Assembly: GCA_965200645.1 (NCBI GenBank) | Contig: CBDAUN010000002.1 | Span: 309,871-373,870 of the forward strand | DNA from: Arenicellales bacterium | Lineage (GTDB): Bacteria > Pseudomonadota > Gammaproteobacteria > Arenicellales > JAJDZL01 | DNA: 64,000 nt | Direction of reading: 5' to 3' | Shown: positions 1 through 64,000 of the stretch, in pieces | How positions within the stretch are numbered: position 1 is the stretch's first letter | How the letters are laid out: the number at the start of each line of letters is the position of its first letter | The notes under the pieces: generated by a model | The model's input: the letters and a program-made list of their open reading frames with translations, nothing else | The model's database searches: none | What the model was told of the DNA's origin: nothing | Made by a program: the position numbers and the translations under genes

Positions 1-1
1 G

Positions 2-535
2 GTTGAGCAAGCAATTGACGATGCCGATATTGGTGACTCTGAAAACATTTTGAAAGCGATTCGAATAGCAAACCCTTCCGGGCTGGGTTCGGTGCAACAG
101 CACGACGTTGCAAATACTGCTGTTGCTCCAATCAAAGAAATCATGGCAGAGGCTCAGGACAGGGACTCGATTGCCCATCAATACGCCAACGGCTATCCAT
201 ACATTTTTGAAGTTGGCTTACCCCATGCCAGAGCATTTCAGCAAAATTTCAAAAATGAAATCACAGTTGTCACTGCATTATTCTTACTGTTTCTCTCTGA
301 GTATCCAGACTCCCACATTGTTCGTCAATTTGGCTTGAAAACGGCATGTTCAGTTCAAGTCATTGCAGCTAGTTTGCTGCAAAATTTAGCGGATGCAGGA
401 GAGTTGGATGAGGTGTTCAGTGAGTTTTCCAGATACGATACCCTGTGGAAAAACACAGAACTGAATCCAGGTACAAGTGCTGACCTAACCGTTGCAACTA
501 TGCTGGCATTGAAAATTGAGGAGAATGTAGGATAA
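2..535 (+). CDS. CitG/MdcB-like triphosphoribosyl-dephospho-CoA synthase family protein, 5'-truncated by the window edge (H4MPT-island associated)
   Basis: The frame is open from base 2 (VEQAIDDADIGDSENILKAIRIANPSGLG...). The 50..535 ORF-track entry is therefore only the C-terminal part of a gene that runs off the left edge. The family call is from memory of CitG/MdcB-like genes that sit beside fae in methylotroph H4MPT clusters and was not searched. Confidence 0.4.
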   Translation, partial: VEQAIDDADIGDSENILKAIRIANPSGLGSVQQHDVANTAVAPIKEIMAEAQDRDSIAHQYANGYPYIFEVGLPHARAFQQNFKNEITVVTALFLLFLSEYPDSHIVRQFGLKTACSVQVIAASLLQNLADAGELDEVFSEFSRYDTLWKNTELNPGTSADLTVATMLALKIEENVG

Positions 536-626
536 TTGCAGACGACGTTTCGAAATTGGAATCACGTCTCACACAAACAACAATTCATAAATCTGATTCA
601 ACAACCACCCCTCAGAGGAGGCAAAA

Positions 627-1136
627 ATGACAAAAATAAATAATGTATGTGTAGGAGAGTCATTGGTCGGTGATGGCAATGAAGTCGCTCACATTGACTT
701 GATTATTGGTCCCCGCGGTTCAGCCGCCGAGTCCGCTTTCTGTAACAGTCTTTGTAACAACAAAGATGGATTTACCAGTCTACTGGCTGTAGCTTCACCC
801 AATGTTCCAGCGAAGCCAAATACAGTGATGTTCAATAAAGTTACCATGAAAGGTGCAAAGCAAGCTGTACAGATGTTTGGCCCGGCTCAAAGAGGTGTTG
901 CCATGGCAGTTATTGATAGTGTTGAAGACGGCACCATCCCTCAAGATGAAGCGGATGATTTGTTCGTTTGTGTCGGTGTGTTTATTCACTGGGAAGCAGA
1001 AGACGATGCAAAGATTCAAGACTACAACTACGAGGCAACTCGTGAAGCGATCCGACGTGCTGTTACCGGCAAGCCAAATGCAGCAGATGTTATCGCTCAA
1101 AAAGGAATCGAACATCCATTTGGCGCTCACGCTTAA
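627..1136 (+). CDS. fae: formaldehyde-activating enzyme (5,6,7,8-tetrahydromethanopterin hydro-lyase)
   Basis: 169 aa. It has long blocks typical of Fae: [79 protein letters not shown] Shine-Dalgarno lies 5 nt upstream of the ATG. Confidence 0.95.
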
Positions 1137-1169
1137 GTAGCAACCAAAGAAAATCTTTTTTGATGCCGG

Positions 1170-1192
1170 CTGTGCGGTTGTTCACCGTACAG
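1170..1192 (+). terminator. putative hairpin terminator after fae
   Basis: A 9-bp stem (CTGTGCGGT / ACCGTACAG, one G-T pair) with a 5-nt loop lies 34 nt after the fae stop. It is followed by only a weak T tract (tcagcatttc). Confidence 0.35.
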
Positions 1193-1309
1193 TCAGCATT
1201 TCTATGTACGGTTAGAGTTCATCCGGTCATATTGATTTAATGGATAAAGTAAACTGATATTTGGGCAAAAATCCAAATACAGAAACTGTACCAATTGAGG
1301 AGATAACCA

Positions 1310-1702
1310 ATGTCAGACACTACCCCTGATCGTCGACTGGAAGAGACATTCGATGAAGCCACCATAGAACGAAGGCTTTCTGAGGAACTGCCGCACTGGT
1401 TTTACGAAAATGGCTGGATCCGAAGGAAATATCGCACTACTGGCTGGAAGAGCACATTAATGGTAATTAATACAGTGGGACACCTATCGGAAGCCGCTTG
1501 GCATCATCCCGACCTCGCTGCATCCTATGCATTCGTAGTCGTCAAGTTAATGAATCATGCAGCAAAGGGCATTACAGAAAAGGACTTTGCACTTGCGAAA
1601 AAGATTGAAGAGGTGGTGCAATGGCAACCCGGAGTCGAGGATGGTCCACTTGAAGGCACTCCTACAGATGCCCGATTCCGCTATGTCAAATACGATGGGT
1701 AA
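1310..1702 (+). CDS. pterin-4a-carbinolamine dehydratase (PCD/DCoH) family protein
   Basis: 130 aa. The core (WFYENGWIRRKYRTTGWKSTLMVINTVGHLSEAAWHHPDL...VKLMNH) matches the PCD fold signature (HHPD followed by a short strand). A GAGGAG SD lies upstream. Confidence 0.7.
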   Translation: MSDTTPDRRLEETFDEATIERRLSEELPHWFYENGWIRRKYRTTGWKSTLMVINTVGHLSEAAWHHPDLAASYAFVVVKLMNHAAKGITEKDFALAKKIEEVVQWQPGVEDGPLEGTPTDARFRYVKYDG

Positions 1703-1742
1703 TTGTTGTTCCAGGAAAATTTAGTTATTTAGTTGTGCTTTC

Positions 1743-3053
1743 ATGGCTCAAGGAACTAATGTACTTATCAATCTTGGATCAAATTTCGGTGATCGTAGAC
1801 AGAATCTCTACGACGGAATTCAACAAATTCAACAACTCGATTTTTCGGTCAATAAAATCTCGCCCGTAGTAGAGTCGCCAGCCTTGTTGCCAACCGGTTC
1901 CCCTTCTGAATGGAATCGTCCATTTCTGAATGTCAACTTACACGGGGTTGGAAATCTTGGAGTGGATGCATTCTATCGCTCTACCAAAAAAATTCAAAAG
2001 GAATACAAAAGGTATTGCGCTTCGAATTATTCGCCTCGCAGTCTTGACATTGACATTATTGCTTGGGGAGATGAGGTGGTTTCGCTAAATGGCAAGGAAT
2101 TACCAAACTCATCACTCCATACAAAATCCTTTGTAATGTCTCCTCTAGTGCACACTGCTCCAGAATTTGAGTTCGTTAACGCCAACAAAACTGCTTTCGA
2201 AATTAGTTGTTCTCAGTCGCTTCCGTATCACATTCCACTTTGGATGGGCATTGTAAACGTGACGCCTGATTCGTTTTCTGGCAACAAAGGTGATTTTGAG
2301 TTAACCAAGATTCAAGCAACCGTAGAAAAGATGATCAGTAGTGGGGTAAATATCATTGATGTCGGAGCTGAATCCACTAGACCTAATGCAACACCTTTAA
2401 GTGCAGAACAGGAGTGGAAAAGACTGGCAGGTGTGTTGGAGGTTGTCAAAGAGTCGCTAAGTAAATCACTGTTTCCACCTCGATTAAGCATAGATACCTA
2501 TCATCCGGAAACAGTTGAAAAGGCTTTAAAAGTCGGCATTGACATGGTAAATGACGTATCTGGATTGAGTAGTGGCAAAATGATCTCACTGGTTCGAGAA
2601 AGTAATGTTGAAGTTGTCGCAATGCACAGTGTGACTGTACCGGTAGATCCAATGGTTTCCATCGATGATTCGAAGGATGCTGTTGAATTCTATGAAAAGT
2701 GGCTACGAATTCAGCAAGACCGTTGGAGTCAGGCAAAACTCAATCTGGACCGAATTATTGTCGATCCCGGAATAGGGTTTGGTAAAAGCAGCTTGCAAGC
2801 CTTAGACTTGATGCGTTCCATATCTCGAATTCGAAAACTTGGGCAGCGGGTTCTAATCGGTCACTCACGCAAACGATTCTTGAAGTCGTTTGCCCAGCGA
2901 GAGAGTTCAGATCTGGATATGGAAACAGTTGCAACTTCCTTACATATGAGTTCTCAAAATGTGGATATTCTGCGCGTTCACGACGTTGAGAGTCATACGC
3001 GTGCCTACTTGAGTTATGCGCATCTGCTCAATCAGAGAATTGAATTGGAGTAG
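1743..3053 (+). CDS. bifunctional HPPK (6-hydroxymethyl-dihydropterin pyrophosphokinase) / dihydropteroate synthase fusion
   Basis: The N-terminal ~160 aa is FolK-like (INLGSNFGDRRQNL...FLNVNL...RSLDIDIIAWGD). The C-terminal ~270 aa carries every DHPS block: GIVNVTPDSFSG, IIDVGAESTRP, LSIDTYH, MVNDVSGL, VVAMHS, VDPGIGFGKS, IGHSRKRF, LRVHDV. Confidence 0.85.
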   Translation: MAQGTNVLINLGSNFGDRRQNLYDGIQQIQQLDFSVNKISPVVESPALLPTGSPSEWNRPFLNVNLHGVGNLGVDAFYRSTKKIQKEYKRYCASNYSPRSLDIDIIAWGDEVVSLNGKELPNSSLHTKSFVMSPLVHTAPEFEFVNANKTAFEISCSQSLPYHIPLWMGIVNVTPDSFSGNKGDFELTKIQATVEKMISSGVNIIDVGAESTRPNATPLSAEQEWKRLAGVLEVVKESLSKSLFPPRLSIDTYHPETVEKALKVGIDMVNDVSGLSSGKMISLVRESNVEVVAMHSVTVPVDPMVSIDDSKDAVEFYEKWLRIQQDRWSQAKLNLDRIIVDPGIGFGKSSLQALDLMRSISRIRKLGQRVLIGHSRKRFLKSFAQRESSDLDMETVATSLHMSSQNVDILRVHDVESHTRAYLSYAHLLNQRIELE

Positions 3054-3057
3054 TGGT

Positions 3058-3630
3058 TTAAGTTTGTGATTGCGATTTGTTGTCCCGAAATTTTGAAACT
3101 TCATCCAGTAACCACTCCCAAGCGATCAGTTCCCTTTGACCGGCAGTCTTGTCGATAGCGATCGACAAGTACTCCAGTTCAGAATCAATTTTCGTTTCCG
3201 AAAGCATCGATAGGCGACTAATTAAAATTGCCGCTTCAATAACCGCCGCCTGAGCACGATTAAACCCAGCGAAGGGTGCCATAGTCTTTGACTTAGTTTC
3301 TTGAAGGAACACTTTTGGCCGAAGAGCGTCATCTTCCATTTTACAAACTTGCAGTTCACGGAAGGCTAAAGCGCATTCTAATATCCTGCCGGGTACTGTA
3401 GTTGCCGGCACGGTAGGCCAATCAGTGCGCCCTGTTAGGCAACCAGCAAACACCCGCACATCATCCGTGAAATTCACCACTGCACAATGAGTGGAAAGGA
3501 GATTTGAAAGTGTTTGTGAGGGCTTGAATGGTGCAATGACGACCAACGAGTCCTGATAACGAATACCCATTGGAGCAATGTGTACAGAGCCTTCATCGTC
3601 CACTGTAGTGACGATGACTTCGTGAATCAT
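3058..3630 (-). CDS. DUF447-family protein (H4MPT-biosynthesis associated)
   Basis: 190 aa beginning MIHEVIVTT..DDEGSVHIAPMG. It overlaps the upstream DHPS-related gene by 4 nt. The family and its association with methanopterin clusters are recalled from knowledge, not searched. Confidence 0.55.
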   Translation of the reverse strand: MIHEVIVTTVDDEGSVHIAPMGIRYQDSLVVIAPFKPSQTLSNLLSTHCAVVNFTDDVRVFAGCLTGRTDWPTVPATTVPGRILECALAFRELQVCKMEDDALRPKVFLQETKSKTMAPFAGFNRAQAAVIEAAILISRLSMLSETKIDSELEYLSIAIDKTAGQRELIAWEWLLDEVSKFRDNKSQSQT

Positions 3631-5033
3631 GATTCGTCGTTCCTGCCTTTTTTCATCTCAGTGCTGACTGGTTTGTCGTATTCATTTGCAGGAAGATCTT
3701 CTGGCAAGATACCGCCCCAACTTAAATCCCGATCCTGTAAGTATCGTTTGCCCAAATGCCATGCAATTTGGGCTTTGGTCAATTCTGCACCAAGATAAAA
3801 GGCGTGTGACCCATCTTCTTCAACATTGAGGTTTGGAAATAGATCAAAAGGGTTGGTCGACACAAACAATCCGGCTCGATTAAAAATGTAGATTCCTTCT
3901 TCACCAACTCGAATTCTAAAACTGGGGTCTTTGATCATTTCAGCCAGTTCACGAATTTCCTCGTCCGAATCCGCAAAGGGTTTCTTTTCGTGTAGCGTAA
4001 TTAGACTTTCGTCAAATCCCTTCGGAATACTAGCATCCGATTTTGCCGCATACATCATTCTACGGGCCAAGTCGGTTTCTCTAATAACGGTATGCGCATG
4101 TTTGCTTACCTGTGTTGTCAAAACTGCCTTAGCATCAATTTCAGATACGATTCCCATGAGCAGCGCAGTCATACCGGTAGTATCTGCGTCGGTTAACTCC
4201 GTGAGGTTGCCAATACCAACCATAATGTCAATTTGAGGATATTTGGCTCTCAATTCATGATATTGAACAATGGATTGAGTAAATCCGAAGTGAATTGGCG
4301 TCAAAATTGAATCCGCCATGAATGCGTTTCCCTGTTCGAGCAAAGCATCAATCGCGCGATACAGTGATGGAATTCCATACTCCTCGTCTGGAATCAGAAT
4401 CGGAATACTGTCCGTTTCATCACAAATCCACAAAGTACTCTCCGTCAGACTCAGTAGGTAGTCTGCACCCGCATGAGCTCCGGTAAGTAGTTCAGCGCTA
4501 TTGAGTGAGTCAATACTGACGGCAAAGTCTTCAGTTTTCAGCGTTTCAATTGACTCTTTGAGATGTGTAAACTCAACTTCCGGCAGGGTGCCAACATCAA
4601 TCACATCCGCACCAGCTCGACGAAAGGCATAGGCTGCTTCGACGATTGCTTCCACACTCATATTCGGTGCGTCAACAATTTCGGCAAAAATTGACGCCGA
4701 GTAATTATCGAGAGAAATTTTGCGATTAGTCGAGCCGAAGTATTCCGGCAAATCCTTCAGCTCTTTAGGACCGCGGTCGACTGGAATTTGAAAGTGTTCG
4801 GACAAATCATCGGGGTCAAACGCACATAACCCAGGGAGTAACATTCGATCAAAATTTTCAACATTCTGCAATCGGCGCTTAATCATTTCACTAGTCATCA
4901 GAGCTGCAACGCTTACACCAAGTTGCCTAATCTCATAGGTGAACGCCTTGTCATCCAATGATTCGAGAATGCGCTGCAGATTGGTTTCTGCCAGTCGTCC
5001 AGTGAGAAAAAGGATTCGTTCTGGCATGGACAA
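3627..5033 (-). CDS. dihydropteroate synthase-related protein, archaeal MJ0107-like (methanopterin branch)
   Basis: 468 aa. The central pterin-binding barrel has signatures (GADVIDVG, SIDS, GIGNLTEL). The long N- and C-terminal extensions are typical of the DHPS-related proteins of H4MPT/methanopterin clusters. Confidence 0.7.
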   Translation of the reverse strand: MSMPERILFLTGRLAETNLQRILESLDDKAFTYEIRQLGVSVAALMTSEMIKRRLQNVENFDRMLLPGLCAFDPDDLSEHFQIPVDRGPKELKDLPEYFGSTNRKISLDNYSASIFAEIVDAPNMSVEAIVEAAYAFRRAGADVIDVGTLPEVEFTHLKESIETLKTEDFAVSIDSLNSAELLTGAHAGADYLLSLTESTLWICDETDSIPILIPDEEYGIPSLYRAIDALLEQGNAFMADSILTPIHFGFTQSIVQYHELRAKYPQIDIMVGIGNLTELTDADTTGMTALLMGIVSEIDAKAVLTTQVSKHAHTVIRETDLARRMMYAAKSDASIPKGFDESLITLHEKKPFADSDEEIRELAEMIKDPSFRIRVGEEGIYIFNRAGLFVSTNPFDLFPNLNVEEDGSHAFYLGAELTKAQIAWHLGKRYLQDRDLSWGGILPEDLPANEYDKPVSTEMKKGRNDES

Positions 5034-5145
5034 TTCTAGTTGCTGTGAATTTGTGTTCTACAGGTTTGAATTATTTCAATAATTCAACAACTTAAAACAA
5101 CTGCAGGTTGAGGAATTGAAGCGAGACTACGCAATTCACCAACAC

Positions 5146-5703
5146 TTAATTCTGCAAGCTGGCTATTCGGTCTTCAAGTGCCGTTTGCAAGTCGCCAACG
5201 TTTGTGACCAAAGTGGTGTCCTCAAACTCTCCAATTCTATGTGCACAATCTAAATCAATCTTTCGAGGGTAGACGGTCACCATTTTTCCCGGTGCTGGGG
5301 TGATTACCACCGGTTCGGTATCACAGGCATAAACAACAGCAGGAATTCGACACTTACCCGCTTGTGCAAAAACGTTAGTCACTAATGTGTCGGATATTCC
5401 CGCTACGCATTTTGCAACCGTATTGGATGTTGCAGGAGCAACGATCAATGTATGGTAATTTCCCTCATAAAACTGTCCCACAGGTACTGCACTGGCAGTG
5501 GAGTCGTGAAACATGCGAATACCGGCTTCCTTCAGTCGCTCCTTGTACTTGTACATGACCAGGACTTCTTCAACTGCACGACTCAAAAACAAGTCAACGT
5601 CGTCTAAAGTCATCAGGATATCCAAGCACTCCTTCAGGTCGTGACCTGATCCGGTCAAAGCCCATGCAATACGAGCATTTTCGTATTTGCGTGCCATATT
5701 CAA
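5146..5703 (-). CDS. flavoprotein of the AfpA/DmrB (HFCD-like) family, possible dihydromethanopterin reductase
   Basis: 185 aa. The flavodoxin-like N-terminus (RIAWALTGSGH) and the later PATSNTVAKCVAGISDTLVTN motif are typical of FMN-binding Flavoprotein-family members. It lies within the H4MPT island. Confidence 0.5.
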   Translation of the reverse strand: MNMARKYENARIAWALTGSGHDLKECLDILMTLDDVDLFLSRAVEEVLVMYKYKERLKEAGIRMFHDSTASAVPVGQFYEGNYHTLIVAPATSNTVAKCVAGISDTLVTNVFAQAGKCRIPAVVYACDTEPVVITPAPGKMVTVYPRKIDLDCAHRIGEFEDTTLVTNVGDLQTALEDRIASLQN

Positions 5704-5758
5704 ATACTCATAGAGTAGGTGGCAGGAAACAGAATGTAAACCTCTATCGAGGCAGTAC

Positions 5759-7249
5759 TCATTTCTGCCACGAAAGCTCGGTTCTTATTTTCTTTTGCTT
5801 CTCCTTAACTCGTTCGGCTCTATAGAAGTCGTTTCCTGCAATATCTTCAGCAAGATTGAGTTGTTTCATAGCTGCATTCAACTGACCGTTCAAGTAGTAG
5901 TACTCAGCTGTAGAAAAGTGAACGTCAAATGCATCATTGGCTTGTGCTGATGCTCGAGCGTGCAGTTTGTGTAACCGAGGAATTTTAGGGTGATCGAGAA
6001 TTATTTTGCGCACGAGCCGCTTTGCTTCCTTTGCTTGTTTGGCGTCGAGCAAAATATTGGCGTATAGTTCAGCGAGAGAAAGGGATTGATTGAACTTAAG
6101 TGCGTTTTCAAGAATTTGCTTTGCAGATTCCGAATTGCCGCTGGCCAATTCTATTTCAGCGTTGGCAAGAATAAACCAAGTATTGTTCGGGTCTTTTGTT
6201 ATCAACTTTCCAATATTCTGTTGCGCCTCATCGTGTCTATTGTCTTTCGACAATGCGAGTGCAAGCCCGTATAAACCAGCATTGCCTTGATCTCCCTGGT
6301 CTACTTGTTCGACAAATGATGCGACGGTGGCGGACGGAACAAAGTTGTTCAGGACTGTAGATCTGGCTTTTGCCAGTTGGAAGTCGTTCGAGTCAGCATC
6401 ATAGTTTCTCCCTTCGTAAGCTCTTAGCCGGTTTTCAACATTAGCGATTCTTTCTGGTGTAAGTGGATGGGTGTTATGTATCGATGACTGTCGGGCACCT
6501 GCCAACCGAATCCACTGTTCCAAGGAATCCATAAAGTTCCTGGCCTGTCTTGGTTCAATATTGGATGCAGCAAGAATTCGAAGTGCAATAGCATCAGCTT
6601 CACGCTCAAAGTGTAGTGTATACCGAATAAGTGCATCCTTTTGCGCAGCAGCAGCCGTAACCGCCAATCCCAATCCTTCGCTTCCGCCAGCAATAAGGCC
6701 GCCCAACACTGCAATCATTGATGGGACAGCCAGGTCCTTCTGTCTTTCCATCATCTGTGGGAGATGTCTTTGGGTGTGGTGTGCGATTTCATGTGCGACG
6801 ACCGAAGCAAATTCTCCTTCTGTTGCTGCCAAATCGACAAGCCCAGTGAAAAACACAAATGTAGCACCCGGACCTGCCAGTGCATTGACTGCGTTATTGT
6901 CAACAATAATCACTCTGAAGTTGCTGGAGTCAAATCCTGCATTAGCCGCAAGTCGCTTTGCGAGCCCTGTAACATAATCCGATAGTTGCGGGTCTTCGAC
7001 AATCGTCATTTGTTCTCGAATGAGTTTTAGAAATTCTCTGGCTACGATTTCATCCTGAATCGTTGTCAGGACTGGTGCAACGTTTGGCTGGGCGTCAGGA
7101 AGTGGAACTTGACTTGCCCCTTTTGCAATTGATAAGCCAATCAAAATAAGCACAGCGATGACCACCAGGTAGGTAGGGTGTCTTAACTGCGTGAATCTAC
7201 AAAGCATGAAATAGACCGTTGAATAGTAATTGGGAGAGTGGAACGCCAA
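5759..7249 (-). CDS. periplasmic M48 zinc metalloprotease with C-terminal TPR repeats (BepA/YfgC-like)
   Basis: It has an HEIAHHTQRH (HExxH) motif, an N-terminal hydrophobic signal/anchor (YLVVIAVLILIGLSIAKG) and a TPR-like C-terminal half. The true start may be the internal Met at 7207. Confidence 0.8.
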   Translation of the reverse strand: MAFHSPNYYSTVYFMLCRFTQLRHPTYLVVIAVLILIGLSIAKGASQVPLPDAQPNVAPVLTTIQDEIVAREFLKLIREQMTIVEDPQLSDYVTGLAKRLAANAGFDSSNFRVIIVDNNAVNALAGPGATFVFFTGLVDLAATEGEFASVVAHEIAHHTQRHLPQMMERQKDLAVPSMIAVLGGLIAGGSEGLGLAVTAAAAQKDALIRYTLHFEREADAIALRILAASNIEPRQARNFMDSLEQWIRLAGARQSSIHNTHPLTPERIANVENRLRAYEGRNYDADSNDFQLAKARSTVLNNFVPSATVASFVEQVDQGDQGNAGLYGLALALSKDNRHDEAQQNIGKLITKDPNNTWFILANAEIELASGNSESAKQILENALKFNQSLSLAELYANILLDAKQAKEAKRLVRKIILDHPKIPRLHKLHARASAQANDAFDVHFSTAEYYYLNGQLNAAMKQLNLAEDIAGNDFYRAERVKEKQKKIRTELSWQK

Positions 7250-7429
7250 GCGTTCTAAGTATTTTACTCGCTGTTAGTATCCCTGAAGTTTCACCATGAC
7301 TTGTGATAGGAGCATAGGTTGAGACGAAACAGCGTGACATATAATTGAAACAACATGCTACTGATGCCCACAATGGCGTAAATTTTTTTTCATAGGTCGC
7401 AAGCGTCGCCATAAATCTGAAACAGATCA

Positions 7430-7822
7430 ATGAAGTTCAATATTTTGGTCAACGAAGGTCCCTATACTCATCAAGCTTCCGATACCGCCTATCAATTCGC
7501 GTATGCCGCCATCAATTCAGGACACGAAGTGGTGCAAGTCTTCTTTTATCACGATGGTGTCTACAATAGCACAAAGTTGAGTGTACCCCCCATAGATGAT
7601 CGCGATATTGTCAAGCGATGGGTAGCGTTTGCCGAAGACCACGGCGTTAAATTGAACGTGTGTGTAGCGGCAAGTCAACGTAGGGGAATTCTTGATTCAT
7701 CCGAAGCAAGGCGTCACGCACGGGATTCGGATAATGTGGATAGTCAATTTCACATTACCGGCATTGGACAATTTATAGAAGGTGCGATTGTTGCTGATCG
7801 AACGATTGTGTTCGGCGACTGA
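7430..7822 (+). CDS. dsrE: DsrE/TusD family sulfurtransferase subunit
   Basis: 130 aa. MKFNILVNEGPY...FFYHDGV...LNVCVAASQRRGI contains the conserved active-site Cys context of DsrE/TusD. It is the first gene of an E-F-H-C series. Confidence 0.85.
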   Translation: MKFNILVNEGPYTHQASDTAYQFAYAAINSGHEVVQVFFYHDGVYNSTKLSVPPIDDRDIVKRWVAFAEDHGVKLNVCVAASQRRGILDSSEARRHARDSDNVDSQFHITGIGQFIEGAIVADRTIVFGD

Positions 7823-7843
7823 GCCAGGATAGGTTTTGAAGCA

Positions 7844-8236
7844 TTGAACAGTATCTCAAAAAGAATTATCTTCGTATTTCGGCGGGCTCCGTATGGAACA
7901 ATCTATGCTCAAGAAGCATTGGATATGCTAATGACAGGTGCTGCATTTGATCAAATTGTGTGCCTGGCATTTCTTGATGACGGCGTCTTTCAACTAAAGC
8001 GAGGACAAAGCCCACAAGTCATTGGAATGAAGCACTATTCTCGAGCATTCGGAGCGCTTGGTGACTTCGAAGTGACCAGTGTTTTTGTCGAGCTAGAGTC
8101 GCTAAAAACCCGTGGATTGAATCAGTCTGATCTCATCGAAATAAACGATGAAGATGACAAAAACATGGTTAAAGTCATTCCAACAATCGAATTGGCAACT
8201 GTTATGAATGAACAAGACATAGTCCTTCAGGTTTGA
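7844..8236 (+). CDS. dsrF: DsrF/TusC family sulfur-relay subunit
   Basis: 130 aa with a TTG start. IIFVFRRAPYGT...AFDQIVCLAFLDDGV is typical of DsrF/TusC, and it sits between the E and H subunits. Confidence 0.8.
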   Translation: MNSISKRIIFVFRRAPYGTIYAQEALDMLMTGAAFDQIVCLAFLDDGVFQLKRGQSPQVIGMKHYSRAFGALGDFEVTSVFVELESLKTRGLNQSDLIEINDEDDKNMVKVIPTIELATVMNEQDIVLQV

Positions 8237-8242
8237 AGAATT

Positions 8243-8545
8243 ATGCTTCACACTGTTAACAAGTCCCCAAATGAAAAACTCAGTTTGATGAGTTGTCTAA
8301 GGCTTGCGACTCCTGGAAGTGACATTCTACTCATCGAAGATGGTGTCTATGCCAGCCTATCCGGAGCGGCGATGGCGCCAATGATGCACGAAGCAGTAGA
8401 AAAGTTTTCTGTATACGTACTGGAACCCGATCTTACGGTTCGAGGGTTGCAGTCATCTGCAATTGTTGATGGCATTTCAAAAATTGACTATGCAGGGTTT
8501 GTTTCGCTCGCTGTTCAGAATCAAAGCATACAGTCTTGGCTATAA
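8243..8545 (+). CDS. dsrH: DsrH/TusB family sulfur-relay subunit
   Basis: 100 aa. MLHTVNKSP...SCLRL...DILLIEDGVY matches the DsrH/TusB pattern, including the N-terminal Cys. Confidence 0.8.
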   Translation: MLHTVNKSPNEKLSLMSCLRLATPGSDILLIEDGVYASLSGAAMAPMMHEAVEKFSVYVLEPDLTVRGLQSSAIVDGISKIDYAGFVSLAVQNQSIQSWL

Positions 8546-8551
8546 CCACTC

Positions 8552-8884
8552 ATGGCTATAGAATTCAACGGAAAAGTCTACGAAACTGACGAAGAAGGTT
8601 TTCTTCAGGTTCCGGAGGAATGGAGCGTGGAACTCGCCGCAAAGATGGCGACCGATGATGGTTGCGAGTTAACGCCGGATCACTGGACTGCAATCAACAT
8701 TCTCCGAGACTACTACGCACAGTACGCAATTGCCCCTCCCGTTCGAATTCTAGTACGTCATATGGGGAAGCAATTGGGAAAGGAAAAGGCTAATAGCCCG
8801 TATCTTTATGAGTTGTTTCCATTTGGTCCAGCCAAGCAAGCATGTCGTTATGCCGGGCTTCCAAAACCGACGGGTTGCATTTGA
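8552..8884 (+). CDS. dsrC: DsrC-type sulfur carrier protein with both C-terminal redox cysteines
   Basis: 110 aa. The C-terminus is ...GPAKQACRYAGLPKPTGCI, with a penultimate Cys (codon 8876-8878) and a second Cys ten residues away (codon 8843-8845), giving CX10C. As I recall it, E. coli TusE has Thr at the upstream position. Confidence 0.85.
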   Translation: MAIEFNGKVYETDEEGFLQVPEEWSVELAAKMATDDGCELTPDHWTAINILRDYYAQYAIAPPVRILVRHMGKQLGKEKANSPYLYELFPFGPAKQACRYAGLPKPTGCI

Positions 8885-8896
8885 ATCAGGTCGCAA

Positions 8897-9628
8897 TTGT
8901 CCTGTGAGGGGGAGTGGGATTTGAGTTTCTTATTGGGTTTTTCCATTGCGGTTTTAACCTACTTGGCATTGCTTATATTTGTCGTCGGAGTAGTACTTCG
9001 AATAGTTAAGTACTTTCGAACCCCATCCAAATTTCTTCTGCCAATCTTTCCAGCTCCTGCAACAAGAACTGGAGTTGTCTTGCGAGTCCTTCGAGAGGTA
9101 TTCTTATTTGAAAGTCTTTTTCGCGCAAGCAAGTGGACTTGGCTGTTTGGATGGCTCTTTCATGTTGCATTGTTTGTCGTGCTGTTGCGGCACTTGTTTT
9201 TCATTGTCGATCCCGTTTGGGATTGGGTTATATGGTTGTTTCCCTACGGCGACCTTGCCGCAGCAATGATGTTGTTTGGTTTACTGGGTCTTTCAGCAAG
9301 AAGATTTCTAGTTGATCGCATTCGCTACATTTCGACACCATCTGATCACCTAATGCTTCTTCTTTTAGTCGTAATTTGCGTCAGTGGATTGCTGTTGGCC
9401 AACGTGACTTTTGTGGACCTGTCAGCCGTGCGGAACTACGCTCTTGGATTGCGCGTTTTGCAGATTAATGAACTACCAACTTCGTTGGTGCTGAACATTC
9501 ATTTAAGCAGTGTCATACTGCTAGTGGTAATCTTTCCTTTCAGTAAATTGATGCATTTTATAGCTCCTGTATTTAGTCCCCCGCATACTCAAACTAACAC
9601 TCCTAGCAGTACTAGCCGTGGCAGCTGA
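8897..9628 (+). CDS. dsrM: DsrM, NarI-like membrane dihaem cytochrome b subunit
   Basis: 243 aa with about 5 predicted TM helices and conserved His residues (FHVALFVVLLRH, PSDHLM, KLMHF). It lies directly upstream of dsrK and overlaps it by 11 nt. Confidence 0.75.
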   Translation: MSCEGEWDLSFLLGFSIAVLTYLALLIFVVGVVLRIVKYFRTPSKFLLPIFPAPATRTGVVLRVLREVFLFESLFRASKWTWLFGWLFHVALFVVLLRHLFFIVDPVWDWVIWLFPYGDLAAAMMLFGLLGLSARRFLVDRIRYISTPSDHLMLLLLVVICVSGLLLANVTFVDLSAVRNYALGLRVLQINELPTSLVLNIHLSSVILLVVIFPFSKLMHFIAPVFSPPHTQTNTPSSTSRGS

Positions 9629-11051
9629 CCTGCAATCGAAGCCATTGACAGAAAGGGCCTCAGCCGACTCAAAGCCTTACTTCGGACAAACTGCAAGTGA
9701 GGCAAATCTGGTAGACGGCTGGAAGGATATTGCTATTGCCGAATTGGGTAAACAAGTCGAGTCCAATCGAGCACTACAGGTTTTTCTAGATTCCTGCGTG
9801 AAATGTGGAGCATGCACCGACAAGTGCCACTACTATCTTGGTGGAGGTGATCCGAAAAATATGCCTGTTGCACGGCAGGACTTGATTCGAGGTGTCTACC
9901 GTCGTCATTTCACCCTCAGCGGAAAATACTTTCCGAATCTAGTTGGCGCACTCGAATTAAGTGAACAACTGATTGAAGACTGGAGTACTTACTACTATCA
10001 GTGTTCACAGTGCAGACGCTGTTCCGTCTATTGCCCCTTTGGAATTGATACAGCAGAAGTTACGATGGCTGCAAGATCAATCCTGAACAAAATCGGCCTT
10101 AAGCAGCGCTACATCCACTCAGTCATCGACAAAGTACACAAAGTCGGCAACAATCTCGGTATGCCTGCTGAGGCGATAGTGGATACCTTGCAGGCATTGG
10201 AAGAAGAGGTCAAGGAAGATACTGATGTTGATGTCAGGTTTCCGATCGACGAACCCAATGCAGAAGTTTTACTAGTCGTCCCATCAGCAGATTTTTTTGC
10301 TGAACCTCATGTCGACGGTTTAATTGGAATTGCGAAGATTTTTCACCAGGTTGGTGTGTCTTGGACTTTGAGTTCGGAAGCATCTGAAGCAGCCAATTTT
10401 GGAATTTTCGTTGGTGACCAGGATCAGATGCAAAAGATCGCACAACGAATTTGGATGGCTGCAAAAGACCTTTCCGTTAGCGAAGTAGCTATTGGAGAGT
10501 GTGGTCATGCTTGGCGAGTCGCTAGCAACTATTGGGAACAACTGAGTACCAATTCAAATTCAGCTTGGTTGGCACCGACACGACACATTTGTGAAGTAAC
10601 TCATGGATTATTGGGTGAAAACCGACTCAAGCTTGACCGCTCAGTTCACTCGGACAAGGTCATTACATTTCACGATTCGTGCAATATCGCCCGCGGTTCT
10701 CGAATGGGTAGTCATCCAAATGATGTATTCAGAATACCAAGAGATTTGTTATACGCTTCCTGCGAACAATTCGTAGATATGTCCAAAAACACCATAAAGC
10801 AGTACACCCTTTGTTGCGGAGGAGGGGGCGGATTATTGACTGATGAGTTGATGAAAATTAGGATAGCAGGTGCTACACCAAGACTAAATGCCTTGGAAGA
10901 AGTGATTGCAAATCATGGTGTGACTCACATGGCAGCCATCTGCGCGATTTGCAAGAGTCAGTTTCGAACAGTTTTGCCGAAATTTGGTTTGGGAATGGAG
11001 ATAATCGTCAGCCTGCATCAAATTGTTGGAGATGCGGTGGTTTTGAAGTGA
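9618..11051 (+). CDS. dsrK: DsrK, HdrD-like iron-sulfur / CCG-domain catalytic subunit
   Basis: 477 aa with a GTG start. It has two ferredoxin-type motifs (CVKCGACTDKC, CSQCRRCSVYCP) and CCG-domain signatures (CGHAW..., HDSCN, LCCGGGGG). Confidence 0.85.
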   Translation: MAADLQSKPLTERASADSKPYFGQTASEANLVDGWKDIAIAELGKQVESNRALQVFLDSCVKCGACTDKCHYYLGGGDPKNMPVARQDLIRGVYRRHFTLSGKYFPNLVGALELSEQLIEDWSTYYYQCSQCRRCSVYCPFGIDTAEVTMAARSILNKIGLKQRYIHSVIDKVHKVGNNLGMPAEAIVDTLQALEEEVKEDTDVDVRFPIDEPNAEVLLVVPSADFFAEPHVDGLIGIAKIFHQVGVSWTLSSEASEAANFGIFVGDQDQMQKIAQRIWMAAKDLSVSEVAIGECGHAWRVASNYWEQLSTNSNSAWLAPTRHICEVTHGLLGENRLKLDRSVHSDKVITFHDSCNIARGSRMGSHPNDVFRIPRDLLYASCEQFVDMSKNTIKQYTLCCGGGGGLLTDELMKIRIAGATPRLNALEEVIANHGVTHMAAICAICKSQFRTVLPKFGLGMEIIVSLHQIVGDAVVLK

Positions 11052-11194
11052 GCAATCGAACTGATAAACTGTCTAGCCACATAAATTAGGTTGCATGGTG
11101 GCCCAAAATTAGAACTAAACTAACTATTTCTTCGCTCAATCATTAGTATGTAATATACTCATAATATATTTTACGGATAACAAGAAATATTGTA

Positions 11195-11716
11195 ATGAGT
11201 GGAGTTACATCAGAATTAAAACCAGGTGGAGAAAGTTATCGGCCAAACGTAGGAATAATCCTATGCAAAAGAAATGGTGAAGTACTTATAGCGCGAAGAA
11301 TCAACCATGATGGTTGGCAGTTTCCTCAGGGCGGTATTGGGCGCAACGAAACATCTCACGAAGCAGCCTATCGTGAACTAAACGAAGAACTAGGTCTCGA
11401 AAAATCTCACGTTCGTCTGATGGGTTCAACCAAGAACTGGTTGAAATACGACATACCCGAAAAATTTCTCAATAGACGCTACAACGAGAACTATCGAGGG
11501 CAGATTCAGAAGTGGTTTCTCTTTGAGTTTATTGGTACAGAATCAGATTTTTGCCTGCATCTTTCGCCAAAACCAGAATTCGATGATTGGAAGTGGGTTG
11601 AATATTGGAGTCCCGTCGAAAGTGTCGTTCGATTTAAACGACATGTCTATCAGGATGCATTGGCAGAATTGGAACAGTATCTTCTATTGCTCAAAAACAA
11701 ATTAGTTCAAGCCTAA
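11195..11716 (+). CDS. rppH: RNA pyrophosphohydrolase (Nudix)
   Basis: 173 aa. YRPNVGIIL...WQFPQGGI..ETSHEAAYRELNEELGL gives the Nudix box plus an RppH-specific N-terminus. Confidence 0.9.
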   Translation: MSGVTSELKPGGESYRPNVGIILCKRNGEVLIARRINHDGWQFPQGGIGRNETSHEAAYRELNEELGLEKSHVRLMGSTKNWLKYDIPEKFLNRRYNENYRGQIQKWFLFEFIGTESDFCLHLSPKPEFDDWKWVEYWSPVESVVRFKRHVYQDALAELEQYLLLLKNKLVQA

Positions 11717-11835
11717 ATGACTGGATAGATGGTGAAATACTGATTAGAGCAACAACATACTTGACTCTTAAATTTCAATAAATCCCCAAAACCAAGTCCT
11801 ATGCGGATAGTAGCAGATTCCTGTTCTTGGCTCAG

Positions 11836-11864
11836 TTGTAGAAAGAACTAAAATTCGCCATAAT
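11836..11864 (+). promoter_or_regulatory. putative sigma70 promoter for tRNA-Gly
   Basis: TTGTAG (-35), a 17-nt spacer, then CATAAT (-10). The -10 element ends 14 nt before the mature tRNA 5' end. Confidence 0.35.
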
Positions 11865-11878
11865 TAGTCACCTGCTAT

Positions 11879-11952
11879 GCGGGTGTAGTTCAATGGTAGA
11901 ACTTCAGCTTCCCAAGCTGGTAACGTGGGTTCGATTCCCATCACCCGCTCCA
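11879..11952 (+). tRNA. tRNA-Gly (anticodon CCC)
   Basis: Cloverleaf folded by hand. Acceptor stem GCGGGTG/CACCCGC; D arm GTTC-AATGGTA-GAAC; anticodon stem TCAGC/GCTGG with loop TTCCCAA (CCC); T arm GTGGG-TTCGATT-CCCAT; encoded CCA. Confidence 0.93.
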
Positions 11953-11972
11953 ATCATTTATTCAGTTACTTT

Positions 11973-11996
11973 CAGATAAACGACTTTGTCTATCTG
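11973..11996. terminator. possible bidirectional hairpin between tRNA-Gly and the convergent BON gene
   Basis: CAGATAAAC / GTCTATCTG forms an 8-of-9 bp stem with a 6-nt loop. The stem is AT-rich and has no clear U tract, so it is weak. Confidence 0.25.
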
Positions 11997-12033
11997 GCTA
12001 GACTATTATTGTCTCAAGTGTGACCTCTAGGCG

Positions 12034-12630
12034 TTATCCCGTGAAAATTTCGAATATCGAAACAACACGTTCAATACCACGCGTCTTTGCCGCGATATCT
12101 GCAGCAATTTTTGCCTCTTCTTCTGTTAATACGCCCATTAAATAGGCAATGGTATTAGATACTATAACCACGATATCAGAAGACGGAATACTTTTGGCTC
12201 GTCCAATTCGAAAGTTCACCGAAGCCTTGAGATATTGATCCTTTATCAATTTGCTAGTCTTACTGACTTTACCTACTCGAACCTCGTTGACCACTTGTCG
12301 TACTGACTCCAGTTCTTCTGCAGTTTTTTGCAAAAAGTCCTTCATTTCAGCAGTGGGGACTTCACCAAGTAGCAATACTATGCCGTTGACAGTTGTTACG
12401 TTTATTCGATAGTTAGATTGGTCCTGAATATCAGCAAAGAAAATATTTCGGATAGTTATTGTGATAGATTTATCAATGGCGTGTTGAGCAATGCTCCGCT
12501 TGGTCACACCTTCCCTCGATTGGTTGTCTTCTTGACCTAGGGCTAAGTGGGAAAATCCAAGGGCTAAGGTAACTGTCAGCATTATTGGGATCAACACTGC
12601 AGTGGGTGAGAGTTTTCGATATGTAGTCAA
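12034..12630 (-). CDS. dual-BON-domain periplasmic lipoprotein (DolP/YraP-like)
   Basis: 198 aa with a signal peptide (LIPIMLTVTLALGFSHLALG) and two BON-like repeats (INVTTVNGIVLLLGEVPT; IVVIVSNTIAYLMGVLT). It is adjacent to lpoA and rsmI, as in the E. coli yraL-yraP region. Confidence 0.7.
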   Translation of the reverse strand: MTTYRKLSPTAVLIPIMLTVTLALGFSHLALGQEDNQSREGVTKRSIAQHAIDKSITITIRNIFFADIQDQSNYRINVTTVNGIVLLLGEVPTAEMKDFLQKTAEELESVRQVVNEVRVGKVSKTSKLIKDQYLKASVNFRIGRAKSIPSSDIVVIVSNTIAYLMGVLTEEEAKIAADIAAKTRGIERVVSIFEIFTG

Positions 12631-12702
12631 TGTGTGTCTCCGGAACTATGCTTAGATAAAAGTAAAAATCATCGAACTTAAATAATTAGTGTAAATCAAA
12701 AT

Positions 12703-14709
12703 TTAGCGCTGTTCCTGCAATTCGGGAACAGTCGGAGGGGTAAGTTGGTGGGTGAATCTTTGCACTTCTGACATGTAACTATCAGGTATTAGTTGAGGAG
12801 CACCTTCGACAAATTTGGCAAATGCGGGTTCGCGCTGAATGCGACCATTGCCATCTATTTGAAGTATTGAAGTGACACCATGATATCTGGCCCCATCTGT
12901 TCTTCTTAGTGGAACAGCACGGTACAGCAAATTGTAACTATCGATACCCATGGCAAATAATCGATCGAGTTGATTGGACTTTCTCCAAGGTGTTTTAAGT
13001 TGCTTGCGAAGTTTTCTCAGTATGGGACTGTCGTCAACCAGCCAAGGCATGTCGGCAAACTGAATTGAATTCAAATCATTATCGTTAATCGGATTGGGAT
13101 AGCCGTCGTAGATGCGCCATGTTGAGTAAATCGGCAAATTATGTGCTTTAAGGAAATCCAAATGGGGTTTGATTAGGCGGCCATGATCGGCGTCGGCTAT
13201 CAACACAACCACATCAACATCCTGGCGTCGACGAGGGATAAACTTGAGTGAACGTCCCGCCAATGAACGAATGATCCCATATCGTTTAGCACTGGCATCT
13301 ACATTGAGTAATGATTGAGTCATTTGAGAATAGTCCGACTCATTCAAGCCATATTCAATTTTGTCAACTACCTGTCCGCCTGAATGTTCCCATTGTTCTA
13401 CGAATCCTTCCAATACTCGCATTGCCCATCGAGTTGGTGGATGAAGGATAAGCGCGTATTCATCTCCAGCACTGGCAGCTTTTTTTGCTATACCTGCACC
13501 TTCTTGTTCTGGGGCAAGTGAAAACTGAACTACGAAGTCGGGTAGTATCACATTATCTGCTTGACCAAGCAAAATGGTCGGTGAAGTGATTTGATCACTT
13601 TTTGCTAAGGTATTAACTTGCTTCACACCAATCGGTCCAACAATGTAGTCCGCTCCGCCTTCAACGGCCAGCGAATAATTCAAAGTGACTAAATTAGGGT
13701 CCGAACCGATATATTCAACTTCTACCAAAGGCTTGTTTGGGTTACTGTCCACAGCATGTTGGGCAGAAAATCCAGCTACAAAAGCATTTGCTGCATCTGC
13801 ATTAGGTGAAGCATTCGGCATCAGTAGAGCAATTTTTTGGACTGATGCTTCAAGTATAGGATTATCCGGTAGTAATCCAGTTTGCAGTAGAAGATTCGCT
13901 GGGTGATTGTGGTTGTAGTTCTGCCAGTCTTCAACTGCCAGTCTGTGGTTATACGGGTCATGAATTAGAACATTCGTCACCAACGCTAAGTTAAACCAGC
14001 CTTTTGCAACCGGATCTTTAGAATCACTTAAAGCTAGCGATAATTCTTCCAGGGAAACCTTGTTCAGCAATGACCATATTTGATTGGCAACTTCAAGCTT
14101 CTCTGAATCTTCTGCTAGCAAATTCTGAAGTTTAATGAGTTCCTTGGCACAATTTATGAATTCACCCAAAACTGCAAATGAGGTTGCTGCCATTCTGAAA
14201 GTCTTGAACTGTTGCTCAGCAGTCAGTGGTATGTCTGGACTGGATAGAGCACCAAGCACTTTGATGACTTTAGCATGCTCACCATCAAGTTGGTCAATCT
14301 GGACCGTAATCAAAATATGGTCAATAGAATGCGGTGGTTCCAGCAGAGTATCTGGCACTAGACCAAGAATATCTTGCGCTTCAGTGATGCGTTGTTGTTG
14401 CACTAGTGAGTTTGCTGCGAGTAGAAGGGTTGGAACTGTGCTTCCTACGGTATAGTTTTGCAGGTGCTCCCAAGGTGTGGGAATTACTTTTTCGATGACC
14501 TCTGCCGTTTCAAAGTCTAGTTCTCCGACATCGGTAACTTCCAACTCGGTTTCAATTTCTGGTGAATCAGATACTGCACCTGTTGAAGTGTCGGTAGTTG
14601 GTGGAGTGCAGCCAAACAGAAGCAAACTCAACGTAGTTACTGATACAAAAGACGTGAAATTGCAAGACTTTGCCAGCATATATTCAGATATGGTGGTGAT
14701 GACTTTCAA
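12703..14709 (-). CDS. lpoA: penicillin-binding protein activator LpoA
   Basis: 668 aa. It has a lipoprotein-like N-terminus (LLLFGCTPP), a TPR-like N-domain and a periplasmic-binding-protein-like C-domain. It is divergent from rsmI, the canonical arrangement. Confidence 0.8.
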   Translation of the reverse strand: MKVITTISEYMLAKSCNFTSFVSVTTLSLLLFGCTPPTTDTSTGAVSDSPEIETELEVTDVGELDFETAEVIEKVIPTPWEHLQNYTVGSTVPTLLLAANSLVQQQRITEAQDILGLVPDTLLEPPHSIDHILITVQIDQLDGEHAKVIKVLGALSSPDIPLTAEQQFKTFRMAATSFAVLGEFINCAKELIKLQNLLAEDSEKLEVANQIWSLLNKVSLEELSLALSDSKDPVAKGWFNLALVTNVLIHDPYNHRLAVEDWQNYNHNHPANLLLQTGLLPDNPILEASVQKIALLMPNASPNADAANAFVAGFSAQHAVDSNPNKPLVEVEYIGSDPNLVTLNYSLAVEGGADYIVGPIGVKQVNTLAKSDQITSPTILLGQADNVILPDFVVQFSLAPEQEGAGIAKKAASAGDEYALILHPPTRWAMRVLEGFVEQWEHSGGQVVDKIEYGLNESDYSQMTQSLLNVDASAKRYGIIRSLAGRSLKFIPRRRQDVDVVVLIADADHGRLIKPHLDFLKAHNLPIYSTWRIYDGYPNPINDNDLNSIQFADMPWLVDDSPILRKLRKQLKTPWRKSNQLDRLFAMGIDSYNLLYRAVPLRRTDGARYHGVTSILQIDGNGRIQREPAFAKFVEGAPQLIPDSYMSEVQRFTHQLTPPTVPELQEQR

Positions 14710-14783
14710 ACTGGAATTTATAGAATAGCATTAAACCAAAGGCCTAGAATTACAATTTATAACCTACTGAGTATGCAGTAATT

Positions 14784-15629
14784 ATGGCAGGCACTCTATA
14801 TGTCGTGGCTACACCGATCGGTAATCTTGAAGATATTACGATGCGGGCCGTTCGCATTCTTTCCGAGGTGGATGTAATCGCAGCTGAGGATACACGAAGG
14901 TCGCGTAAATTGTTGAATCACTATAACATCGGTAATGGTGTCATTTCCTACTTTAAGTTCAACGAAGCTATGCGCACGACCAATTTGCTTAATCAATTAC
15001 TAGCTGGGTCAAACATAGCACTCATTTCTGATGCAGGTACACCCAGCATCTCTGATCCGGGTCACAGGCTAATTGAAACCGCAATCGAGGCAGGAGTCCC
15101 AGTCGTTCCCATTCCTGGTGCAAGTGCATTAACCTGTGCTCTTTCGGTTTCTGCTGTAGATACTAGACGATTTGTCTTTGAAGGTTTTCTTCCACCGAAG
15201 GGTTCTATTCGAACTACCAGATTGAATGAACTAATGCGAGAATCGAGAGCGATTGTACTGTTTGAAGCGCCGCATCGAATTGTTCAAACGCTTGCTGATC
15301 TGGCCGGGAAGTTCGGAGCAGATAGAAGAGCAGGTTTATTTCGTGAGATGACGAAAATTCACGAAACCATTTTGTTTGGTAGTCTAGGTGAACTCACCGC
15401 ACAAGTTACAGATAATTCAGTTAATCGAAAGGGTGAATTTGTCGTAGTGGTGGCTGGTACTGATTCTGTTCAATCAGATCATCCGATCGATGACACCCTG
15501 AATTTGCTTCTCAAGGAACTACCGATTCGAAAGGCTACTCAAGTTGCGGCAGAATTATTGGGTGTGCCACGCAATAAACTTTACAAACGCTCATTGGAAT
15601 TGAAGGGTTCGGACCTCGAACAATCCTAA
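14784..15629 (+). CDS. rsmI: 16S rRNA (cytidine1402-2'-O)-methyltransferase
   Basis: 281 aa. GTLYVVATPIGNLEDITMRAVRIL..VDVIAAEDTR is the RsmI/tetrapyrrole-methylase-fold signature. Confidence 0.92.
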   Translation: MAGTLYVVATPIGNLEDITMRAVRILSEVDVIAAEDTRRSRKLLNHYNIGNGVISYFKFNEAMRTTNLLNQLLAGSNIALISDAGTPSISDPGHRLIETAIEAGVPVVPIPGASALTCALSVSAVDTRRFVFEGFLPPKGSIRTTRLNELMRESRAIVLFEAPHRIVQTLADLAGKFGADRRAGLFREMTKIHETILFGSLGELTAQVTDNSVNRKGEFVVVVAGTDSVQSDHPIDDTLNLLLKELPIRKATQVAAELLGVPRNKLYKRSLELKGSDLEQS

Positions 15630-15789
15630 ATCGATTTTCGGTTGGTTGAGATCTTGATGTCTTGCGAAAATATCCGCAATTTCAATTGTTGCAAGCATGG
15701 ATGATCTCAAGAGGCTACAAAGCATCTGAGAGTTAAACTCGCTCTCGGTATTCGTTGCGGGTGAAGTCAAGCCGGCAAGGTGCTACTGG

Positions 15790-15795
15790 TATACT
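15790..15795 (+). promoter_or_regulatory. putative -10 element (TATACT) of the rnpB promoter
   Basis: TATACT lies about 10 nt upstream of the predicted RNase P RNA 5' end. The -35 is poor (TCAAGC at 17-nt spacing). Confidence 0.35.
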
Positions 15796-15805
15796 TCAAT
15801 TGATT

Positions 15806-16155
15806 AGAGTTGGTCGGGCAATCGCTTGCCTTTTAGGCGGGAGGAAAGTCCGGGCTCCACAGGGCAGAGTGCCAGGTAACGCCTGGGCGGCGTAAGCCGA
15901 CGGAAAGTGCCACAGAAAAAATACCGCCTGTGATTTACAGGTAAGGGTGAAATGGTGCGGTAAGAGCGCACCGCATTTGCGGTAACGTGAATGGCAGGGC
16001 AAACCCCACTTGGTGCAAGATCGAATAGGAGTCGAATGACGTTGCCCGCGTCCGACTCGGGTAGATCGCATGAGATGCGTGGTGACGCGTATCCCAGATA
16101 AATGGTTGCCGCCATTCAACCGAATGGTACAGAACCCGGCTTATAGGCCAACTCT
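15806..16155 (+). ncRNA. rnpB: RNase P RNA, bacterial type A
   Basis: Universally conserved blocks are visible: GGAGGAAAGTCCGGGCTCCACAGGGCAGAGTGCCAGGTAACGCCTGGG, GGAAAGTGCCACAGAAAAAATACCGCC, GGTAAGGGTGAAA and ACAGAACCCGGCTTATAGGCC. P1 pairs AGAGTTGG(T)C at the 5' end with GGCCAACTCT at the 3' end. The ends are approximate to within a few nt. Confidence 0.95.
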
Positions 16156-16387
16156 TTCTTCATCTCACTCCTTCCTTGCTTGTTCCATCCCGTCTCGCTG
16201 CGGATTTGAATCGCGAATTCATATTCAAGCCAATTCTACCGTTTCAACATAGTTCGTTCAGAGCATTAACCCATTTGCAGTTTTAAGCATGTTGCACACA
16301 TGCAACAAAATCATCCGAACTAAACGGTTCGACGAGTGTATTATTGAAATCGACTTCGAGTTATGGCAATTTCTTAGTAAAAAAGTT

Positions 16388-16414
16388 GTGAAAAATTAGT
16401 GAATTCAGAGTAAA
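16388..16414 (+). promoter_or_regulatory. three direct pentamer repeats (GTGAA-N6-GTGAA-N6-GTAAA), candidate MraZ operator
   Basis: The repeats start at 16388, 16399 and 16410, an 11-nt period, and lie 43-69 nt upstream of the mraZ ATG. The architecture resembles the triple direct-repeat MraZ boxes described upstream of mraZ in E. coli and the Mollicutes. Confidence 0.4.
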
Positions 16415-16456
16415 CTTCCGAATTACCCTAAACGTTATTGAGACTAAAAAATTTTC

Positions 16457-16927
16457 ATGGGACCGAATTTCTACGGAATCTACCAAATTTCTATCAATTC
16501 GAGCGGACAATTCAATGTTCCCACAGAGCAGCTTGACGTATTGCGCGTTTTGACAGAGGAATCAGGCGCTCGCCTTTGGGTAACGCGTGATGTTGATGAT
16601 GAATGTCTCACCATATACCGTCATGATGAATGGTCGGTTATAAGAAAAAAGATTCAACAATTACAGAACTTTACCAAGGAATTCAGGCGCATCAGTCGGA
16701 GGATGATTGGAAATTCCAAGCAAGTATCCATCGATGCTGCTGGTCGGATACTGATCCCGAAAGAGCTTCGAAATAGATGCCAACTGAAGACACGTGCGTT
16801 GTTTGTCGGTAATGGCGACCGAATTGAAATATGGGATAGAGACCTTTTTGAAAAGGCGGAGCAAAGATTTGATGAAGACAAACTGGAATTCCCGGACAAA
16901 TATGACAAGTACCTGAAAAAGGTCTGA
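16457..16927 (+). CDS. mraZ: transcriptional regulator MraZ (divergent N-terminal half)
   Basis: 156 aa, first gene of the dcw cluster, with two SpoVT/AbrB-like halves. The second half keeps the canonical IDAAGRILIP. The first half reads SINSSGQFNVP instead of the usual D-x-x-G-R. Confidence 0.85.
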   Translation: MGPNFYGIYQISINSSGQFNVPTEQLDVLRVLTEESGARLWVTRDVDDECLTIYRHDEWSVIRKKIQQLQNFTKEFRRISRRMIGNSKQVSIDAAGRILIPKELRNRCQLKTRALFVGNGDRIEIWDRDLFEKAEQRFDEDKLEFPDKYDKYLKKV

Positions 16928-16995
16928 CACAAACGTATCAGCAAATCGGAGGCGTTTTACGACAAATCGAATATGAAACAATCCGGAAATCTCCG

Positions 16996-17943
16996 ATGAA
17001 CAGGTTACAATGCGCGGGCTCGCATACACCCGTAATGTTGCAAGAAACGCTCAGTGCCCTGGCAATTGACCCCGCTGGCGGCTACATCGACGCAACCTAC
17101 GGACGTGGTGGACACTCCTCAGAAATCCTCGAACGGCTTGGGGCTGAAGGTATGTTGTTTGCCATTGACTGCGACACAGAGGCAATTCAGTCTGCCGGAG
17201 CGGAGCATGCACTTGATCACAGGTTCTCTCCTATACATGCTCGATTCTCCAATATGAAGGTGGAAGTTCGAGCCCGCGCACCTCATTTACCCATTTCCGG
17301 AGTTTTCGCCGATTTAGGGGTGTCATCGCCCCAACTTGATAATCCCGCAAGAGGTTTTAGCTTTCAACAGGAAGGATCGCTCGATATGCGGATGAATATT
17401 CAGGAACAGATTACCGCCAGTGAATGGCTTCAATCCGTGAGTGAAGAAGATCTGGTCACCGTCCTCAAGACACTGGGCGAGGAAAGATTCGCAAGGCGCA
17501 TCGCTCGTGCCATTGTGCGCAGTCGCGACGAATCCCCCATTGAGACAACGCTTCAATTGGCGAATTTAGTCAAACAAAGCGTGCCAACACGAGAACGTAA
17601 CAAACATCCCGCCACTCGTACCTTCTTGGCGATTCGAATGCACATTAACAATGAATTGAAGGAACTAACCCATTTGCTAGAACAATCGATTGATCTTCTT
17701 AAGCACGGCGGTCGATTAGTGTTGCTTACCTTTCACTCTGTTGAAGACCGAGTTGTTAAGCGCTTTATGAAGCAGGCCGCCATTGGCTCTCCAGGTCCCG
17801 ACGGTGTTCCTTTTCGTAGCACGGACTTTTCACCAACACTGAAAATCATTGGTAAAGCGCTTAAGCCTAGTGCCCGAGAAATCGCGATAAATCGTCGCGC
17901 ACGTAGTGCGACGCTTCGGGTCGCTGAAAGAATTGGAGTTTAG
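16996..17943 (+). CDS. rsmH: 16S rRNA (cytosine1402-N4)-methyltransferase
   Basis: 315 aa. HTPVMLQE...YIDATYGRGGHS...DLGVSSPQLD..RGFSF are the RsmH/MraW signatures. Confidence 0.93.
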   Translation: MNRLQCAGSHTPVMLQETLSALAIDPAGGYIDATYGRGGHSSEILERLGAEGMLFAIDCDTEAIQSAGAEHALDHRFSPIHARFSNMKVEVRARAPHLPISGVFADLGVSSPQLDNPARGFSFQQEGSLDMRMNIQEQITASEWLQSVSEEDLVTVLKTLGEERFARRIARAIVRSRDESPIETTLQLANLVKQSVPTRERNKHPATRTFLAIRMHINNELKELTHLLEQSIDLLKHGGRLVLLTFHSVEDRVVKRFMKQAAIGSPGPDGVPFRSTDFSPTLKIIGKALKPSAREIAINRRARSATLRVAERIGV

Positions 17944-17945
17944 TC

Positions 17946-18224
17946 GTGCTGAGGACCGTGACTATAGTCGCCATTGTCGCTTTTTTAGTTACTGCCGTCA
18001 GTGTCGTCTGGGTTCGTCACGAAATTCGAGCGACCTATGCAGAACTGCATTCTAAATATCAGGTAAGAGACGAACTCAACCGAGAGTGGCGCCGCCTGTT
18101 GGTTGAACAGGCGGCTTTTTCCGCGCAAATTCATTTGCGCAACTGGGCAGAGTCGAACCTCGAAATGCACTATCCGACAGCAATTCACTTGCTTTTACCG
18201 GCTACTGACAAATCTAACTCATAA
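17946..18224 (+). CDS. ftsL: cell division protein FtsL
   Basis: 92 aa with a GTG start 2 nt after the rsmH stop. It has a single TM helix followed by a coiled-coil region and sits between rsmH and ftsI. Confidence 0.8.
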   Translation: MLRTVTIVAIVAFLVTAVSVVWVRHEIRATYAELHSKYQVRDELNREWRRLLVEQAAFSAQIHLRNWAESNLEMHYPTAIHLLLPATDKSNS

Positions 18225-18239
18225 AAAATCGGGCCGGAA

Positions 18240-19916
18240 ATGTTACTTCCTAAGTTCACTAAGCAATCAGTCGTTTTCCTTGTGTTGATGACAGTGTTTA
18301 CCCTTTTGGTCAGTCGAGCAGCCTACATTCAGCTGGTTGTTTCGGAGGAACTTCAGGACAAAGGCAATGCAAGATTTGCTAGAAATCAAACGATACCCGC
18401 GAATCGAGGCATGATTCGAGACCGAAACGGTGAGATTCTAGCCATTAGCACACCAGAAGATTCAATTTTAGGCGTGCCGGAAATTCTCAGTGAGAATCTT
18501 GATGAATTAGCACCGTTGGCTAAAGAGTTGGGGTTGCCGTTAAGTGAATTAAATAAAAACGTTCACCGTTGGATGGACGAGAACAAACGCGGCGTTCTTC
18601 TCAAGCGTCAACTTACACCAGATCAAGTGGCAAAAGTGATGGCTCTGGAAGTGCCCGGAGTCTCCCGAGTACGAGAGTATCGTCGCTTTTACACCAACGC
18701 AAATACAACGAGCAGCCTGCTGGGAATTACCAGCATCGACGACAAAGGTTTAGAAGGAATTGAACTGGCCTTTAATGATAAGTTGGAAGGTCAGTCCGGC
18801 CTGAATCGAGTCATCAATGATAGTCGCGGACGAACAGTTGAATCAGTTGCTCGAATCAGAAGTGTTGAGGACGGCGAAGATGTTGACCTAAGCATTGATA
18901 TTCGAATTCAGCAAATTCTCTACAACCGACTGGCTCAGGCCATTCAGGAAAGCAAAGCATCATTCGCAACAGGTGCGGTAATTGATCCGAAGACCGGGGA
19001 AATTCTAGCAATAGCGACTGCACCTAGTTCCAATCCAAACTTACGCGATAACCGAAAGGTTACTCGTAACAAAGCAGTAACCGATGTCTTCGAACCCGGA
19101 TCTGTGATTAAACCGTTCACAATCGCCAAGGCAATTCAGGTTGGTCTGGTAGAGCCCGAAACCATGATTGATACCAGGCCCGGTCACATCAAAGTTGATG
19201 GTTATATAGTGAAAGACATTCGCAATTTCGAAACCCTCTCGGTGGCGGATGTGGTTATGCGAAGCAGCAATGTGGCTTTGGTCAAGATTGGACTTCAGTT
19301 AGATCCGGATGAATTGGTCGGTTTCTACAAGAAGCTAGGTTTTGGTCGGGTGACTCAAAATGTAATGCCGGGAGAGGAAACTGGACTGTTCCCCGTACGC
19401 ACGGAATGGAAGGAGTCCCAGCACGCAACACTTTCATACGGTTATGGATTTGCAGTGACGCCTTTACAGGTGGTAAGGGCCTATGGAGTTTTTGCAAATC
19501 AAGGCAAACTGATGCCACTAACCATTCTAAAGAATGGAAATGCTAACGAGCAAGGCGAGCAGGTCATTAATCCTGAACTTGCCCGCACCATAAGCGGGTT
19601 GCTTGAGCGTACAGTATTACCGACCGGTACTGCTAAACGTGCCAAGCTTCCTCTTTATAGAGTGGCGGGAAAATCAGGCACTATCCAAAAACTGATTAAT
19701 AAGAAATACAGCTCCGAACGCCACTTCGCGGTATTCGTTGGCTACGCACCTGCAACTAACCCTAGACTTGCCGCTGTGATTGTGGTTGACGATCCGAGAA
19801 CAGAAGTTCATTACGGCGGTGTTGTTGCTGCACCGGTATTTCGAGATGTCATGAGTGAGTCGCTTCGTTTGCTTAATGAACCTTATGATGATCTGCAAAA
19901 GTTGGCAATGAATTAG
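18240..19916 (+). CDS. ftsI: peptidoglycan D,D-transpeptidase FtsI (PBP3)
   Basis: 558 aa with an N-terminal TM anchor, RG.I.DRNG, and transpeptidase motifs (SVIKP = SxxK, SSN, KSGT). Confidence 0.93.
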   Translation: MLLPKFTKQSVVFLVLMTVFTLLVSRAAYIQLVVSEELQDKGNARFARNQTIPANRGMIRDRNGEILAISTPEDSILGVPEILSENLDELAPLAKELGLPLSELNKNVHRWMDENKRGVLLKRQLTPDQVAKVMALEVPGVSRVREYRRFYTNANTTSSLLGITSIDDKGLEGIELAFNDKLEGQSGLNRVINDSRGRTVESVARIRSVEDGEDVDLSIDIRIQQILYNRLAQAIQESKASFATGAVIDPKTGEILAIATAPSSNPNLRDNRKVTRNKAVTDVFEPGSVIKPFTIAKAIQVGLVEPETMIDTRPGHIKVDGYIVKDIRNFETLSVADVVMRSSNVALVKIGLQLDPDELVGFYKKLGFGRVTQNVMPGEETGLFPVRTEWKESQHATLSYGYGFAVTPLQVVRAYGVFANQGKLMPLTILKNGNANEQGEQVINPELARTISGLLERTVLPTGTAKRAKLPLYRVAGKSGTIQKLINKKYSSERHFAVFVGYAPATNPRLAAVIVVDDPRTEVHYGGVVAAPVFRDVMSESLRLLNEPYDDLQKLAMN

Positions 19917-19933
19917 TAGTTTCAGGATAAAAA

Positions 19934-21424
19934 ATGCAGTTGCACGCACAACAAAAGTGTCAACCGAAAAATCTTGCTGAATTGCTAACAGATTTTGCAG
20001 ACACTGATATTCGATCCGATGCCATAGTAAGCAACCTATGTCTTGACAGCAGGGAAGTAGGGCAGGGGAGTGCTTTTTTTGCAATCCCAGGTAGTTCTTC
20101 AGACGGTCGTGAATTCATCAATAATGCCATTCGAGAAGGTGCATGCGCAGTTCTGTATGAATCCAACGGATGGGACAGAACTTACCATGACGCAAACGTC
20201 CCTCATATCGGCATTCGAAATTTGAAGCACAAAATTGGTCGTATCGCTGATAGATTTTTTGAATATCCCTCAAAACATCTTCACGTTGTCGGGATCACCG
20301 GCACAAATGGGAAAACCACCTGCGCATTACTCTGCGCCAGTGCACTTGAGCAGCTAGGAACAGTAAGTGGAACAATCGGCACTCTCGGAGTTGGTTACCC
20401 AGGCAAATTAAACCGTGCAACCCTGACTACTCCCGATGCCATCGCACTGCAGAAAGGGTTGTCGGAGTTTGTTCAATCAGGAGCACGATACTCATTTCTT
20501 GAAGTGTCTTCTCATGCTTTGGACCAAGGCAGGCCGCAGGGTGTTCGCTTCGATACTGCAGTGTTCACGAATATTGCCCATGATCATTTGGACTACCACA
20601 AGAATTTGGAACACTACAGGCAAAGCAAGTCCAAACTGTTTACGGATTACCACTGCGAGTCGGCAGTACTAAATGTAGACGACGAGTACGGAAAGATCTT
20701 GCTTGAAACGTCATGTGCTTGCAGCAAAATAACTTACGGTTTTAGCCCAAGCGATGTTCAAATTCTGAACGTAAACACCCAGCCACATGGTCTCGAAGTC
20801 GACTTGAATGTGTTCGGTGAAGAAATCAAAGTCCAAAATCACTTGATTGGTCGTTTGAATGCAATCAATGTCGCTGCGGTTGCAGCTGTTCTATACGTAC
20901 TCGACATTGATACTTCCGAAATTCAGCGGTCGATTTCGGGGTTGAGGTCAGTTTTGGGAAGATTGGAACGCATAAGTTCCGGACATAGAGAAGGGCCACA
21001 AGTCTTTGTAGATTTTGCACATACCGAAGCTGCACTCGAACATGCACTTGCGAGTCTGCGTGAGTTTACCAAAGGAAAGCTTTGGTGCGTTTTCGGTTGT
21101 GGTGGTAGCCGCGACATGCAAAAGCGTCCCAGAATGGGAGCAGTTGTCGATCGAAACGCAGACCAAATCGTCATCACAGATGACAACCCACGCAAGGAAG
21201 ACCCTCAGGTAATCGTGCAGCAGATTCTTGAAGGTGTCAACAACAAGCCGGTGGTTATTCATGATCGTGCGACGGCGATCGAATACGCAATTGCAAATGC
21301 GGCGGTTAACGACACGGTTTTAATTGCCGGCAAAGGGCATGAAACCACACAAACCTACAGCGATAGAGTCGTGCCCTTTGATGATCGTGCAGTGGTAAGT
21401 CAGGTTTTAGAGGCTATTGCATGA
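19934..21424 (+). CDS. murE: UDP-N-acetylmuramoyl-L-alanyl-D-glutamate--2,6-diaminopimelate ligase
   Basis: 496 aa. It has the Mur ligase P-loop GITGTNGKTT and a DNPR motif (ITDDNPRKEDP) that indicates meso-DAP specificity. Confidence 0.93.
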   Translation: MQLHAQQKCQPKNLAELLTDFADTDIRSDAIVSNLCLDSREVGQGSAFFAIPGSSSDGREFINNAIREGACAVLYESNGWDRTYHDANVPHIGIRNLKHKIGRIADRFFEYPSKHLHVVGITGTNGKTTCALLCASALEQLGTVSGTIGTLGVGYPGKLNRATLTTPDAIALQKGLSEFVQSGARYSFLEVSSHALDQGRPQGVRFDTAVFTNIAHDHLDYHKNLEHYRQSKSKLFTDYHCESAVLNVDDEYGKILLETSCACSKITYGFSPSDVQILNVNTQPHGLEVDLNVFGEEIKVQNHLIGRLNAINVAAVAAVLYVLDIDTSEIQRSISGLRSVLGRLERISSGHREGPQVFVDFAHTEAALEHALASLREFTKGKLWCVFGCGGSRDMQKRPRMGAVVDRNADQIVITDDNPRKEDPQVIVQQILEGVNNKPVVIHDRATAIEYAIANAAVNDTVLIAGKGHETTQTYSDRVVPFDDRAVVSQVLEAIA

Positions 21425-22773
21425 TGAGACTTAGCTTTGTCGAACAATCTGTAGCCGGACATCTGATTGGGAGTGACGCTGCTGTTGCAAGCGTCGCAAC
21501 CGACTCTAGAAAAATTTCCGGTGGGGAATTGTTCGTAGCATTGCGAGGTGAACAGTTCGATGGGCACAAGTTCGTATCAGAAGCCGTACGAAAAGGTGCT
21601 GCTGCTGCATTGGTAGACACTGAAGCCCAAGATGGCATTCCGCAGGTTGTGGTCGATGACACCGAACAATCACTCGGAATGCTCGCTGCAACTTGGCGCA
21701 CCAACTTCGATTTACCCATAGTTGCGGTAACCGGATCGAGCGGAAAAACTACCGTAAAAAATATGGTTGGGATGATTCTGACTGAGCAGGGCAAGACTCT
21801 GGTCGCACAGGGAAGTTTTAACAATTCAATCGGATTGCCAATGACGTTGCTCCAACTGCGCGACTTCCACGAGTACGCTGTGGTTGAGATTGGCATGAAT
21901 CATGTAGGCGAGATTGCTCCGCTGAGCAAAATTTGTGCACCAACCGTGGCTGTGATTACCAACGCCGGTCCAGCACACTTATTGAACTTAGGGTCAATCG
22001 ATCAAGTGGCGATTGAAAAGTCCAGTATTGTCAGCGGCTTAAGTCAGAACGGAACCATGGTCCTTAACGCAGATGACCCACGAATCGATATATTTACCGA
22101 GGCGGCTTGCGGCTGCAAGATTGTTACTTTTGGATTCAATTCAGATTCCGATGTAAGCGCAGAATATGAAATTCTACCGTACGAATCTGAGGTAATTCTT
22201 AAAACGCCACTGGGCGATGTCGAATTTAGATTACCTATTCCCGGTAAGCACAACATTGCAAATGCAATGGCTGCGGCTGCGGCAACCATATCTACTGGAG
22301 CAACGCTTAACAACATTCACAAAGGATTGGAATCCGTCAGTTCGGTATCAGGTCGGTTGATGCTGAAATCGCACTTTGCAGGTGGTGCCTTACTGGATGA
22401 CACCTACAACGCTAATCCAAATTCTGTTGCTGCAGCACTTAATGTGCTCGCAAAGCTTGGCGGAGACCGCCGAGTTGTTTTAGGTGACATGCTTGAACTT
22501 GGCGAAGAGGCGGAAAATCTGCACCGACAAACAGGACAACTGGCACGTCAGTTAGGTATAGGTCGCTTATATACCTATGGAAATCTAAGCCGGCACATTT
22601 CTGATGCCTTTGGCTATGGCGCACACCACTATGGCAGTCACGAAGAAATTATAGAAGTGCTTAAACGGGACGCTAGCCAGGAAACAACAATATTAGTGAA
22701 AGGATCACGTGGAATGAAAATGGAAGATGTAGTTGCCGGACTGCAAGCCTTGAATGAGGAAAGCATATGCTGA
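21421..22773 (+). CDS. murF: UDP-N-acetylmuramoyl-tripeptide--D-alanyl-D-alanine ligase
   Basis: 450 aa with VTGSSGKTTVK and DDTYNANP. It overlaps murE by 4 nt (ATGA). Confidence 0.93.
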   Translation: MMRLSFVEQSVAGHLIGSDAAVASVATDSRKISGGELFVALRGEQFDGHKFVSEAVRKGAAAALVDTEAQDGIPQVVVDDTEQSLGMLAATWRTNFDLPIVAVTGSSGKTTVKNMVGMILTEQGKTLVAQGSFNNSIGLPMTLLQLRDFHEYAVVEIGMNHVGEIAPLSKICAPTVAVITNAGPAHLLNLGSIDQVAIEKSSIVSGLSQNGTMVLNADDPRIDIFTEAACGCKIVTFGFNSDSDVSAEYEILPYESEVILKTPLGDVEFRLPIPGKHNIANAMAAAAATISTGATLNNIHKGLESVSSVSGRLMLKSHFAGGALLDDTYNANPNSVAAALNVLAKLGGDRRVVLGDMLELGEEAENLHRQTGQLARQLGIGRLYTYGNLSRHISDAFGYGAHHYGSHEEIIEVLKRDASQETTILVKGSRGMKMEDVVAGLQALNEESIC

Positions 22774-23849
22774 CTGCGCTGTTTCTTTCCCTGGTCGATC
22801 AGTTCTCCTGGTTAAATGTTTTTTCTTACCTGACTTTTCGCGGAATGTGCAGCGTCATAACTGCATTAGTTTTGGGTGTAGTCTTAGGTCCCCGTTTGAT
22901 CAAATTACTGACTAAGCATCAGATTGGCCAGGTCATTCGTGAAGACGATGTTCCATTGCACATCAGCAAAGGTGGAACACCAACCATGGGCGGTTTGCTA
23001 ATCTTGTTATGTGTAACGGTGTCTACGCTGCTATGGGCAAACCTAGAGTCGCGTTTCGTATGGATCGCACTAGGAACTTTGTTTGCATTTGCCGCAATCG
23101 GTTTTGCGGATGACTACTTGAAGATTAAGCGAAAGCACAATCGGGGATTAACGGCTCGACAAAAGTTTTTACTTCAGTTTATGACTGGCTTTGCCGTTGC
23201 AGGGATTCTCTACGCGACTACGGCAGATCCTCAACAGAATTACTACATCGTGCCAGTCTTTAAGGACTTAGTTTTAGACTTCGGCATTTGGTTTATTCCA
23301 GTAACCGCTTTGGTGTTGGTCTCAGCTAGCAACGGTGTAAACCTCACAGACGGCTTGGACGGCTTGGCAACAATGCCAATCGTGATGATTGCCGCCGGTT
23401 TTGCAGTGTTCAGCTACGTGACTGGGCACTTTGAATTTTCAAATTACTTAGCAATTCCCTATATCGAAGGCACGGGCGAACTGGTTGTCTTCTGTTCGGG
23501 GCTAATCGGGGGTGGCTTGGCCTTTTTGTTCTACAACTGCCATCCTGCACAGATTTTCATGGGTGATGTTGGTGCACTCTCACTGGGTGCTGTGATCGGC
23601 GTAGTAGCTGTAATGGTTCGACAAGAGGTGGTGTTATTCATTATGTGCGGCATCTTCGTCATTGAAACGATGTCGGTGATACTGCAAGTTGCATCATTTA
23701 AGCTGTTTGGACGTCGAGTATGGCTCATGTCACCCATACATCATCACTTTGAACTTAAAGGCTGGCACGAGTCCAAAATTGTGGTCCGTTTCTGGATCTT
23801 AAGTCTGGTTTTTGTTATTGCTGGCCTCGCAACCTTAAAAATTAGGTGA
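22767..23849 (+). CDS. mraY: phospho-N-acetylmuramoyl-pentapeptide transferase
   Basis: 360 aa polytopic membrane protein with KGGTPTMGG, NGVNLTDGLDGLA and MGDVGALSLG. Confidence 0.95.
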   Translation: MLTALFLSLVDQFSWLNVFSYLTFRGMCSVITALVLGVVLGPRLIKLLTKHQIGQVIREDDVPLHISKGGTPTMGGLLILLCVTVSTLLWANLESRFVWIALGTLFAFAAIGFADDYLKIKRKHNRGLTARQKFLLQFMTGFAVAGILYATTADPQQNYYIVPVFKDLVLDFGIWFIPVTALVLVSASNGVNLTDGLDGLATMPIVMIAAGFAVFSYVTGHFEFSNYLAIPYIEGTGELVVFCSGLIGGGLAFLFYNCHPAQIFMGDVGALSLGAVIGVVAVMVRQEVVLFIMCGIFVIETMSVILQVASFKLFGRRVWLMSPIHHHFELKGWHESKIVVRFWILSLVFVIAGLATLKIR

Positions 23850-23877
23850 AGTTTACTTTAATTAACTTCGGGAGGAT

Positions 23878-25248
23878 TTGGAAATGGATGCAGCATATTC
23901 AGCACTGTATAGCGATTTTTTAGAGAAAAGCGCGGTTGTGGTAGGGCTAGATAAAACAGGCTTGAGTTGTGCTGTGCACCTCGTAGGCGAAGGCTACGAT
24001 GTAGAAATTGCCGATACGAGAATGTCACCGCCACTGGAGTCTGTTCTTTACGCAGAATTGCCCGGTGTAACTCTTCACAAGGGAGCCATCCAACCAAAGC
24101 TTTTCGTCAACGTTGACATGGTAGTGCTGACAGGCAACGCCATCAACAACAGGCAACTCGCAGACCTTGCGAAGCAGTACGGATGCGAAGTTGTCAGCAG
24201 TTTGGAACTGTTTGCTCGAAGCTGCAGTGTTCCTGTCGTGCTGATCGGTGGCGACAATGGTAAGTCGACCGTCGCAGATATGGTAAAGGAAGTCTTTGTT
24301 CGAACTTCTGGACGAGTTCGCATTGGTGGGTCTTGCAGTGCACCCGTATTAGACATGCTGATAGGCGGCAAGCCGGATGCCTATTTGATAGAGGTGTCTT
24401 CGATTGCAATGTTCGCCCAGACACGTTCGCTGGTATCCGAAGTTGCGACTTTACTTAACTTTGACCAAGACCAGAACAAAGTGATCACATCGGTACATCA
24501 TGACGCAGCAATGCGCAACGTGTTCAAGCTATCTAAAAATAGAGTCCTTAATCGAGATGATAACTATTCATTGACACTCGCGGCTGAGGGACAAAGCATA
24601 ACTTTTGGTTCCGATCAACCCTCAACTGAGCGAGACTTCGGAGTAGTTGAGGATGCTGCAGGACGTTGGTTTGCTCGCGGCAGTGAACGTATTGAAAAAG
24701 TTGAAAAATTTGAGTTGGCTGGCCCGCATAATGAACTCAATATACTGGCAGCCTTTGCAATTCTTGAATCATTGGGTAAACCGGTCAATGTTTCAGTTCC
24801 AATCATTCGAAAATTTCGTGGACTACCCTACTGCTGTACTGACATTGGTGCATTTGAAGATGGCGTCCGATGGATTAACGATTCAAAATCCACAAACTTG
24901 AATGCCGCCATTGCAGCTGTTCAGTCCTGTGGTGAAAATGTTGTTTTAATTGCGGGTGGTGTCAGCGAAGGTGCTGACTTTTCGAAGCTCACAGGTGCGG
25001 TCAACGGGAGTCTTAGAGGTTGTGTGCTGTTTGGTCGGGATGGCAAACGCATCGGCAATACCATTAAGAATCAGACTAAGATTAAATTCGTCGAAAATAT
25101 CTACGAAGCGGTCAGTGTGGCGGCGAACATGGCTAAACGAGGTGATGACATCGTGTTCAGTCCAGGTTGTGCACCATTCGATATGTTCATCGATCAAATT
25201 TATCGTGGACAAGCATTCAAGCAGGCGGTTGATTTGCATTACTCATGA
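23878..25248 (+). CDS. murD: UDP-N-acetylmuramoylalanine--D-glutamate ligase
   Basis: 456 aa with the Mur ligase fold (GGDNGKSTV, NDSKSTN). The ORF-track start is TTG at 23878, and an in-frame ATG at 23884 is an alternative. Confidence 0.9.
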   Translation: MEMDAAYSALYSDFLEKSAVVVGLDKTGLSCAVHLVGEGYDVEIADTRMSPPLESVLYAELPGVTLHKGAIQPKLFVNVDMVVLTGNAINNRQLADLAKQYGCEVVSSLELFARSCSVPVVLIGGDNGKSTVADMVKEVFVRTSGRVRIGGSCSAPVLDMLIGGKPDAYLIEVSSIAMFAQTRSLVSEVATLLNFDQDQNKVITSVHHDAAMRNVFKLSKNRVLNRDDNYSLTLAAEGQSITFGSDQPSTERDFGVVEDAAGRWFARGSERIEKVEKFELAGPHNELNILAAFAILESLGKPVNVSVPIIRKFRGLPYCCTDIGAFEDGVRWINDSKSTNLNAAIAAVQSCGENVVLIAGGVSEGADFSKLTGAVNGSLRGCVLFGRDGKRIGNTIKNQTKIKFVENIYEAVSVAANMAKRGDDIVFSPGCAPFDMFIDQIYRGQAFKQAVDLHYS

Positions 25249-26399
25249 GCGTAAGTCAGGCTGTCAATCAAACGAGAACGAAACCAAGCAACGGCTCCTT
25301 TTTGGACCCGTTGTTGCTGGTCGTTTATCTATGTCTCGTTGGTATTGGAATCATCGCAATTTACTCTGCGACGATTGCAATGGCCTATGAACAGTCTGAT
25401 GCTTTTTTATATCTGCGCAAACTAGTTATGCATACTACTTTAGCAGTGGCTGCATTATTGACAATGTCGATAATCCCTATAAGTTTCCTCAAAAGAAGTG
25501 CAGTCACTGCTTTTTTGATTTCAGTCGTCTTGTTGATTGCTGTTCTGATTCCGACAATCGGAATCGAAATCAACGGTAGTCATCGCTGGATCAGGCTGGG
25601 GGGACTGCTGTTTCAGCCTTCAGAAATTGCAGAACTGGGGTTGATCATTTCAATCGCATGGTTCCTGACAAAACAGAAAATTGATATCAACGACTGGAAG
25701 ATCGCTGTTGCTCCAATCGTAGTCATGCTGGGAACTGTAGCTTTTTTGTTGTTGCTGGAACCGGATTACGGAAGCGTTATCGTGGTGGGGACAACGGTTT
25801 TCACAATGATGTTTCTCAACGGTATTCGCGGTAGGCACTTGTTTGTTTTATCGGTGGTCGGCTTGATTGGCCTGATTGGCCTTATTCTGGTCGAACCCTA
25901 CCGCATGCTTCGCTTAACAACCTTTTTGAATCCCTGGGCAGACCCATGGGGCAGTGGGTTTCAACTCAGCCAATCATTGATTGCATTTGGTCGTGGAGAA
26001 CTGCTTGGAACTGGGTTGGGAACGAGCGTGCAAAAGCTGTTCTATCTTCCCTATGCAGGAAGCGATTTTCTGTTTGCAATTATCGGAGAAGAGTTTGGAT
26101 TTGTCGGCACTGCAACTGTGATTGTGTTGTTCGCGATTCTGGTCGGAAGAATTCTTCATGTTGCTACAGTAGCGCAGGAAACGGGCGATCAGTTTGCCAG
26201 TGCCATGGCACAGGGAATCGCAGTACTAATTGCTATAGGGGCCATCATCAATATGGGAGTCAACATGGGAGTTCTGCCAACAAAGGGCTTGACATTACCA
26301 TTCATGAGCATAGGTGGAACCAGTCTCATCGTTTACTCAGCTGCCATAGGTATTGTTCTATCTATACAACGAGAAGCAAGAAGACGAGGTCAAAATTGA
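25245..26399 (+). CDS. ftsW: peptidoglycan glycosyltransferase FtsW (SEDS family)
   Basis: 384 aa with about 10 TM helices and SEDS motifs (LEPDYGS, LPYAGSDFLFAIIGEEFG, LPTKGLTLPFMSIGGTS). Confidence 0.93.
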   Translation: MSVSQAVNQTRTKPSNGSFLDPLLLVVYLCLVGIGIIAIYSATIAMAYEQSDAFLYLRKLVMHTTLAVAALLTMSIIPISFLKRSAVTAFLISVVLLIAVLIPTIGIEINGSHRWIRLGGLLFQPSEIAELGLIISIAWFLTKQKIDINDWKIAVAPIVVMLGTVAFLLLLEPDYGSVIVVGTTVFTMMFLNGIRGRHLFVLSVVGLIGLIGLILVEPYRMLRLTTFLNPWADPWGSGFQLSQSLIAFGRGELLGTGLGTSVQKLFYLPYAGSDFLFAIIGEEFGFVGTATVIVLFAILVGRILHVATVAQETGDQFASAMAQGIAVLIAIGAIINMGVNMGVLPTKGLTLPFMSIGGTSLIVYSAAIGIVLSIQREARRRGQN

Positions 26400-26404
26400 A
26401 TTCG

Positions 26405-27472
26405 ATGATCATCATGGCGGGTGGGACCGGAGGACACGTCTATGTGGCACTCGCAGTTGCGAACGCGCTCAGACAAAAGGGGGTGTCCGTAATTTGGCTT
26501 GGAGTTAAGGGCGGTTTCGAAGATCAACTGGCGCAGAAAAATGGATTTGAATTCGATTCAATTTCAATGCGAAAAGTCTGGGGAATCAGTACTCTTCGCT
26601 GGTTGACTGCTCCAATTTGGACAATGATTTCAATGTTCCAGTCAATAGTAATCATTCTGCGGCGACGTCCGGATGCGATGCTTGGGGTTGGCGGATACGT
26701 AAGTGCACCGGCAGGACTGGCATGCTGGATGATGAGACGCCCACTACTCATTCACGAGTCGAATGCCATTCCTGGTTTGGCAAATCGAATACTTGCTGCT
26801 CTTTCGAGTTATGTGCTGGTTGGATTTCCGGAAACCGAATTGAAGGGCAAGCCGATATTCGTCGGTAATCCTGTTAGAAAGGAAATAATCGAAGCCGCCA
26901 GCGACCGTTCAGAGTTCAACCCGGACCGTGAAGATCAACTGCGGTTGTTGATTATTGGCGGTAGTCAGGGTGCCAGAGCCTTAAATCAAAATGTCCCCAA
27001 AGCAGTTGCTCGGCTGGAGCAGAAGATTAGACCAAAGGTGATGCACCAAACCGGTCGAGGTCAGCGCGCAACCGCTGCAACTGCATACAGTGAAAGTGGC
27101 GTAGAAGCAAATCTTGTTGAATACATTGAAGACATGGCGGAAGCCTACTGCTGGGCAGACATCGTAATATCCCGTGCAGGAGCCATGTCGGTAGCGGAAC
27201 TGGCCGCGATGGGTATGCCATCAATTTTAGTGCCCTATCCCTACGCGGCAAAGGATCATCAGCGATTCAACGCAGAATACTTTGAAACTAGGAATTGTGC
27301 GTATCTGGTTGATGAACGTGACCCGTTTCCGACAAGGCTGGAAGAAAAGCTTCGAAGTTTTATAGAAAATCGTCAATTAATCAATACTATGTCTAAAAAA
27401 ATCAAGCAGTTAGCTACGATTAATGCCACCGATATGATCGTAGAGCACTGCATGGAAGCAATCAAGTCTTGA
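26405..27472 (+). CDS. murG: UDP-N-acetylglucosamine--N-acetylmuramyl-(pentapeptide) pyrophosphoryl-undecaprenol GlcNAc transferase
   Basis: The true start is the ATG at 26405 (MIIMAGGTGGHVYVALAV...), 5 nt after the ftsW stop. The 25946 start in the ORF track is an out-of-context upstream extension that overlaps ftsW. Confidence 0.93.
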   Translation: MIIMAGGTGGHVYVALAVANALRQKGVSVIWLGVKGGFEDQLAQKNGFEFDSISMRKVWGISTLRWLTAPIWTMISMFQSIVIILRRRPDAMLGVGGYVSAPAGLACWMMRRPLLIHESNAIPGLANRILAALSSYVLVGFPETELKGKPIFVGNPVRKEIIEAASDRSEFNPDREDQLRLLIIGGSQGARALNQNVPKAVARLEQKIRPKVMHQTGRGQRATAATAYSESGVEANLVEYIEDMAEAYCWADIVISRAGAMSVAELAAMGMPSILVPYPYAAKDHQRFNAEYFETRNCAYLVDERDPFPTRLEEKLRSFIENRQLINTMSKKIKQLATINATDMIVEHCMEAIKS

Positions 27473-28404
27473 GTAAAGATGAGGTGCAAAATCAAGTGAA
27501 TTTTTCCACAACTGGTTTGAAAGGCAGACTTCTTATTGACGAACCAATGAGCAGGCATACCAGTTGGCGGGCAGGTGGTCCGGCCAAGTGGTTTTACACG
27601 CCTGCTGGTCTCGATGATTTGGGCGAATTCTTAAAACGAATACCTCAGGAACTACCCATTGCCTGGTGCGGTCTAGGCAGCAACTTGCTGGTGCGGGATG
27701 GTGGGTTCAAGGGAGCGATAGTCAGTACCTTGAAGGGGCTCAGCAAACTGCAGTTGGCCGGTAAAACCGGTGTGTATGCACAAGCCGGAGTTCCCGGTGC
27801 AAAGGTAGCACGCTATGCGGCGGAAAGTTCGCTATGTGGCGCTGAATTCCTCGCTGGGATTCCCGGAACTGTAGGCGGTGCGCTGGCAATGAATGCGGGC
27901 TGTTTCGGCAGTGAAACCTGGGATATTGTCAGTTACGTCGACACCATTGACCGTAGCACTACACAAGTTCGCCAAACTGCTCTTGAAGTTGAATATGGAT
28001 ATCGGTATGTCAAAAAGTCTAAAGATGTTTGGTACACAGGTGCACGATTTGAACTAACGCCCTGCGATTCCACAACCGGTAAAAAATCAATTAAAAAATT
28101 GCTCAAAGAAAGAACGCGGACACAGCCAATTCAAACGGCTAATGCAGGCTCAGTTTTTCGTAATCCACCCAATGACTATGCCGCTCGTCTTGTCGAGTCC
28201 GTGGGCCTGAAGAATTACAAGATTGGGAATGCTCGAATCTCGCCAAAGCACGCAAACTTTATCGAAAACCGCAACAAAGCAACCGCCAAGGAAATCGAAG
28301 ACTTGATCGACTTAACCATCAAACGGGTTAAAGCAACGCATGGCGTTCAACTTATTCCAGAAGTCAAGATCATTGGCACACCTTTAACGGCTAGCGTGGT
28401 TTGA
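27469..28404 (+). CDS. murB: UDP-N-acetylenolpyruvoylglucosamine reductase
   Basis: 311 aa with MSRHTSWRAGGPA, GLGSNLLVRD, GIPGTVGGALAMNAG and GSVFRNP. It has a TTG start that overlaps the murG stop by 4 nt. Confidence 0.9.
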   Translation: MSKDEVQNQVNFSTTGLKGRLLIDEPMSRHTSWRAGGPAKWFYTPAGLDDLGEFLKRIPQELPIAWCGLGSNLLVRDGGFKGAIVSTLKGLSKLQLAGKTGVYAQAGVPGAKVARYAAESSLCGAEFLAGIPGTVGGALAMNAGCFGSETWDIVSYVDTIDRSTTQVRQTALEVEYGYRYVKKSKDVWYTGARFELTPCDSTTGKKSIKKLLKERTRTQPIQTANAGSVFRNPPNDYAARLVESVGLKNYKIGNARISPKHANFIENRNKATAKEIEDLIDLTIKRVKATHGVQLIPEVKIIGTPLTASVV

Positions 28405-29234
28405 GTGTAGCTATGCAAAAAGACCAGAACTATAAAGACCAAAGTCGCCGGAAGCGTACAGGGTTGATTGCAACTTTGCTGGCGGCAGTTGCGATTGTCG
28501 GATTTGCGGTGGATTTTCTGTATCAGCCGCATCGGTTTCCGCTGGTCAGTATTGAAGTAAACGGAACACAAAACGTTCAGCCCAATCAAATTCGTCAAAT
28601 GATCGCGGAATCCGTACCGCAAAACATCTTTCGGATTGATCTTGTCGCTGTCGCAGAGGCTGTGGAGGACGTGCCTTGGGTGGCGAATGCGACCGTACAG
28701 CGAAGATGGCCTCCGGGTACTTTGCACGTGAACGTCAACGAAAGAGTCATTAGTGCTCAATGGAGTGATGGACTTTGGATTGATGAACAAGGCATTCCAG
28801 TTGAGATTCCGGAGTTTAACAACACCGATCTTCCTAAATTTCATGGTTCCGCAAGTGCGGGCAAGGAAATGCTCACCAACTACCAATCCTGGCAACCGAG
28901 ATTAGCCGAAGCAGGATTAGAGATTAGAACACTGACACGTTCGGACCGTGGCGGTTGGGAGGCGAGTATTGCCCGTGTTGGCAATGAGTCCTCAAAGACC
29001 GATGCCGACCACTCCGAAATTGAATCGCCTAAGCAACTCATTCAAGTTCGTCTCGGAAGCTCGAGCCCGAGCGAGAATGTTGAACGCTTTACGCACATAT
29101 ATCAGTCAGTAATTAACAGATACAGCGAGTCTGTTGAAAGCATTGACATGAGACATCCGGATGGACTGTCCGTTCGCTGGAAGGATCAGCGAATTCCCCG
29201 AAGACTTGAAAGCAAAAAGTACATTAATTCCTAG
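28401..29234 (+). CDS. ftsQ: cell division protein FtsQ
   Basis: 277 aa with a single TM helix (LIATLLAAVAIVGFAV), then a POTRA-like segment (VSIEVNGTQNV...) and an FtsQ-type domain. An in-frame ATG at 28413 is an alternative start. Confidence 0.85.
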   Translation: MSVAMQKDQNYKDQSRRKRTGLIATLLAAVAIVGFAVDFLYQPHRFPLVSIEVNGTQNVQPNQIRQMIAESVPQNIFRIDLVAVAEAVEDVPWVANATVQRRWPPGTLHVNVNERVISAQWSDGLWIDEQGIPVEIPEFNNTDLPKFHGSASAGKEMLTNYQSWQPRLAEAGLEIRTLTRSDRGGWEASIARVGNESSKTDADHSEIESPKQLIQVRLGSSSPSENVERFTHIYQSVINRYSESVESIDMRHPDGLSVRWKDQRIPRRLESKKYINS

Positions 29235-29255
29235 CCTGCATGACCTAAGTGAGAA

Positions 29256-30569
29256 ATGAAAATGAAACCTAATGGTAATGAAATTCTAGTTGGACTAGAT
29301 ATGGGAACCTCAAAGATTCGCGTAGTAGTCTGTGAGGCATACCGTGATGGCACTATGAAAATCATTGGTGTTGGCCAAGCACCTTGCACTGGCATGGTTA
29401 AAGGTACAGTCTCAAACATCAACTTAACGGTTGATGCAATTAAAGCTGCTATGCATGACGCTGAGATGATGTCCGAATGCACGATTGATACTGTATCAAT
29501 CGGAATAACCGGTGCGCATATCCGCAGCTACAACGCCAACGGTGCTGTCGCAATACGTGACCGAGAGATCAAGTCCAGCGATATAGACCGGGTGATTGAA
29601 GCAGCAAGATCGGTTGCAATCTCAAATGACGAAAAGATTCTTCATGTAATACCTCAGTCCTACACCATTGATGAGCAAGATGGTGTGCAAAATCCAATCG
29701 GCATGTGTGGGGCTAGGTTGGAAGCGAAGGTTCACGTAGTGACGGGAAACGTCAATGTGGTGCAGAATGTGATCAAGTGCGTTGAGCTTTGCAATTTGAA
29801 AATTGAATCCATGACCCTGGATCAAATCTCTTCAGCTGAATCAGTTTTAACTAATGACGAAAAGGATCTTGGTGTGTGCTTGGTCGATTTAGGTGAGGGA
29901 ACAACTGACGTTGCGGTCTATCACGAAGGCGCCATTCGCCGATCTACAGTGATTCCCATCGCCGGGTATCAAACCACTCGAGACATTGCGATTACGCTCA
30001 AGACATCCACGAAATCTGCGGAAAAAGTCAAGCGACGCTATGGAAACGCTCACGTTAAATCAGTTGAGGAAAACGAATATATCGAAATTCCAGAAACAGA
30101 AGGCCGGCCGCTACGATCATTCACCCATCAGGACTTAGCCGAGGTGATTGAGCCGAGAATCGAAGAAATTCTGTTTCACATCAAATCGGATCTCGATCGT
30201 TTCGGGGTAATGGATTCAATCGGCTCGGGATTTGTGTTTACGGGTGGAAGTGCCAAAATGAAGGGACTGCTAACTTTAGCCGAAGAAATTTTTGAGTCGC
30301 CGACAAGGATCGGCTTGCCCACCTACGCCTCAGCATTGAGCGACATTGTGCACCATCCCAGTTTTGCAACAGTCGTGGGAATATGCCAGTCTGGTCTGAA
30401 AAACCTGCCCAGTAGGCCGATTGAGATGGAGCAAAACTTTGAAGAGGAGTACGAACAGGAAGAAAGAACTGGATTGTCAAGAATCTTTGATTACGTCAAG
30501 AAGGTTGGCACTCATTCAGAAGACGACAAATTGGAGTTTGAGGAAACCCGTGTCAGAAGTGGAACTTAG
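29256..30569 (+). CDS. ftsA: cell division protein FtsA
   Basis: 437 aa, actin-like ATPase (VGLDMGTSKIRVVV, DLGEGTTDVAVY, FTGGSAKMKGL). Confidence 0.95.
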   Translation: MKMKPNGNEILVGLDMGTSKIRVVVCEAYRDGTMKIIGVGQAPCTGMVKGTVSNINLTVDAIKAAMHDAEMMSECTIDTVSIGITGAHIRSYNANGAVAIRDREIKSSDIDRVIEAARSVAISNDEKILHVIPQSYTIDEQDGVQNPIGMCGARLEAKVHVVTGNVNVVQNVIKCVELCNLKIESMTLDQISSAESVLTNDEKDLGVCLVDLGEGTTDVAVYHEGAIRRSTVIPIAGYQTTRDIAITLKTSTKSAEKVKRRYGNAHVKSVEENEYIEIPETEGRPLRSFTHQDLAEVIEPRIEEILFHIKSDLDRFGVMDSIGSGFVFTGGSAKMKGLLTLAEEIFESPTRIGLPTYASALSDIVHHPSFATVVGICQSGLKNLPSRPIEMEQNFEEEYEQEERTGLSRIFDYVKKVGTHSEDDKLEFEETRVRSGT

Positions 30570-30610
30570 CATAGAAATATTAAACTTGGTGTGAAGGAGG
30601 TACTACAAAA

Positions 30611-31735
30611 ATGAATAACATTTTGGAAAATAAATTTGTGCTTACCCCTGTGGCGCAAATGCCACAGCAGGCAATTATCAAGGTTATCGGTGTTGGTGGC
30701 GGTGGTAGCAATACTGTCGACCAGATGGTTACAGAGCAAATCGATGGCGTCGAATTTTTTGTGGCAAATACCGATCAACAGGCGCTTAACCGAAGCAAGG
30801 CATTTTCAAAGCTTGAGTTCGGAGCAGATCTTACGCGCGGGCTCGGAGCAGGAGCCGACCCTGAAATTGGTAAACGAGCCGCGTTGGAAGACAAGGAAAT
30901 GTTTATACGAAGCTTGGAGGACGCGGACATGGTGTTCATCACCGCCGGGATGGGAGGTGGAACGGGCACCGGCGCAGCCCCAGTCATATCCAATGCGATT
31001 AAGGAGGCAAATCAGGAAGTCCTAATCGTTGCAGTCGTGACAACTCCCTTTCTGTTCGAAGGGAAGCGCCGCATGGATTCCGCAAGGATGGGGTTAGAGG
31101 AACTCACACCGCAAGTTGATTCGCTGATCACGATCCCGAATGAAAAACTTTTAGCGGAATGCGATAAGAATATTTCAATTAAAGAAGCCTATGCTAAGGT
31201 AAATAATGTGCTGTTGAACGCCGTCCAAGGAATTGCAGAACTGGTCCTGAAACCCGGACATATAAACGTGGACTTCGCTGACGTTAGAACGGTAATGTCT
31301 AAGGCAGGTTCGGCAATGATGGGAACCGGCAGCGCGTCTGGTGAGGACAGGGCAGTGAAGGCGACGCAAGCAGCAATTGCAAATCCACTATTGTCTGATG
31401 TCAACGTATCAAATGCACGTGGACTGCTGATCAACATAACTGCAAGTTCCGATATGTCGCTCATGGAAATCAGCGAGATTGGTAACAGAATAGAACAAGT
31501 TGTATCAAGCGATGCTACGGTAATCGTGGGGCAGGTTTTTGATGATACTCTGGGTGACGAACTAAGAGTGACACTGGTTGCAACCGGCTTAGATGATTAT
31601 GGTAGACATAGAGAGGCCGCGCACGATCCAAATGGTGAATTTTCGCAACAAAGCGAAATTTTCGGAAATTCTGAAGTCCCAGCAATTTTGCGCAGACGAG
31701 ATAGTTCGCCTTTACCCGATTGGATGATTGAATAG
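30611..31735 (+). CDS. ftsZ: cell division GTPase FtsZ
   Basis: 374 aa with IKVIGVGGGGSNTV, GAGADPEIG and the tubulin signature GMGGGTGTGAAPV. Confidence 0.97.
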   Translation: MNNILENKFVLTPVAQMPQQAIIKVIGVGGGGSNTVDQMVTEQIDGVEFFVANTDQQALNRSKAFSKLEFGADLTRGLGAGADPEIGKRAALEDKEMFIRSLEDADMVFITAGMGGGTGTGAAPVISNAIKEANQEVLIVAVVTTPFLFEGKRRMDSARMGLEELTPQVDSLITIPNEKLLAECDKNISIKEAYAKVNNVLLNAVQGIAELVLKPGHINVDFADVRTVMSKAGSAMMGTGSASGEDRAVKATQAAIANPLLSDVNVSNARGLLINITASSDMSLMEISEIGNRIEQVVSSDATVIVGQVFDDTLGDELRVTLVATGLDDYGRHREAAHDPNGEFSQQSEIFGNSEVPAILRRRDSSPLPDWMIE

Positions 31736-32083
31736 TTAGATAAAAAGATTCCTAAGTTAATCGATACCAATTTGTACAAGGGCCGAAATCGCGGGATGTT
31801 GCAATTATTCGGCATTATGTTACACAAGTAAAGGAAATCTTAGGAAATTGGTGAATACGACTACACTTTTGTAGTACAATGAATTGATTACCTTTTTTTG
31901 ATTGTGTGTATGTAGCCAGAGCAATTTCTGATTTAAGTGGAGCGTTGCACTTCATTTGATACTAGTATGCACTTTGGTTAACAGTATTTGGCAAGACAAA
32001 ACTACAAACAAAATAAATCTGTACACTAAAATACATCAAGATTTTGCGGTTTGTTGCTATGTATCAAAGCGAGCAGTGGAAAT

Positions 32084-33010
32084 ATGATTAGACAAAGAAC
32101 ATTGACAAATGTAATCAAGGGCACAGGTGTTGGGTTGCATACCGGTGAAAAGGTTTACCTGACTTTACGTCCTGCTCCTTTAAACACAGGGATTATATTT
32201 CGCAGAGTAGACCTTGACCCAATTGTAGAAATTCCTGCCGTAGTGGATAATGTCACGGACACGCGACTTTCGACTACTTTGGAAGTGGCTGGAGTTAGAG
32301 TTTCCACAGTAGAGCATTTGATGTCGGTTTTCGCCGGACTGGGTGTTGACAATGCCTACGTTGATGTTTCTGGACCTGAAGTCCCCATCATGGATGGCAG
32401 TGCGGGTCCATTTGTATTCTTAATCCAATCCGCAGGCATTGAGTCGCAAAATGGCTCTAAAAAATTTATCCGAATCAAAAAGTCCGTAGAAGTCAAAGAA
32501 GGCGACAAATGGGCGAGATTTGACCCATATGAAGGATTTAGGATTTCCTACAACATCGATTTTGACCATCCAGTGATTCGCGACTCCAACCAGGTATTGG
32601 TCGTTGATTTCGCGAATACTTCATTCGAAAAGGAAATCAGTCGTGCCCGAACATTTGGTTTTATGGCTGACCTTGAAGCCCTGCATGAAGCTGGTTATGC
32701 TAAAGGTGGCAGCCTTCTAAATGCCATTGTGATGGATGGTTACCACATCCTTAACGACGATGGCTTGCGTTATAACGATGAATTCGTTAAACATAAGATT
32801 CTTGATGCAATTGGCGACATTTTCCTATTGGGTCATCTGTTAATCGGTGAGTTTTCAGCATTTAAGTCTGGGCATCATTTGAACAATCTCCTTTTGAAGG
32901 AACTTAAGGCAGACGTTTCGGCTTGGGAATTCGTATCTTACGACAGTTATATTGATATGCCCAAGACAATGATTCGGCCGTTGCCGTCATCTGCTGCTGC
33001 TTTCACCTAA
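32084..33010 (+). CDS. lpxC: UDP-3-O-acyl-N-acetylglucosamine deacetylase
   Basis: The start is set at ATG 32084 ([24 protein letters not shown]...), which matches the canonical LpxC N-terminus. Motifs are VSTVEHL, FMADLE and HKILDAIGD. The 32051 TTG in the ORF track is probably upstream read-in. Confidence 0.93.
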
Positions 33011-33018
33011 TTGAGTAG

Positions 33019-33056
33019 TTTGCGCCGGAATTCAGGAAAATTCTACTTCGCGCAAA
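33019..33056. terminator. two-tier hairpin between convergent lpxC and the DUF721 gene
   Basis: The outer stem is TTTGCGC / GCGCAAA (7 bp) and encloses an inner stem GAATT / AATTC (5 bp). It sits in the 59-nt gap between two convergent stop codons. Confidence 0.35.
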
Positions 33057-33069
33057 TTGATCTGGAGTG

Positions 33070-33504
33070 CTACTCGGTACGGGTAAGTCGGCCTAGTTTC
33101 TGATAAGCCACTTTCAAGTTCAGAGAGTTGGCTGTAGCCGCACACTTATCAAACAGTTCTTTCATTTCTGAAGTGACGGGTCTATGTCGTTGCAATTCCG
33201 GTTTTCTGACTGGTTGAGTTTGGCTTTCCTTTGTTCGTACCATTACTCGAATTGAAAGACTGGATAATTGATGGTAGCCAAGGGCCTGCATTCCCTTCAC
33301 AATCGTTGGTTGCCGGTGAAGTAGTTGGTGCGCCCATGTGGGAGAATCGACCGCGACCTCTAAAATTGCACTTCGGACCTTCAACGAAGTGGTGTGCTCA
33401 AATATTGAATCACCGACAACTTCAGCCCAGTCGGCGTAGATTGGTAACACTGCAGGCGGTTGCAGATCAATCTCTGCAACAATGGATGAAACTTTGGTAA
33501 GCAT
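33070..33504 (-). CDS. DUF721 (DciA-like) protein
   Basis: 144 aa. W.EVVGDSIFEHTTSLKVRSAILEVAVDSPTWAHQL fits the DUF721 pattern. The position between lpxC and secA matches Pseudomonas-type synteny as I recall it. Confidence 0.55.
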   Translation of the reverse strand: MLTKVSSIVAEIDLQPPAVLPIYADWAEVVGDSIFEHTTSLKVRSAILEVAVDSPTWAHQLLHRQPTIVKGMQALGYHQLSSLSIRVMVRTKESQTQPVRKPELQRHRPVTSEMKELFDKCAATANSLNLKVAYQKLGRLTRTE

Positions 33505-33763
33505 GGCAATAAAGTTACATGAAGGGCAAACTAATTCCTAACTGTCATTAAAATAGGAATCGACTGCTAAACTGGGCTTGATTATATGAATTTAGGCACT
33601 ATCTTCCTTACTAATCGGCCAAAATTGAAGTTTCACTAGTACAATTGCTCCAGCAAATATCTACAGTCGATTTCACCTCGAAGGTGTTTCTTTACGAGTC
33701 CGTGAACAGATGGCAAGCCACTCCAACTAAAACAGATAGAAAGCTATTTTGAAATTCAACAAA

Positions 33764-36484
33764 ATGCTAACGAGTGTCTTCGGCAGCAGCAACGCCAGGC
33801 TGTTGAAAGAGATCTCCAAAATTGTGGATGTTATCAATCGTCTGGAACTTGAAATGCAGGCTCTTTCAGATGAAGACTTAGCCGCAAAAACCCCTCAATT
33901 ACGTCAAAAAATTGTCGATGGTGCATCCGTTGACAGTGTGTTGCCAGAGGCATTCGCTGTCGTTAGAGAAGCATCACGGCGCACTTTGAACATGCGTCAC
34001 TTTGACGTCCAGTTAATCGGTGGTGTAGTACTTCATCGAGGGAAAATAGCCGAGATGCGTACCGGAGAAGGAAAGACTCTGGTCGCAACACTCCCCGTTT
34101 ATCTGAACGCATTAGCAGGACACTCGGTTCATGTGGTCACGGTCAATGACTATTTGGCCCGTCGTGATGCACAGTGGATGGGAGTTATCTACAACTATTT
34201 GGGTATCACAGTTGGGGTAGTGGTGCCGAATCAAGAACCCGAAGAAAAACGCAATGCCTATAGTTGCGATGTCGTTTATGGAACCAACAACGAATTCGGA
34301 TTTGATTATCTGCGAGATAACATGGCGTTCAACAATGAACAGCGAGCGCAGGGTAAATTGACTTATGCCATTGTTGACGAAGTCGATTCCATTTTGATTG
34401 ACGAAGCCCGTACTCCACTAATCATTTCTGGTGCGGCTGAAGACAGTACTCAACTATATAACGACATTGATCGACTGATTCCCCGTCTCACACGCCAATT
34501 GGAAGAAGAAGGTCCTGGTGATTTCAGTGTTGACGAAAAGTTACGCCAGGTGTTTCTGACCGATGAAGGCTACGAAAATGCAGAAGCGATTCTCATCGCA
34601 AACGGTTTGCTTGAAGAGGGAGGAAGTCTGTATGACATCTCTAATATCAGTCTGATGCATCACGTCAATGCTGCTTTACGAGCCCATTCGTTGTTTCAAC
34701 GAGATGTAGATTACATCGTAAACAATGGTCAGATAGTCATTGTCGACGAATTTACCGGTCGCATGATGCCGGGTCGACGTTGGTCCGACGGACTTCATCA
34801 GGCTGTAGAAGCTAAGGAAGGCGTCAAGATTCAGCGAGAAAATCAAACTCTGGCTTCCATCACCTTTCAAAATTATTTTAGACTTTACGACCGACTGGCA
34901 GGAATGACAGGAACTGCGGATACCGAAGCCGAAGAATTTCAGCAAATCTACGGTTTGGAAGTCGCAGTCATTCCAACTGACCAGCCGATGGTGCGACAAG
35001 ATCATGCGGATTTGGTCTACAAGACTGGGGCTGAAAAGTTCAGAGCAATTGTCGCCGGCATTAAAGAATGTGTCGACAACCAGCAACCAGTGCTGGTTGG
35101 AACTGCGTCAATCGAAACCTCTGAGTATCTTTCTGGGTTATTGCAAAAGCAGGGTATACAACACGAAGTGTTGAACGCCAAACAGCACGAACGAGAAGCA
35201 AAAATTATTGCTCAAGCAGGTCGTCCTAGTGGGGTTACGATCGCTACCAATATGGCTGGTCGTGGGACCGACATCGTGCTTGGTGGAAATCTCGAAATGG
35301 AACTTACCGAGGCCGGTGCTGCATCTGAAGATGCGATCGCAGCGATTGAGAACGACTGGCAGCAAAGACACGACACTGTGGTATCCGCTGGCGGGTTGCA
35401 TGTATTGAGTACCGAAAGACATGAATCACGGCGAGTCGATAATCAGCTCAGAGGCCGGTCGGGCAGACAGGGCGATCCGGGCTCCAGTCGGTTCTATTTG
35501 TCTTTGGAAGACAATTTGTTGCGAATATTCGCATCGGACAAAGTGTCCAGTTTAATGAGTAAGTTGGGCATGGAAGAGGATGAGGCGATAGAACACTCCT
35601 GGGTGAGCAAGTCTATTGAAAATGCCCAGCGTAAAGTTGAAGGTAGAAACTTCGATATTCGAAAGCAGCTGCTTGAATATGACGATGTCGCAAACGAGCA
35701 GCGCAAGGTTGTTTATGATCAGCGCAACGGATTGATTGAAAGTGATGACATTTCTGAACTCGTTCAAACTGTGCGTCACGAATGCATTCGAAGTGTATTT
35801 TTGGCCAATGTCCCTGAAGACAGCCTCGAAGAGCAATGGGATGTCGAAGGGCTTAGTAAGGAACTGGAGTACATGTTCGATTTAAAACTCCCAATTGCTG
35901 AGTGGGTAGTTGACAAGTCCAACAACCAAGACGATATTTTGGACAAGATTGAAAGTGAGGTGACTTCAACCTATGAGCAAAGGTTTGCCGGAATGGATGC
36001 TGTCATTCGCCAGGTGGAAAAATCAATGATGTTGATGGTTTTGGACACTCAGTGGAAAGAGCACTTATCCAATATGGATCATTTGCGTCAGGGAATTCAT
36101 CTTCGAGGGTATGCGCAGAAAAATCCCAAACAGGAATACAAGCGAGAAGCGTTCGAGATGTTCACTGGCATGCTCGATAACGTCAGACGAGAGTTCATTC
36201 GACTGCTGTCTAGAGTCGTTGTGACCGAAAAATCCAAGGCTGACCCTAGTACTCAGGTCGCACGTCCTAAACAGCCTAAACTACAATATAGTCAACCGGA
36301 AATGGAAATGTTGGGCTCGAGTCCGCCACCTGCAAGTTCAGGTGTTCCATCCCAAAGTCAGCAACCACAACAGCAAAAAATTGCAACACCATATGTCCGT
36401 GAAGGACGGAAAGTAGGAAGGAACGAACCATGCCCTTGCGGATCGGGGAAAAAATACAAGCAGTGTTGCGCAAAGGCCGCATAG
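33764..36484 (+). CDS. secA: preprotein translocase ATPase SecA
   Basis: The start is set at ATG 33764 ([16 protein letters not shown]...), which matches the canonical SecA N-terminus. It has the DEAD-like motor ([33 protein letters not shown]) and the C-terminal zinc motif [13 protein letters not shown]. Confidence 0.97.
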
Positions 36485-37761
36485 TCGGTCAAACGCAACC
36501 AGAAACTGAAGATTCGGAACGAGTCGAATCTGCAGTTGAGTTTGCCCCCAAAGAAGAAAAGGCGCATTCAAGCAATAGAGTTTCCGGTGTTCGTGCCGGT
36601 GTTGCGGCCGCAAACATCCGACACAGCGATCGTGATGACTTGGTAGTGTTTTCACTGCATGAAGGTACCACAGTAGCAGCAGTATTTACCCGCAACAGTG
36701 CTAGCGCAGCACCCGTCAAGGTTGCACAAAGTCACTTGAAAAAAGGTGAAGTTCGTGCATTAGTGATAAACAGTGGTAACGCAAACGCCGGTGTCGGTAA
36801 GCAAGGTAGGGAAGACTGTCTTGAAATCTGCAAAGTGCTAGCCAAGCACCTTGAAATACCTACAGAGTCAGTACTGCCATTTTCGACTGGAGTGATCGGA
36901 CAACGTCTTCCAGTTGATGCAATCTGCAGTCATTTGCCGCAAGCAGCCAGTTCTTTAGATGAGTCAAATTGGGACAAGGCGGCCACAGCGATCATGACAA
37001 CCGATACGGTACCGAAAATTGTCAGTCGCAAGTTGAATTTGTCCAGTTCGCCGGTCACTATCACCGGAATTGCAAAGGGCTCAGGAATGATTCGTCCCGA
37101 TATGGCAACCATGTTGGCGTTTGTTGCAACGGATGCAAAACTAGACTCGAGTTTGGCTCAACGAACTCTCAGGCGTTGTGTGAACGAAAGCTTCAATCGA
37201 ATTACCGTGGATGGCGATACTTCGACAAATGACTCGTGCGTTTTGATGGCGACTGGTACTAGTGGCTACCAACACAAAGACGAAACGGGTGATGAAGACG
37301 TTAATGCCTTTAATGACATGTTGTCTGAAGTGTTTGCTGAACTCGCAGAGTTGATTATTCGTGATGCAGAAGGCGCTACAAAGTTCGTTTCGGTTGAGGT
37401 GATAAATGGTTGGTCGGAAGCAGACTGTCTCAAGGTGGCATATACCATTGCACATTCGCCTCTCGTTAAAACTGCTATCTTTGCGAGTGATCCTAATTGG
37501 GGAAGAATCTATGCAGCAGTAGGACGTTCGATGATCCAAGGTTTGGATATGACACTAGTGGACATCTCCATCAATGATGTACTGATCGTTCAGTCCGGGT
37601 CGCTACACCAAGGCTATTCCGAAGAAATGGGTGTTGCAGCAATGAAGCCTGGTGATATCAAGATTCAAATCAACTTACACATGGGAGACCGGAAAGCCAC
37701 GGTACTAACGACCGATCTCAGTCAAGAATATGTGAAAATCAATGCTGAATACCGCAGTTGA
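36430..37761 (+). CDS. argJ: bifunctional glutamate N-acetyltransferase / amino-acid acetyltransferase
   Basis: ArgJ core blocks are present ([31 protein letters not shown] with autocleavage-site Thr, [10 protein letters not shown]). The start is uncertain because every canonical in-frame start (ATG 36430, TTG 36436, GTG 36463, TTG 36466) lies inside the secA 3' end. AGGAAGGA lies 8 nt before ATG 36430. Confidence 0.85.
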
Positions 37762-38155
37762 GCGAATTCACGTTGTAGTTGGTCTGGTATTTGACGGTCT
37801 TGGACATGTTCTAATCGCGCAGCGTATTGATAATTCTCTAAATCATGGTAAGTGGGAGTTTCCAGGCGGTAAAATACGCGCCCATGAATCCAAGCAGGAT
37901 GCGTTGCAAAGAGAGTTGTGCGAGGAGATCGGCATCAAAGTTCGGGAGTCCTATCCCTTGATGAGTTTTCCTTTTGACTATCAGGACCGAGCCGTCATGT
38001 TGAACTTTTTTGTTGTCGTTGATTATGAGGGACAACCGCAATCTTGTGAAAACCAGCCGATAAAGTGGGTAGACCAATTGAACATCAGCAGTAGTGAAAT
38101 GTTGCTAGCCAATCGGATCGTTGTTGAACGTCTGCGAAAAGGAGATTTACCCTAA
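37742..38155 (+). CDS. mutT: 8-oxo-dGTP diphosphatase (Nudix, MutT-like)
   Basis: 137 aa with the Nudix box GKWEFPGGKIRAHESKQDALQRELCEEIGI. It lies downstream of secA, as in many Gammaproteobacteria. Confidence 0.8.
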   Translation: MLNTAVERIHVVVGLVFDGLGHVLIAQRIDNSLNHGKWEFPGGKIRAHESKQDALQRELCEEIGIKVRESYPLMSFPFDYQDRAVMLNFFVVVDYEGQPQSCENQPIKWVDQLNISSSEMLLANRIVVERLRKGDLP

Positions 38156-38175
38156 ATTCCTTCAATTCGTCTGAA

Positions 38176-39432
38176 ATGAAGAAGTATTCAATATTTTCAT
38201 TGGTACGCAATGCTGCTACAAGGCATAAGAATTGGCGCCCTGTATGGCGCTATCCTGATCCGAAGCCTGCATATGACGTCATCATCATTGGTGGTGGCGG
38301 ACACGGACTCGCGACTGCTTACTATCTCGCAAAACTGCACGGAATTTCCAATATTGCAGTTCTCGAAAAAGGTTGGCTTGGTGGCGGAAATACCGGCAGA
38401 AACACTACTATTGTTCGATCGAATTATTTACTGGATGCAAACGCACAGTTTTACGAACACTCCATGAAGTTGTGGGAGGGACTTTCACAGGAACTGAATT
38501 ACAACGTCATGTTCTCGCAGCGGGGAGTTTTAAATTTGGCTCATAGCGATGCCGAAATGGACGCGTTTGCGATTCGAGGCAATGCAATGCGCTTTAATGG
38601 GATTGATGCGCAGTTGTTACTGCCGGATCAAATCCGGCGCATGGTTCCGCATTTGGATTGCTCTAAACAGACCAGGTATCCAATTTTTGGCGGACTATTG
38701 CAGCCACGAGGCGGTACCGCCCGCCACGATGCTGTTGCTTGGGGATATGCCCGTGCAGCAGATGCATGTGGTGTCGACATCATTCAAAATTGTGAAGTTA
38801 CTGGTATCAGTGTCAAGAACAATCGAGTTGTAGGTGTTGCTACAACACAAGGTGTGATTCGTGCAGATAAAGTTGGTCTTGCGGTAGCCGGCAACAGCGG
38901 CAGGGTTGCGGGAATGGCTGGATTGAAACTACCCATCGAGTCACACGTGTTGCAAGCAATGGTGACAGAACCGTTGAAGCCAATCATTGACACAGTGGTT
39001 ACCTCCGGTGCATCCCATGTCTACATCAATCAGACGGATAAGGGAGAAGTGCTGTTCGGTGGTGACTTGGATTTTTATAACTCCTACGCTCAAAGAGGTA
39101 ATTTCCCTCGAATTGAATATGTAGTCCAGTCGGTCCTAACTTTATTCCCATGCCTTAGTCGAGTGCGATTAATGCGCACCTGGGGTGGGGTGATGGACAT
39201 GTCCATGGATGGCAGCCCTATCATTGGCAAATCACCGATTGATCATTTGTATCTCAATACGGGATGGTGCTATGGGGGATTCAAGGCCACTCCGGGTTCG
39301 GGCTGGTGTTTTGCCCACACAATTGCCAATGACAAGTCACATCAGTTCAACGAAGCATTTACGCTCGAACGCTTTAGAGAGGGTCGTGTGCTAGACGAAA
39401 AGGGTGGCGGTGCCCTGCCGAAAGTGCATTAG
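38176..39432 (+). CDS. soxB: heterotetrameric sarcosine oxidase family, beta subunit
   Basis: 418 aa with an FAD dinucleotide fold (YDVIIIGGGGHGLATAYYLA) and strong SoxB-like blocks (GGNTGRNTTIVRSNY, the HVYINQTDKGE region). Confidence 0.85.
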   Translation: MKKYSIFSLVRNAATRHKNWRPVWRYPDPKPAYDVIIIGGGGHGLATAYYLAKLHGISNIAVLEKGWLGGGNTGRNTTIVRSNYLLDANAQFYEHSMKLWEGLSQELNYNVMFSQRGVLNLAHSDAEMDAFAIRGNAMRFNGIDAQLLLPDQIRRMVPHLDCSKQTRYPIFGGLLQPRGGTARHDAVAWGYARAADACGVDIIQNCEVTGISVKNNRVVGVATTQGVIRADKVGLAVAGNSGRVAGMAGLKLPIESHVLQAMVTEPLKPIIDTVVTSGASHVYINQTDKGEVLFGGDLDFYNSYAQRGNFPRIEYVVQSVLTLFPCLSRVRLMRTWGGVMDMSMDGSPIIGKSPIDHLYLNTGWCYGGFKATPGSGWCFAHTIANDKSHQFNEAFTLERFREGRVLDEKGGGALPKVH

Positions 39433-39453
39433 TAAAAAAATGAGAGAGTTGAG

Positions 39454-39729
39454 ATGCTGTTGATTCCTTGTCCATGGTGCGGCGAACGGGCGCAAATCGA
39501 ATTTACTTACCATGGTGATGCAACAGTCGAACGACCATCCTTGGATGCTTCGGATAACGAGTGGTACGACTATGTTTTCACTCGCGATAATCCTCGAGGT
39601 GAACATACAGAGTGGTGGCATCACACGGCTGGATGTCGGCAGTGGATCAAGGTGAAGCGTAACACTATGACACACAAGATATCCGGTGCACAGCCGGCAG
39701 TCAGTAGCGAAGCGGACTCTTTGGAATGA
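39454..39729 (+). CDS. soxD: sarcosine oxidase family, delta subunit
   Basis: 91 aa. MLLIPCPWCGERAQIEFTYHGDA...EWWHHTAGCRQW is the typical zinc-ribbon delta-subunit signature. Confidence 0.88.
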   Translation: MLLIPCPWCGERAQIEFTYHGDATVERPSLDASDNEWYDYVFTRDNPRGEHTEWWHHTAGCRQWIKVKRNTMTHKISGAQPAVSSEADSLE

Positions 39730-42722
39730 TAGATTCGCAACCGTATCGCCACCTTGATGGTGGCGCCATAGATCGCGGTAAACCGTTGAAGTTTAAATTC
39801 GACGGGAACCCCTATAACGGGTTTCAGGGCGATACACTCGCATCTGCACTGTTGGCCAATGGTGTTCGGCTGGTGGGTCGAAGTTTCAAATATCATCGTC
39901 GGCGCGGAATATTTGGACTTGGCGTTGAAGAGCCGAGTGCGTTGATACAGTTACGATCAGGTAATCGATCCGAACCCAACATTAGAGCTACTGAAATTGA
40001 GTTATTTGACGGACTGCAAGCCTATTCGCAAAACCGTTGGCCCAGTTTAGCGTGGGACATCGGGTCAACTGCAAACCTGATGTCTCCACTACTTCCGGCA
40101 GGGTTCTACTACAAAACATTTATGTGGCCAGCATCTGCGTGGATGCATTATGAGCGCTACATTAGAAGAGCAGCAGGATTGGGTAAATCTGCTACTGTTC
40201 CAGACCCCGATACTTACTCCAAACTTTACCAATTTTGTGAAGTTCTGGTCGTTGGAGCAGGCCCAGCTGGAATATCCGCAGCATTATCAGCCAGTAAATC
40301 TGGTGCGAGAATCATCCTGATGGATGAAACCGCAAGTCCCGGTGGTAGGTTGTGTTTTGACAACCAACAGATCGATAACGCAGCGGCATCGAAGTGGATT
40401 GATTCCTCACTCAAGCAGCTTCGCAACATGCCAAATGTAGAAGTTCTAACTAGGACTACGGCGGTAGGTTTCTACGATGACAACATGCTCGTGGCTTTGG
40501 AGCGTATTGCCGACCACAGGCTTGTACCGGAACGACATGAAGACAGACAAAGAGTCCGTTGGATTCGTGCCAATCAAGTAGTTTTGGCAACCGGTGCAAT
40601 TGAAAGGTCGATTGCCTTTCACAACAACGACAAACCCGGTGTAATGTTGGCCTCTGCGGTACGCGGTTATGCTAACAGATACGCAGTTAAGGCGGGTCGC
40701 CAAGCAATCGTGTTCACGAATAACGACAGTGCCTATGCTACTGTCTCTGCATTACGAAGCGTTGGTACAGAAGTCGTTGCGATTGTAGATTCTCGACCAT
40801 CTTCTGCTGGTAAATTTGCTTTGGCACATGTTAAGGATGAACCAATAATGCAAGGATATGTGGTCGCTAAAGTCAATGGATACGATCGGGTGAAGTCAGT
40901 CGAAGTTGTTCGGTTGGTTGATGGTGAAACCGTTTTGGGCTCAGAAAAATTTCAATGTGATGCACTCTGTGTGTCAGGTGGATGGAACCCGACGTTGCAT
41001 TTGTATTCGCAAGCTCAGGGAAAATTGCGGTATGACCAGGACTACGCAGCATTTCACCGTCAAGGCTCTATGTCTGGCATTCATGTAGCAGGCTGTGCGG
41101 ACGGTGCAATTTCGACCTTACAATGCATCCAACAGGGTAGTGCCGCTGGAGTGGACGCGGCAGCGGCGGCTGGGACTAATGTCAATCAGGAGTTCGCACC
41201 TCCGACAGCATCGGATTGGGTGGAATCGCCAATGATTCCACTGTGGAAAGTCCCGACACATGGTAATAAGCGCACCAAGCGTTTTGTAGATATCCAAAAT
41301 GATGTGACTGTCGATGACGTCGAACTTGCTTCGCGTGAAGGTTATTTATCAGTTGAGCATCTAAAACGCTATACAACTTTGGGCATGGGCACCGATCAGG
41401 GTCGCACGAGTAATGTTATTGGACTTGTGGAACTTGCTCAGCTGCGCAATGAAACGGTTCAGCAGGTCGGGCACACAACCTTTCGCCCCCCTTATTCTCC
41501 GGTTGCTCTTGGAGCCATTGCATCTGGCGAACATGGTGTACACATGTCGCCAGTCAGACGCACCGCGATTCATGACTGGCATGTTGAAAATGGCGGTGAT
41601 ATGCAAAACTCTGGTGCTTGGCACCGGCCTGCAATTTACCCAAGACCCGGTGAACAAATTCGTGACACGATCATTAGAGAAACTCTTCATGTTCGGTCAA
41701 AGGTAGCAATTGCTGATGTATCAACGCTTGGAAAAATTGCCGTTCAGGGACGTGATGCTGCCGAATTTCTGGAGCGAGTTTACATCAACCGCTGGAAGTC
41801 TTTGCCGATTGGACGTGTTCGGTACGGACTGATGCTCCGAGAAGATGGATATGTTTTTGATGATGGCACTACCACTCGAATTGGTGAAAATGAGTACTAC
41901 ATGACAACAACTACGGCGAATGCCGCAGGGGTCATGTCTCATCTGGAGTTTTATGCCCAGACCGTGTGGCCAGAGCTTCATGTACATTTGACTTCTATCA
42001 CGGATCAATGGTCAGCACTGGCATTGGCCGGGCCGTACAGCCGAGATGTACTCAATGAGGTGCTTGAAAGTGCCAGTGCAAGTGACGAAAGTCTACCCTA
42101 CATGGGTTTCGTAGAAGGAACCATTGACGAGGTACCTGCCAGAGTATTCAGGGTGAGCTTTTCAGGCGAACTCGGATATGAAATTCACATGCCATCAAGA
42201 TCGGCGGTAGATATTTGGAAAACAGTTTTGAAAGCTGGAAAACCATGGGATATATCCACCTATGGACTTGAAGCCCTTACGGTACTACGCATAGAAAAGG
42301 GTCACGTCGTTGCCGCTGAGTTGGATGGAAGAACTACGGCAAAGGATCTGGGGTTTGAACGCATGATGCGCAAGGATTTGGACTTCATCGGAGGTCGCCT
42401 GGCACAGCGAATTGGTATGGTAGAAGGTGGACGAAAACAACTAGTAGGCCTGGTGTCAAAGAATGGGCGCCCCATTCCACATGGAGCGCAAATCGTTGCT
42501 AGTGCCGACAACAAGCCACCAGCTGAAACGATGGGTCATGTCACTTCGGCTTGTTATAGTCCTCATCTTGAAAAGGACATCGCGCTGGGGCTGGTTGTAG
42601 ATGGTACGCAACTTTATGGAAGCGTCGTACACGCCGCATCGCCATTGACAGGGATGTCAGTTCCTGTAGAAATTGTACATAATGTTTTTTTCGACCCAAC
42701 CGGCGAAAGGACTCGAAACTAA
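39726..42722 (+). CDS. soxA: sarcosine oxidase family, alpha subunit
   Basis: 998 aa. It has an N-terminal 2Fe-2S-like/NAD-binding region (VLVVGAGPAGISAAL) and a C-terminal GcvT-like folate-binding domain (LGKIAVQGRDAAEFL..., GELGYEIH). It overlaps soxD by 4 nt. Confidence 0.88.
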   Translation: MIDSQPYRHLDGGAIDRGKPLKFKFDGNPYNGFQGDTLASALLANGVRLVGRSFKYHRRRGIFGLGVEEPSALIQLRSGNRSEPNIRATEIELFDGLQAYSQNRWPSLAWDIGSTANLMSPLLPAGFYYKTFMWPASAWMHYERYIRRAAGLGKSATVPDPDTYSKLYQFCEVLVVGAGPAGISAALSASKSGARIILMDETASPGGRLCFDNQQIDNAAASKWIDSSLKQLRNMPNVEVLTRTTAVGFYDDNMLVALERIADHRLVPERHEDRQRVRWIRANQVVLATGAIERSIAFHNNDKPGVMLASAVRGYANRYAVKAGRQAIVFTNNDSAYATVSALRSVGTEVVAIVDSRPSSAGKFALAHVKDEPIMQGYVVAKVNGYDRVKSVEVVRLVDGETVLGSEKFQCDALCVSGGWNPTLHLYSQAQGKLRYDQDYAAFHRQGSMSGIHVAGCADGAISTLQCIQQGSAAGVDAAAAAGTNVNQEFAPPTASDWVESPMIPLWKVPTHGNKRTKRFVDIQNDVTVDDVELASREGYLSVEHLKRYTTLGMGTDQGRTSNVIGLVELAQLRNETVQQVGHTTFRPPYSPVALGAIASGEHGVHMSPVRRTAIHDWHVENGGDMQNSGAWHRPAIYPRPGEQIRDTIIRETLHVRSKVAIADVSTLGKIAVQGRDAAEFLERVYINRWKSLPIGRVRYGLMLREDGYVFDDGTTTRIGENEYYMTTTTANAAGVMSHLEFYAQTVWPELHVHLTSITDQWSALALAGPYSRDVLNEVLESASASDESLPYMGFVEGTIDEVPARVFRVSFSGELGYEIHMPSRSAVDIWKTVLKAGKPWDISTYGLEALTVLRIEKGHVVAAELDGRTTAKDLGFERMMRKDLDFIGGRLAQRIGMVEGGRKQLVGLVSKNGRPIPHGAQIVASADNKPPAETMGHVTSACYSPHLEKDIALGLVVDGTQLYGSVVHAASPLTGMSVPVEIVHNVFFDPTGERTRN

Positions 42723-42735
42723 GGCGAACAGTAGC

Positions 42736-43245
42736 ATGCAAATTTCGTTAAATGAAAGAATTGCTGGTTCTTTATTTCAGTTACACGGGCTACAGGAAGG
42801 CAACTGTGATCAGTTCATTAAAGAATTTGAATTCGAGCAACTGCCCGATATTGGAAAGTCAGTGGCTACATCGCTTGCAGTTCTGATGTGGAATGGTCCA
42901 GGGATGTGGATGTTGGAGTGCAAATTAGACTCACCCGATAGAACCGCAAAGAAGTTAACCAAGATATTTGACACTACCGAAATCTCTATAGTTGACTTAT
43001 CATCGGCGCGAACCATTATTCAGGTAACCGGTAAGATGGCCTCAAGACTGATAAAAAAGGGTAGTCCTGTAGACATTGATTCGCTTGAGGTGAATTCTGT
43101 TGTTTCTACTCTGATTGGTCATACGAGTGTCTTGATTCATTATCACGATGAATTGAGTTATGACATTTATGTGATGCAAACCTTCGGAACAGACTTTTGG
43201 CATTGGTGTGCGTATAACGCAGCAGAGTTTGGCTTCAAAAGATGA
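42736..43245 (+). CDS. soxG: sarcosine oxidase family, gamma subunit
   Basis: 169 aa from ATG 42736 (MQISLNERIAGS...). It is the last gene in the B-D-A-G order, with size and position typical of the gamma subunit. The 42673 start in the ORF track overlaps soxA and is unlikely. Confidence 0.7.
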   Translation: MQISLNERIAGSLFQLHGLQEGNCDQFIKEFEFEQLPDIGKSVATSLAVLMWNGPGMWMLECKLDSPDRTAKKLTKIFDTTEISIVDLSSARTIIQVTGKMASRLIKKGSPVDIDSLEVNSVVSTLIGHTSVLIHYHDELSYDIYVMQTFGTDFWHWCAYNAAEFGFKR

Positions 43246-43300
43246 CAGATGAGCAAAATTTAGCGAAGCGCTTTGTATTCAAAATGAAATAGTTTCTGCC

Positions 43301-43750
43301 ATGCGTGTTTTTCTGTATTCAATTTGGTTGCCGATTGCGGTCCTCGTTATTTTTGTAATGAGGGCGACCGTCTTTGGAACAGTTGACTCCAGACTAATTG
43401 AAGACTTTCTGTCAATCAGCAATCTTCTTTACCTGTTTGCTGTCACTTGGCCGTGCGGGCTACCACTTACCTTTGTGTTGATGAGACTACATCGACACAG
43501 TCGAATTGCGACAGGAATTCTGATCGTTCTGCTCGTTCCGCTGTCTGGCCTGTTTGCAATGTATGGTGGATTGTTTGGTCCGTTTGGAACCTTAATTTAC
43601 TCAGCGTCAGCATCTATTCCGGCATGGGTAGTTTGGGGAATTTATGCACTTTTAGAATATCGCCGCCGACCGGATGTGACTGATGATATAGATGAACTGA
43701 AAGCCTTACCGGATGAATCAAAAGGCCGAAAACAAAAACTTTTAAAATGA
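43301..43750 (+). CDS. small integral membrane protein, unknown function
   Basis: 149 aa with about 4 hydrophobic helices and a charged C-terminal tail (RRRPDVTDDIDELKALPDESKGRKQK). I recognise no family. Confidence 0.5.
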   Translation: MRVFLYSIWLPIAVLVIFVMRATVFGTVDSRLIEDFLSISNLLYLFAVTWPCGLPLTFVLMRLHRHSRIATGILIVLLVPLSGLFAMYGGLFGPFGTLIYSASASIPAWVVWGIYALLEYRRRPDVTDDIDELKALPDESKGRKQKLLK

Positions 43751-43756
43751 TGACTT

Positions 43757-44512
43757 ATGCCTGCTATTCAAGCCGTTACCTTTGATCTGTGGGACACCAT
43801 CATTCAGGATGATTCTGACGAACAAACCCGTCGTGAACGTGGACTCAGAACTAAATTCGTTGAACGACGTCAAATTGTATGGGAACTGTTGGGGAGCGTA
43901 AAACCCATTCCCTACGAAGTGGCAGAACAAGCCTACAGTCTAGTGGATGCAGCGTTCAACAAAGTATGGCACGAACAGTTTGTCACTTGGTCGGTTGCTG
44001 AAAGGCTGGACTTGATTGCTAAAGGCCTGGGCGTGGCAATTGCTAGTGACTCAATGAGTGCGGCAATACAAAAGTTGGAAGTGATGGAAGTGGAAGTGCC
44101 GCCAAATCCAATTGAAGGTATTGAGGAAGTTTTGTCTGAATTAGCAACAAAATATCCATTAGCTGTAATTTCAGATGCGATAGTTACGCCTGGACGAGAA
44201 CTGCGCTCATGGTTGAAGAAGTTCAATATGTACCATTACTTTTCAGGGTTTGCATTTTCTGATGAAGTAGGTCACTCTAAACCGCATCCGGAAATCTTTG
44301 AATCTGCCGCATCACAACTGAGTGTCGATCTATCTGGCGTCGTTCACATAGGCGACCGAGAGCATAATGACATTAAAGGTGCGCACGCAATGAATATGCG
44401 AGCCATTCTGTTTACAGGCAGTCGGAAAACGGATCTTAAAAATAACACGGCTGATGCAGTGTGTTCGTGTTATAGCGAACTCCCAGAAATTTTGCACAGG
44501 CTGGCCAGTTAA
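43757..44512 (+). CDS. HAD-superfamily hydrolase (subfamily IA-like)
   Basis: 251 aa with HAD motif I (VTFDLWDTII), motif II (AVISDA) and motifs III/IV (HSKPHPEIF ... HIGDREHNDIKGA). Confidence 0.75.
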   Translation: MPAIQAVTFDLWDTIIQDDSDEQTRRERGLRTKFVERRQIVWELLGSVKPIPYEVAEQAYSLVDAAFNKVWHEQFVTWSVAERLDLIAKGLGVAIASDSMSAAIQKLEVMEVEVPPNPIEGIEEVLSELATKYPLAVISDAIVTPGRELRSWLKKFNMYHYFSGFAFSDEVGHSKPHPEIFESAASQLSVDLSGVVHIGDREHNDIKGAHAMNMRAILFTGSRKTDLKNNTADAVCSCYSELPEILHRLAS

Positions 44513-44538
44513 CCACTTGGCTGATAGGGATTTACGAA

Positions 44539-45414
44539 ATGTTCGATAATAAATTTCGAATTCTGGTGATTGAAGGATACCAACAGTCCGCTAGGGAAGA
44601 ACTCATTCAAGGCGGAATGGCTGCGGCATCCGAAATCTATAAAAAGATGTTTTTGAACTTGGCTCCAAATGCCTCAATCGACATTGTTACGCCAGCAGAT
44701 TCAGGTGCCACAGTACCTACAAATTCGGGATTGAAGTCTTATGACGGCGCTGCAATGACAGGATCAAGTCTTTCGGTATTGGATTCGGATAACCCAGCTG
44801 TTCAGTCGCAATTCGGACTTGTTAGTGACCTGTTCGAACAAGGTGTGCCATCCTTCGGTAGTTGTTGGGCCATGCAAGTCGGTGTTGTAGTCGCTGGTGG
44901 TAAAGTGGGCGTTAACCCGAAGGGCCGAGAAATGGGTTTTGCACGCAAAATAGCGCTCACTGAAAATGGTAAAAGCCATCCGTTTTACGAAGGCAAGACG
45001 GATGTCTTTGACTCTTTTGCCAGCCATGAGGATGAAGTAGTGTCACCTCCGCCCGATTCAACGGTGCTTTCTGGAAATTCGATTTCCGCTGTTCAATCAA
45101 TGGAAATACGACATCTCAATGGAGTCATGTGGTGCGTTCAATATCATCCAGAGTATGACACGCAGGAACTGGCTGCGCTGATTCGGTGTCGCAAGGAAAA
45201 GTTAATCGATATGGGGTTTTTCGAAAATGCCGAAAGTCTGGCAGACTTCACCGAGAAACTGAAACTTGTTCATAATGATGGTGACCGGAAGGACTTGACT
45301 TGGGCTTTGGGGATAGATGGCGACATTCTGGATGCGCCGACACGGCAACGTGAAGTCATCAACTGGCTCCAATATCAGGTGTTGCCACGATACCGACAAA
45401 GAACCAGCGTTTAA
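44539..45414 (+). CDS. class-I (type 1) glutamine amidotransferase-like protein
   Basis: 291 aa with a nucleophile elbow (FGSCWAMQ) and a distal His/Glu context (VQYHPEYD). The substrate is unknown. Confidence 0.65.
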   Translation: MFDNKFRILVIEGYQQSAREELIQGGMAAASEIYKKMFLNLAPNASIDIVTPADSGATVPTNSGLKSYDGAAMTGSSLSVLDSDNPAVQSQFGLVSDLFEQGVPSFGSCWAMQVGVVVAGGKVGVNPKGREMGFARKIALTENGKSHPFYEGKTDVFDSFASHEDEVVSPPPDSTVLSGNSISAVQSMEIRHLNGVMWCVQYHPEYDTQELAALIRCRKEKLIDMGFFENAESLADFTEKLKLVHNDGDRKDLTWALGIDGDILDAPTRQREVINWLQYQVLPRYRQRTSV

Positions 45415-46271
45415 GGTTTTTCTCCCTGTGCTAGACGGCGGTTTACATCGTCGATCACATCCAGTAGTTCCGTAAATTCATCTACTACGTAGTGGGCTCC
45501 AGCCTGGTTCAGTAATCCTCGGGTGTGTACCAGGCGTTTGGCGAATTCTTCTTCACTCAACTTATCTCTCTCGGCAAAAGAATTGATGTTCAGATAGTTA
45601 CTGTATTTGGCTATACCTACAGTCCAACATCCCGCTTCTAAACCCTCATCAATACCGGAAGTAGTATCGTCTACCTTGATGACGGACTGAATCGGATGAG
45701 CGTCAAGGAGGTCGAGATTTCGATAGAGCATAAATGGCTTGGGGCGATTGCCGTGTATCACATCATCTCCTGCAACTGAAGCGTCTGGCACATACCCCTG
45801 CTTTTTTGCTTCTGCTTCTAGAATGTCAACCATGCTTCTAACAAAACCCGTGGTGCACCCAATTTTGATACTGGAAGCTTGGATTTTTTTTGCTGTTTTT
45901 GCGACTCCCGGTAGCAGTTTTGAATACTGTTTTATGCAGGCTAATTGCAAGGGTACAAAGTCTTCATACATACCATCCACATCATCTTGTGTAGGTGCGG
46001 TGTTGTGAACCTTTATCCATCTGTCTTTAATTTTAGGATCTTCGATTAGTGCTTTGATGTGCAGGTCTTTACGCAGTCCCATTGGGCCTCGAGCTTCCTC
46101 CATGGAAATTTCGATCCCTTGTTTTGCAAAAACCTCGACAAACACTACAGTGGGTGCGATAACGTATGCATCGGCTGTGGTGCCGCTCCAATCCAATACT
46201 AGAGCCTTAACTTTCCCTCGATAAGTTCTGGTGAATGCGAACTCAGTACTCATAAAATTTTTCAACAGCAC
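45411..46271 (-). CDS. phnX: phosphonoacetaldehyde hydrolase (phosphonatase)
   Basis: It aligns block for block with my recollection of Bacillus cereus PhnX: LDWSGTTAD (FDWAGTTVD), EEARGPMGLRKDLHIKAL (Schiff-base Lys region), IKIGCTTGF, NRPKPFM, KVDDTTSGIDEGLEAGCWTVGI. The start may be the internal Met at 46253. Confidence 0.85.
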   Translation of the reverse strand: MLLKNFMSTEFAFTRTYRGKVKALVLDWSGTTADAYVIAPTVVFVEVFAKQGIEISMEEARGPMGLRKDLHIKALIEDPKIKDRWIKVHNTAPTQDDVDGMYEDFVPLQLACIKQYSKLLPGVAKTAKKIQASSIKIGCTTGFVRSMVDILEAEAKKQGYVPDASVAGDDVIHGNRPKPFMLYRNLDLLDAHPIQSVIKVDDTTSGIDEGLEAGCWTVGIAKYSNYLNINSFAERDKLSEEEFAKRLVHTRGLLNQAGAHYVVDEFTELLDVIDDVNRRLAQGEKP

Positions 46272-46337
46272 AAACTATTCAATTCAGATTGCTTACAAGT
46301 TTACTACAGCAGCAAGTTAACTCGAAAGAGCCCCACC

Positions 46338-47717
46338 TCAGATGATACTCTTAAGTTGGTCTAGACAATCATAAGCGGTGTTGACTAGGTCATCGATTTG
46401 AGAATTGGTAATGATTAACGGTGGTGAAATTACCATGGTGTCGCCTACGGCTCTCATCACAAGACCCGAACTAAAGCAGATGTCTCGAAGTTTTGGCCCC
46501 ATGCTTTGATCAGGCAAAAATCGATTTCCATCTATATCCTTGACTATCTCTAACGCACCAACCATCCCAATACTGCGGGCTTCGCCAACGCATGGATGAT
46601 CTTCCAAAGTTTTCCATTTTGAGTATAGATGTGGCCCTGTAATGTCTTTAACTTGCTTGATAATCCCCTCATCCTGAAGTATCCGAATATTGGCAATCGC
46701 AACTGCACAAGATGCAGGGTGGCCAGAGTAGGTAAAACCGTGTGCGAACTCCCCACCGTTGTCAATTAATACGGACGCCACTTCATCCGACACCATCACT
46801 CCTGCGATGGGGAGGTAACCTGATGACAACCCCTTTGCCAAGGTCATAAGATCAGGTTTTATTCCATAGTAGTCGCTACCAAACCACTCACCGGTCCGTC
46901 CGAATCCGCAAATCACCTCATCTGCAATCAGCAGGATTCCATATTTTTCGCAAATTCTATTGATTTCAGGCCAGTATGTGTCAGGTGGCAGGATGACTCC
47001 GCCAGCTCCTTGAATTGGTTCACCAATAAAGGCGGCGATTCGGTCTGCGCCTAATTTCAGAATTTCTTCTTCCAGTGCTTGCGCACAAATTCGGCCAAAT
47101 TCAACTTCAGAATAACTCCTTCCTTCACCAAACCAGTATGGCTGGCGAATGTGCACAATTTCTGGAATAGGTAACCCTCCCTGTTCGTGCATCGCCACCA
47201 TGCCGCCTAAACTAGCAGCTCCCATGGTGCTACCGTGGTATGAGTTAACCCTACTGATGATGATTGACTTTTCAGCATGGCCACGCAGTGCCCAATATCG
47301 GCGCACCATGCGAATTATGGTGTCGTTGGCCTCTGAACCAGAATTGGTAAAGAACACATGGTTCAAGCCATCGGGTGTAATACTCGTTAGAAGATTTGAA
47401 AGTTCAATCGCGGGCGGATGCGAAGTTTGGAAGAAAGTGTTGTAGTAAGGCAAGGAATTCATCTGCCTGGCAGCAGCTTCGGCGAGCTCTTTTCTTCCAT
47501 AGCCGACATTGACACACCACAGTCCCGCCATTCCGTCAATGATTTTATTTCCTTCAGAATCCCAAATATAAATACCCTCAGCACGGGTGATTATTCTGCT
47601 GCCGATCTTTTGCAGCGAGCGATAGTCGGTGAATGGATGAAGATGATGTTCGTTGTCTAGGGACTGTAGCTCTGGAGTTGAAAGCTGGTCTAGTGAGTCG
47701 TACATATTCCTATTCAT
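46338..47717 (-). CDS. class-III (omega) pyridoxal-phosphate aminotransferase-fold enzyme, SpuC/omega-amino acid:pyruvate type
   Basis: 459 aa with HLHPFTD, WCVNVGYGR, SGSEANDT, DEVICGFGRTGEWFG and TLAKGLSSGYLPI (PLP lysine). Confidence 0.8.
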   Translation of the reverse strand: MNRNMYDSLDQLSTPELQSLDNEHHLHPFTDYRSLQKIGSRIITRAEGIYIWDSEGNKIIDGMAGLWCVNVGYGRKELAEAAARQMNSLPYYNTFFQTSHPPAIELSNLLTSITPDGLNHVFFTNSGSEANDTIIRMVRRYWALRGHAEKSIIISRVNSYHGSTMGAASLGGMVAMHEQGGLPIPEIVHIRQPYWFGEGRSYSEVEFGRICAQALEEEILKLGADRIAAFIGEPIQGAGGVILPPDTYWPEINRICEKYGILLIADEVICGFGRTGEWFGSDYYGIKPDLMTLAKGLSSGYLPIAGVMVSDEVASVLIDNGGEFAHGFTYSGHPASCAVAIANIRILQDEGIIKQVKDITGPHLYSKWKTLEDHPCVGEARSIGMVGALEIVKDIDGNRFLPDQSMGPKLRDICFSSGLVMRAVGDTMVISPPLIITNSQIDDLVNTAYDCLDQLKSII

Positions 47718-47736
47718 TGGTTTTTTCGTGAGCAGT

Positions 47737-48363
47737 TCAATCTTCTTGAATCTGGTCTTTTACTCGCGGGTCATCGATAATTTGTATTGTTTGTTTATAC
47801 GGTGAAAATCCAGCTTGTTGGTAAGTTGAAATTGCCTTTGGATGATCGAGGTTACAGGTGTGCACCCATAATCTATTGGTGTCCTTCGTCCATGCTTTTT
47901 CCACTGACCACATCATGAAATATTTCCCCAGTCCTCTTCCTATAAATTCCGGAACGAAACCAAAATAGGCGATTTGAGGTTCACTTCCGTTCTGGAAATC
48001 AAGTTCAACAAAACCAGCCGGGGTACCTTGAACGTATAGTACATAAAGATGCACATCTGGGTGGTGAATAATGGCTGCCAACTCCTTATCCGAAAGAAGA
48101 TTTCTCTCATACCAGCACCAGGCACTACCGACGGCGTTATACAAATATCGATAGAATGACAGTGTTGGTTTGCGCGCACGAATAATCGAAATTCCATCGG
48201 ACCGGGTTCTGCTTTCCTTGAATTTGGGCGGCTTGTTCATTTCCAGATAGGTGATCACCATGCGTAATTTCCCATGTGGCAAATCTTCGTGATCAGATGT
48301 GTAGTGACTTTCACCAGCGGTCGGAGCTGAAGGATGATGCACAAGTTTTGAAGGTGGAGCCAT
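47737..48363 (-). CDS. GNAT-family N-acetyltransferase
   Basis: 208 aa with an acetyl-CoA binding beta-alpha motif (FVPEFIGRGLGKYFM) and a C-terminal NLDHPKAISTYQQAGF. It is the first gene of a three-gene minus-strand unit, 19 nt from the next gene. Confidence 0.7.
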   Translation of the reverse strand: MAPPSKLVHHPSAPTAGESHYTSDHEDLPHGKLRMVITYLEMNKPPKFKESRTRSDGISIIRARKPTLSFYRYLYNAVGSAWCWYERNLLSDKELAAIIHHPDVHLYVLYVQGTPAGFVELDFQNGSEPQIAYFGFVPEFIGRGLGKYFMMWSVEKAWTKDTNRLWVHTCNLDHPKAISTYQQAGFSPYKQTIQIIDDPRVKDQIQED

Positions 48364-48546
48364 AAAATGATGTTGCTAGAGTCTAGTATGATGAGGTTTA
48401 TTTCATGGAATTTGAAAGCAATAAGTTAGATTGCCTAATGTTTTGATTATATTGTATTAATTGGAACTCAATGAAAAGTCCATACACGGTCTTACGACTG
48501 TAGTTCATAGTAATTGTCGGTATAATTCTCGGGTGAACTCAATCGA

Positions 48547-49557
48547 ATGTCGAATATTCAATCTGTGATGACAAAAGCACAAGTAATCCACCAACTCGGG
48601 CCTCCGGAGAACATGAAATGGCAGGATTGGCATGTTCCAAGTTTATCTGCAGGAGAGGTCAGACTGCGCCATACTGCGATTGGTGTAAATTTTGCCGATA
48701 CCTATCATCGAGGAGGGGTGCCGCATCCCTGGCCGGTACCTCCGTGCCCGGTAGTCATAGGATTTGAAGCTGTTGGAGTCGTAGAAGAAACTCATGGCAA
48801 TGTCACTTCGGTGAAGCCTGGTGATAGAGTAGCATATGCAGACCCACCACTGGGTAGTTACTCGCAAGCTCGCAACTACCCAGCGAATAGATTAGTTGCC
48901 GTGCCGGATGATCTTGATGACAAGGTAGTTGCGGCGACTTTACTCAAAGGTATGACCGCACATTACCTGTTACATAGAACCTATGCTGTACAACCTGGCG
49001 ACACTATCGTGGTGCATGCCGCCTCTGGTGCGATGGGCTTGATATTGTGTCAATGGGGCAAGGCAATTGGAGCTACGGTGGTTGGTACTGTTAGCACGGA
49101 AGCCAAAGCGCAGGTTGCTCGAAATGCCGGGTGTGATTATCCGGTGGTTCGGTCTTCAGAAAACTTCGTAGAAGTGACTCGCGAGGTAACGAGTGGTGAG
49201 GGTGCAGCCGTAGTATACGAAGCCATTGGCAAAGATACCTTACAGCAATCCTTGGACTCCCTTAGACCGTTGGGTGTGTGTGCCGCTTATGGACATGTTT
49301 CAGGTCCACCCGACCCAGTCGACATCATCGGCGACCTGGGCAGACGAGGTTCATTGTTTATTACACGTCCTGCAATTATGCATTATGTCGCAAAACGTGA
49401 AGACTTGGAACGCACAGCGAGGGGCTTATTTGAAGCATTGAACAATGGTTTGTTTAAGGCAACTATCAACTACGAGTATGAACTAAAGGATGCAGCCAAA
49501 GCTCATCAGGCAATCGAAAGCGGTACCACCGTTGGGGCTACAGTATTGATTCCATAA
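48547..49557 (+). CDS. qor: NADPH:quinone oxidoreductase (zeta-crystallin/MDR family)
   Basis: 336 aa with GVNFADTYHRGG and a Rossmann motif (VHAASGAMGL), and no zinc ligands. Confidence 0.8.
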   Translation: MSNIQSVMTKAQVIHQLGPPENMKWQDWHVPSLSAGEVRLRHTAIGVNFADTYHRGGVPHPWPVPPCPVVIGFEAVGVVEETHGNVTSVKPGDRVAYADPPLGSYSQARNYPANRLVAVPDDLDDKVVAATLLKGMTAHYLLHRTYAVQPGDTIVVHAASGAMGLILCQWGKAIGATVVGTVSTEAKAQVARNAGCDYPVVRSSENFVEVTREVTSGEGAAVVYEAIGKDTLQQSLDSLRPLGVCAAYGHVSGPPDPVDIIGDLGRRGSLFITRPAIMHYVAKREDLERTARGLFEALNNGLFKATINYEYELKDAAKAHQAIESGTTVGATVLIP

Positions 49558-49591
49558 TGGACTGAATAACAAAGATTCAAGAGAAATTAAT

Positions 49592-50080
49592 ATGGAAATC
49601 ACAGGAACTAAAGAACTGCCGGTATCTCGAAAGGAAGTTTGGGATGCACTGCATAATGAGCAGTTGCTATGCTCTTTAATCAAAGGCTGCGAATCTCTTG
49701 AATGGACTTCAGACTCAACACTGGAAGGGGTAGTTACGGCAAAATTCGGACCCGTCAAGGCAAAGTTTCTTATTGACATGGCAATTAGTAACTCAATTCA
49801 ATACGAAAGTTACACAATGACTGGTGAGGCAAAATCCAAAGCACAAGGTTTTGCTGGAGGTGCAGCTGATGTCCAACTTGCCGATTCGAATGGTGGTTGC
49901 GAACTATCCTATCAAGCTGAATTCAAAATTGGTGGAAAGATCGCTCAATTGGGTTCGCGTTTGATGAGTAGCGCGAGTCGAAAGATTATTGACAGTTTCT
50001 TTGATAGATTAACTGAAGCTTTGTCGCCCGAATCTACGGATGAATCAGAATCTTCAGATTCTGATCAAAATCTCACTTGA
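49592..50080 (+). CDS. coxG: CoxG-family SRPBCC protein
   Basis: 162 aa. MEITGTKELPVSRKEVWDALHN...FGPVKAKF...GGKIAQLGSRLM matches the CoxG pattern. The acidic Ser-rich tail is unusual. Confidence 0.75.
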   Translation: MEITGTKELPVSRKEVWDALHNEQLLCSLIKGCESLEWTSDSTLEGVVTAKFGPVKAKFLIDMAISNSIQYESYTMTGEAKSKAQGFAGGAADVQLADSNGGCELSYQAEFKIGGKIAQLGSRLMSSASRKIIDSFFDRLTEALSPESTDESESSDSDQNLT

Positions 50081-50433
50081 GATTACCACAATCTAGAATT
50101 TCAAGGCGCAGACATCCAGCGGCTCCAAAGCGACCACATCTATCACTTTGATTGGGTGACGGTGCCCACAGTGTCATCCATGCAGTAGATTTCTAGTGAC
50201 TTAAAATTATGGTTTTGGTTCGCCAACCAATGCGGAAGTGAACCCTCTGCGATAGAGTCTCTAAGGCGTTTGAAATTAAAACTCAGTGACAAAACTATAT
50301 AGTTCATAGTGTAAACTTTAAACTAGGATGGCCTTGTTCATTCAATAATGTGTTTCGACAACTAAATGCATATGAATGACGAGGACACTTATATAGGCAA
50401 GAGTACATATACGTAGATGGAGGATTGAAATAC

Positions 50434-50907
50434 ATGAGTGTGGATGTATCAATGACAATCAATGGCCAACAGGTTTCTGCCACGGTGGATTCCCGCACCT
50501 TGCTTGTTGAATTTCTGCGCGAAAATCAACGGTTGACCGGCACTCACGTCGGTTGCGATACAAGTCAATGTGGTGCCTGCGTCGTGCATGTTAATGGTAG
50601 TTCTGTCAAGAGTTGCACACTGCTTGCAGCTCAAGTTGATGGTGCCGAAGTTGCCACAATTGAAGGTTTGGCAAGCAATGGCAACCTGCATCCAATGCAG
50701 GAAGCGTTTCGAGACAATCACGGACTGCAATGTGGATTTTGCACCCCGGGGATGATTATGAGTGCCTTGGATTTGGTCAGCCGTAATTCGGACCCATCTG
50801 AGGCCGATGTTCGCGAATGGCTAGAAGGCAATCTTTGCCGGTGTACGGGTTATCACAATATTGTGAAATCCATTCAGGCTGGCGCAGCCGCAATGAGGGA
50901 GGGATAA
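50434..50907 (+). CDS. coxS: molybdenum hydroxylase small subunit, [2Fe-2S] (CoxS-like)
   Basis: It has two 2Fe-2S motifs ([12 protein letters not shown] and [11 protein letters not shown] ... CRCTGY). ATG 50434 is preferred over TTG 50425, with GGAGG 12 nt upstream. Confidence 0.9.
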
Positions 50908-50909
50908 AA

Positions 50910-53270
50910 ATGTCAGAATCAGGAATGGGAGTATCCGTAAAACGGCGTGAAGATGCCCGCTTCGTTAGCGGTATCGGAACCTATACGGATGACATGAACG
51001 TGACTGGACAGGCATACGCCTATATTTTGCGGTCTTCACTAGCACATGCCAAAGTTAATTCTATTGACACCTCAGCTGCGTTGGCAATTGATGGAGTGAT
51101 CGCGGTATACACCTGTGAAGATTTTGCCGGCGTCGGTGGGCTACCATGCGGCTGGCAAGTCAACAATATCGATGGTACCCCGATGGCAGAACCCAAACAT
51201 CCAATTCTAGCGGAAGGAAAGGTTCGACACGTCGGAGATCCGGTTGCTGTAGTTGTGGCCGAGACAAAAGCCATCGCCAGGGATGCTTCAGAACAAATCG
51301 CGGTTGACTACGAAGAGTTGCCTGCAGTACTCAACATGGCTGATGCGCTGGCTGAAGGTGCTGCTAATGTGCATGACGATTTGGAAGGCAATCTGTGCTA
51401 TGACTGGGAACTCGGTGACAAGGCAGCAGTTGATGAAGCTTTTGCCGATGCCCATCATGTTGCGAGCCTTGATTTAACCAACAACCGTCTGGTAGCGAAT
51501 GCTATAGAGCCGCGTTGTGCAATCGGAGACTACGACCAAGCATCCGGCCACTACACACTGCACACCACTTCACAGAACCCTCATGTTATTCGTTTGTTGA
51601 TGGGAGCGTTTGTGCTGGGTCTGCCGGAGCATAAGCTAAGGGTTAATGCTCCTGATGTTGGGGGTGGATTCGGATCGAAAATCTACCATTATGCTGAAGA
51701 GGCGATTGTAACTTGGGCCGCAGGACAGTTGCATCGAGCGGTAAAGTGGACCGCCGAACGTAGCGAGTCCTTTGTGTCAGATGCGCACGGTCGCGACCAT
51801 ACCACCAGTGTTGAACTTGCATTGGACAGCAACGGTAAGTTTCTTGCCATGCGTTCAATTACCAAAGCGAATATGGGTGCTTATCTTTCAACATTTGCAC
51901 CTTGTATCCCAACTTATTTGCATGGCACATTGTTGGCGGGTAACTACTCGACTCCTGCAATTTACACCAACGTGAAAGCGGTTTTTACGACAACGGTGCC
52001 GGTCGATGCTTATCGCGGTGCTGGGCGACCTGAAGCGACTTACCTAATTGAACGAGTTGTAGATATCGCAGCGAGTGAAATGGGTATTGACCCTGCAGAA
52101 TTACGCCGTCGTAACTATATTCGAACTGATGAGTTTCCATATCAAACACCTGTGGCGTTGGTTTATGACACCGGTGACTATGAAGCCAGTCTGGACAAAG
52201 CACTGGAAGCAGCGGATTACGCAGGATTTGAAAGTCGAAAGCTAGCTTCAAAGGCTTCCGGAAAACTTCGTGGCATAGGTATTTCTTCCTACATTGAAGC
52301 CTGTGGCATTGCGCCATCCAATGTGGTTGGCGCACTGGGTGCAAGAGCAGGGCTGTATGAAGCGGCAACGATTCGGGTAAACCCGACTGGATCCGTGAGT
52401 GTGTATACCGGTTCGCATTCCCATGGCCAAGGTCATGAGACGACATTCGCCCAAGTAGTTTCAGAACTGCTTGGTGTAGATTATGACAGCGTGGAAATTG
52501 TTCACGGCGACACCGACAAGATTCCCTTTGGAATGGGTACATATGGCTCAAGATCACTTGCTGTAGGCGGTACTGCAATCGTTAAGGCGATTGACAAGAT
52601 TGTCGCTAAAGGTAAGAAAATTGCAGCACACTTGTTGGAGGCTGCCGAGTCTGACATTGAGTTTGAAGGTGGGCAGTTTGTTATTCCCGGAACAGACCAG
52701 GCGAAATCGTTTGGTGAAGTTGCCTTGACTGCGTACGTTCCGCATCAGTATCCGCTCGAAGAGTTGGAGCCGGGTTTAGAAGAAACCGCATTCTACGATC
52801 CGAAGAACTTCACATTCCCCGCAGGAACTCACATTTGCGAGGTAGAAGTTGACCCGGATACCGGTTGCGTCGATATTCTGAGTTTCCACGCAACTGATGA
52901 CTTTGGGCGTATTGTAAATCCCATGATTGTAGAAGGACAGGTGCATGGCGGTTTGGTTCAAGGCATTGGACAGGCATTGCTGGAAAACTGTGTCTATGAT
53001 GATGAAGGACAGTTAGCTTCGGGATCTTACATGGACTACTGCATGCCACGAGCTGACGATGTACCCAGTTTTTCGGTTGATACAACAGTAACCCCCTGCA
53101 CTCATAATCCATTGGGTGTAAAGGGGTGTGGTGAAGCCGGGGCAATTGGCTCACCGCCGGCAGTTATCAATGCCATCGTCAATGCTCTGTCTGACTATGG
53201 CGTGAAGCATATTGAAATGCCTGCTTCACCGCATAGAGTCTGGCAAGCAATGCGCAATGCTCAAGCATAG
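50910..53270 (+). CDS. coxL: molybdenum hydroxylase large subunit, form-II CoxL type (AYRGAGR active-site loop)
   Basis: 786 aa from ATG 50910, 3 nt after the coxS stop. The active-site loop is [14 protein letters not shown] (nt 52008-52028) rather than the VAYRCSFR loop of form-I CO dehydrogenases. Confidence 0.88.
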
Positions 53271-53288
53271 ATATAGAGGAAAAGTTTT

Positions 53289-54089
53289 ATGTATTCGTTT
53301 AATTATGTAAAAGCTAACAGCGTTCAAGAAGCATTGGATGCCCTGAATGGATCTGATGATGGATTGCTCCTTGCAGGCGGTCAGACACTGATTCCGACCA
53401 TGAAGCAGCGCCTGAGATCTGCGGATGATGTGATTGACCTTTCGGGCGTGTCAGAGCTGTCCGGCATCTCAACTAATTCTGATGCGGTGGTAATCGGTGC
53501 GATGACAACGCACAATGAAGTCGCTAACTCGGCTGAGGTCCGCGATAGTATCCCGGCTCTTGCAGACCTGGCAGAAGCTATTGGAGATCCTCAAGTTCGG
53601 AATTGCGGAACCATTGGAGGTTCTATTGCCAACAACGATCCAGCTGCAGATTATCCAGCAGCGTTGGTGGGACTGGGAGCAACGGTAAATGTGGCCGGCA
53701 GTTCTTCTAGGTCAATAGCGGCCGATGACTTTTTCGTTGACTTGTTTGAAACTTCTCTGGAAGAAGACGAAATAATTACTTCTGTTTCATTTCCTGTACC
53801 GGACAAAGCAGCGTACGTCAAGTTTCCCAATCCCGCATCTCGCTATGCGATTGTCGGTGTTTTCGTTTCAGTGAAAGCATCTTCAGTTCGGGTCGCGGTA
53901 ACCGGTGCGGGAGCGTCCGTATTTAGAGTGAGTGAAATGGAAAGCGCGCTGGAATCGTCATTTTCATCTGCAAGCCTTGATGGTATTCAGGTATCAGATG
54001 ACGGCTTGAATGAAGATATTCATGCCAGTGCCGAGTATCGTGCTCATTTGGTATCCGTGATGGCCAAACGGGCGGTCAATGCAGTTTAA
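53289..54089 (+). CDS. coxM: molybdenum hydroxylase medium subunit, FAD-binding (CoxM-like)
   Basis: 266 aa with LLAGGQTLIP and CGTIGGSIANNDPAADYP (FAD_binding_5 signatures). Confidence 0.9.
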   Translation: MYSFNYVKANSVQEALDALNGSDDGLLLAGGQTLIPTMKQRLRSADDVIDLSGVSELSGISTNSDAVVIGAMTTHNEVANSAEVRDSIPALADLAEAIGDPQVRNCGTIGGSIANNDPAADYPAALVGLGATVNVAGSSSRSIAADDFFVDLFETSLEEDEIITSVSFPVPDKAAYVKFPNPASRYAIVGVFVSVKASSVRVAVTGAGASVFRVSEMESALESSFSSASLDGIQVSDDGLNEDIHASAEYRAHLVSVMAKRAVNAV

Positions 54090-54187
54090 ATATTCGGCTG
54101 CCGAACTGACATCAACTTTGATCGACAGGTACTCAACCAAATCGGTTGGGTACCTGCGGTACTCTACCTAAATTACCCGATCGAGTT

Positions 54188-55093
54188 ATGGCCTTCCCAC
54201 AGGACATAAGCTCAACTGTAAAACTCCTTAGAGATAATGACTATATTGCCGAGCGTAGTCTTGGAACTGCAGTTTTTCTTTCTTTACAGTTGCAGCGACC
54301 CTTACTTTTAGAGGGTGAAGCAGGGGTAGGTAAAACCGAAGTCGCCAAAGTTCTAGCCCGAGCATTAGGCCGTCGGTTGATCCGATTGCAGTGCTATGAA
54401 GGACTGGATGTTTCCAGTGCTGTTTATGAGTGGAATTATTCCCGACAGATGATCGAAATTCGCCTGGCAGAAACCGAAGTCGAATCTGATCGTAATCAAC
54501 TCGCGCAAGATATTTATTCGAAGCAGTTTTTGATTGAACGCCCTTTGCTTCAGGCATTGCAGCACGACGCTGATGAGCCTCCGGTATTGCTGATTGATGA
54601 AATTGATCGAACGGATGAACCTTTTGAAGCCTATTTACTGGAAATACTTTCGGACTTTCAAATTACGATTCCTGAAATTGGCACAATCGCTGCAAAGTCA
54701 CCACCCTCGGTTATTGTGACTTCCAATCGGACACGTGAAATTCATGATGCTCTCAAACGCAGATGTTTCTATCACTGGGTGGACTTTCCGAGCGCTGAAC
54801 GAGAGTTAAACATTCTTCAGATCAAGGCGCCTCAAGCCAGTGCTGAGTTGGCACGGCAAATTGTGCAATTCGTTCAAGCTTTGCGCCAAGAGGACCTGTA
54901 TAAGTCACCGGGCGTTGCTGAAACGATAGACTGGGCTCATGCACTAGTGCAAATTGATGTGATTTCGCTGGACGCTTCAGTGGTTGATGAGACTCTCGGT
55001 GTACTGCTGAAGTATCAAGATGATATTGATCGTGTACGTGGCCACGAGGCCATGCGTATTCTTGAAACGATTCAAACAGAGTTAGCGGCGTGA
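54188..55093 (+). CDS. coxD: MoxR-type AAA+ ATPase (CoxD-like)
   Basis: It has Walker A (LLLEGEAGVGKTEVAK) and Walker B (VLLIDEIDR). The start is set at ATG 54188, and the ORF track extends to a TTG at 54146. Confidence 0.85.
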   Translation: MAFPQDISSTVKLLRDNDYIAERSLGTAVFLSLQLQRPLLLEGEAGVGKTEVAKVLARALGRRLIRLQCYEGLDVSSAVYEWNYSRQMIEIRLAETEVESDRNQLAQDIYSKQFLIERPLLQALQHDADEPPVLLIDEIDRTDEPFEAYLLEILSDFQITIPEIGTIAAKSPPSVIVTSNRTREIHDALKRRCFYHWVDFPSAERELNILQIKAPQASAELARQIVQFVQALRQEDLYKSPGVAETIDWAHALVQIDVISLDASVVDETLGVLLKYQDDIDRVRGHEAMRILETIQTELAA

Positions 55094-56388
55094 GTAGCAG
55101 CGAGGGTTCTCAGCAGGGTGGAATGTTTGTTACCAATTTAGTGCATTTTGCCCGTGTACTTAGAGCTTCCGGACTACCCATTGGAACTGGACGAATATTG
55201 GAGGCAATTCGGGCGGTCAGCGTAGTGGGGCTGGACAGTCGTGAAGATTTCTATTGGACGCTACACGCTGTCTTTGTGAATCATCCTCGTCAGCGACTGA
55301 TCTTCAATCAGGCATTTCATGTTTTCTGGCGCAATCCACGCGTGTTGGAAAGAGCTATGTCTTTGCTGCTTCCAAAGTTACGTGTACCTCAGAATATGAA
55401 ATCAAATCAGGAGCTTGCACGTCGTTTGTCGGAATCACTCTATCCCACCGACTCAAATCAGGAGCTGGTACGGGATGTCAATCCACAATTAGACCTGCGG
55501 GCTTCCCTAACTTATTCAGACCAAGAAAAATTTCAGGAAGTAGACTTCGAATCGATGTCGCGTGATGAGTTGGAGCAGGCTAAGCGAGCAATAGCGAAGA
55601 TCAGAGTGTTGTTTAAGGAATTGCCAACACGGCGTTATCGCGTACACAATCGAGGGCAACTTCTCGACATGCGCAAGACTCTACAGCGCAGCTTGAGAAA
55701 CATGGGAGAAACTGTTTCCCTAATCAAAAAGAAGAAAGCCACAAAACAACCGCCGGTAGTGTTGCTGTGTGATATTTCCGGCTCAATGAGTGAGTATTCA
55801 AGAATGATGTTGCACTTTTTTCATCTGCTGTCGATGAGTAGAAATCAAGTATCGTGCTTTGTGTTTGGAACTCGCTTGACGAACATCACCAGACAGTTGA
55901 AACATCGTGATGTTGACTATGCCCTCAACAAGGTGTCTGAGCAAGTAGAGGATTGGCATGGCGGAACAAGAATCGGAGAATGCTTAGCCGAATTCAATCG
56001 AAACTGGATTCGTCGCTTACCACTGCATAGTTCAATTGTAATTCTGGTGTCAGATGGACTGGAACGATCAGAATCAGGTAATCTGGAACAACACATCGCA
56101 ATGTTGCACCGATCCTGTCGACGCCTGGTGTGGCTCAATCCATTGCTTCGATATGAGGAATTTGAACCCAAAGTGAGCGGGATTCGAGCGATACTGCCTC
56201 ATGTCGATGAATTTCGGTCGGTTCACAATTTAAAGAGTCTGGACGCACTGGCACAATCATTGACGATGTGTGACGGTAGAAATAGCCATCTGTTGGTGCA
56301 ACACCGAAAGGATTGGCGAAAACGTTTGCGTGCTACGAGTAATCCGGTCAGAGATAAATTTGATTTTGCCGTAAGTACAAGTCAATGA
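55090..56388 (+). CDS. coxE: VWA-domain protein (CoxE-like)
   Basis: 432 aa with a GTG start that overlaps the coxD stop. It has a MIDAS motif (VVLLCDISGSMS) in the C-terminal VWA domain. Confidence 0.8.
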   Translation: MSSSEGSQQGGMFVTNLVHFARVLRASGLPIGTGRILEAIRAVSVVGLDSREDFYWTLHAVFVNHPRQRLIFNQAFHVFWRNPRVLERAMSLLLPKLRVPQNMKSNQELARRLSESLYPTDSNQELVRDVNPQLDLRASLTYSDQEKFQEVDFESMSRDELEQAKRAIAKIRVLFKELPTRRYRVHNRGQLLDMRKTLQRSLRNMGETVSLIKKKKATKQPPVVLLCDISGSMSEYSRMMLHFFHLLSMSRNQVSCFVFGTRLTNITRQLKHRDVDYALNKVSEQVEDWHGGTRIGECLAEFNRNWIRRLPLHSSIVILVSDGLERSESGNLEQHIAMLHRSCRRLVWLNPLLRYEEFEPKVSGIRAILPHVDEFRSVHNLKSLDALAQSLTMCDGRNSHLLVQHRKDWRKRLRATSNPVRDKFDFAVSTSQ

Positions 56389-56714
56389 CTCAAAGGGAAG
56401 ATTCTATCTTAGATATTGCTGCTCGCTGGGTTGATGAAGGACAGGGTGTCGCGCTTGCTACTGTCATATCAACTTGGGGGTCTTCTCCTCGACCGGTTGG
56501 CAGTCAAGTTGTGATTAATGAAAGTAGGAATTTTGAGGGTTCAGTTTCCGGTGGCTGTGTTGAATCCGCTGTAATTGAAGAGGCGGTGGATGTAATTGAA
56601 AGCGGCGAGCCTCGAATGCTTATATTTGGTGTGACTAATGAACAAGCATGGGAAGTTGGACTGGCCTGTGGCGGTGAAATTCATATTTACCTGGAACCTG
56701 TTCAGTTGAATTGA
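56385..56714 (+). CDS. XdhC/CoxI-family protein, N-terminal-domain-only form
   Basis: 109 aa. VALATVISTWGSSPRPVGSQVVI...GSVSGGCVE matches the XdhC_CoxI domain. It overlaps coxE by 4 nt. Confidence 0.75.
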   Translation: MTQREDSILDIAARWVDEGQGVALATVISTWGSSPRPVGSQVVINESRNFEGSVSGGCVESAVIEEAVDVIESGEPRMLIFGVTNEQAWEVGLACGGEIHIYLEPVQLN

Positions 56715-56733
56715 AGCAATCTACGTTGGTTCG

Positions 56734-57423
56734 TTGAAAAAGACGCTTTTGGATCAAATTAACTCGGTTCGTCGTAGTAACCGCGTAGCCGCTTTAGTTA
56801 CCAATCTCACAGACGGGGAGCAAAACCTCTATGGTTCGGACAGTCTGCCAGACGATTCGGCCATTCGACATGCTGTTATAGAAGGTTTTCGTCGTGACCG
56901 TAGTCAAACCATTGAAATCAATCACAAACATTACTTCATTCAAATCTTTAGTACACCTCTTAGATTGATGATTGTTGGGGCAGTTCATATAGCCCAACCC
57001 TTGATACAGATGAGTCAACTTTGTGACTACAAAGTCATACTGATTGATCCTAGGCGAGCTTTTGCTTCACAAGAACGTTTTCCCAATGTAAATTGCCTGC
57101 AACAGTGGCCGGATACTGCTTTACGTGAACTTGTGCCTGATCGACGCAGTGCAGTTGTCACATTAAGTCATGATCCCAAAATTGATGAGCCAGCTCTAAG
57201 GGTGGCTTTGGAATCAGAAGCATTCTATATAGGAGCTTTAGGTAGTCGGCGAAATCACAGCAACCGTTGTGAACGCCTGCGAAAAGCTGGCGTGACAGAG
57301 GAGGATATAAATCGAATTCACGGTCCCATTGGTCTGAATATTTCGGCCGAATCACCGGCCGAAATTGCAGTTTCAATAATGGGAGAGATTACTGAGACTT
57401 TGCGCAGGAGAAATTCGCTGTGA
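56734..57423 (+). CDS. XdhC-family molybdenum-cofactor insertion chaperone, Rossmann-domain form
   Basis: 229 aa with a TTG start. It has a short XdhC_CoxI-like N-terminus (VAALVTNLTDG) followed by a Rossmann-like XdhC_C (LMIVGAVHIAQPL...VILIDPR, YIGALGSRR). Confidence 0.75.
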   Translation: MKKTLLDQINSVRRSNRVAALVTNLTDGEQNLYGSDSLPDDSAIRHAVIEGFRRDRSQTIEINHKHYFIQIFSTPLRLMIVGAVHIAQPLIQMSQLCDYKVILIDPRRAFASQERFPNVNCLQQWPDTALRELVPDRRSAVVTLSHDPKIDEPALRVALESEAFYIGALGSRRNHSNRCERLRKAGVTEEDINRIHGPIGLNISAESPAEIAVSIMGEITETLRRRNSL

Positions 57424-59048
57424 AATTCGGACGAGTCAATACACTGGAAGCGGAAGGCTCTTTGCTGGCACATTCACTGCGAGTGATGGATCAAAAATGG
57501 AAGAAGGGGCGAAGCTTAACTCGATTCGATATAGATTTGCTTGTTTCTGAAGGTGTTGATTCTTTAGTTGTTGCGCAATTGGAAGAAGGTGATTTGGATG
57601 AAGATACTGCTGCGGAATCTCTGGCTCGAGTGCTCTGTGGGTATGGTGCTGAATTACGACCCCCAAATACCGGTCGGTGTAACCTTTATGCGACTTTACA
57701 CGGAATTTTAAGGATTGATCAGAAACGACTGAATAGCACAAACGCGGTGGATGAGGCCTTCACAGTTGCCACGTTGCCGCCATATTCTCGTGTCTATCCA
57801 GGTCAACTGATGGCTTCAGTCAAAATTATTCCGTTCGGGGTTACCAGAGATCAGCTCCACGCCTGCATAAGTGTAGCAGGCAAAGCGCTCCCTGCCATTT
57901 CCGTGGCTGAATTTAGAAACCTATCGGTTTCCCTGATTCAAACCAATGTTGAATGGTTCAATCAATCTCTACTAACCAAGGCATCCAGATTACTGAAGGA
58001 ACGTGCCAGTGAGTTACATTGCAGTTTAGAACATGAATCTACTTGCAAGCATCATGAAAAAGATATCGCCATGGAGATTCATAAGCATCTGCAAAGGCGT
58101 CCCGATGTGATCTTGGTTCTGGGCATATCGGCCATCCAGGACAGAAATGACGTTGTCCCGCAAGGTATTGTGGATGCAGGTGGACGAATCGAACATTTTG
58201 GAATGCCGGTCGACCCTGGAAATTTAATTTTGACAGCACGCCATGGCCGCACCATCATTATCGGGCTTCCAGGATGTGCTCGTTCTCCAAAGCGAAATGG
58301 GTTTGACATTGTATTTGAGAGAGTTGCTGCGGACATTGAAGTGATACCCAGTGACATCATGGGATTTGGTGCGGGTGGTTTGTTGATGGAAGGCCCAAGA
58401 AGGCCGGAAAGGAGAACACAAGTTGCGGAAACTGTGGATGAACAAGCACCTCGTATTGCGGCGGTAGTACTGGCAGCCGGACAGTCAAGTCGCATGGGAG
58501 AAGTAAATAAGCTGATGATGGAAATTCAGGGGCGGTCTGTGATTAGTTTAGTTGTGAATCAACTGCTGAAATCAAAGGTTAACGAGGTGATTGTGGTTAC
58601 AGGTTACGAAGCGAAGCAGGTAGAAGAACAACTCAGTGGATTGTCGGTTAAGTTTGTAAACAACCCAGAATTCTCAAAGGGATTAAGTACTTCGTTGAGA
58701 ACTGCACTAAGTGCAGTTTCTTCTGAGTCTGCCGGAATTCTAGTGTGCTTGGGAGATATGCCTTCCGTTAGAAGTTCGCATATTGATGATTTGATTGAAA
58801 ACTTTGATCCTGAATCAGGAAAAAGTATCTGCGTGCCAGTCCATAATGGCAAGCGCGGTAATCCAGTACTATGGAGTAAACGGTATGTACTTGAAATGAT
58901 GGAGGTTCGGGGCGATGTCGGTGCAAAGCATATGATTGGCGAATACAATGAATTTGTGCAAGAAGTTGAGATGGAAGACGAAGGAGTGCTTATAGACTTA
59001 GATACCAAGGAAGCGATGGATCGATATAAAAAATTAGTTGAGATTTGA
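57420..59048 (+). CDS. fusion of a molybdopterin-binding (MoCF_biosynth-like) domain and a MocA/MobA-like nucleotidyltransferase
   Basis: 542 aa. The N-terminal ~340 aa has VILVLGISAIQDRNDVVPQGI...GMPVDPGNL...GLPGCARSP (MoeA/CinA-type MPT-binding fold). The C-terminal ~200 aa has AAVVLAAGQSSRMG..NKL (NTP_transf_3, Mo-cofactor cytidylyl/guanylyl transferase). Confidence 0.75.
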   Translation: MKFGRVNTLEAEGSLLAHSLRVMDQKWKKGRSLTRFDIDLLVSEGVDSLVVAQLEEGDLDEDTAAESLARVLCGYGAELRPPNTGRCNLYATLHGILRIDQKRLNSTNAVDEAFTVATLPPYSRVYPGQLMASVKIIPFGVTRDQLHACISVAGKALPAISVAEFRNLSVSLIQTNVEWFNQSLLTKASRLLKERASELHCSLEHESTCKHHEKDIAMEIHKHLQRRPDVILVLGISAIQDRNDVVPQGIVDAGGRIEHFGMPVDPGNLILTARHGRTIIIGLPGCARSPKRNGFDIVFERVAADIEVIPSDIMGFGAGGLLMEGPRRPERRTQVAETVDEQAPRIAAVVLAAGQSSRMGEVNKLMMEIQGRSVISLVVNQLLKSKVNEVIVVTGYEAKQVEEQLSGLSVKFVNNPEFSKGLSTSLRTALSAVSSESAGILVCLGDMPSVRSSHIDDLIENFDPESGKSICVPVHNGKRGNPVLWSKRYVLEMMEVRGDVGAKHMIGEYNEFVQEVEMEDEGVLIDLDTKEAMDRYKKLVEI

Positions 59049-59170
59049 CCAAAGAACAGTCATCGAGCTCGTGCATGAATTACATGTTTGCATGCCATAG
59101 TGACTCTTGGCGTGGTCAAAACAAATGACCTAACCCCAAATAGCATCTTCACTGGCACAACGCCGAAATT

Positions 59171-59411
59171 AGGTCATCCCATTAAGGAGCGAAATACTCA
59201 ACGAACTCACTGCTAAAGACCTAGGGTCATAAACGGACATCTACAGGGTACTAAGTTAGTGCCCGCAAACTCTTTACAAGCAATTGGAACGTGAGGTCAT
59301 CCTTTACGTTGCCGCGTGGTTGCAGGAGTCGGGTGCAATTCCTAGTCTGTCGTCAAGCGTCGATTAAGACATCCACTTGTTGAAAAAACTCACTGCCGGG
59401 TTAAACGGACA
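59171..59411 (+). repeat. degenerate direct duplication (copy A 59171-59239, copy B 59294-59411)
   Basis: Three ordered blocks are shared. AGGTCATCC lies at 59171 and 59294, AACTCACTGC at 59204 and 59387, and TAAACGGACA at 59230 and 59402. The spacers between blocks differ in length between the two copies. Confidence 0.6.
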
Positions 59412-59638
59412 GAAGACCGATTTGATTCTACAAATTTTGGGAGAGTTGCCGGACCGCAGTTCAAGGCAGCATTGGCGCTTACCTTGGGTCACGCTTTCAG
59501 GATGTGCGGGTTAGTGTACTTTTGTACATAATGTAAACTGTTCAGAGTTCCTGCCCTAATGATTTTGTAGAGATAGAGGTTGATACTGTGAAAAATAAGA
59601 ATGTTTCGGATGCTGAAATTCTCAAAAAGTAAAGTTTT

Positions 59639-59772
59639 AAGTTTGAAAACAACAACAATTCCAATGTCTTAAAATTGGATAATTATCAAAAGCTGTTATC
59701 TGAAATAACCGAATTCAACTACCAATTTAGTATCGCAGAGGCAAAGCTGTTTATTTAAACGAAGTTTGAAAA
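59639..59772 (+). repeat. 11-mer AAGTTTGAAAA present twice (59639-59649 and 59762-59772) in an AT-rich upstream region
   Basis: This is an exact 11-nt direct repeat spaced 123 nt apart, upstream of the 59845 CDS. The region is about 30% GC, so a chance recurrence is not negligible. Confidence 0.3.
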
Positions 59773-59844
59773 TTCGTTGAGTTCAGTCAGTTCGGGTATT
59801 ACAGACATTTAGGCAACATTGTTTATATTACCCAGATTTAAACT

Positions 59845-60657
59845 TTGGAGAAAATCGTGTTTCCAGATCATTGGATACGCCTAGGATTCTTCCTACTGAT
59901 ACTGGTTGCGATGGGATGCTGGGAAGCATACAAGCCAAAGCGCCAGTGGCAAGCTGAACGTCTGGATCGATGGTTTCATCATTTGATGCTGTCGGGACTC
60001 AATACAGTGCTTATTAGCATCATTGTTCCGGCCTCAGCAGCCTTTGTTGCGTTTTATCTCGAGAGTATTCAGTTTGGTTTGCTGAATCGGCTTCCAGTAG
60101 GCGGTATTTGGAACTTCCTCATTGGAATTTTGATTTTGGATCTGGCAATTTATACTCAACATGTCGTCTTCCATAAAGTGCCAATATTTTGGCGATTTCA
60201 CAGAATGCATCACACAGACGTGGATTTTGATGTTACAACTGCTGTTCGATTCCATCCGATTGAAATTATGATTTCGTTTGCAATCAAACTCTGTGTTGTA
60301 GCAATTTTTGGACTATCTCCTGAATCTGTGCTTGCCTTTGCCATTTTGTTGAATGGCACTTCAATGTTTAATCATGCCAACGTTCGAATTCCCCAGAAGG
60401 TTGACAAGGTTTTGAGGTGGTTCTTAGTCACACCAGATATGCATCGGGTCCATCATTCCATAGTCCATCAGGAAACCGATAGCAACTTCGGATTCAACCT
60501 GCCTTGGTGGGACCGAATTTTCCGAACCTACAGACAGGCTCCTGAAGCTGGACACGATAAAATGACAATTGGGCTGCCAATATTCAGGGACAAGTCAGAG
60601 TTACGGATCGATAGGTTGATTTCGCAACCCTTTCGAAAGGCTGATCAGCCAAGTTGA
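59845..60657 (+). CDS. fatty acid hydroxylase / sterol desaturase superfamily membrane protein
   Basis: 270 aa, polytopic, with histidine boxes (HKVPIFWRFHRMHHTD, HRVHHS). The start is TTG 59845 or GTG 59857. Confidence 0.75.
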   Translation: MEKIVFPDHWIRLGFFLLILVAMGCWEAYKPKRQWQAERLDRWFHHLMLSGLNTVLISIIVPASAAFVAFYLESIQFGLLNRLPVGGIWNFLIGILILDLAIYTQHVVFHKVPIFWRFHRMHHTDVDFDVTTAVRFHPIEIMISFAIKLCVVAIFGLSPESVLAFAILLNGTSMFNHANVRIPQKVDKVLRWFLVTPDMHRVHHSIVHQETDSNFGFNLPWWDRIFRTYRQAPEAGHDKMTIGLPIFRDKSELRIDRLISQPFRKADQPS

Positions 60658-60707
60658 ATATTTGCGTCGAAGTGACCGGCTTCAAAACACTCTGCGATAG
60701 TCTACCT

Positions 60708-62084
60708 CTACGCTGATTTACGCCAGCTAGAAGTGCAAAAATTCGGAAGTTCGCTCTGTGCAGTAGTGATGGCGTCCTGAATGGATTGAGTCAAACGGTC
60801 TACAATTTCTTCCACAATCCCTTCATCAATGATGAAGGGAGGTGCGAGTATCACCTGGTCTCCGTGAAAGCCATCGATTGTTCCTCCGGTGGGGTAGCAA
60901 ATCAATCCCTGATTCATTGCCGCTTCCTTCAGGATTTTGAAAAATTTTAGTTCAGGAGGAAGTGGTTCCAAGGTAAATTTGTCCTTAACAAATTCAATTC
61001 CGATAAAAAGTCCTTTTCCCCGAATATCGCCTATGTTTGGGTGATCTCCTAATACCGCGTACAATTTTGATATTAGTTGACTACCGCGATCTACTACGTT
61101 TTGCAGTAAATCTTGTTCTTCAATTGTCTTGATCACTGCATTAGCTGCGGCACATGCCACCGGATGACCATTGTAGGTGTTACCATGTTGCAATATACCT
61201 GTACCTGAGTAGATTGCATTGTAGATCTTGTCGGAACAGATCGTCGCGCCAATCGGTATATAGCCACCTCCCAAACCTTTTGCTACGGTAATAATGTCCG
61301 GTTCAACATCGAATATATCGCAGGCAAAGAAGTTGCCTGATCGTCCCATTCCACACATCACTTCGTCCAATATGAGCATTATGCCGTAATGGTCACAGAT
61401 TTCTCGAATTCTCTTGAGATAAAGTGATGAGGGGACCAGCACGCCAGGTGTTGCTCCACCAATGGTTTCGGCGACGAATCCGATAACATTTTCCGGTCCC
61501 AATTCAACAATCTTGTGTTCAAGTTGATCAGCGACACGAATGGCATACTCCTCCACAGACTCATCAACACGCTGAAATCGAAACGGATAGTAGCAATCGA
61601 CGTGATGTGATGGGCGTAGAAGACATTCAAACGGATGTCTTTGTCGCATGTGTTTACCTACTGAAAGTGTTGCGAGAGTACTGCCGTGATAACTTTGCCT
61701 TCGAGAAATATAGTACTTACGATTGTATTCTCCAACTTCCAGATAGTACTTTCTGGAGACTTTCAAGGCAGTTTCAACAGCTTCGGATCCGCTGGACGAA
61801 ATGTATGAATAATTTAGACTGCCCGGTGCGAGTCTGGCGAGATTTGTTCCAAGGTCTTCCAAAGATCGTGTGGTGAAAGATCCTGTATGCGCAAATTCGA
61901 CGGCATCCAGTTGATCGTGAAGGGCTTGTAAAATAGCTGGATGTCTGTGGCCAAGGGAGGAAACAGCAGCACCACCAGATGCATCCAAATAACTTTTACC
62001 AGATTTGTCTGTTAGATAAACACCTTCTCCATGAACAATTGTCCGCAAATTGTCATGCAAATTTCGATGTAGTACGTTCGTCAT
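60708..62084 (-). CDS. class-III pyridoxal-phosphate aminotransferase
   Basis: 458 aa with SGSEAVETALK, DEVMCGMGRSGNFFA and TVAKGLGGGYIPIG (PLP lysine). Confidence 0.8.
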   Translation of the reverse strand: MTNVLHRNLHDNLRTIVHGEGVYLTDKSGKSYLDASGGAAVSSLGHRHPAILQALHDQLDAVEFAHTGSFTTRSLEDLGTNLARLAPGSLNYSYISSSGSEAVETALKVSRKYYLEVGEYNRKYYISRRQSYHGSTLATLSVGKHMRQRHPFECLLRPSHHVDCYYPFRFQRVDESVEEYAIRVADQLEHKIVELGPENVIGFVAETIGGATPGVLVPSSLYLKRIREICDHYGIMLILDEVMCGMGRSGNFFACDIFDVEPDIITVAKGLGGGYIPIGATICSDKIYNAIYSGTGILQHGNTYNGHPVACAAANAVIKTIEEQDLLQNVVDRGSQLISKLYAVLGDHPNIGDIRGKGLFIGIEFVKDKFTLEPLPPELKFFKILKEAAMNQGLICYPTGGTIDGFHGDQVILAPPFIIDEGIVEEIVDRLTQSIQDAITTAQSELPNFCTSSWRKSA

Positions 62085-62471
62085 GAGTTAAAAATCCTCG
62101 CTGTTTTTTGGATTGACTGATGCCGTTTGTATAGTTCCATTACATTTTCAATTCCCAAATCCTGCGGGAACTTTCCGAGTTGACTAAATCAATGTTGGAC
62201 GAGAAAATTTCACTAACTTAAATGCAACGCCAAGATGGTTGCTAGCAATATGATGTGATTAATGAATTATCAGTTGCGTGGGGTCCAGCTTAAACTCAAG
62301 TGTTCGAGCTGTAATGCTGGCATCTAGTAAGGATGAATAGAACAGTTTCACGAATTACAAATTGGTACTGTCCGAGTACGCTTTTCATTTTACTCTATTG
62401 TATTATCACGTTTCATCAACAAATATCCTTCACAAAAAATTTTTCTACGACAAGTGGTGTAAGGAGCCTTT

Positions 62472-63488
62472 ATGAGTGGAATAGACATTCTCTTTTTGTC
62501 CAAGGACAACATGGATTCATTGAATCTAGAATTGACTGACGTCATGGACGCAATTGAAAATGGTTTAGTAGCACATGGCCAAAGGAAGGTCATTATGCCG
62601 TCTAAAAGTCACTTGGTATTGGACTTCCCAAACAAGTTATTCAATATTCTAAAAGGATATGTGGAACCGGTAAATGCGGCGGGTGTGAAAGTAATTTGCG
62701 ACTTTCATGGCAATTACGAGCACAACTTGCCATCCGAAGTGGCGTTGCTAACTCTTTATGATCCCGAAACCGGAACTCCTATGGCAATTGTTGATGCAAC
62801 CTTGATCACATGGATGAGAACCGGAGCTGTGACCGCACTCGGCGCAAAGCACTTGGCGAGTAAGGATTCAAAAGTTCTTGGTCACATTGGAGCTCGGGGA
62901 ACGTCGTGGTACAACGTTAGAATGCTTGACATGATATTTGACTTTGAGGAAATTCGCGTAACCAGCAGACGGACTGAATCACGAGAAAGATTTGCTGATA
63001 CTTTGACGGAAGAATTGGGAAAGAAAATCAAAGTAATGGATAACTCTCAAGATACTGTGAAGGACGCAGACATCATTATTGATGCATCTCGCTTGTTACA
63101 ACATGAAGTTTTAGTTGCCGATTCTGCTGTAAAACCCGGTGCACATTTACAGGCCTATGGTGCCGTCCTCTCGGTTGAACCGACACTACCATATGCGGTG
63201 GATAAGTTTGTTGTAGATGACTGGAATCAGTGCAAAATTTCACCCTATGGCCAGTTCGCAGATATGATTCAGGCAGGTGAGTTGAGAGATGAACATGTTT
63301 ACGGAGAAATTGGTGAGATCGCCGCCGGAATCAAACCGGGTCGCGAAAGTAACCAGGAGAGAAGCTTGTTTTGGCATAAAGGATTTGCTGTGAGCGACAT
63401 AATGCTTGGCATGCTTGCAGTGAAAAAAGCCAAAGAACAGGATGTAGGTACGCTACTGAATTTCTATGCCAACCCTAAGGATATGTAG
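62472..63488 (+). CDS. ornithine cyclodeaminase / mu-crystallin family protein
   Basis: 338 aa with LITWMRTGAVTALGAKHLA and LGHIGARGTSWYN (Rossmann GxGxxG-like). The fold assignment is secure, but the substrate is unknown. Confidence 0.75.
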   Translation: MSGIDILFLSKDNMDSLNLELTDVMDAIENGLVAHGQRKVIMPSKSHLVLDFPNKLFNILKGYVEPVNAAGVKVICDFHGNYEHNLPSEVALLTLYDPETGTPMAIVDATLITWMRTGAVTALGAKHLASKDSKVLGHIGARGTSWYNVRMLDMIFDFEEIRVTSRRTESRERFADTLTEELGKKIKVMDNSQDTVKDADIIIDASRLLQHEVLVADSAVKPGAHLQAYGAVLSVEPTLPYAVDKFVVDDWNQCKISPYGQFADMIQAGELRDEHVYGEIGEIAAGIKPGRESNQERSLFWHKGFAVSDIMLGMLAVKKAKEQDVGTLLNFYANPKDM

Positions 63489-63522
63489 GGTTAAGTTCAA
63501 ATTTGTGAGCAAGGAATTCTAA

Positions 63523-64000
63523 ATGAACGCAAAGTCGAGCAAACGAAAGAGAGACAATTTGGTATGGATTGATCTTGAGATGACTGGGTTGTCTCCGGAA
63601 AATGACCGAATCATCGAAATTGCCACAATTGTGACGGATATTCAATTGGAAGTTGTGGCTGAAGGGCCTTCGCTAGTGGTTCATCAAAGTGATGAGCGGT
63701 TAGCCGCAATGGATGACTGGAATCAAAAGACACATGGGGATAGCGGATTGATTGAATTGGTGAGGGAGTCGACAATCAATGAGGCACAAGCCGAGCAACA
63801 GACGCTTGCTTTCTTAAAGCGCTACGCCTCTAAGAAGTGTTCGCCTTTATGCGGAAATGCTGTTTGCCAGGACCGCAGGTTCTTGGACCGATATATGCCT
63901 GAGGTTTCGGCTTTTCTTCATTACCGACACCTGGATGTCAGTACGCTTAAAGAATTGGCAAAACGCTGGAGAAAGGAGTTGTTCTCCAATGAATTAAAAA
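63523..64000 (+). CDS. orn: oligoribonuclease, 3'-truncated by the window edge
   Basis: It is not in the ORF track because no stop is reached. Translation from ATG 63523 gives [39 protein letters not shown]...[12 protein letters not shown]...[17 protein letters not shown], the DEDDh Orn signature. Confidence 0.9.

Follow-up and report, generated by a model that had tools for sequence, protein, structure and literature searches.

Genes at the locus

Six co-directional ORFs at 7430-11051 of the 64-kb stretch of DNA analyzed here (the window) are identified by the ORF list and NCBIfam/Pfam profile matches as dsrE, dsrF, dsrH, dsrC, dsrM and dsrK (Table 1). The genes from dsrE to dsrM are separated by gaps of 21, 6, 6 and 12 nt, and the first 11 nt of dsrK (9618-9628) are shared with the end of dsrM. 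This agrees with the original prediction, which had recognized a DsrEFH complex, a DsrC-type carrier and DsrMK in one direction with the same overlap, flanked by an M48 protease gene on the left and an rppH-like NUDIX gene on the right. Its further claim that dsrAB, dsrL, dsrJOP and dsrN are missing in cis also holds: tblastn searches of the 64-kb window with the Thiocystis violacea proteins gave no match for dsrA, B, L, J, O, P, N, R or S. The fae/H4MPT, sarcosine oxidase and cox gene sets that it had listed were likewise all located, and the host context looks heterotrophic or C1-type, with no sulfur genes other than the dsr block in the 64 kb.

Table 1. Positions of the dsr block, its flanks and the context genes in the window
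Feature	Position	Strand	Description
Fae	627-1136		context gene
H4MPT-related genes	1310-5703		context genes
M48+TPR protease	5759-7249		left flank, divergent from the dsr block
Intergenic M48 gene/dsrE	7250..7429	+	separates dsrE from the divergent M48 protease gene
dsrE	7430..7822	+	130 aa; TusD/DsrE subunit of sulfurtransferase
dsrF	7844..8236	+	130 aa; TTG start; TusC/DsrF subunit
dsrH	8243..8545	+	100 aa; TusB/DsrH subunit
dsrC	8552..8884	+	110 aa; DsrC/TusE family, two-cysteine sulfur carrier
dsrM	8897..9628	+	243 aa; TTG start; NarI-like di-haem b membrane subunit
dsrK	9618..11051	+	477 aa; GTG start; cytoplasmic HdrD-like catalytic subunit
NUDIX protein (rppH-like)	11195-11716		right flank
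Sarcosine oxidase beta + alpha	38176-42722		context genes
CoxS/L/M + CoxG/D/E/F-like genes	49592-59048		context genes

Recurrence of the unit in Arenicellales

A survey of gene neighborhoods in relatives, proposed together with the original prediction, recovered the E-F-H-C-M-K-only unit at 15 further distinct loci (L001/L002, L003-L014, L087/L088). With the window included, these stand-alone loci represent 10 or more Arenicellales genomes at species level, most of them obtained from sponge metagenomes and among them the closed OZ244730.1, OZ253563.1, OY762925.1, OY282380.1, OZ220493.1 and ERZ25070917 ctg125712. The related genomes were seen over ~21 kb each, and that of the window over 64 kb. 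None of the 16 loci has dsrA, B, L, J, O, P, N or R within 10 kb of the unit, whereas dsrAB and/or dsrL(JOP) adjoin dsrK in all 70 other DsrK loci surveyed (~21 kb per genome). Among the best 80 matches there is no second DsrK locus in the five single-chromosome genomes with a stand-alone unit. The window, L001 and L002 have common flanks, namely the M48 protease on one side and NUDIX, BON, LppC, rsmI and mraZ on the other; in L003/L004 other genes lie between dsrK and the NUDIX gene, and in L087/L088 other genes follow dsrK. The six genes have been passed down as a single unit at one chromosomal position.

The intergenic region upstream of dsrE probably carries the promoter for the block. A TAAAAT-like -10 element lies 60-90 nt 5' of dsrE in most stand-alone loci, and the window has a sigma-70-like match at 7345-7374, although such matches are no commoner than in shuffled sequence. 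No operator motif common to the stand-alone loci is visible in the regions upstream of dsrE.

We found no earlier description or functional assignment of a stand-alone dsrEFHCMK unit in the literature, and the concern voiced alongside the original prediction, that identical units might already be documented, therefore has no paper to speak for it.

Sequence features of DsrEFH and DsrC

DsrE (TIGR03012, TusD/DsrE, 153 bits; also a Pfam DsrE match) is 58% identical to Thiocystis DsrE and has the active-site Cys78, which is retained without exception (13/13 stand-alone loci, 55/55 full-operon loci). DsrF (TIGR03010, TusC/DsrF, 102 bits) has a TTG start that matches the beginning of the Thiocystis DsrF tblastn alignment at 7844; the 101-aa gene-caller version in L001 lops off the conserved N-terminus. 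DsrH (TIGR03011, TusB/DsrH, 93 bits; also a Pfam DsrH match) contains a cysteine equivalent to A. vinosum DsrH-Cys20, conserved throughout (13/13 stand-alone loci, 57/57 full loci). DsrC (TIGR03342, 144 bits) has the C-terminus ...QACRYAGLPKPTGCI, i.e. CysB-X10-CysA, with both cysteines present in 13/13 stand-alone loci, and the motif AGLPKPTGC (as in PMC8477390).

The E. coli TusBCD-TusE relay for tRNA 2-thiouridine is homologous to these proteins (35-47% identity) and functions with no sulfite reductase. The unit may contribute to tRNA thiolation. It is conceivable, but in our estimate unlikely, that it supplies Tus equivalents whose main job is sulfur relay to MnmA, with DsrMK as an accessory that would adjust the redox state of the two-cysteine carrier or drain off excess sulfane sulfur. 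The equivalents of TusD-Cys78 and TusE-Cys108 are kept, the unit is located among housekeeping genes (the rppH-like gene and the dcw cluster), a few states of the stand-alone DsrC match E. coli TusE (e.g. IRxLV and the terminal Ile), and one member of the clade (L091) has dsrEFHC with no adjoining dsrMK, which implies that EFHC is useful without MK in cis. DsrE and DsrF of the window even exceed the equivalog cut-offs that NCBIfam sets for TusD and TusC; however, so do the bona fide DsrE and DsrF of Thiocystis and of one Arenicellales sulfur oxidiser, and this test therefore does not discriminate. In contrast, DsrH and DsrC fall below the TusB (65 < 104) and TusE (118 < 191) equivalog cut-offs. 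DsrH-Cys20 and DsrC-CysB, invariant in the clade, are respectively Leu and Thr in E. coli, which also has VKC in place of the TGC of the DsrC motif, and CysB is usually replaced in organisms without DsrAB (PMC3397948). The proteins are 57-59% identical to Dsr versus 40-47% to E. coli Tus, and whereas E. coli has no attached DsrMK and a tusE unlinked from tusBCD, dsrMK has been kept under strong purifying selection in 15/16 loci. DsrH-Cys20, DsrC-CysB and the PTGC motif together mark the unit as Dsr-type rather than TusBCD/TusE, in line with the initial distinction of the block from a plain tusDCB-tusE set.

Sequence features of DsrM and DsrK

DsrM scores 93 bits against the NCBIfam DsrM model, for which the cut-off is 300 and a bona fide oxidative DsrM reaches 168, and 48 bits against Pfam Nitrate_red_gam. 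A gene caller places its start at 8921 instead of the ORF start at 8897. The four haem-ligand histidines (ORF residues 89, 99, 202 and 220) are present in 13/13 stand-alone loci. The arginine two residues past the distal-haem histidine, found in 66/66 DsrMKJOP-type DsrM proteins, has given way to Phe or Tyr in the stand-alone loci (13/13); likewise, Gln106, also invariant in the DsrMKJOP type, is Phe in 12/13, and the otherwise invariant Pro97 is relaxed, being kept in 10/13. In MK-only complexes, DsrM is reported to possess an open quinol site, which is occluded in DsrMKJOP-type DsrM (bioRxiv 10.64898/2026.08.25.746951), and, judging from homology to NarI and this preprint, the changes near the distal haem appear to parallel the reported open site.

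DsrK exceeds the NCBIfam DsrK equivalog cut-off (513 bits > 400). Besides a CCG domain to hold the non-cubane cluster, it has two ferredoxin-type [4Fe-4S] motifs and, in GECGH, a cysteine that is a conserved non-ligating catalytic residue (PMC10861901; bioRxiv 10.64898/2026.08.25.746951). All 16 of its cysteines, including that of GECGH, are present in 13/13 stand-alone loci.

Sulfite/sulfate reducers among the Gram-positives, Chloroflexota and archaea have DsrMK-only complexes (DsrM-1 type), which similarly consist of two subunits without DsrJOP, and in both cases the quinone is probably handled by DsrM itself. The Gram-positive layout to which the block was at first compared is thus a match in architecture but not in kinship: DsrM-1-type DsrK is only 41-43% identical to the block DsrK and falls in the outgroup, and the DsrM-1 type works with reductive DsrAB and has no type I DsrEFH.

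Phylogeny and selection

The stand-alone clade is monophyletic in all six protein trees and is sister to the sampled proteobacterial oxidative-type Dsr proteins, lying outside all alpha-, beta- and gammaproteobacterial sequences among them. In a neighbor-joining tree of DsrK with 14 outgroups, bootstrap support was 100/100 for each of three groupings: the stand-alone clade, the full-operon clade without the stand-alone sequences, and both clades combined. The two DsrK clades are nearly equidistant from the outgroups (1.31 vs 1.28), and the stand-alone clade is therefore not a mere fast-evolving offshoot. The phylogenies of DsrC, DsrE and DsrK that had been suggested at the outset thus place the block apart from bona fide Dsr, and its separate position as sister to all sampled oxidative-type proteins rules out a recent fragment or translocated piece of an Arenicellales rDsr operon. 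The six genes are intact and under purifying selection, with no internal stops in the stand-alone genes and dN/dS values of 0.02-0.19 for all six in five close pairs.

The same E-F-H-C-M-K order is found in the rDsr operon of A. vinosum (dsrABEFHCMKLJOPNRS; PMC3368242) and of other proteobacterial sulfur oxidisers, the proteins of which are 45-59% identical to those of the block, although the block has no dsrAB, L, J, O, P, N, R or S in cis. Every residue needed for an rDsr role is retained (DsrE-C78, DsrH-C20, DsrC CysA/CysB, the DsrK clusters and the DsrM haem ligands). Moreover, the dsr operons of related sponge-associated lineages can be broken: in L064 ABEFHCMK is present but LJOP is not, L025, L061, L068, L071 and L084 have a split arrangement with no EFH in cis, and in L057 dsrM is separated from dsrK by a 6.9-kb insertion. 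One might hence picture a split rDsr pathway, with dsrAB, dsrL, dsrN and possibly dsrJOP elsewhere in the genome and the block feeding ordinary oxidation of sulfur to sulfite. This appears improbable given the consistent isolation, over 10 kb, of the 16 loci from genes that at least in part adjoin dsrK in the other 70, the position of the clade as sister to the oxidative type rather than nested within Arenicellales rDsr, a DsrM whose missing arginine and glutamine fit a complex without DsrJ, and the heterotrophic or C1-type context, which has no further sulfur genes over the 64 kb.

Functional implications

We favor, at a probability of roughly 0.45, the reading that the six genes constitute a DsrAB-independent relay, which places sulfane sulfur on DsrC and links the DsrC cysteines to the quinone pool via DsrMK. 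The 'front half' parts of the oxidative Dsr pathway are all present in the block. TusA, a rhodanese or a desulfurase would deliver sulfane sulfur to the module in the form of a protein persulfide, with host organosulfur catabolism, e.g. of cysteine, methanethiol/DMSP or sulfide, as a plausible source. DsrE-Cys78 of DsrEFH would take up this sulfur and hand it to CysA of DsrC, consistent with the DsrEFH to DsrC transfer already described (PMC3397948). DsrC's C-terminal arm would then dock on DsrK, DsrMK(JOP) being known to couple quinol and DsrC-trisulfide (PMC10861901). As there is no DsrJOP, we propose that DsrM itself reacts with the quinone pool. Ubiquinone is the quinone of most aerobic Gammaproteobacteria; were it used here, oxidation would be thermodynamically favored and, speculatively, DsrC-bound sulfur and thiols would give electrons to the quinone, in the way suggested for the DsrMKJOP of sulfur oxidisers. 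The DsrAB-independent link between DsrC and quinone put forward in the original prediction thus stands as the most natural reading, while the direction in which electrons flow and the sink for the sulfur are speculative. We know of no enzyme that discharges DsrC trisulfide without DsrAB, and on paper the catalytic cycle therefore stays incomplete.

A comparable device is HdrDE of methanogens, in which HdrD and HdrE are homologues of DsrK and DsrM: in both systems a di-haem b subunit and a CCG-domain subunit link thiol/disulfide chemistry to a membrane-soluble electron carrier, which for DsrMK is quinone (PMC10861901). However, HdrDE acts on CoM-S-S-CoB, whereas the substrate of DsrMK is the protein carrier DsrC, and DsrK has a single CCG/non-cubane site.

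Electrons might instead flow in the opposite direction, with DsrEFH loading DsrC and DsrMK using quinol to reduce the DsrC persulfide, trisulfide or disulfide and release H2S, as a sulfane-sulfur reductase of the cytoplasm acting in detoxification or in anaerobic respiration during anoxic phases of the sponge. Quinol:DsrC-trisulfide reduction with release of sulfide is the sole demonstrated activity of DsrMK(JOP) (PMC10861901), and MK-only complexes are proposed to oxidize quinol at DsrM (bioRxiv 10.64898/2026.08.25.746951). We nevertheless regard such a reductive role as very unlikely: with ubiquinol the reaction should be strongly uphill on established redox potentials, the block proteins group with the oxidative and not the reductive type, and type I DsrEFH is associated with sulfur oxidation (PMC13293266).

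The E-F-H-C-M-K segment is usually found within the sulfite-reductase operon of sulfur oxidisers. The retention of dsrEFHCMK alone in this clade suggests that DsrC and its membrane partner DsrMK have a role without sulfite reductase.

The gene unit and its genomic context

Six co-directional ORFs, recognized with NCBIfam and Pfam profiles as dsrE, dsrF, dsrH, dsrC, dsrM and dsrK, follow one another at spacings of 21, 6, 6 and 12 nt, with the final pair, dsrM and dsrK, overlapping by 11 nt. Both this unit and its flanks, a divergent M48 protease gene and a NUDIX gene, agree with the original prediction, and the unit can now be extended to a conserved clade. Beyond the NUDIX gene the downstream region continues with a tRNA gene, BON and LppC genes, rsmI, RNase P RNA and the mraZ/dcw cluster.

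Features of the dsr unit and its surroundings in the window
Feature	Position	Strand	Evidence or remark
M48/TPR protease	5759-7249	-	divergent flank
TusD/DsrE ORF	7430-7822	+	NCBIfam, Pfam
TusC/DsrF ORF	7844-8236	+	NCBIfam, Pfam
TusB/DsrH ORF	8243-8545	+	NCBIfam, Pfam
DsrC/TusE family ORF	8552-8884	+	NCBIfam, Pfam
NarI-like membrane protein ORF	8897-9628	+	NCBIfam, Pfam; best specific match DsrM
Clade-specific DsrM substitutions beside the distal-heme His	9170-9245		DsrM residues about 92-116
DsrK ORF	9618-11051	+	NCBIfam, 513 bits vs equivalog cut-off of 400
NUDIX protein	11195-11716		other flank
tRNA gene	11879-11949		between dsr unit and mraZ/dcw cluster
Class A RNase P RNA	15806-16159		338 bits; between dsr unit and mraZ/dcw cluster

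Searches of the 64-kb window with Thiocystis violacea proteins as queries recovered no DsrA, B, L, J, O, P, N, R or S, and no other sulfur genes were found across the 64 kb. The fae/H4MPT, sarcosine oxidase and cox genes from which a C1- or organic-nitrogen-using heterotroph had been surmised were located: Fae and H4MPT-related genes lie upstream of the dsr unit; those for sarcosine oxidase lie further on, as does a CoxSML cluster accompanied by its accessory genes. In several genomes of the clade H4MPT-pathway genes stand directly past the M48 protease (window 627-5703; 1700-5926 in L003 and 1321-3817 in L087, two related stand-alone loci), the set comprising Fae, pterin-4a dehydratase, HPPK/pterin-binding, DUF447, DUF6513 and flavoprotein genes; this association may be meaningful or may simply reflect shared synteny. 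Directly 3' of the sarcosine oxidase alpha gene (window 42673-43750) there are two ORFs of 190 and 149 aa with no Pfam match at E <= 1e-5, which may encode the small subunits of sarcosine oxidase or other proteins. No operator common to the stand-alone loci was seen upstream of dsrE, and promoter and terminator scans did no better than on shuffled sequence.

Conservation of the unit across genomes

The nearest relatives of the window DsrK (64-72% identity) form about 35 clusters, separated by a gap from the next matches at <=62%, and their loci display the same six genes and no other dsr gene. We compared 84 loci against a full reference operon, setting the window and L001-L014 against the 70 others. 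Within 10 kb the former contain E, F, H, C, M and K only; they are labeled Arenicellales or unclassified Gammaproteobacteria, ten of them being species-level representatives, and several lie on closed chromosomes of 3-4.4 Mb. In all 70 others, as far as the available sequence reaches, dsrAB and/or dsrL(JOP) adjoin dsrK, most of them showing the whole run dsrAB-EFHCMK-LJOP(N)(R); their hosts are alpha-, beta- and gammaproteobacterial sulfur oxidizers, other Arenicellales among them. A DsrC search added two further stand-alone loci from sponge metagenomes (L087 and L088). The neighborhoods of related genomes show the same six-gene unit, and the claim that dsrAB, dsrL, dsrJOP and dsrN are missing in cis holds for the 64-kb window and within 10 kb of the other stand-alone loci: dsrAB was found neither in the window nor within 10 kb in the 16 stand-alone loci, and DsrJ, DsrO and DsrP within 10 kb of none of them, though they are encoded downstream of dsrK in nearly all full-operon loci with enough sequence. 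An M48 protease gene lies upstream at every stand-alone locus whose gene table was read, and the NUDIX, BON and LppC genes downstream are common to the window, L001 and L002. For five closed chromosomes carrying the unit no second DsrK locus appeared among the best 80 DsrK loci listed.

Public gene calls miss dsrM in L003 and L004 (9265-10001 in both), call it only as an 86-aa stub in L087 and L088 (L087 6897-7631) and cut dsrF in L001 to 101 aa (592-984), which may be due to the TTG start that both genes have in the window. Since dsrM and dsrF of the clade are frequently overlooked or shortened by gene callers, HMM-based surveys of predicted proteomes would under-report the unit.

Partial and broken dsr layouts in relatives

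One member of the clade, L091, encodes dsrE-F-H-C (2671-4143) with no dsrMK downstream, the next gene being rpiA on the opposite strand, on a scaffold with runs of N; its DsrC is 72% identical to that of the window, retains both cysteines and nests in the stand-alone clade. The opposite partial layout to that of the window is seen in five Arenicellales/'Ca. Poriferihabitaceae' MAGs (L025, L061, L068, L071, L084), with dsrAB-C-MK-LJOPN and no dsrEFH between dsrB and dsrC (about 7650-8900). In L057 (3012-9484), on the full-type Arenicellales chromosome OY843749.1, dsrM and dsrK are about 6.9 kb apart, the insert comprising a proline-rich repetitive ORF and a 1443-aa ORF which, judged by eye, resembles a helicase/methyltransferase restriction enzyme. 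A 'Ca. Porisulfidus' MAG (L064, 4978-11428) has dsrABEFHCMK, but the 10 kb that follow carry none of dsrL, J, O and P, indicating that split dsr operons exist in sponge-associated lineages. These broken operons of related sponge-associated lineages (L064, the five loci lacking dsrEFH, and L057) speak for a split oxidative Dsr (rDsr) pathway, with dsrAB elsewhere in the genome; we nevertheless consider this explanation of the stand-alone unit rather unlikely.

Phylogenetic position

In neighbor-joining trees of each of the six proteins the stand-alone sequences form a single clade of their own, placed as sister to the sampled oxidative-type Dsr proteins. With E. coli Tus proteins, of the tRNA-thiolation relay, as sole outgroup, the DsrEFH proteins of the clade are sister to all 54-57 sampled full-operon sequences, and they share 48-57% identity with Dsr against 35-40% with Tus. 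The DsrK tree, which included 14 outgroup representatives of reductive, Gram-positive and more distant types, recovered three groupings, each with 100/100 bootstrap support: the stand-alone clade, a full-operon clade apart from it, and a group uniting both. The mean DsrK distance to the outgroups is 1.31 for the stand-alone and 1.28 for the full-operon clade, and these near-equal values make it unlikely that the stand-alone clade split off recently from an Arenicellales rDsr operon and has evolved fast since. The sister position, drawn by neighbor-joining from a query-biased sample, is good enough to work with but not settled.

In an exhaustive search of representatives, full-length DsrK clusters were lacking from the range between 58% and 43% identity, and a search of a plasmid collection for similar units gave one, irrelevant, match. 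Earlier work (PMC3397948, PMC9237845) provided leads to similar units in Methylococcaceae, Marinobacter and Halomonas; the DsrK cluster P0129, at 43% identity, proved to be of Chloroflexota/Firmicutes type. The original prediction had likened DsrMK without JOP to the layout of Gram-positive sulfate reducers. The likeness in layout stands, as JOP are missing in cis; it does not extend to lineage, since the representative DsrK clusters of the Gram-positive and archaeal reducers with DsrMK only (DsrM-1), P0128 and P0129 (Chloroflexota and relatives of Moorella and Desulfitobacterium), are only 41-43% identical and fall outside the joint stand-alone and oxidative clade with 100/100 bootstraps. The stand-alone DsrK is hence not of the DsrM-1 type.

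Sequence features of the six proteins

The catalytic residues are intact. The adjacent paralogs DsrE, DsrF and DsrH include the two cysteines that mark type I DsrEFH: DsrE-Cys78 and DsrH-Cys20, the roles of which have been demonstrated (PMC3397948), are present in 13/13 stand-alone loci examined, as are the eight cysteines of the two ferredoxin [4Fe-4S] motifs, the CCG-domain cysteines and the GECGH cysteine of DsrK, and the four histidines of DsrM that ligate two hemes b. DsrM has a NarI-like fold by Pfam Nitrate_red_gam and scores 93 bits against an NCBIfam cut-off of 300, below which bona fide oxidative DsrM (168 bits) also falls. None of the genes in the unit is interrupted; internal stops in two extracted proteins proved to be artefacts of alignments that ran beyond the true stop codon. 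In five pairs of closely related genomes dN/dS is 0.02-0.19 in each of the six genes; the unit is, judging from its sequences, maintained by selection.

NCBIfam had to be dropped as a test of Dsr versus Tus. TusB (NF010035; 65 vs 104 bits) and TusE (NF008562; 118 vs 191) remain below their equivalog cut-offs and those of TusD and TusC are reached, but bona fide DsrE, DsrF, DsrH and DsrC give the same score pattern, DsrE and DsrF reaching these cut-offs too. Sequence signatures do make the separation. The window DsrC ends in ...QACRYAGLPKPTGCI, with two cysteines (CysB-X10-CysA) and the motif AGLPKPTGC defined for DsrC (PMC8477390), whereas in E. coli TusE the CysB position is Thr and the protein ends in ...PVKCI; CysB and CysA are conserved in 13/13 stand-alone loci and in 33/33 more distant DsrC relatives read (<70% identity). 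In carriers of the TusE type CysB is replaced by Ala, Ser or Thr, and CysB is normally confined to organisms with DsrAB, the exceptions being Methylococcaceae, Marinobacter and Lawsonia (PMC3397948). Likewise, stand-alone DsrH has Cys20 where E. coli TusB has Leu, and identity is 48-59% to Dsr proteins against 35-47% to E. coli Tus. With DsrH-Cys20, DsrC-CysB and an attached DsrMK, the unit is, as originally anticipated, unlike a plain tusDCB-tusE set. A Tus-like tRNA-thiolation relay, which would deliver sulfur to MnmA for s2U34, with DsrMK as an accessory, a role that the original prediction had also entertained, accordingly seems improbable to us.

In DsrM the residue two after the distal-heme His is Arg in 66/66 full-operon sequences and Phe or Tyr in 13/13 stand-alone ones, 12 of which also replace Gln106 with Phe; the otherwise invariant Pro97 is kept in 10/13. 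By homology with NarI these positions are predicted to occupy the periplasmic end of helix 2 and the loop after it, the region that forms the quinol site of NarI and the DsrJ contact of DsrM. According to a 2026 preprint, the site is open in DsrM of MK-only complexes and occluded in that of DsrMKJOP-type complexes, by arginines in reducers and, in proteobacterial oxidizers, through a helix break that a proline induces (bioRxiv 10.64898/2026.08.25.746951). The changes would fit, though they do not demonstrate, a DsrJ-free complex that handles quinone itself.

Functional inferences

Sulfane sulfur passes from DsrE-Cys78 of DsrEFH to CysA of DsrC (PMC3397948), and the electron path of DsrMK(JOP) connects quinol with the DsrC trisulfide by way of the DsrM hemes and the non-cubane DsrK cluster (PMC10861901). 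The stand-alone unit holds exactly these DsrEFH, DsrC and DsrMK transfer parts but neither DsrAB, which makes or consumes the trisulfide, nor the partners DsrL and DsrN. Therefore, we favor, at a probability of about 0.45, a DsrAB-independent DsrC cycle, wherein DsrEFH would load DsrC, and DsrMK would couple the cysteine or sulfur state of DsrC to the quinone pool. This is the part of the originally proposed interpretation that is retained, together with the missing dsr remainder in cis on which it drew. Counting against such a cycle is L091, which keeps dsrEFHC with a two-cysteine DsrC and has no adjoining dsrMK. For an aerobe that relies on ubiquinone, the DsrAB-independent cycle would run downhill as an oxidation, with electrons from DsrC-bound sulfur or thiols going to quinone; the reverse, a reductive sulfane-sulfur reductase, is the reading to which we give least credence.

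It is conceivable, if on balance doubtful, that these are Arenicellales without any DsrAB in which dsrEFHCMK represents an old independent lineage. It could then be a surviving intermediate in rDsr assembly, with a Tus-like relay having joined DsrMK before, or without, sulfite reductase. Alternatively, it could be a distinct respiratory module, in which a protein-bound sulfur carrier would be oxidized directly at the membrane, passing electrons from organosulfur-derived sulfane sulfur to the quinone pool; the host would be an aerobic heterotroph, probably associated with sponges.

Significance

The accepted view treats DsrC and DsrMK as accessories to dissimilatory sulfite reductase. We found no description or assignment of a dsrEFHCMK unit in the literature, where this string occurs only inside full operon names, and the unit was not encountered as one already documented and explained. 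A large survey was confined to DsrAB-containing genomes (PMC10504309), and a marker-gene survey scores Dsr proteins as false positives if DsrAB is missing (PMC8477390). Among genomes with dsrEFH type I, 75.9% have oxidative and 2.4% reductive dsrAB, and the remaining approximately 22%, without dsrAB, receive no discussion (PMC13293266). Sponge-associated Arenicellales have been reported with full rDsr operons (PMC12625764) or with no dsr genes at all (PMC10356861), and the supplementary tables of the 'Ca. Taurinisymbion' and DsrEFH type II papers hold nothing on the stand-alone clade.

What we describe is a conserved and phylogenetically distinct arrangement of familiar Dsr proteins without the enzyme they are thought to serve. 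A conserved, selected unit without adjoining dsrAB would show that the DsrC/DsrMK redox couple is able to serve another purpose, and would offer a minimal natural system for DsrMK in the oxidative direction, a step that is only inferred in sulfur oxidizers. It would also add a sulfur-handling trait to a clade known mostly from sponge metagenomes, and it has implications for how Tus-like and Hdr-like parts came together as the oxidative Dsr pathway.
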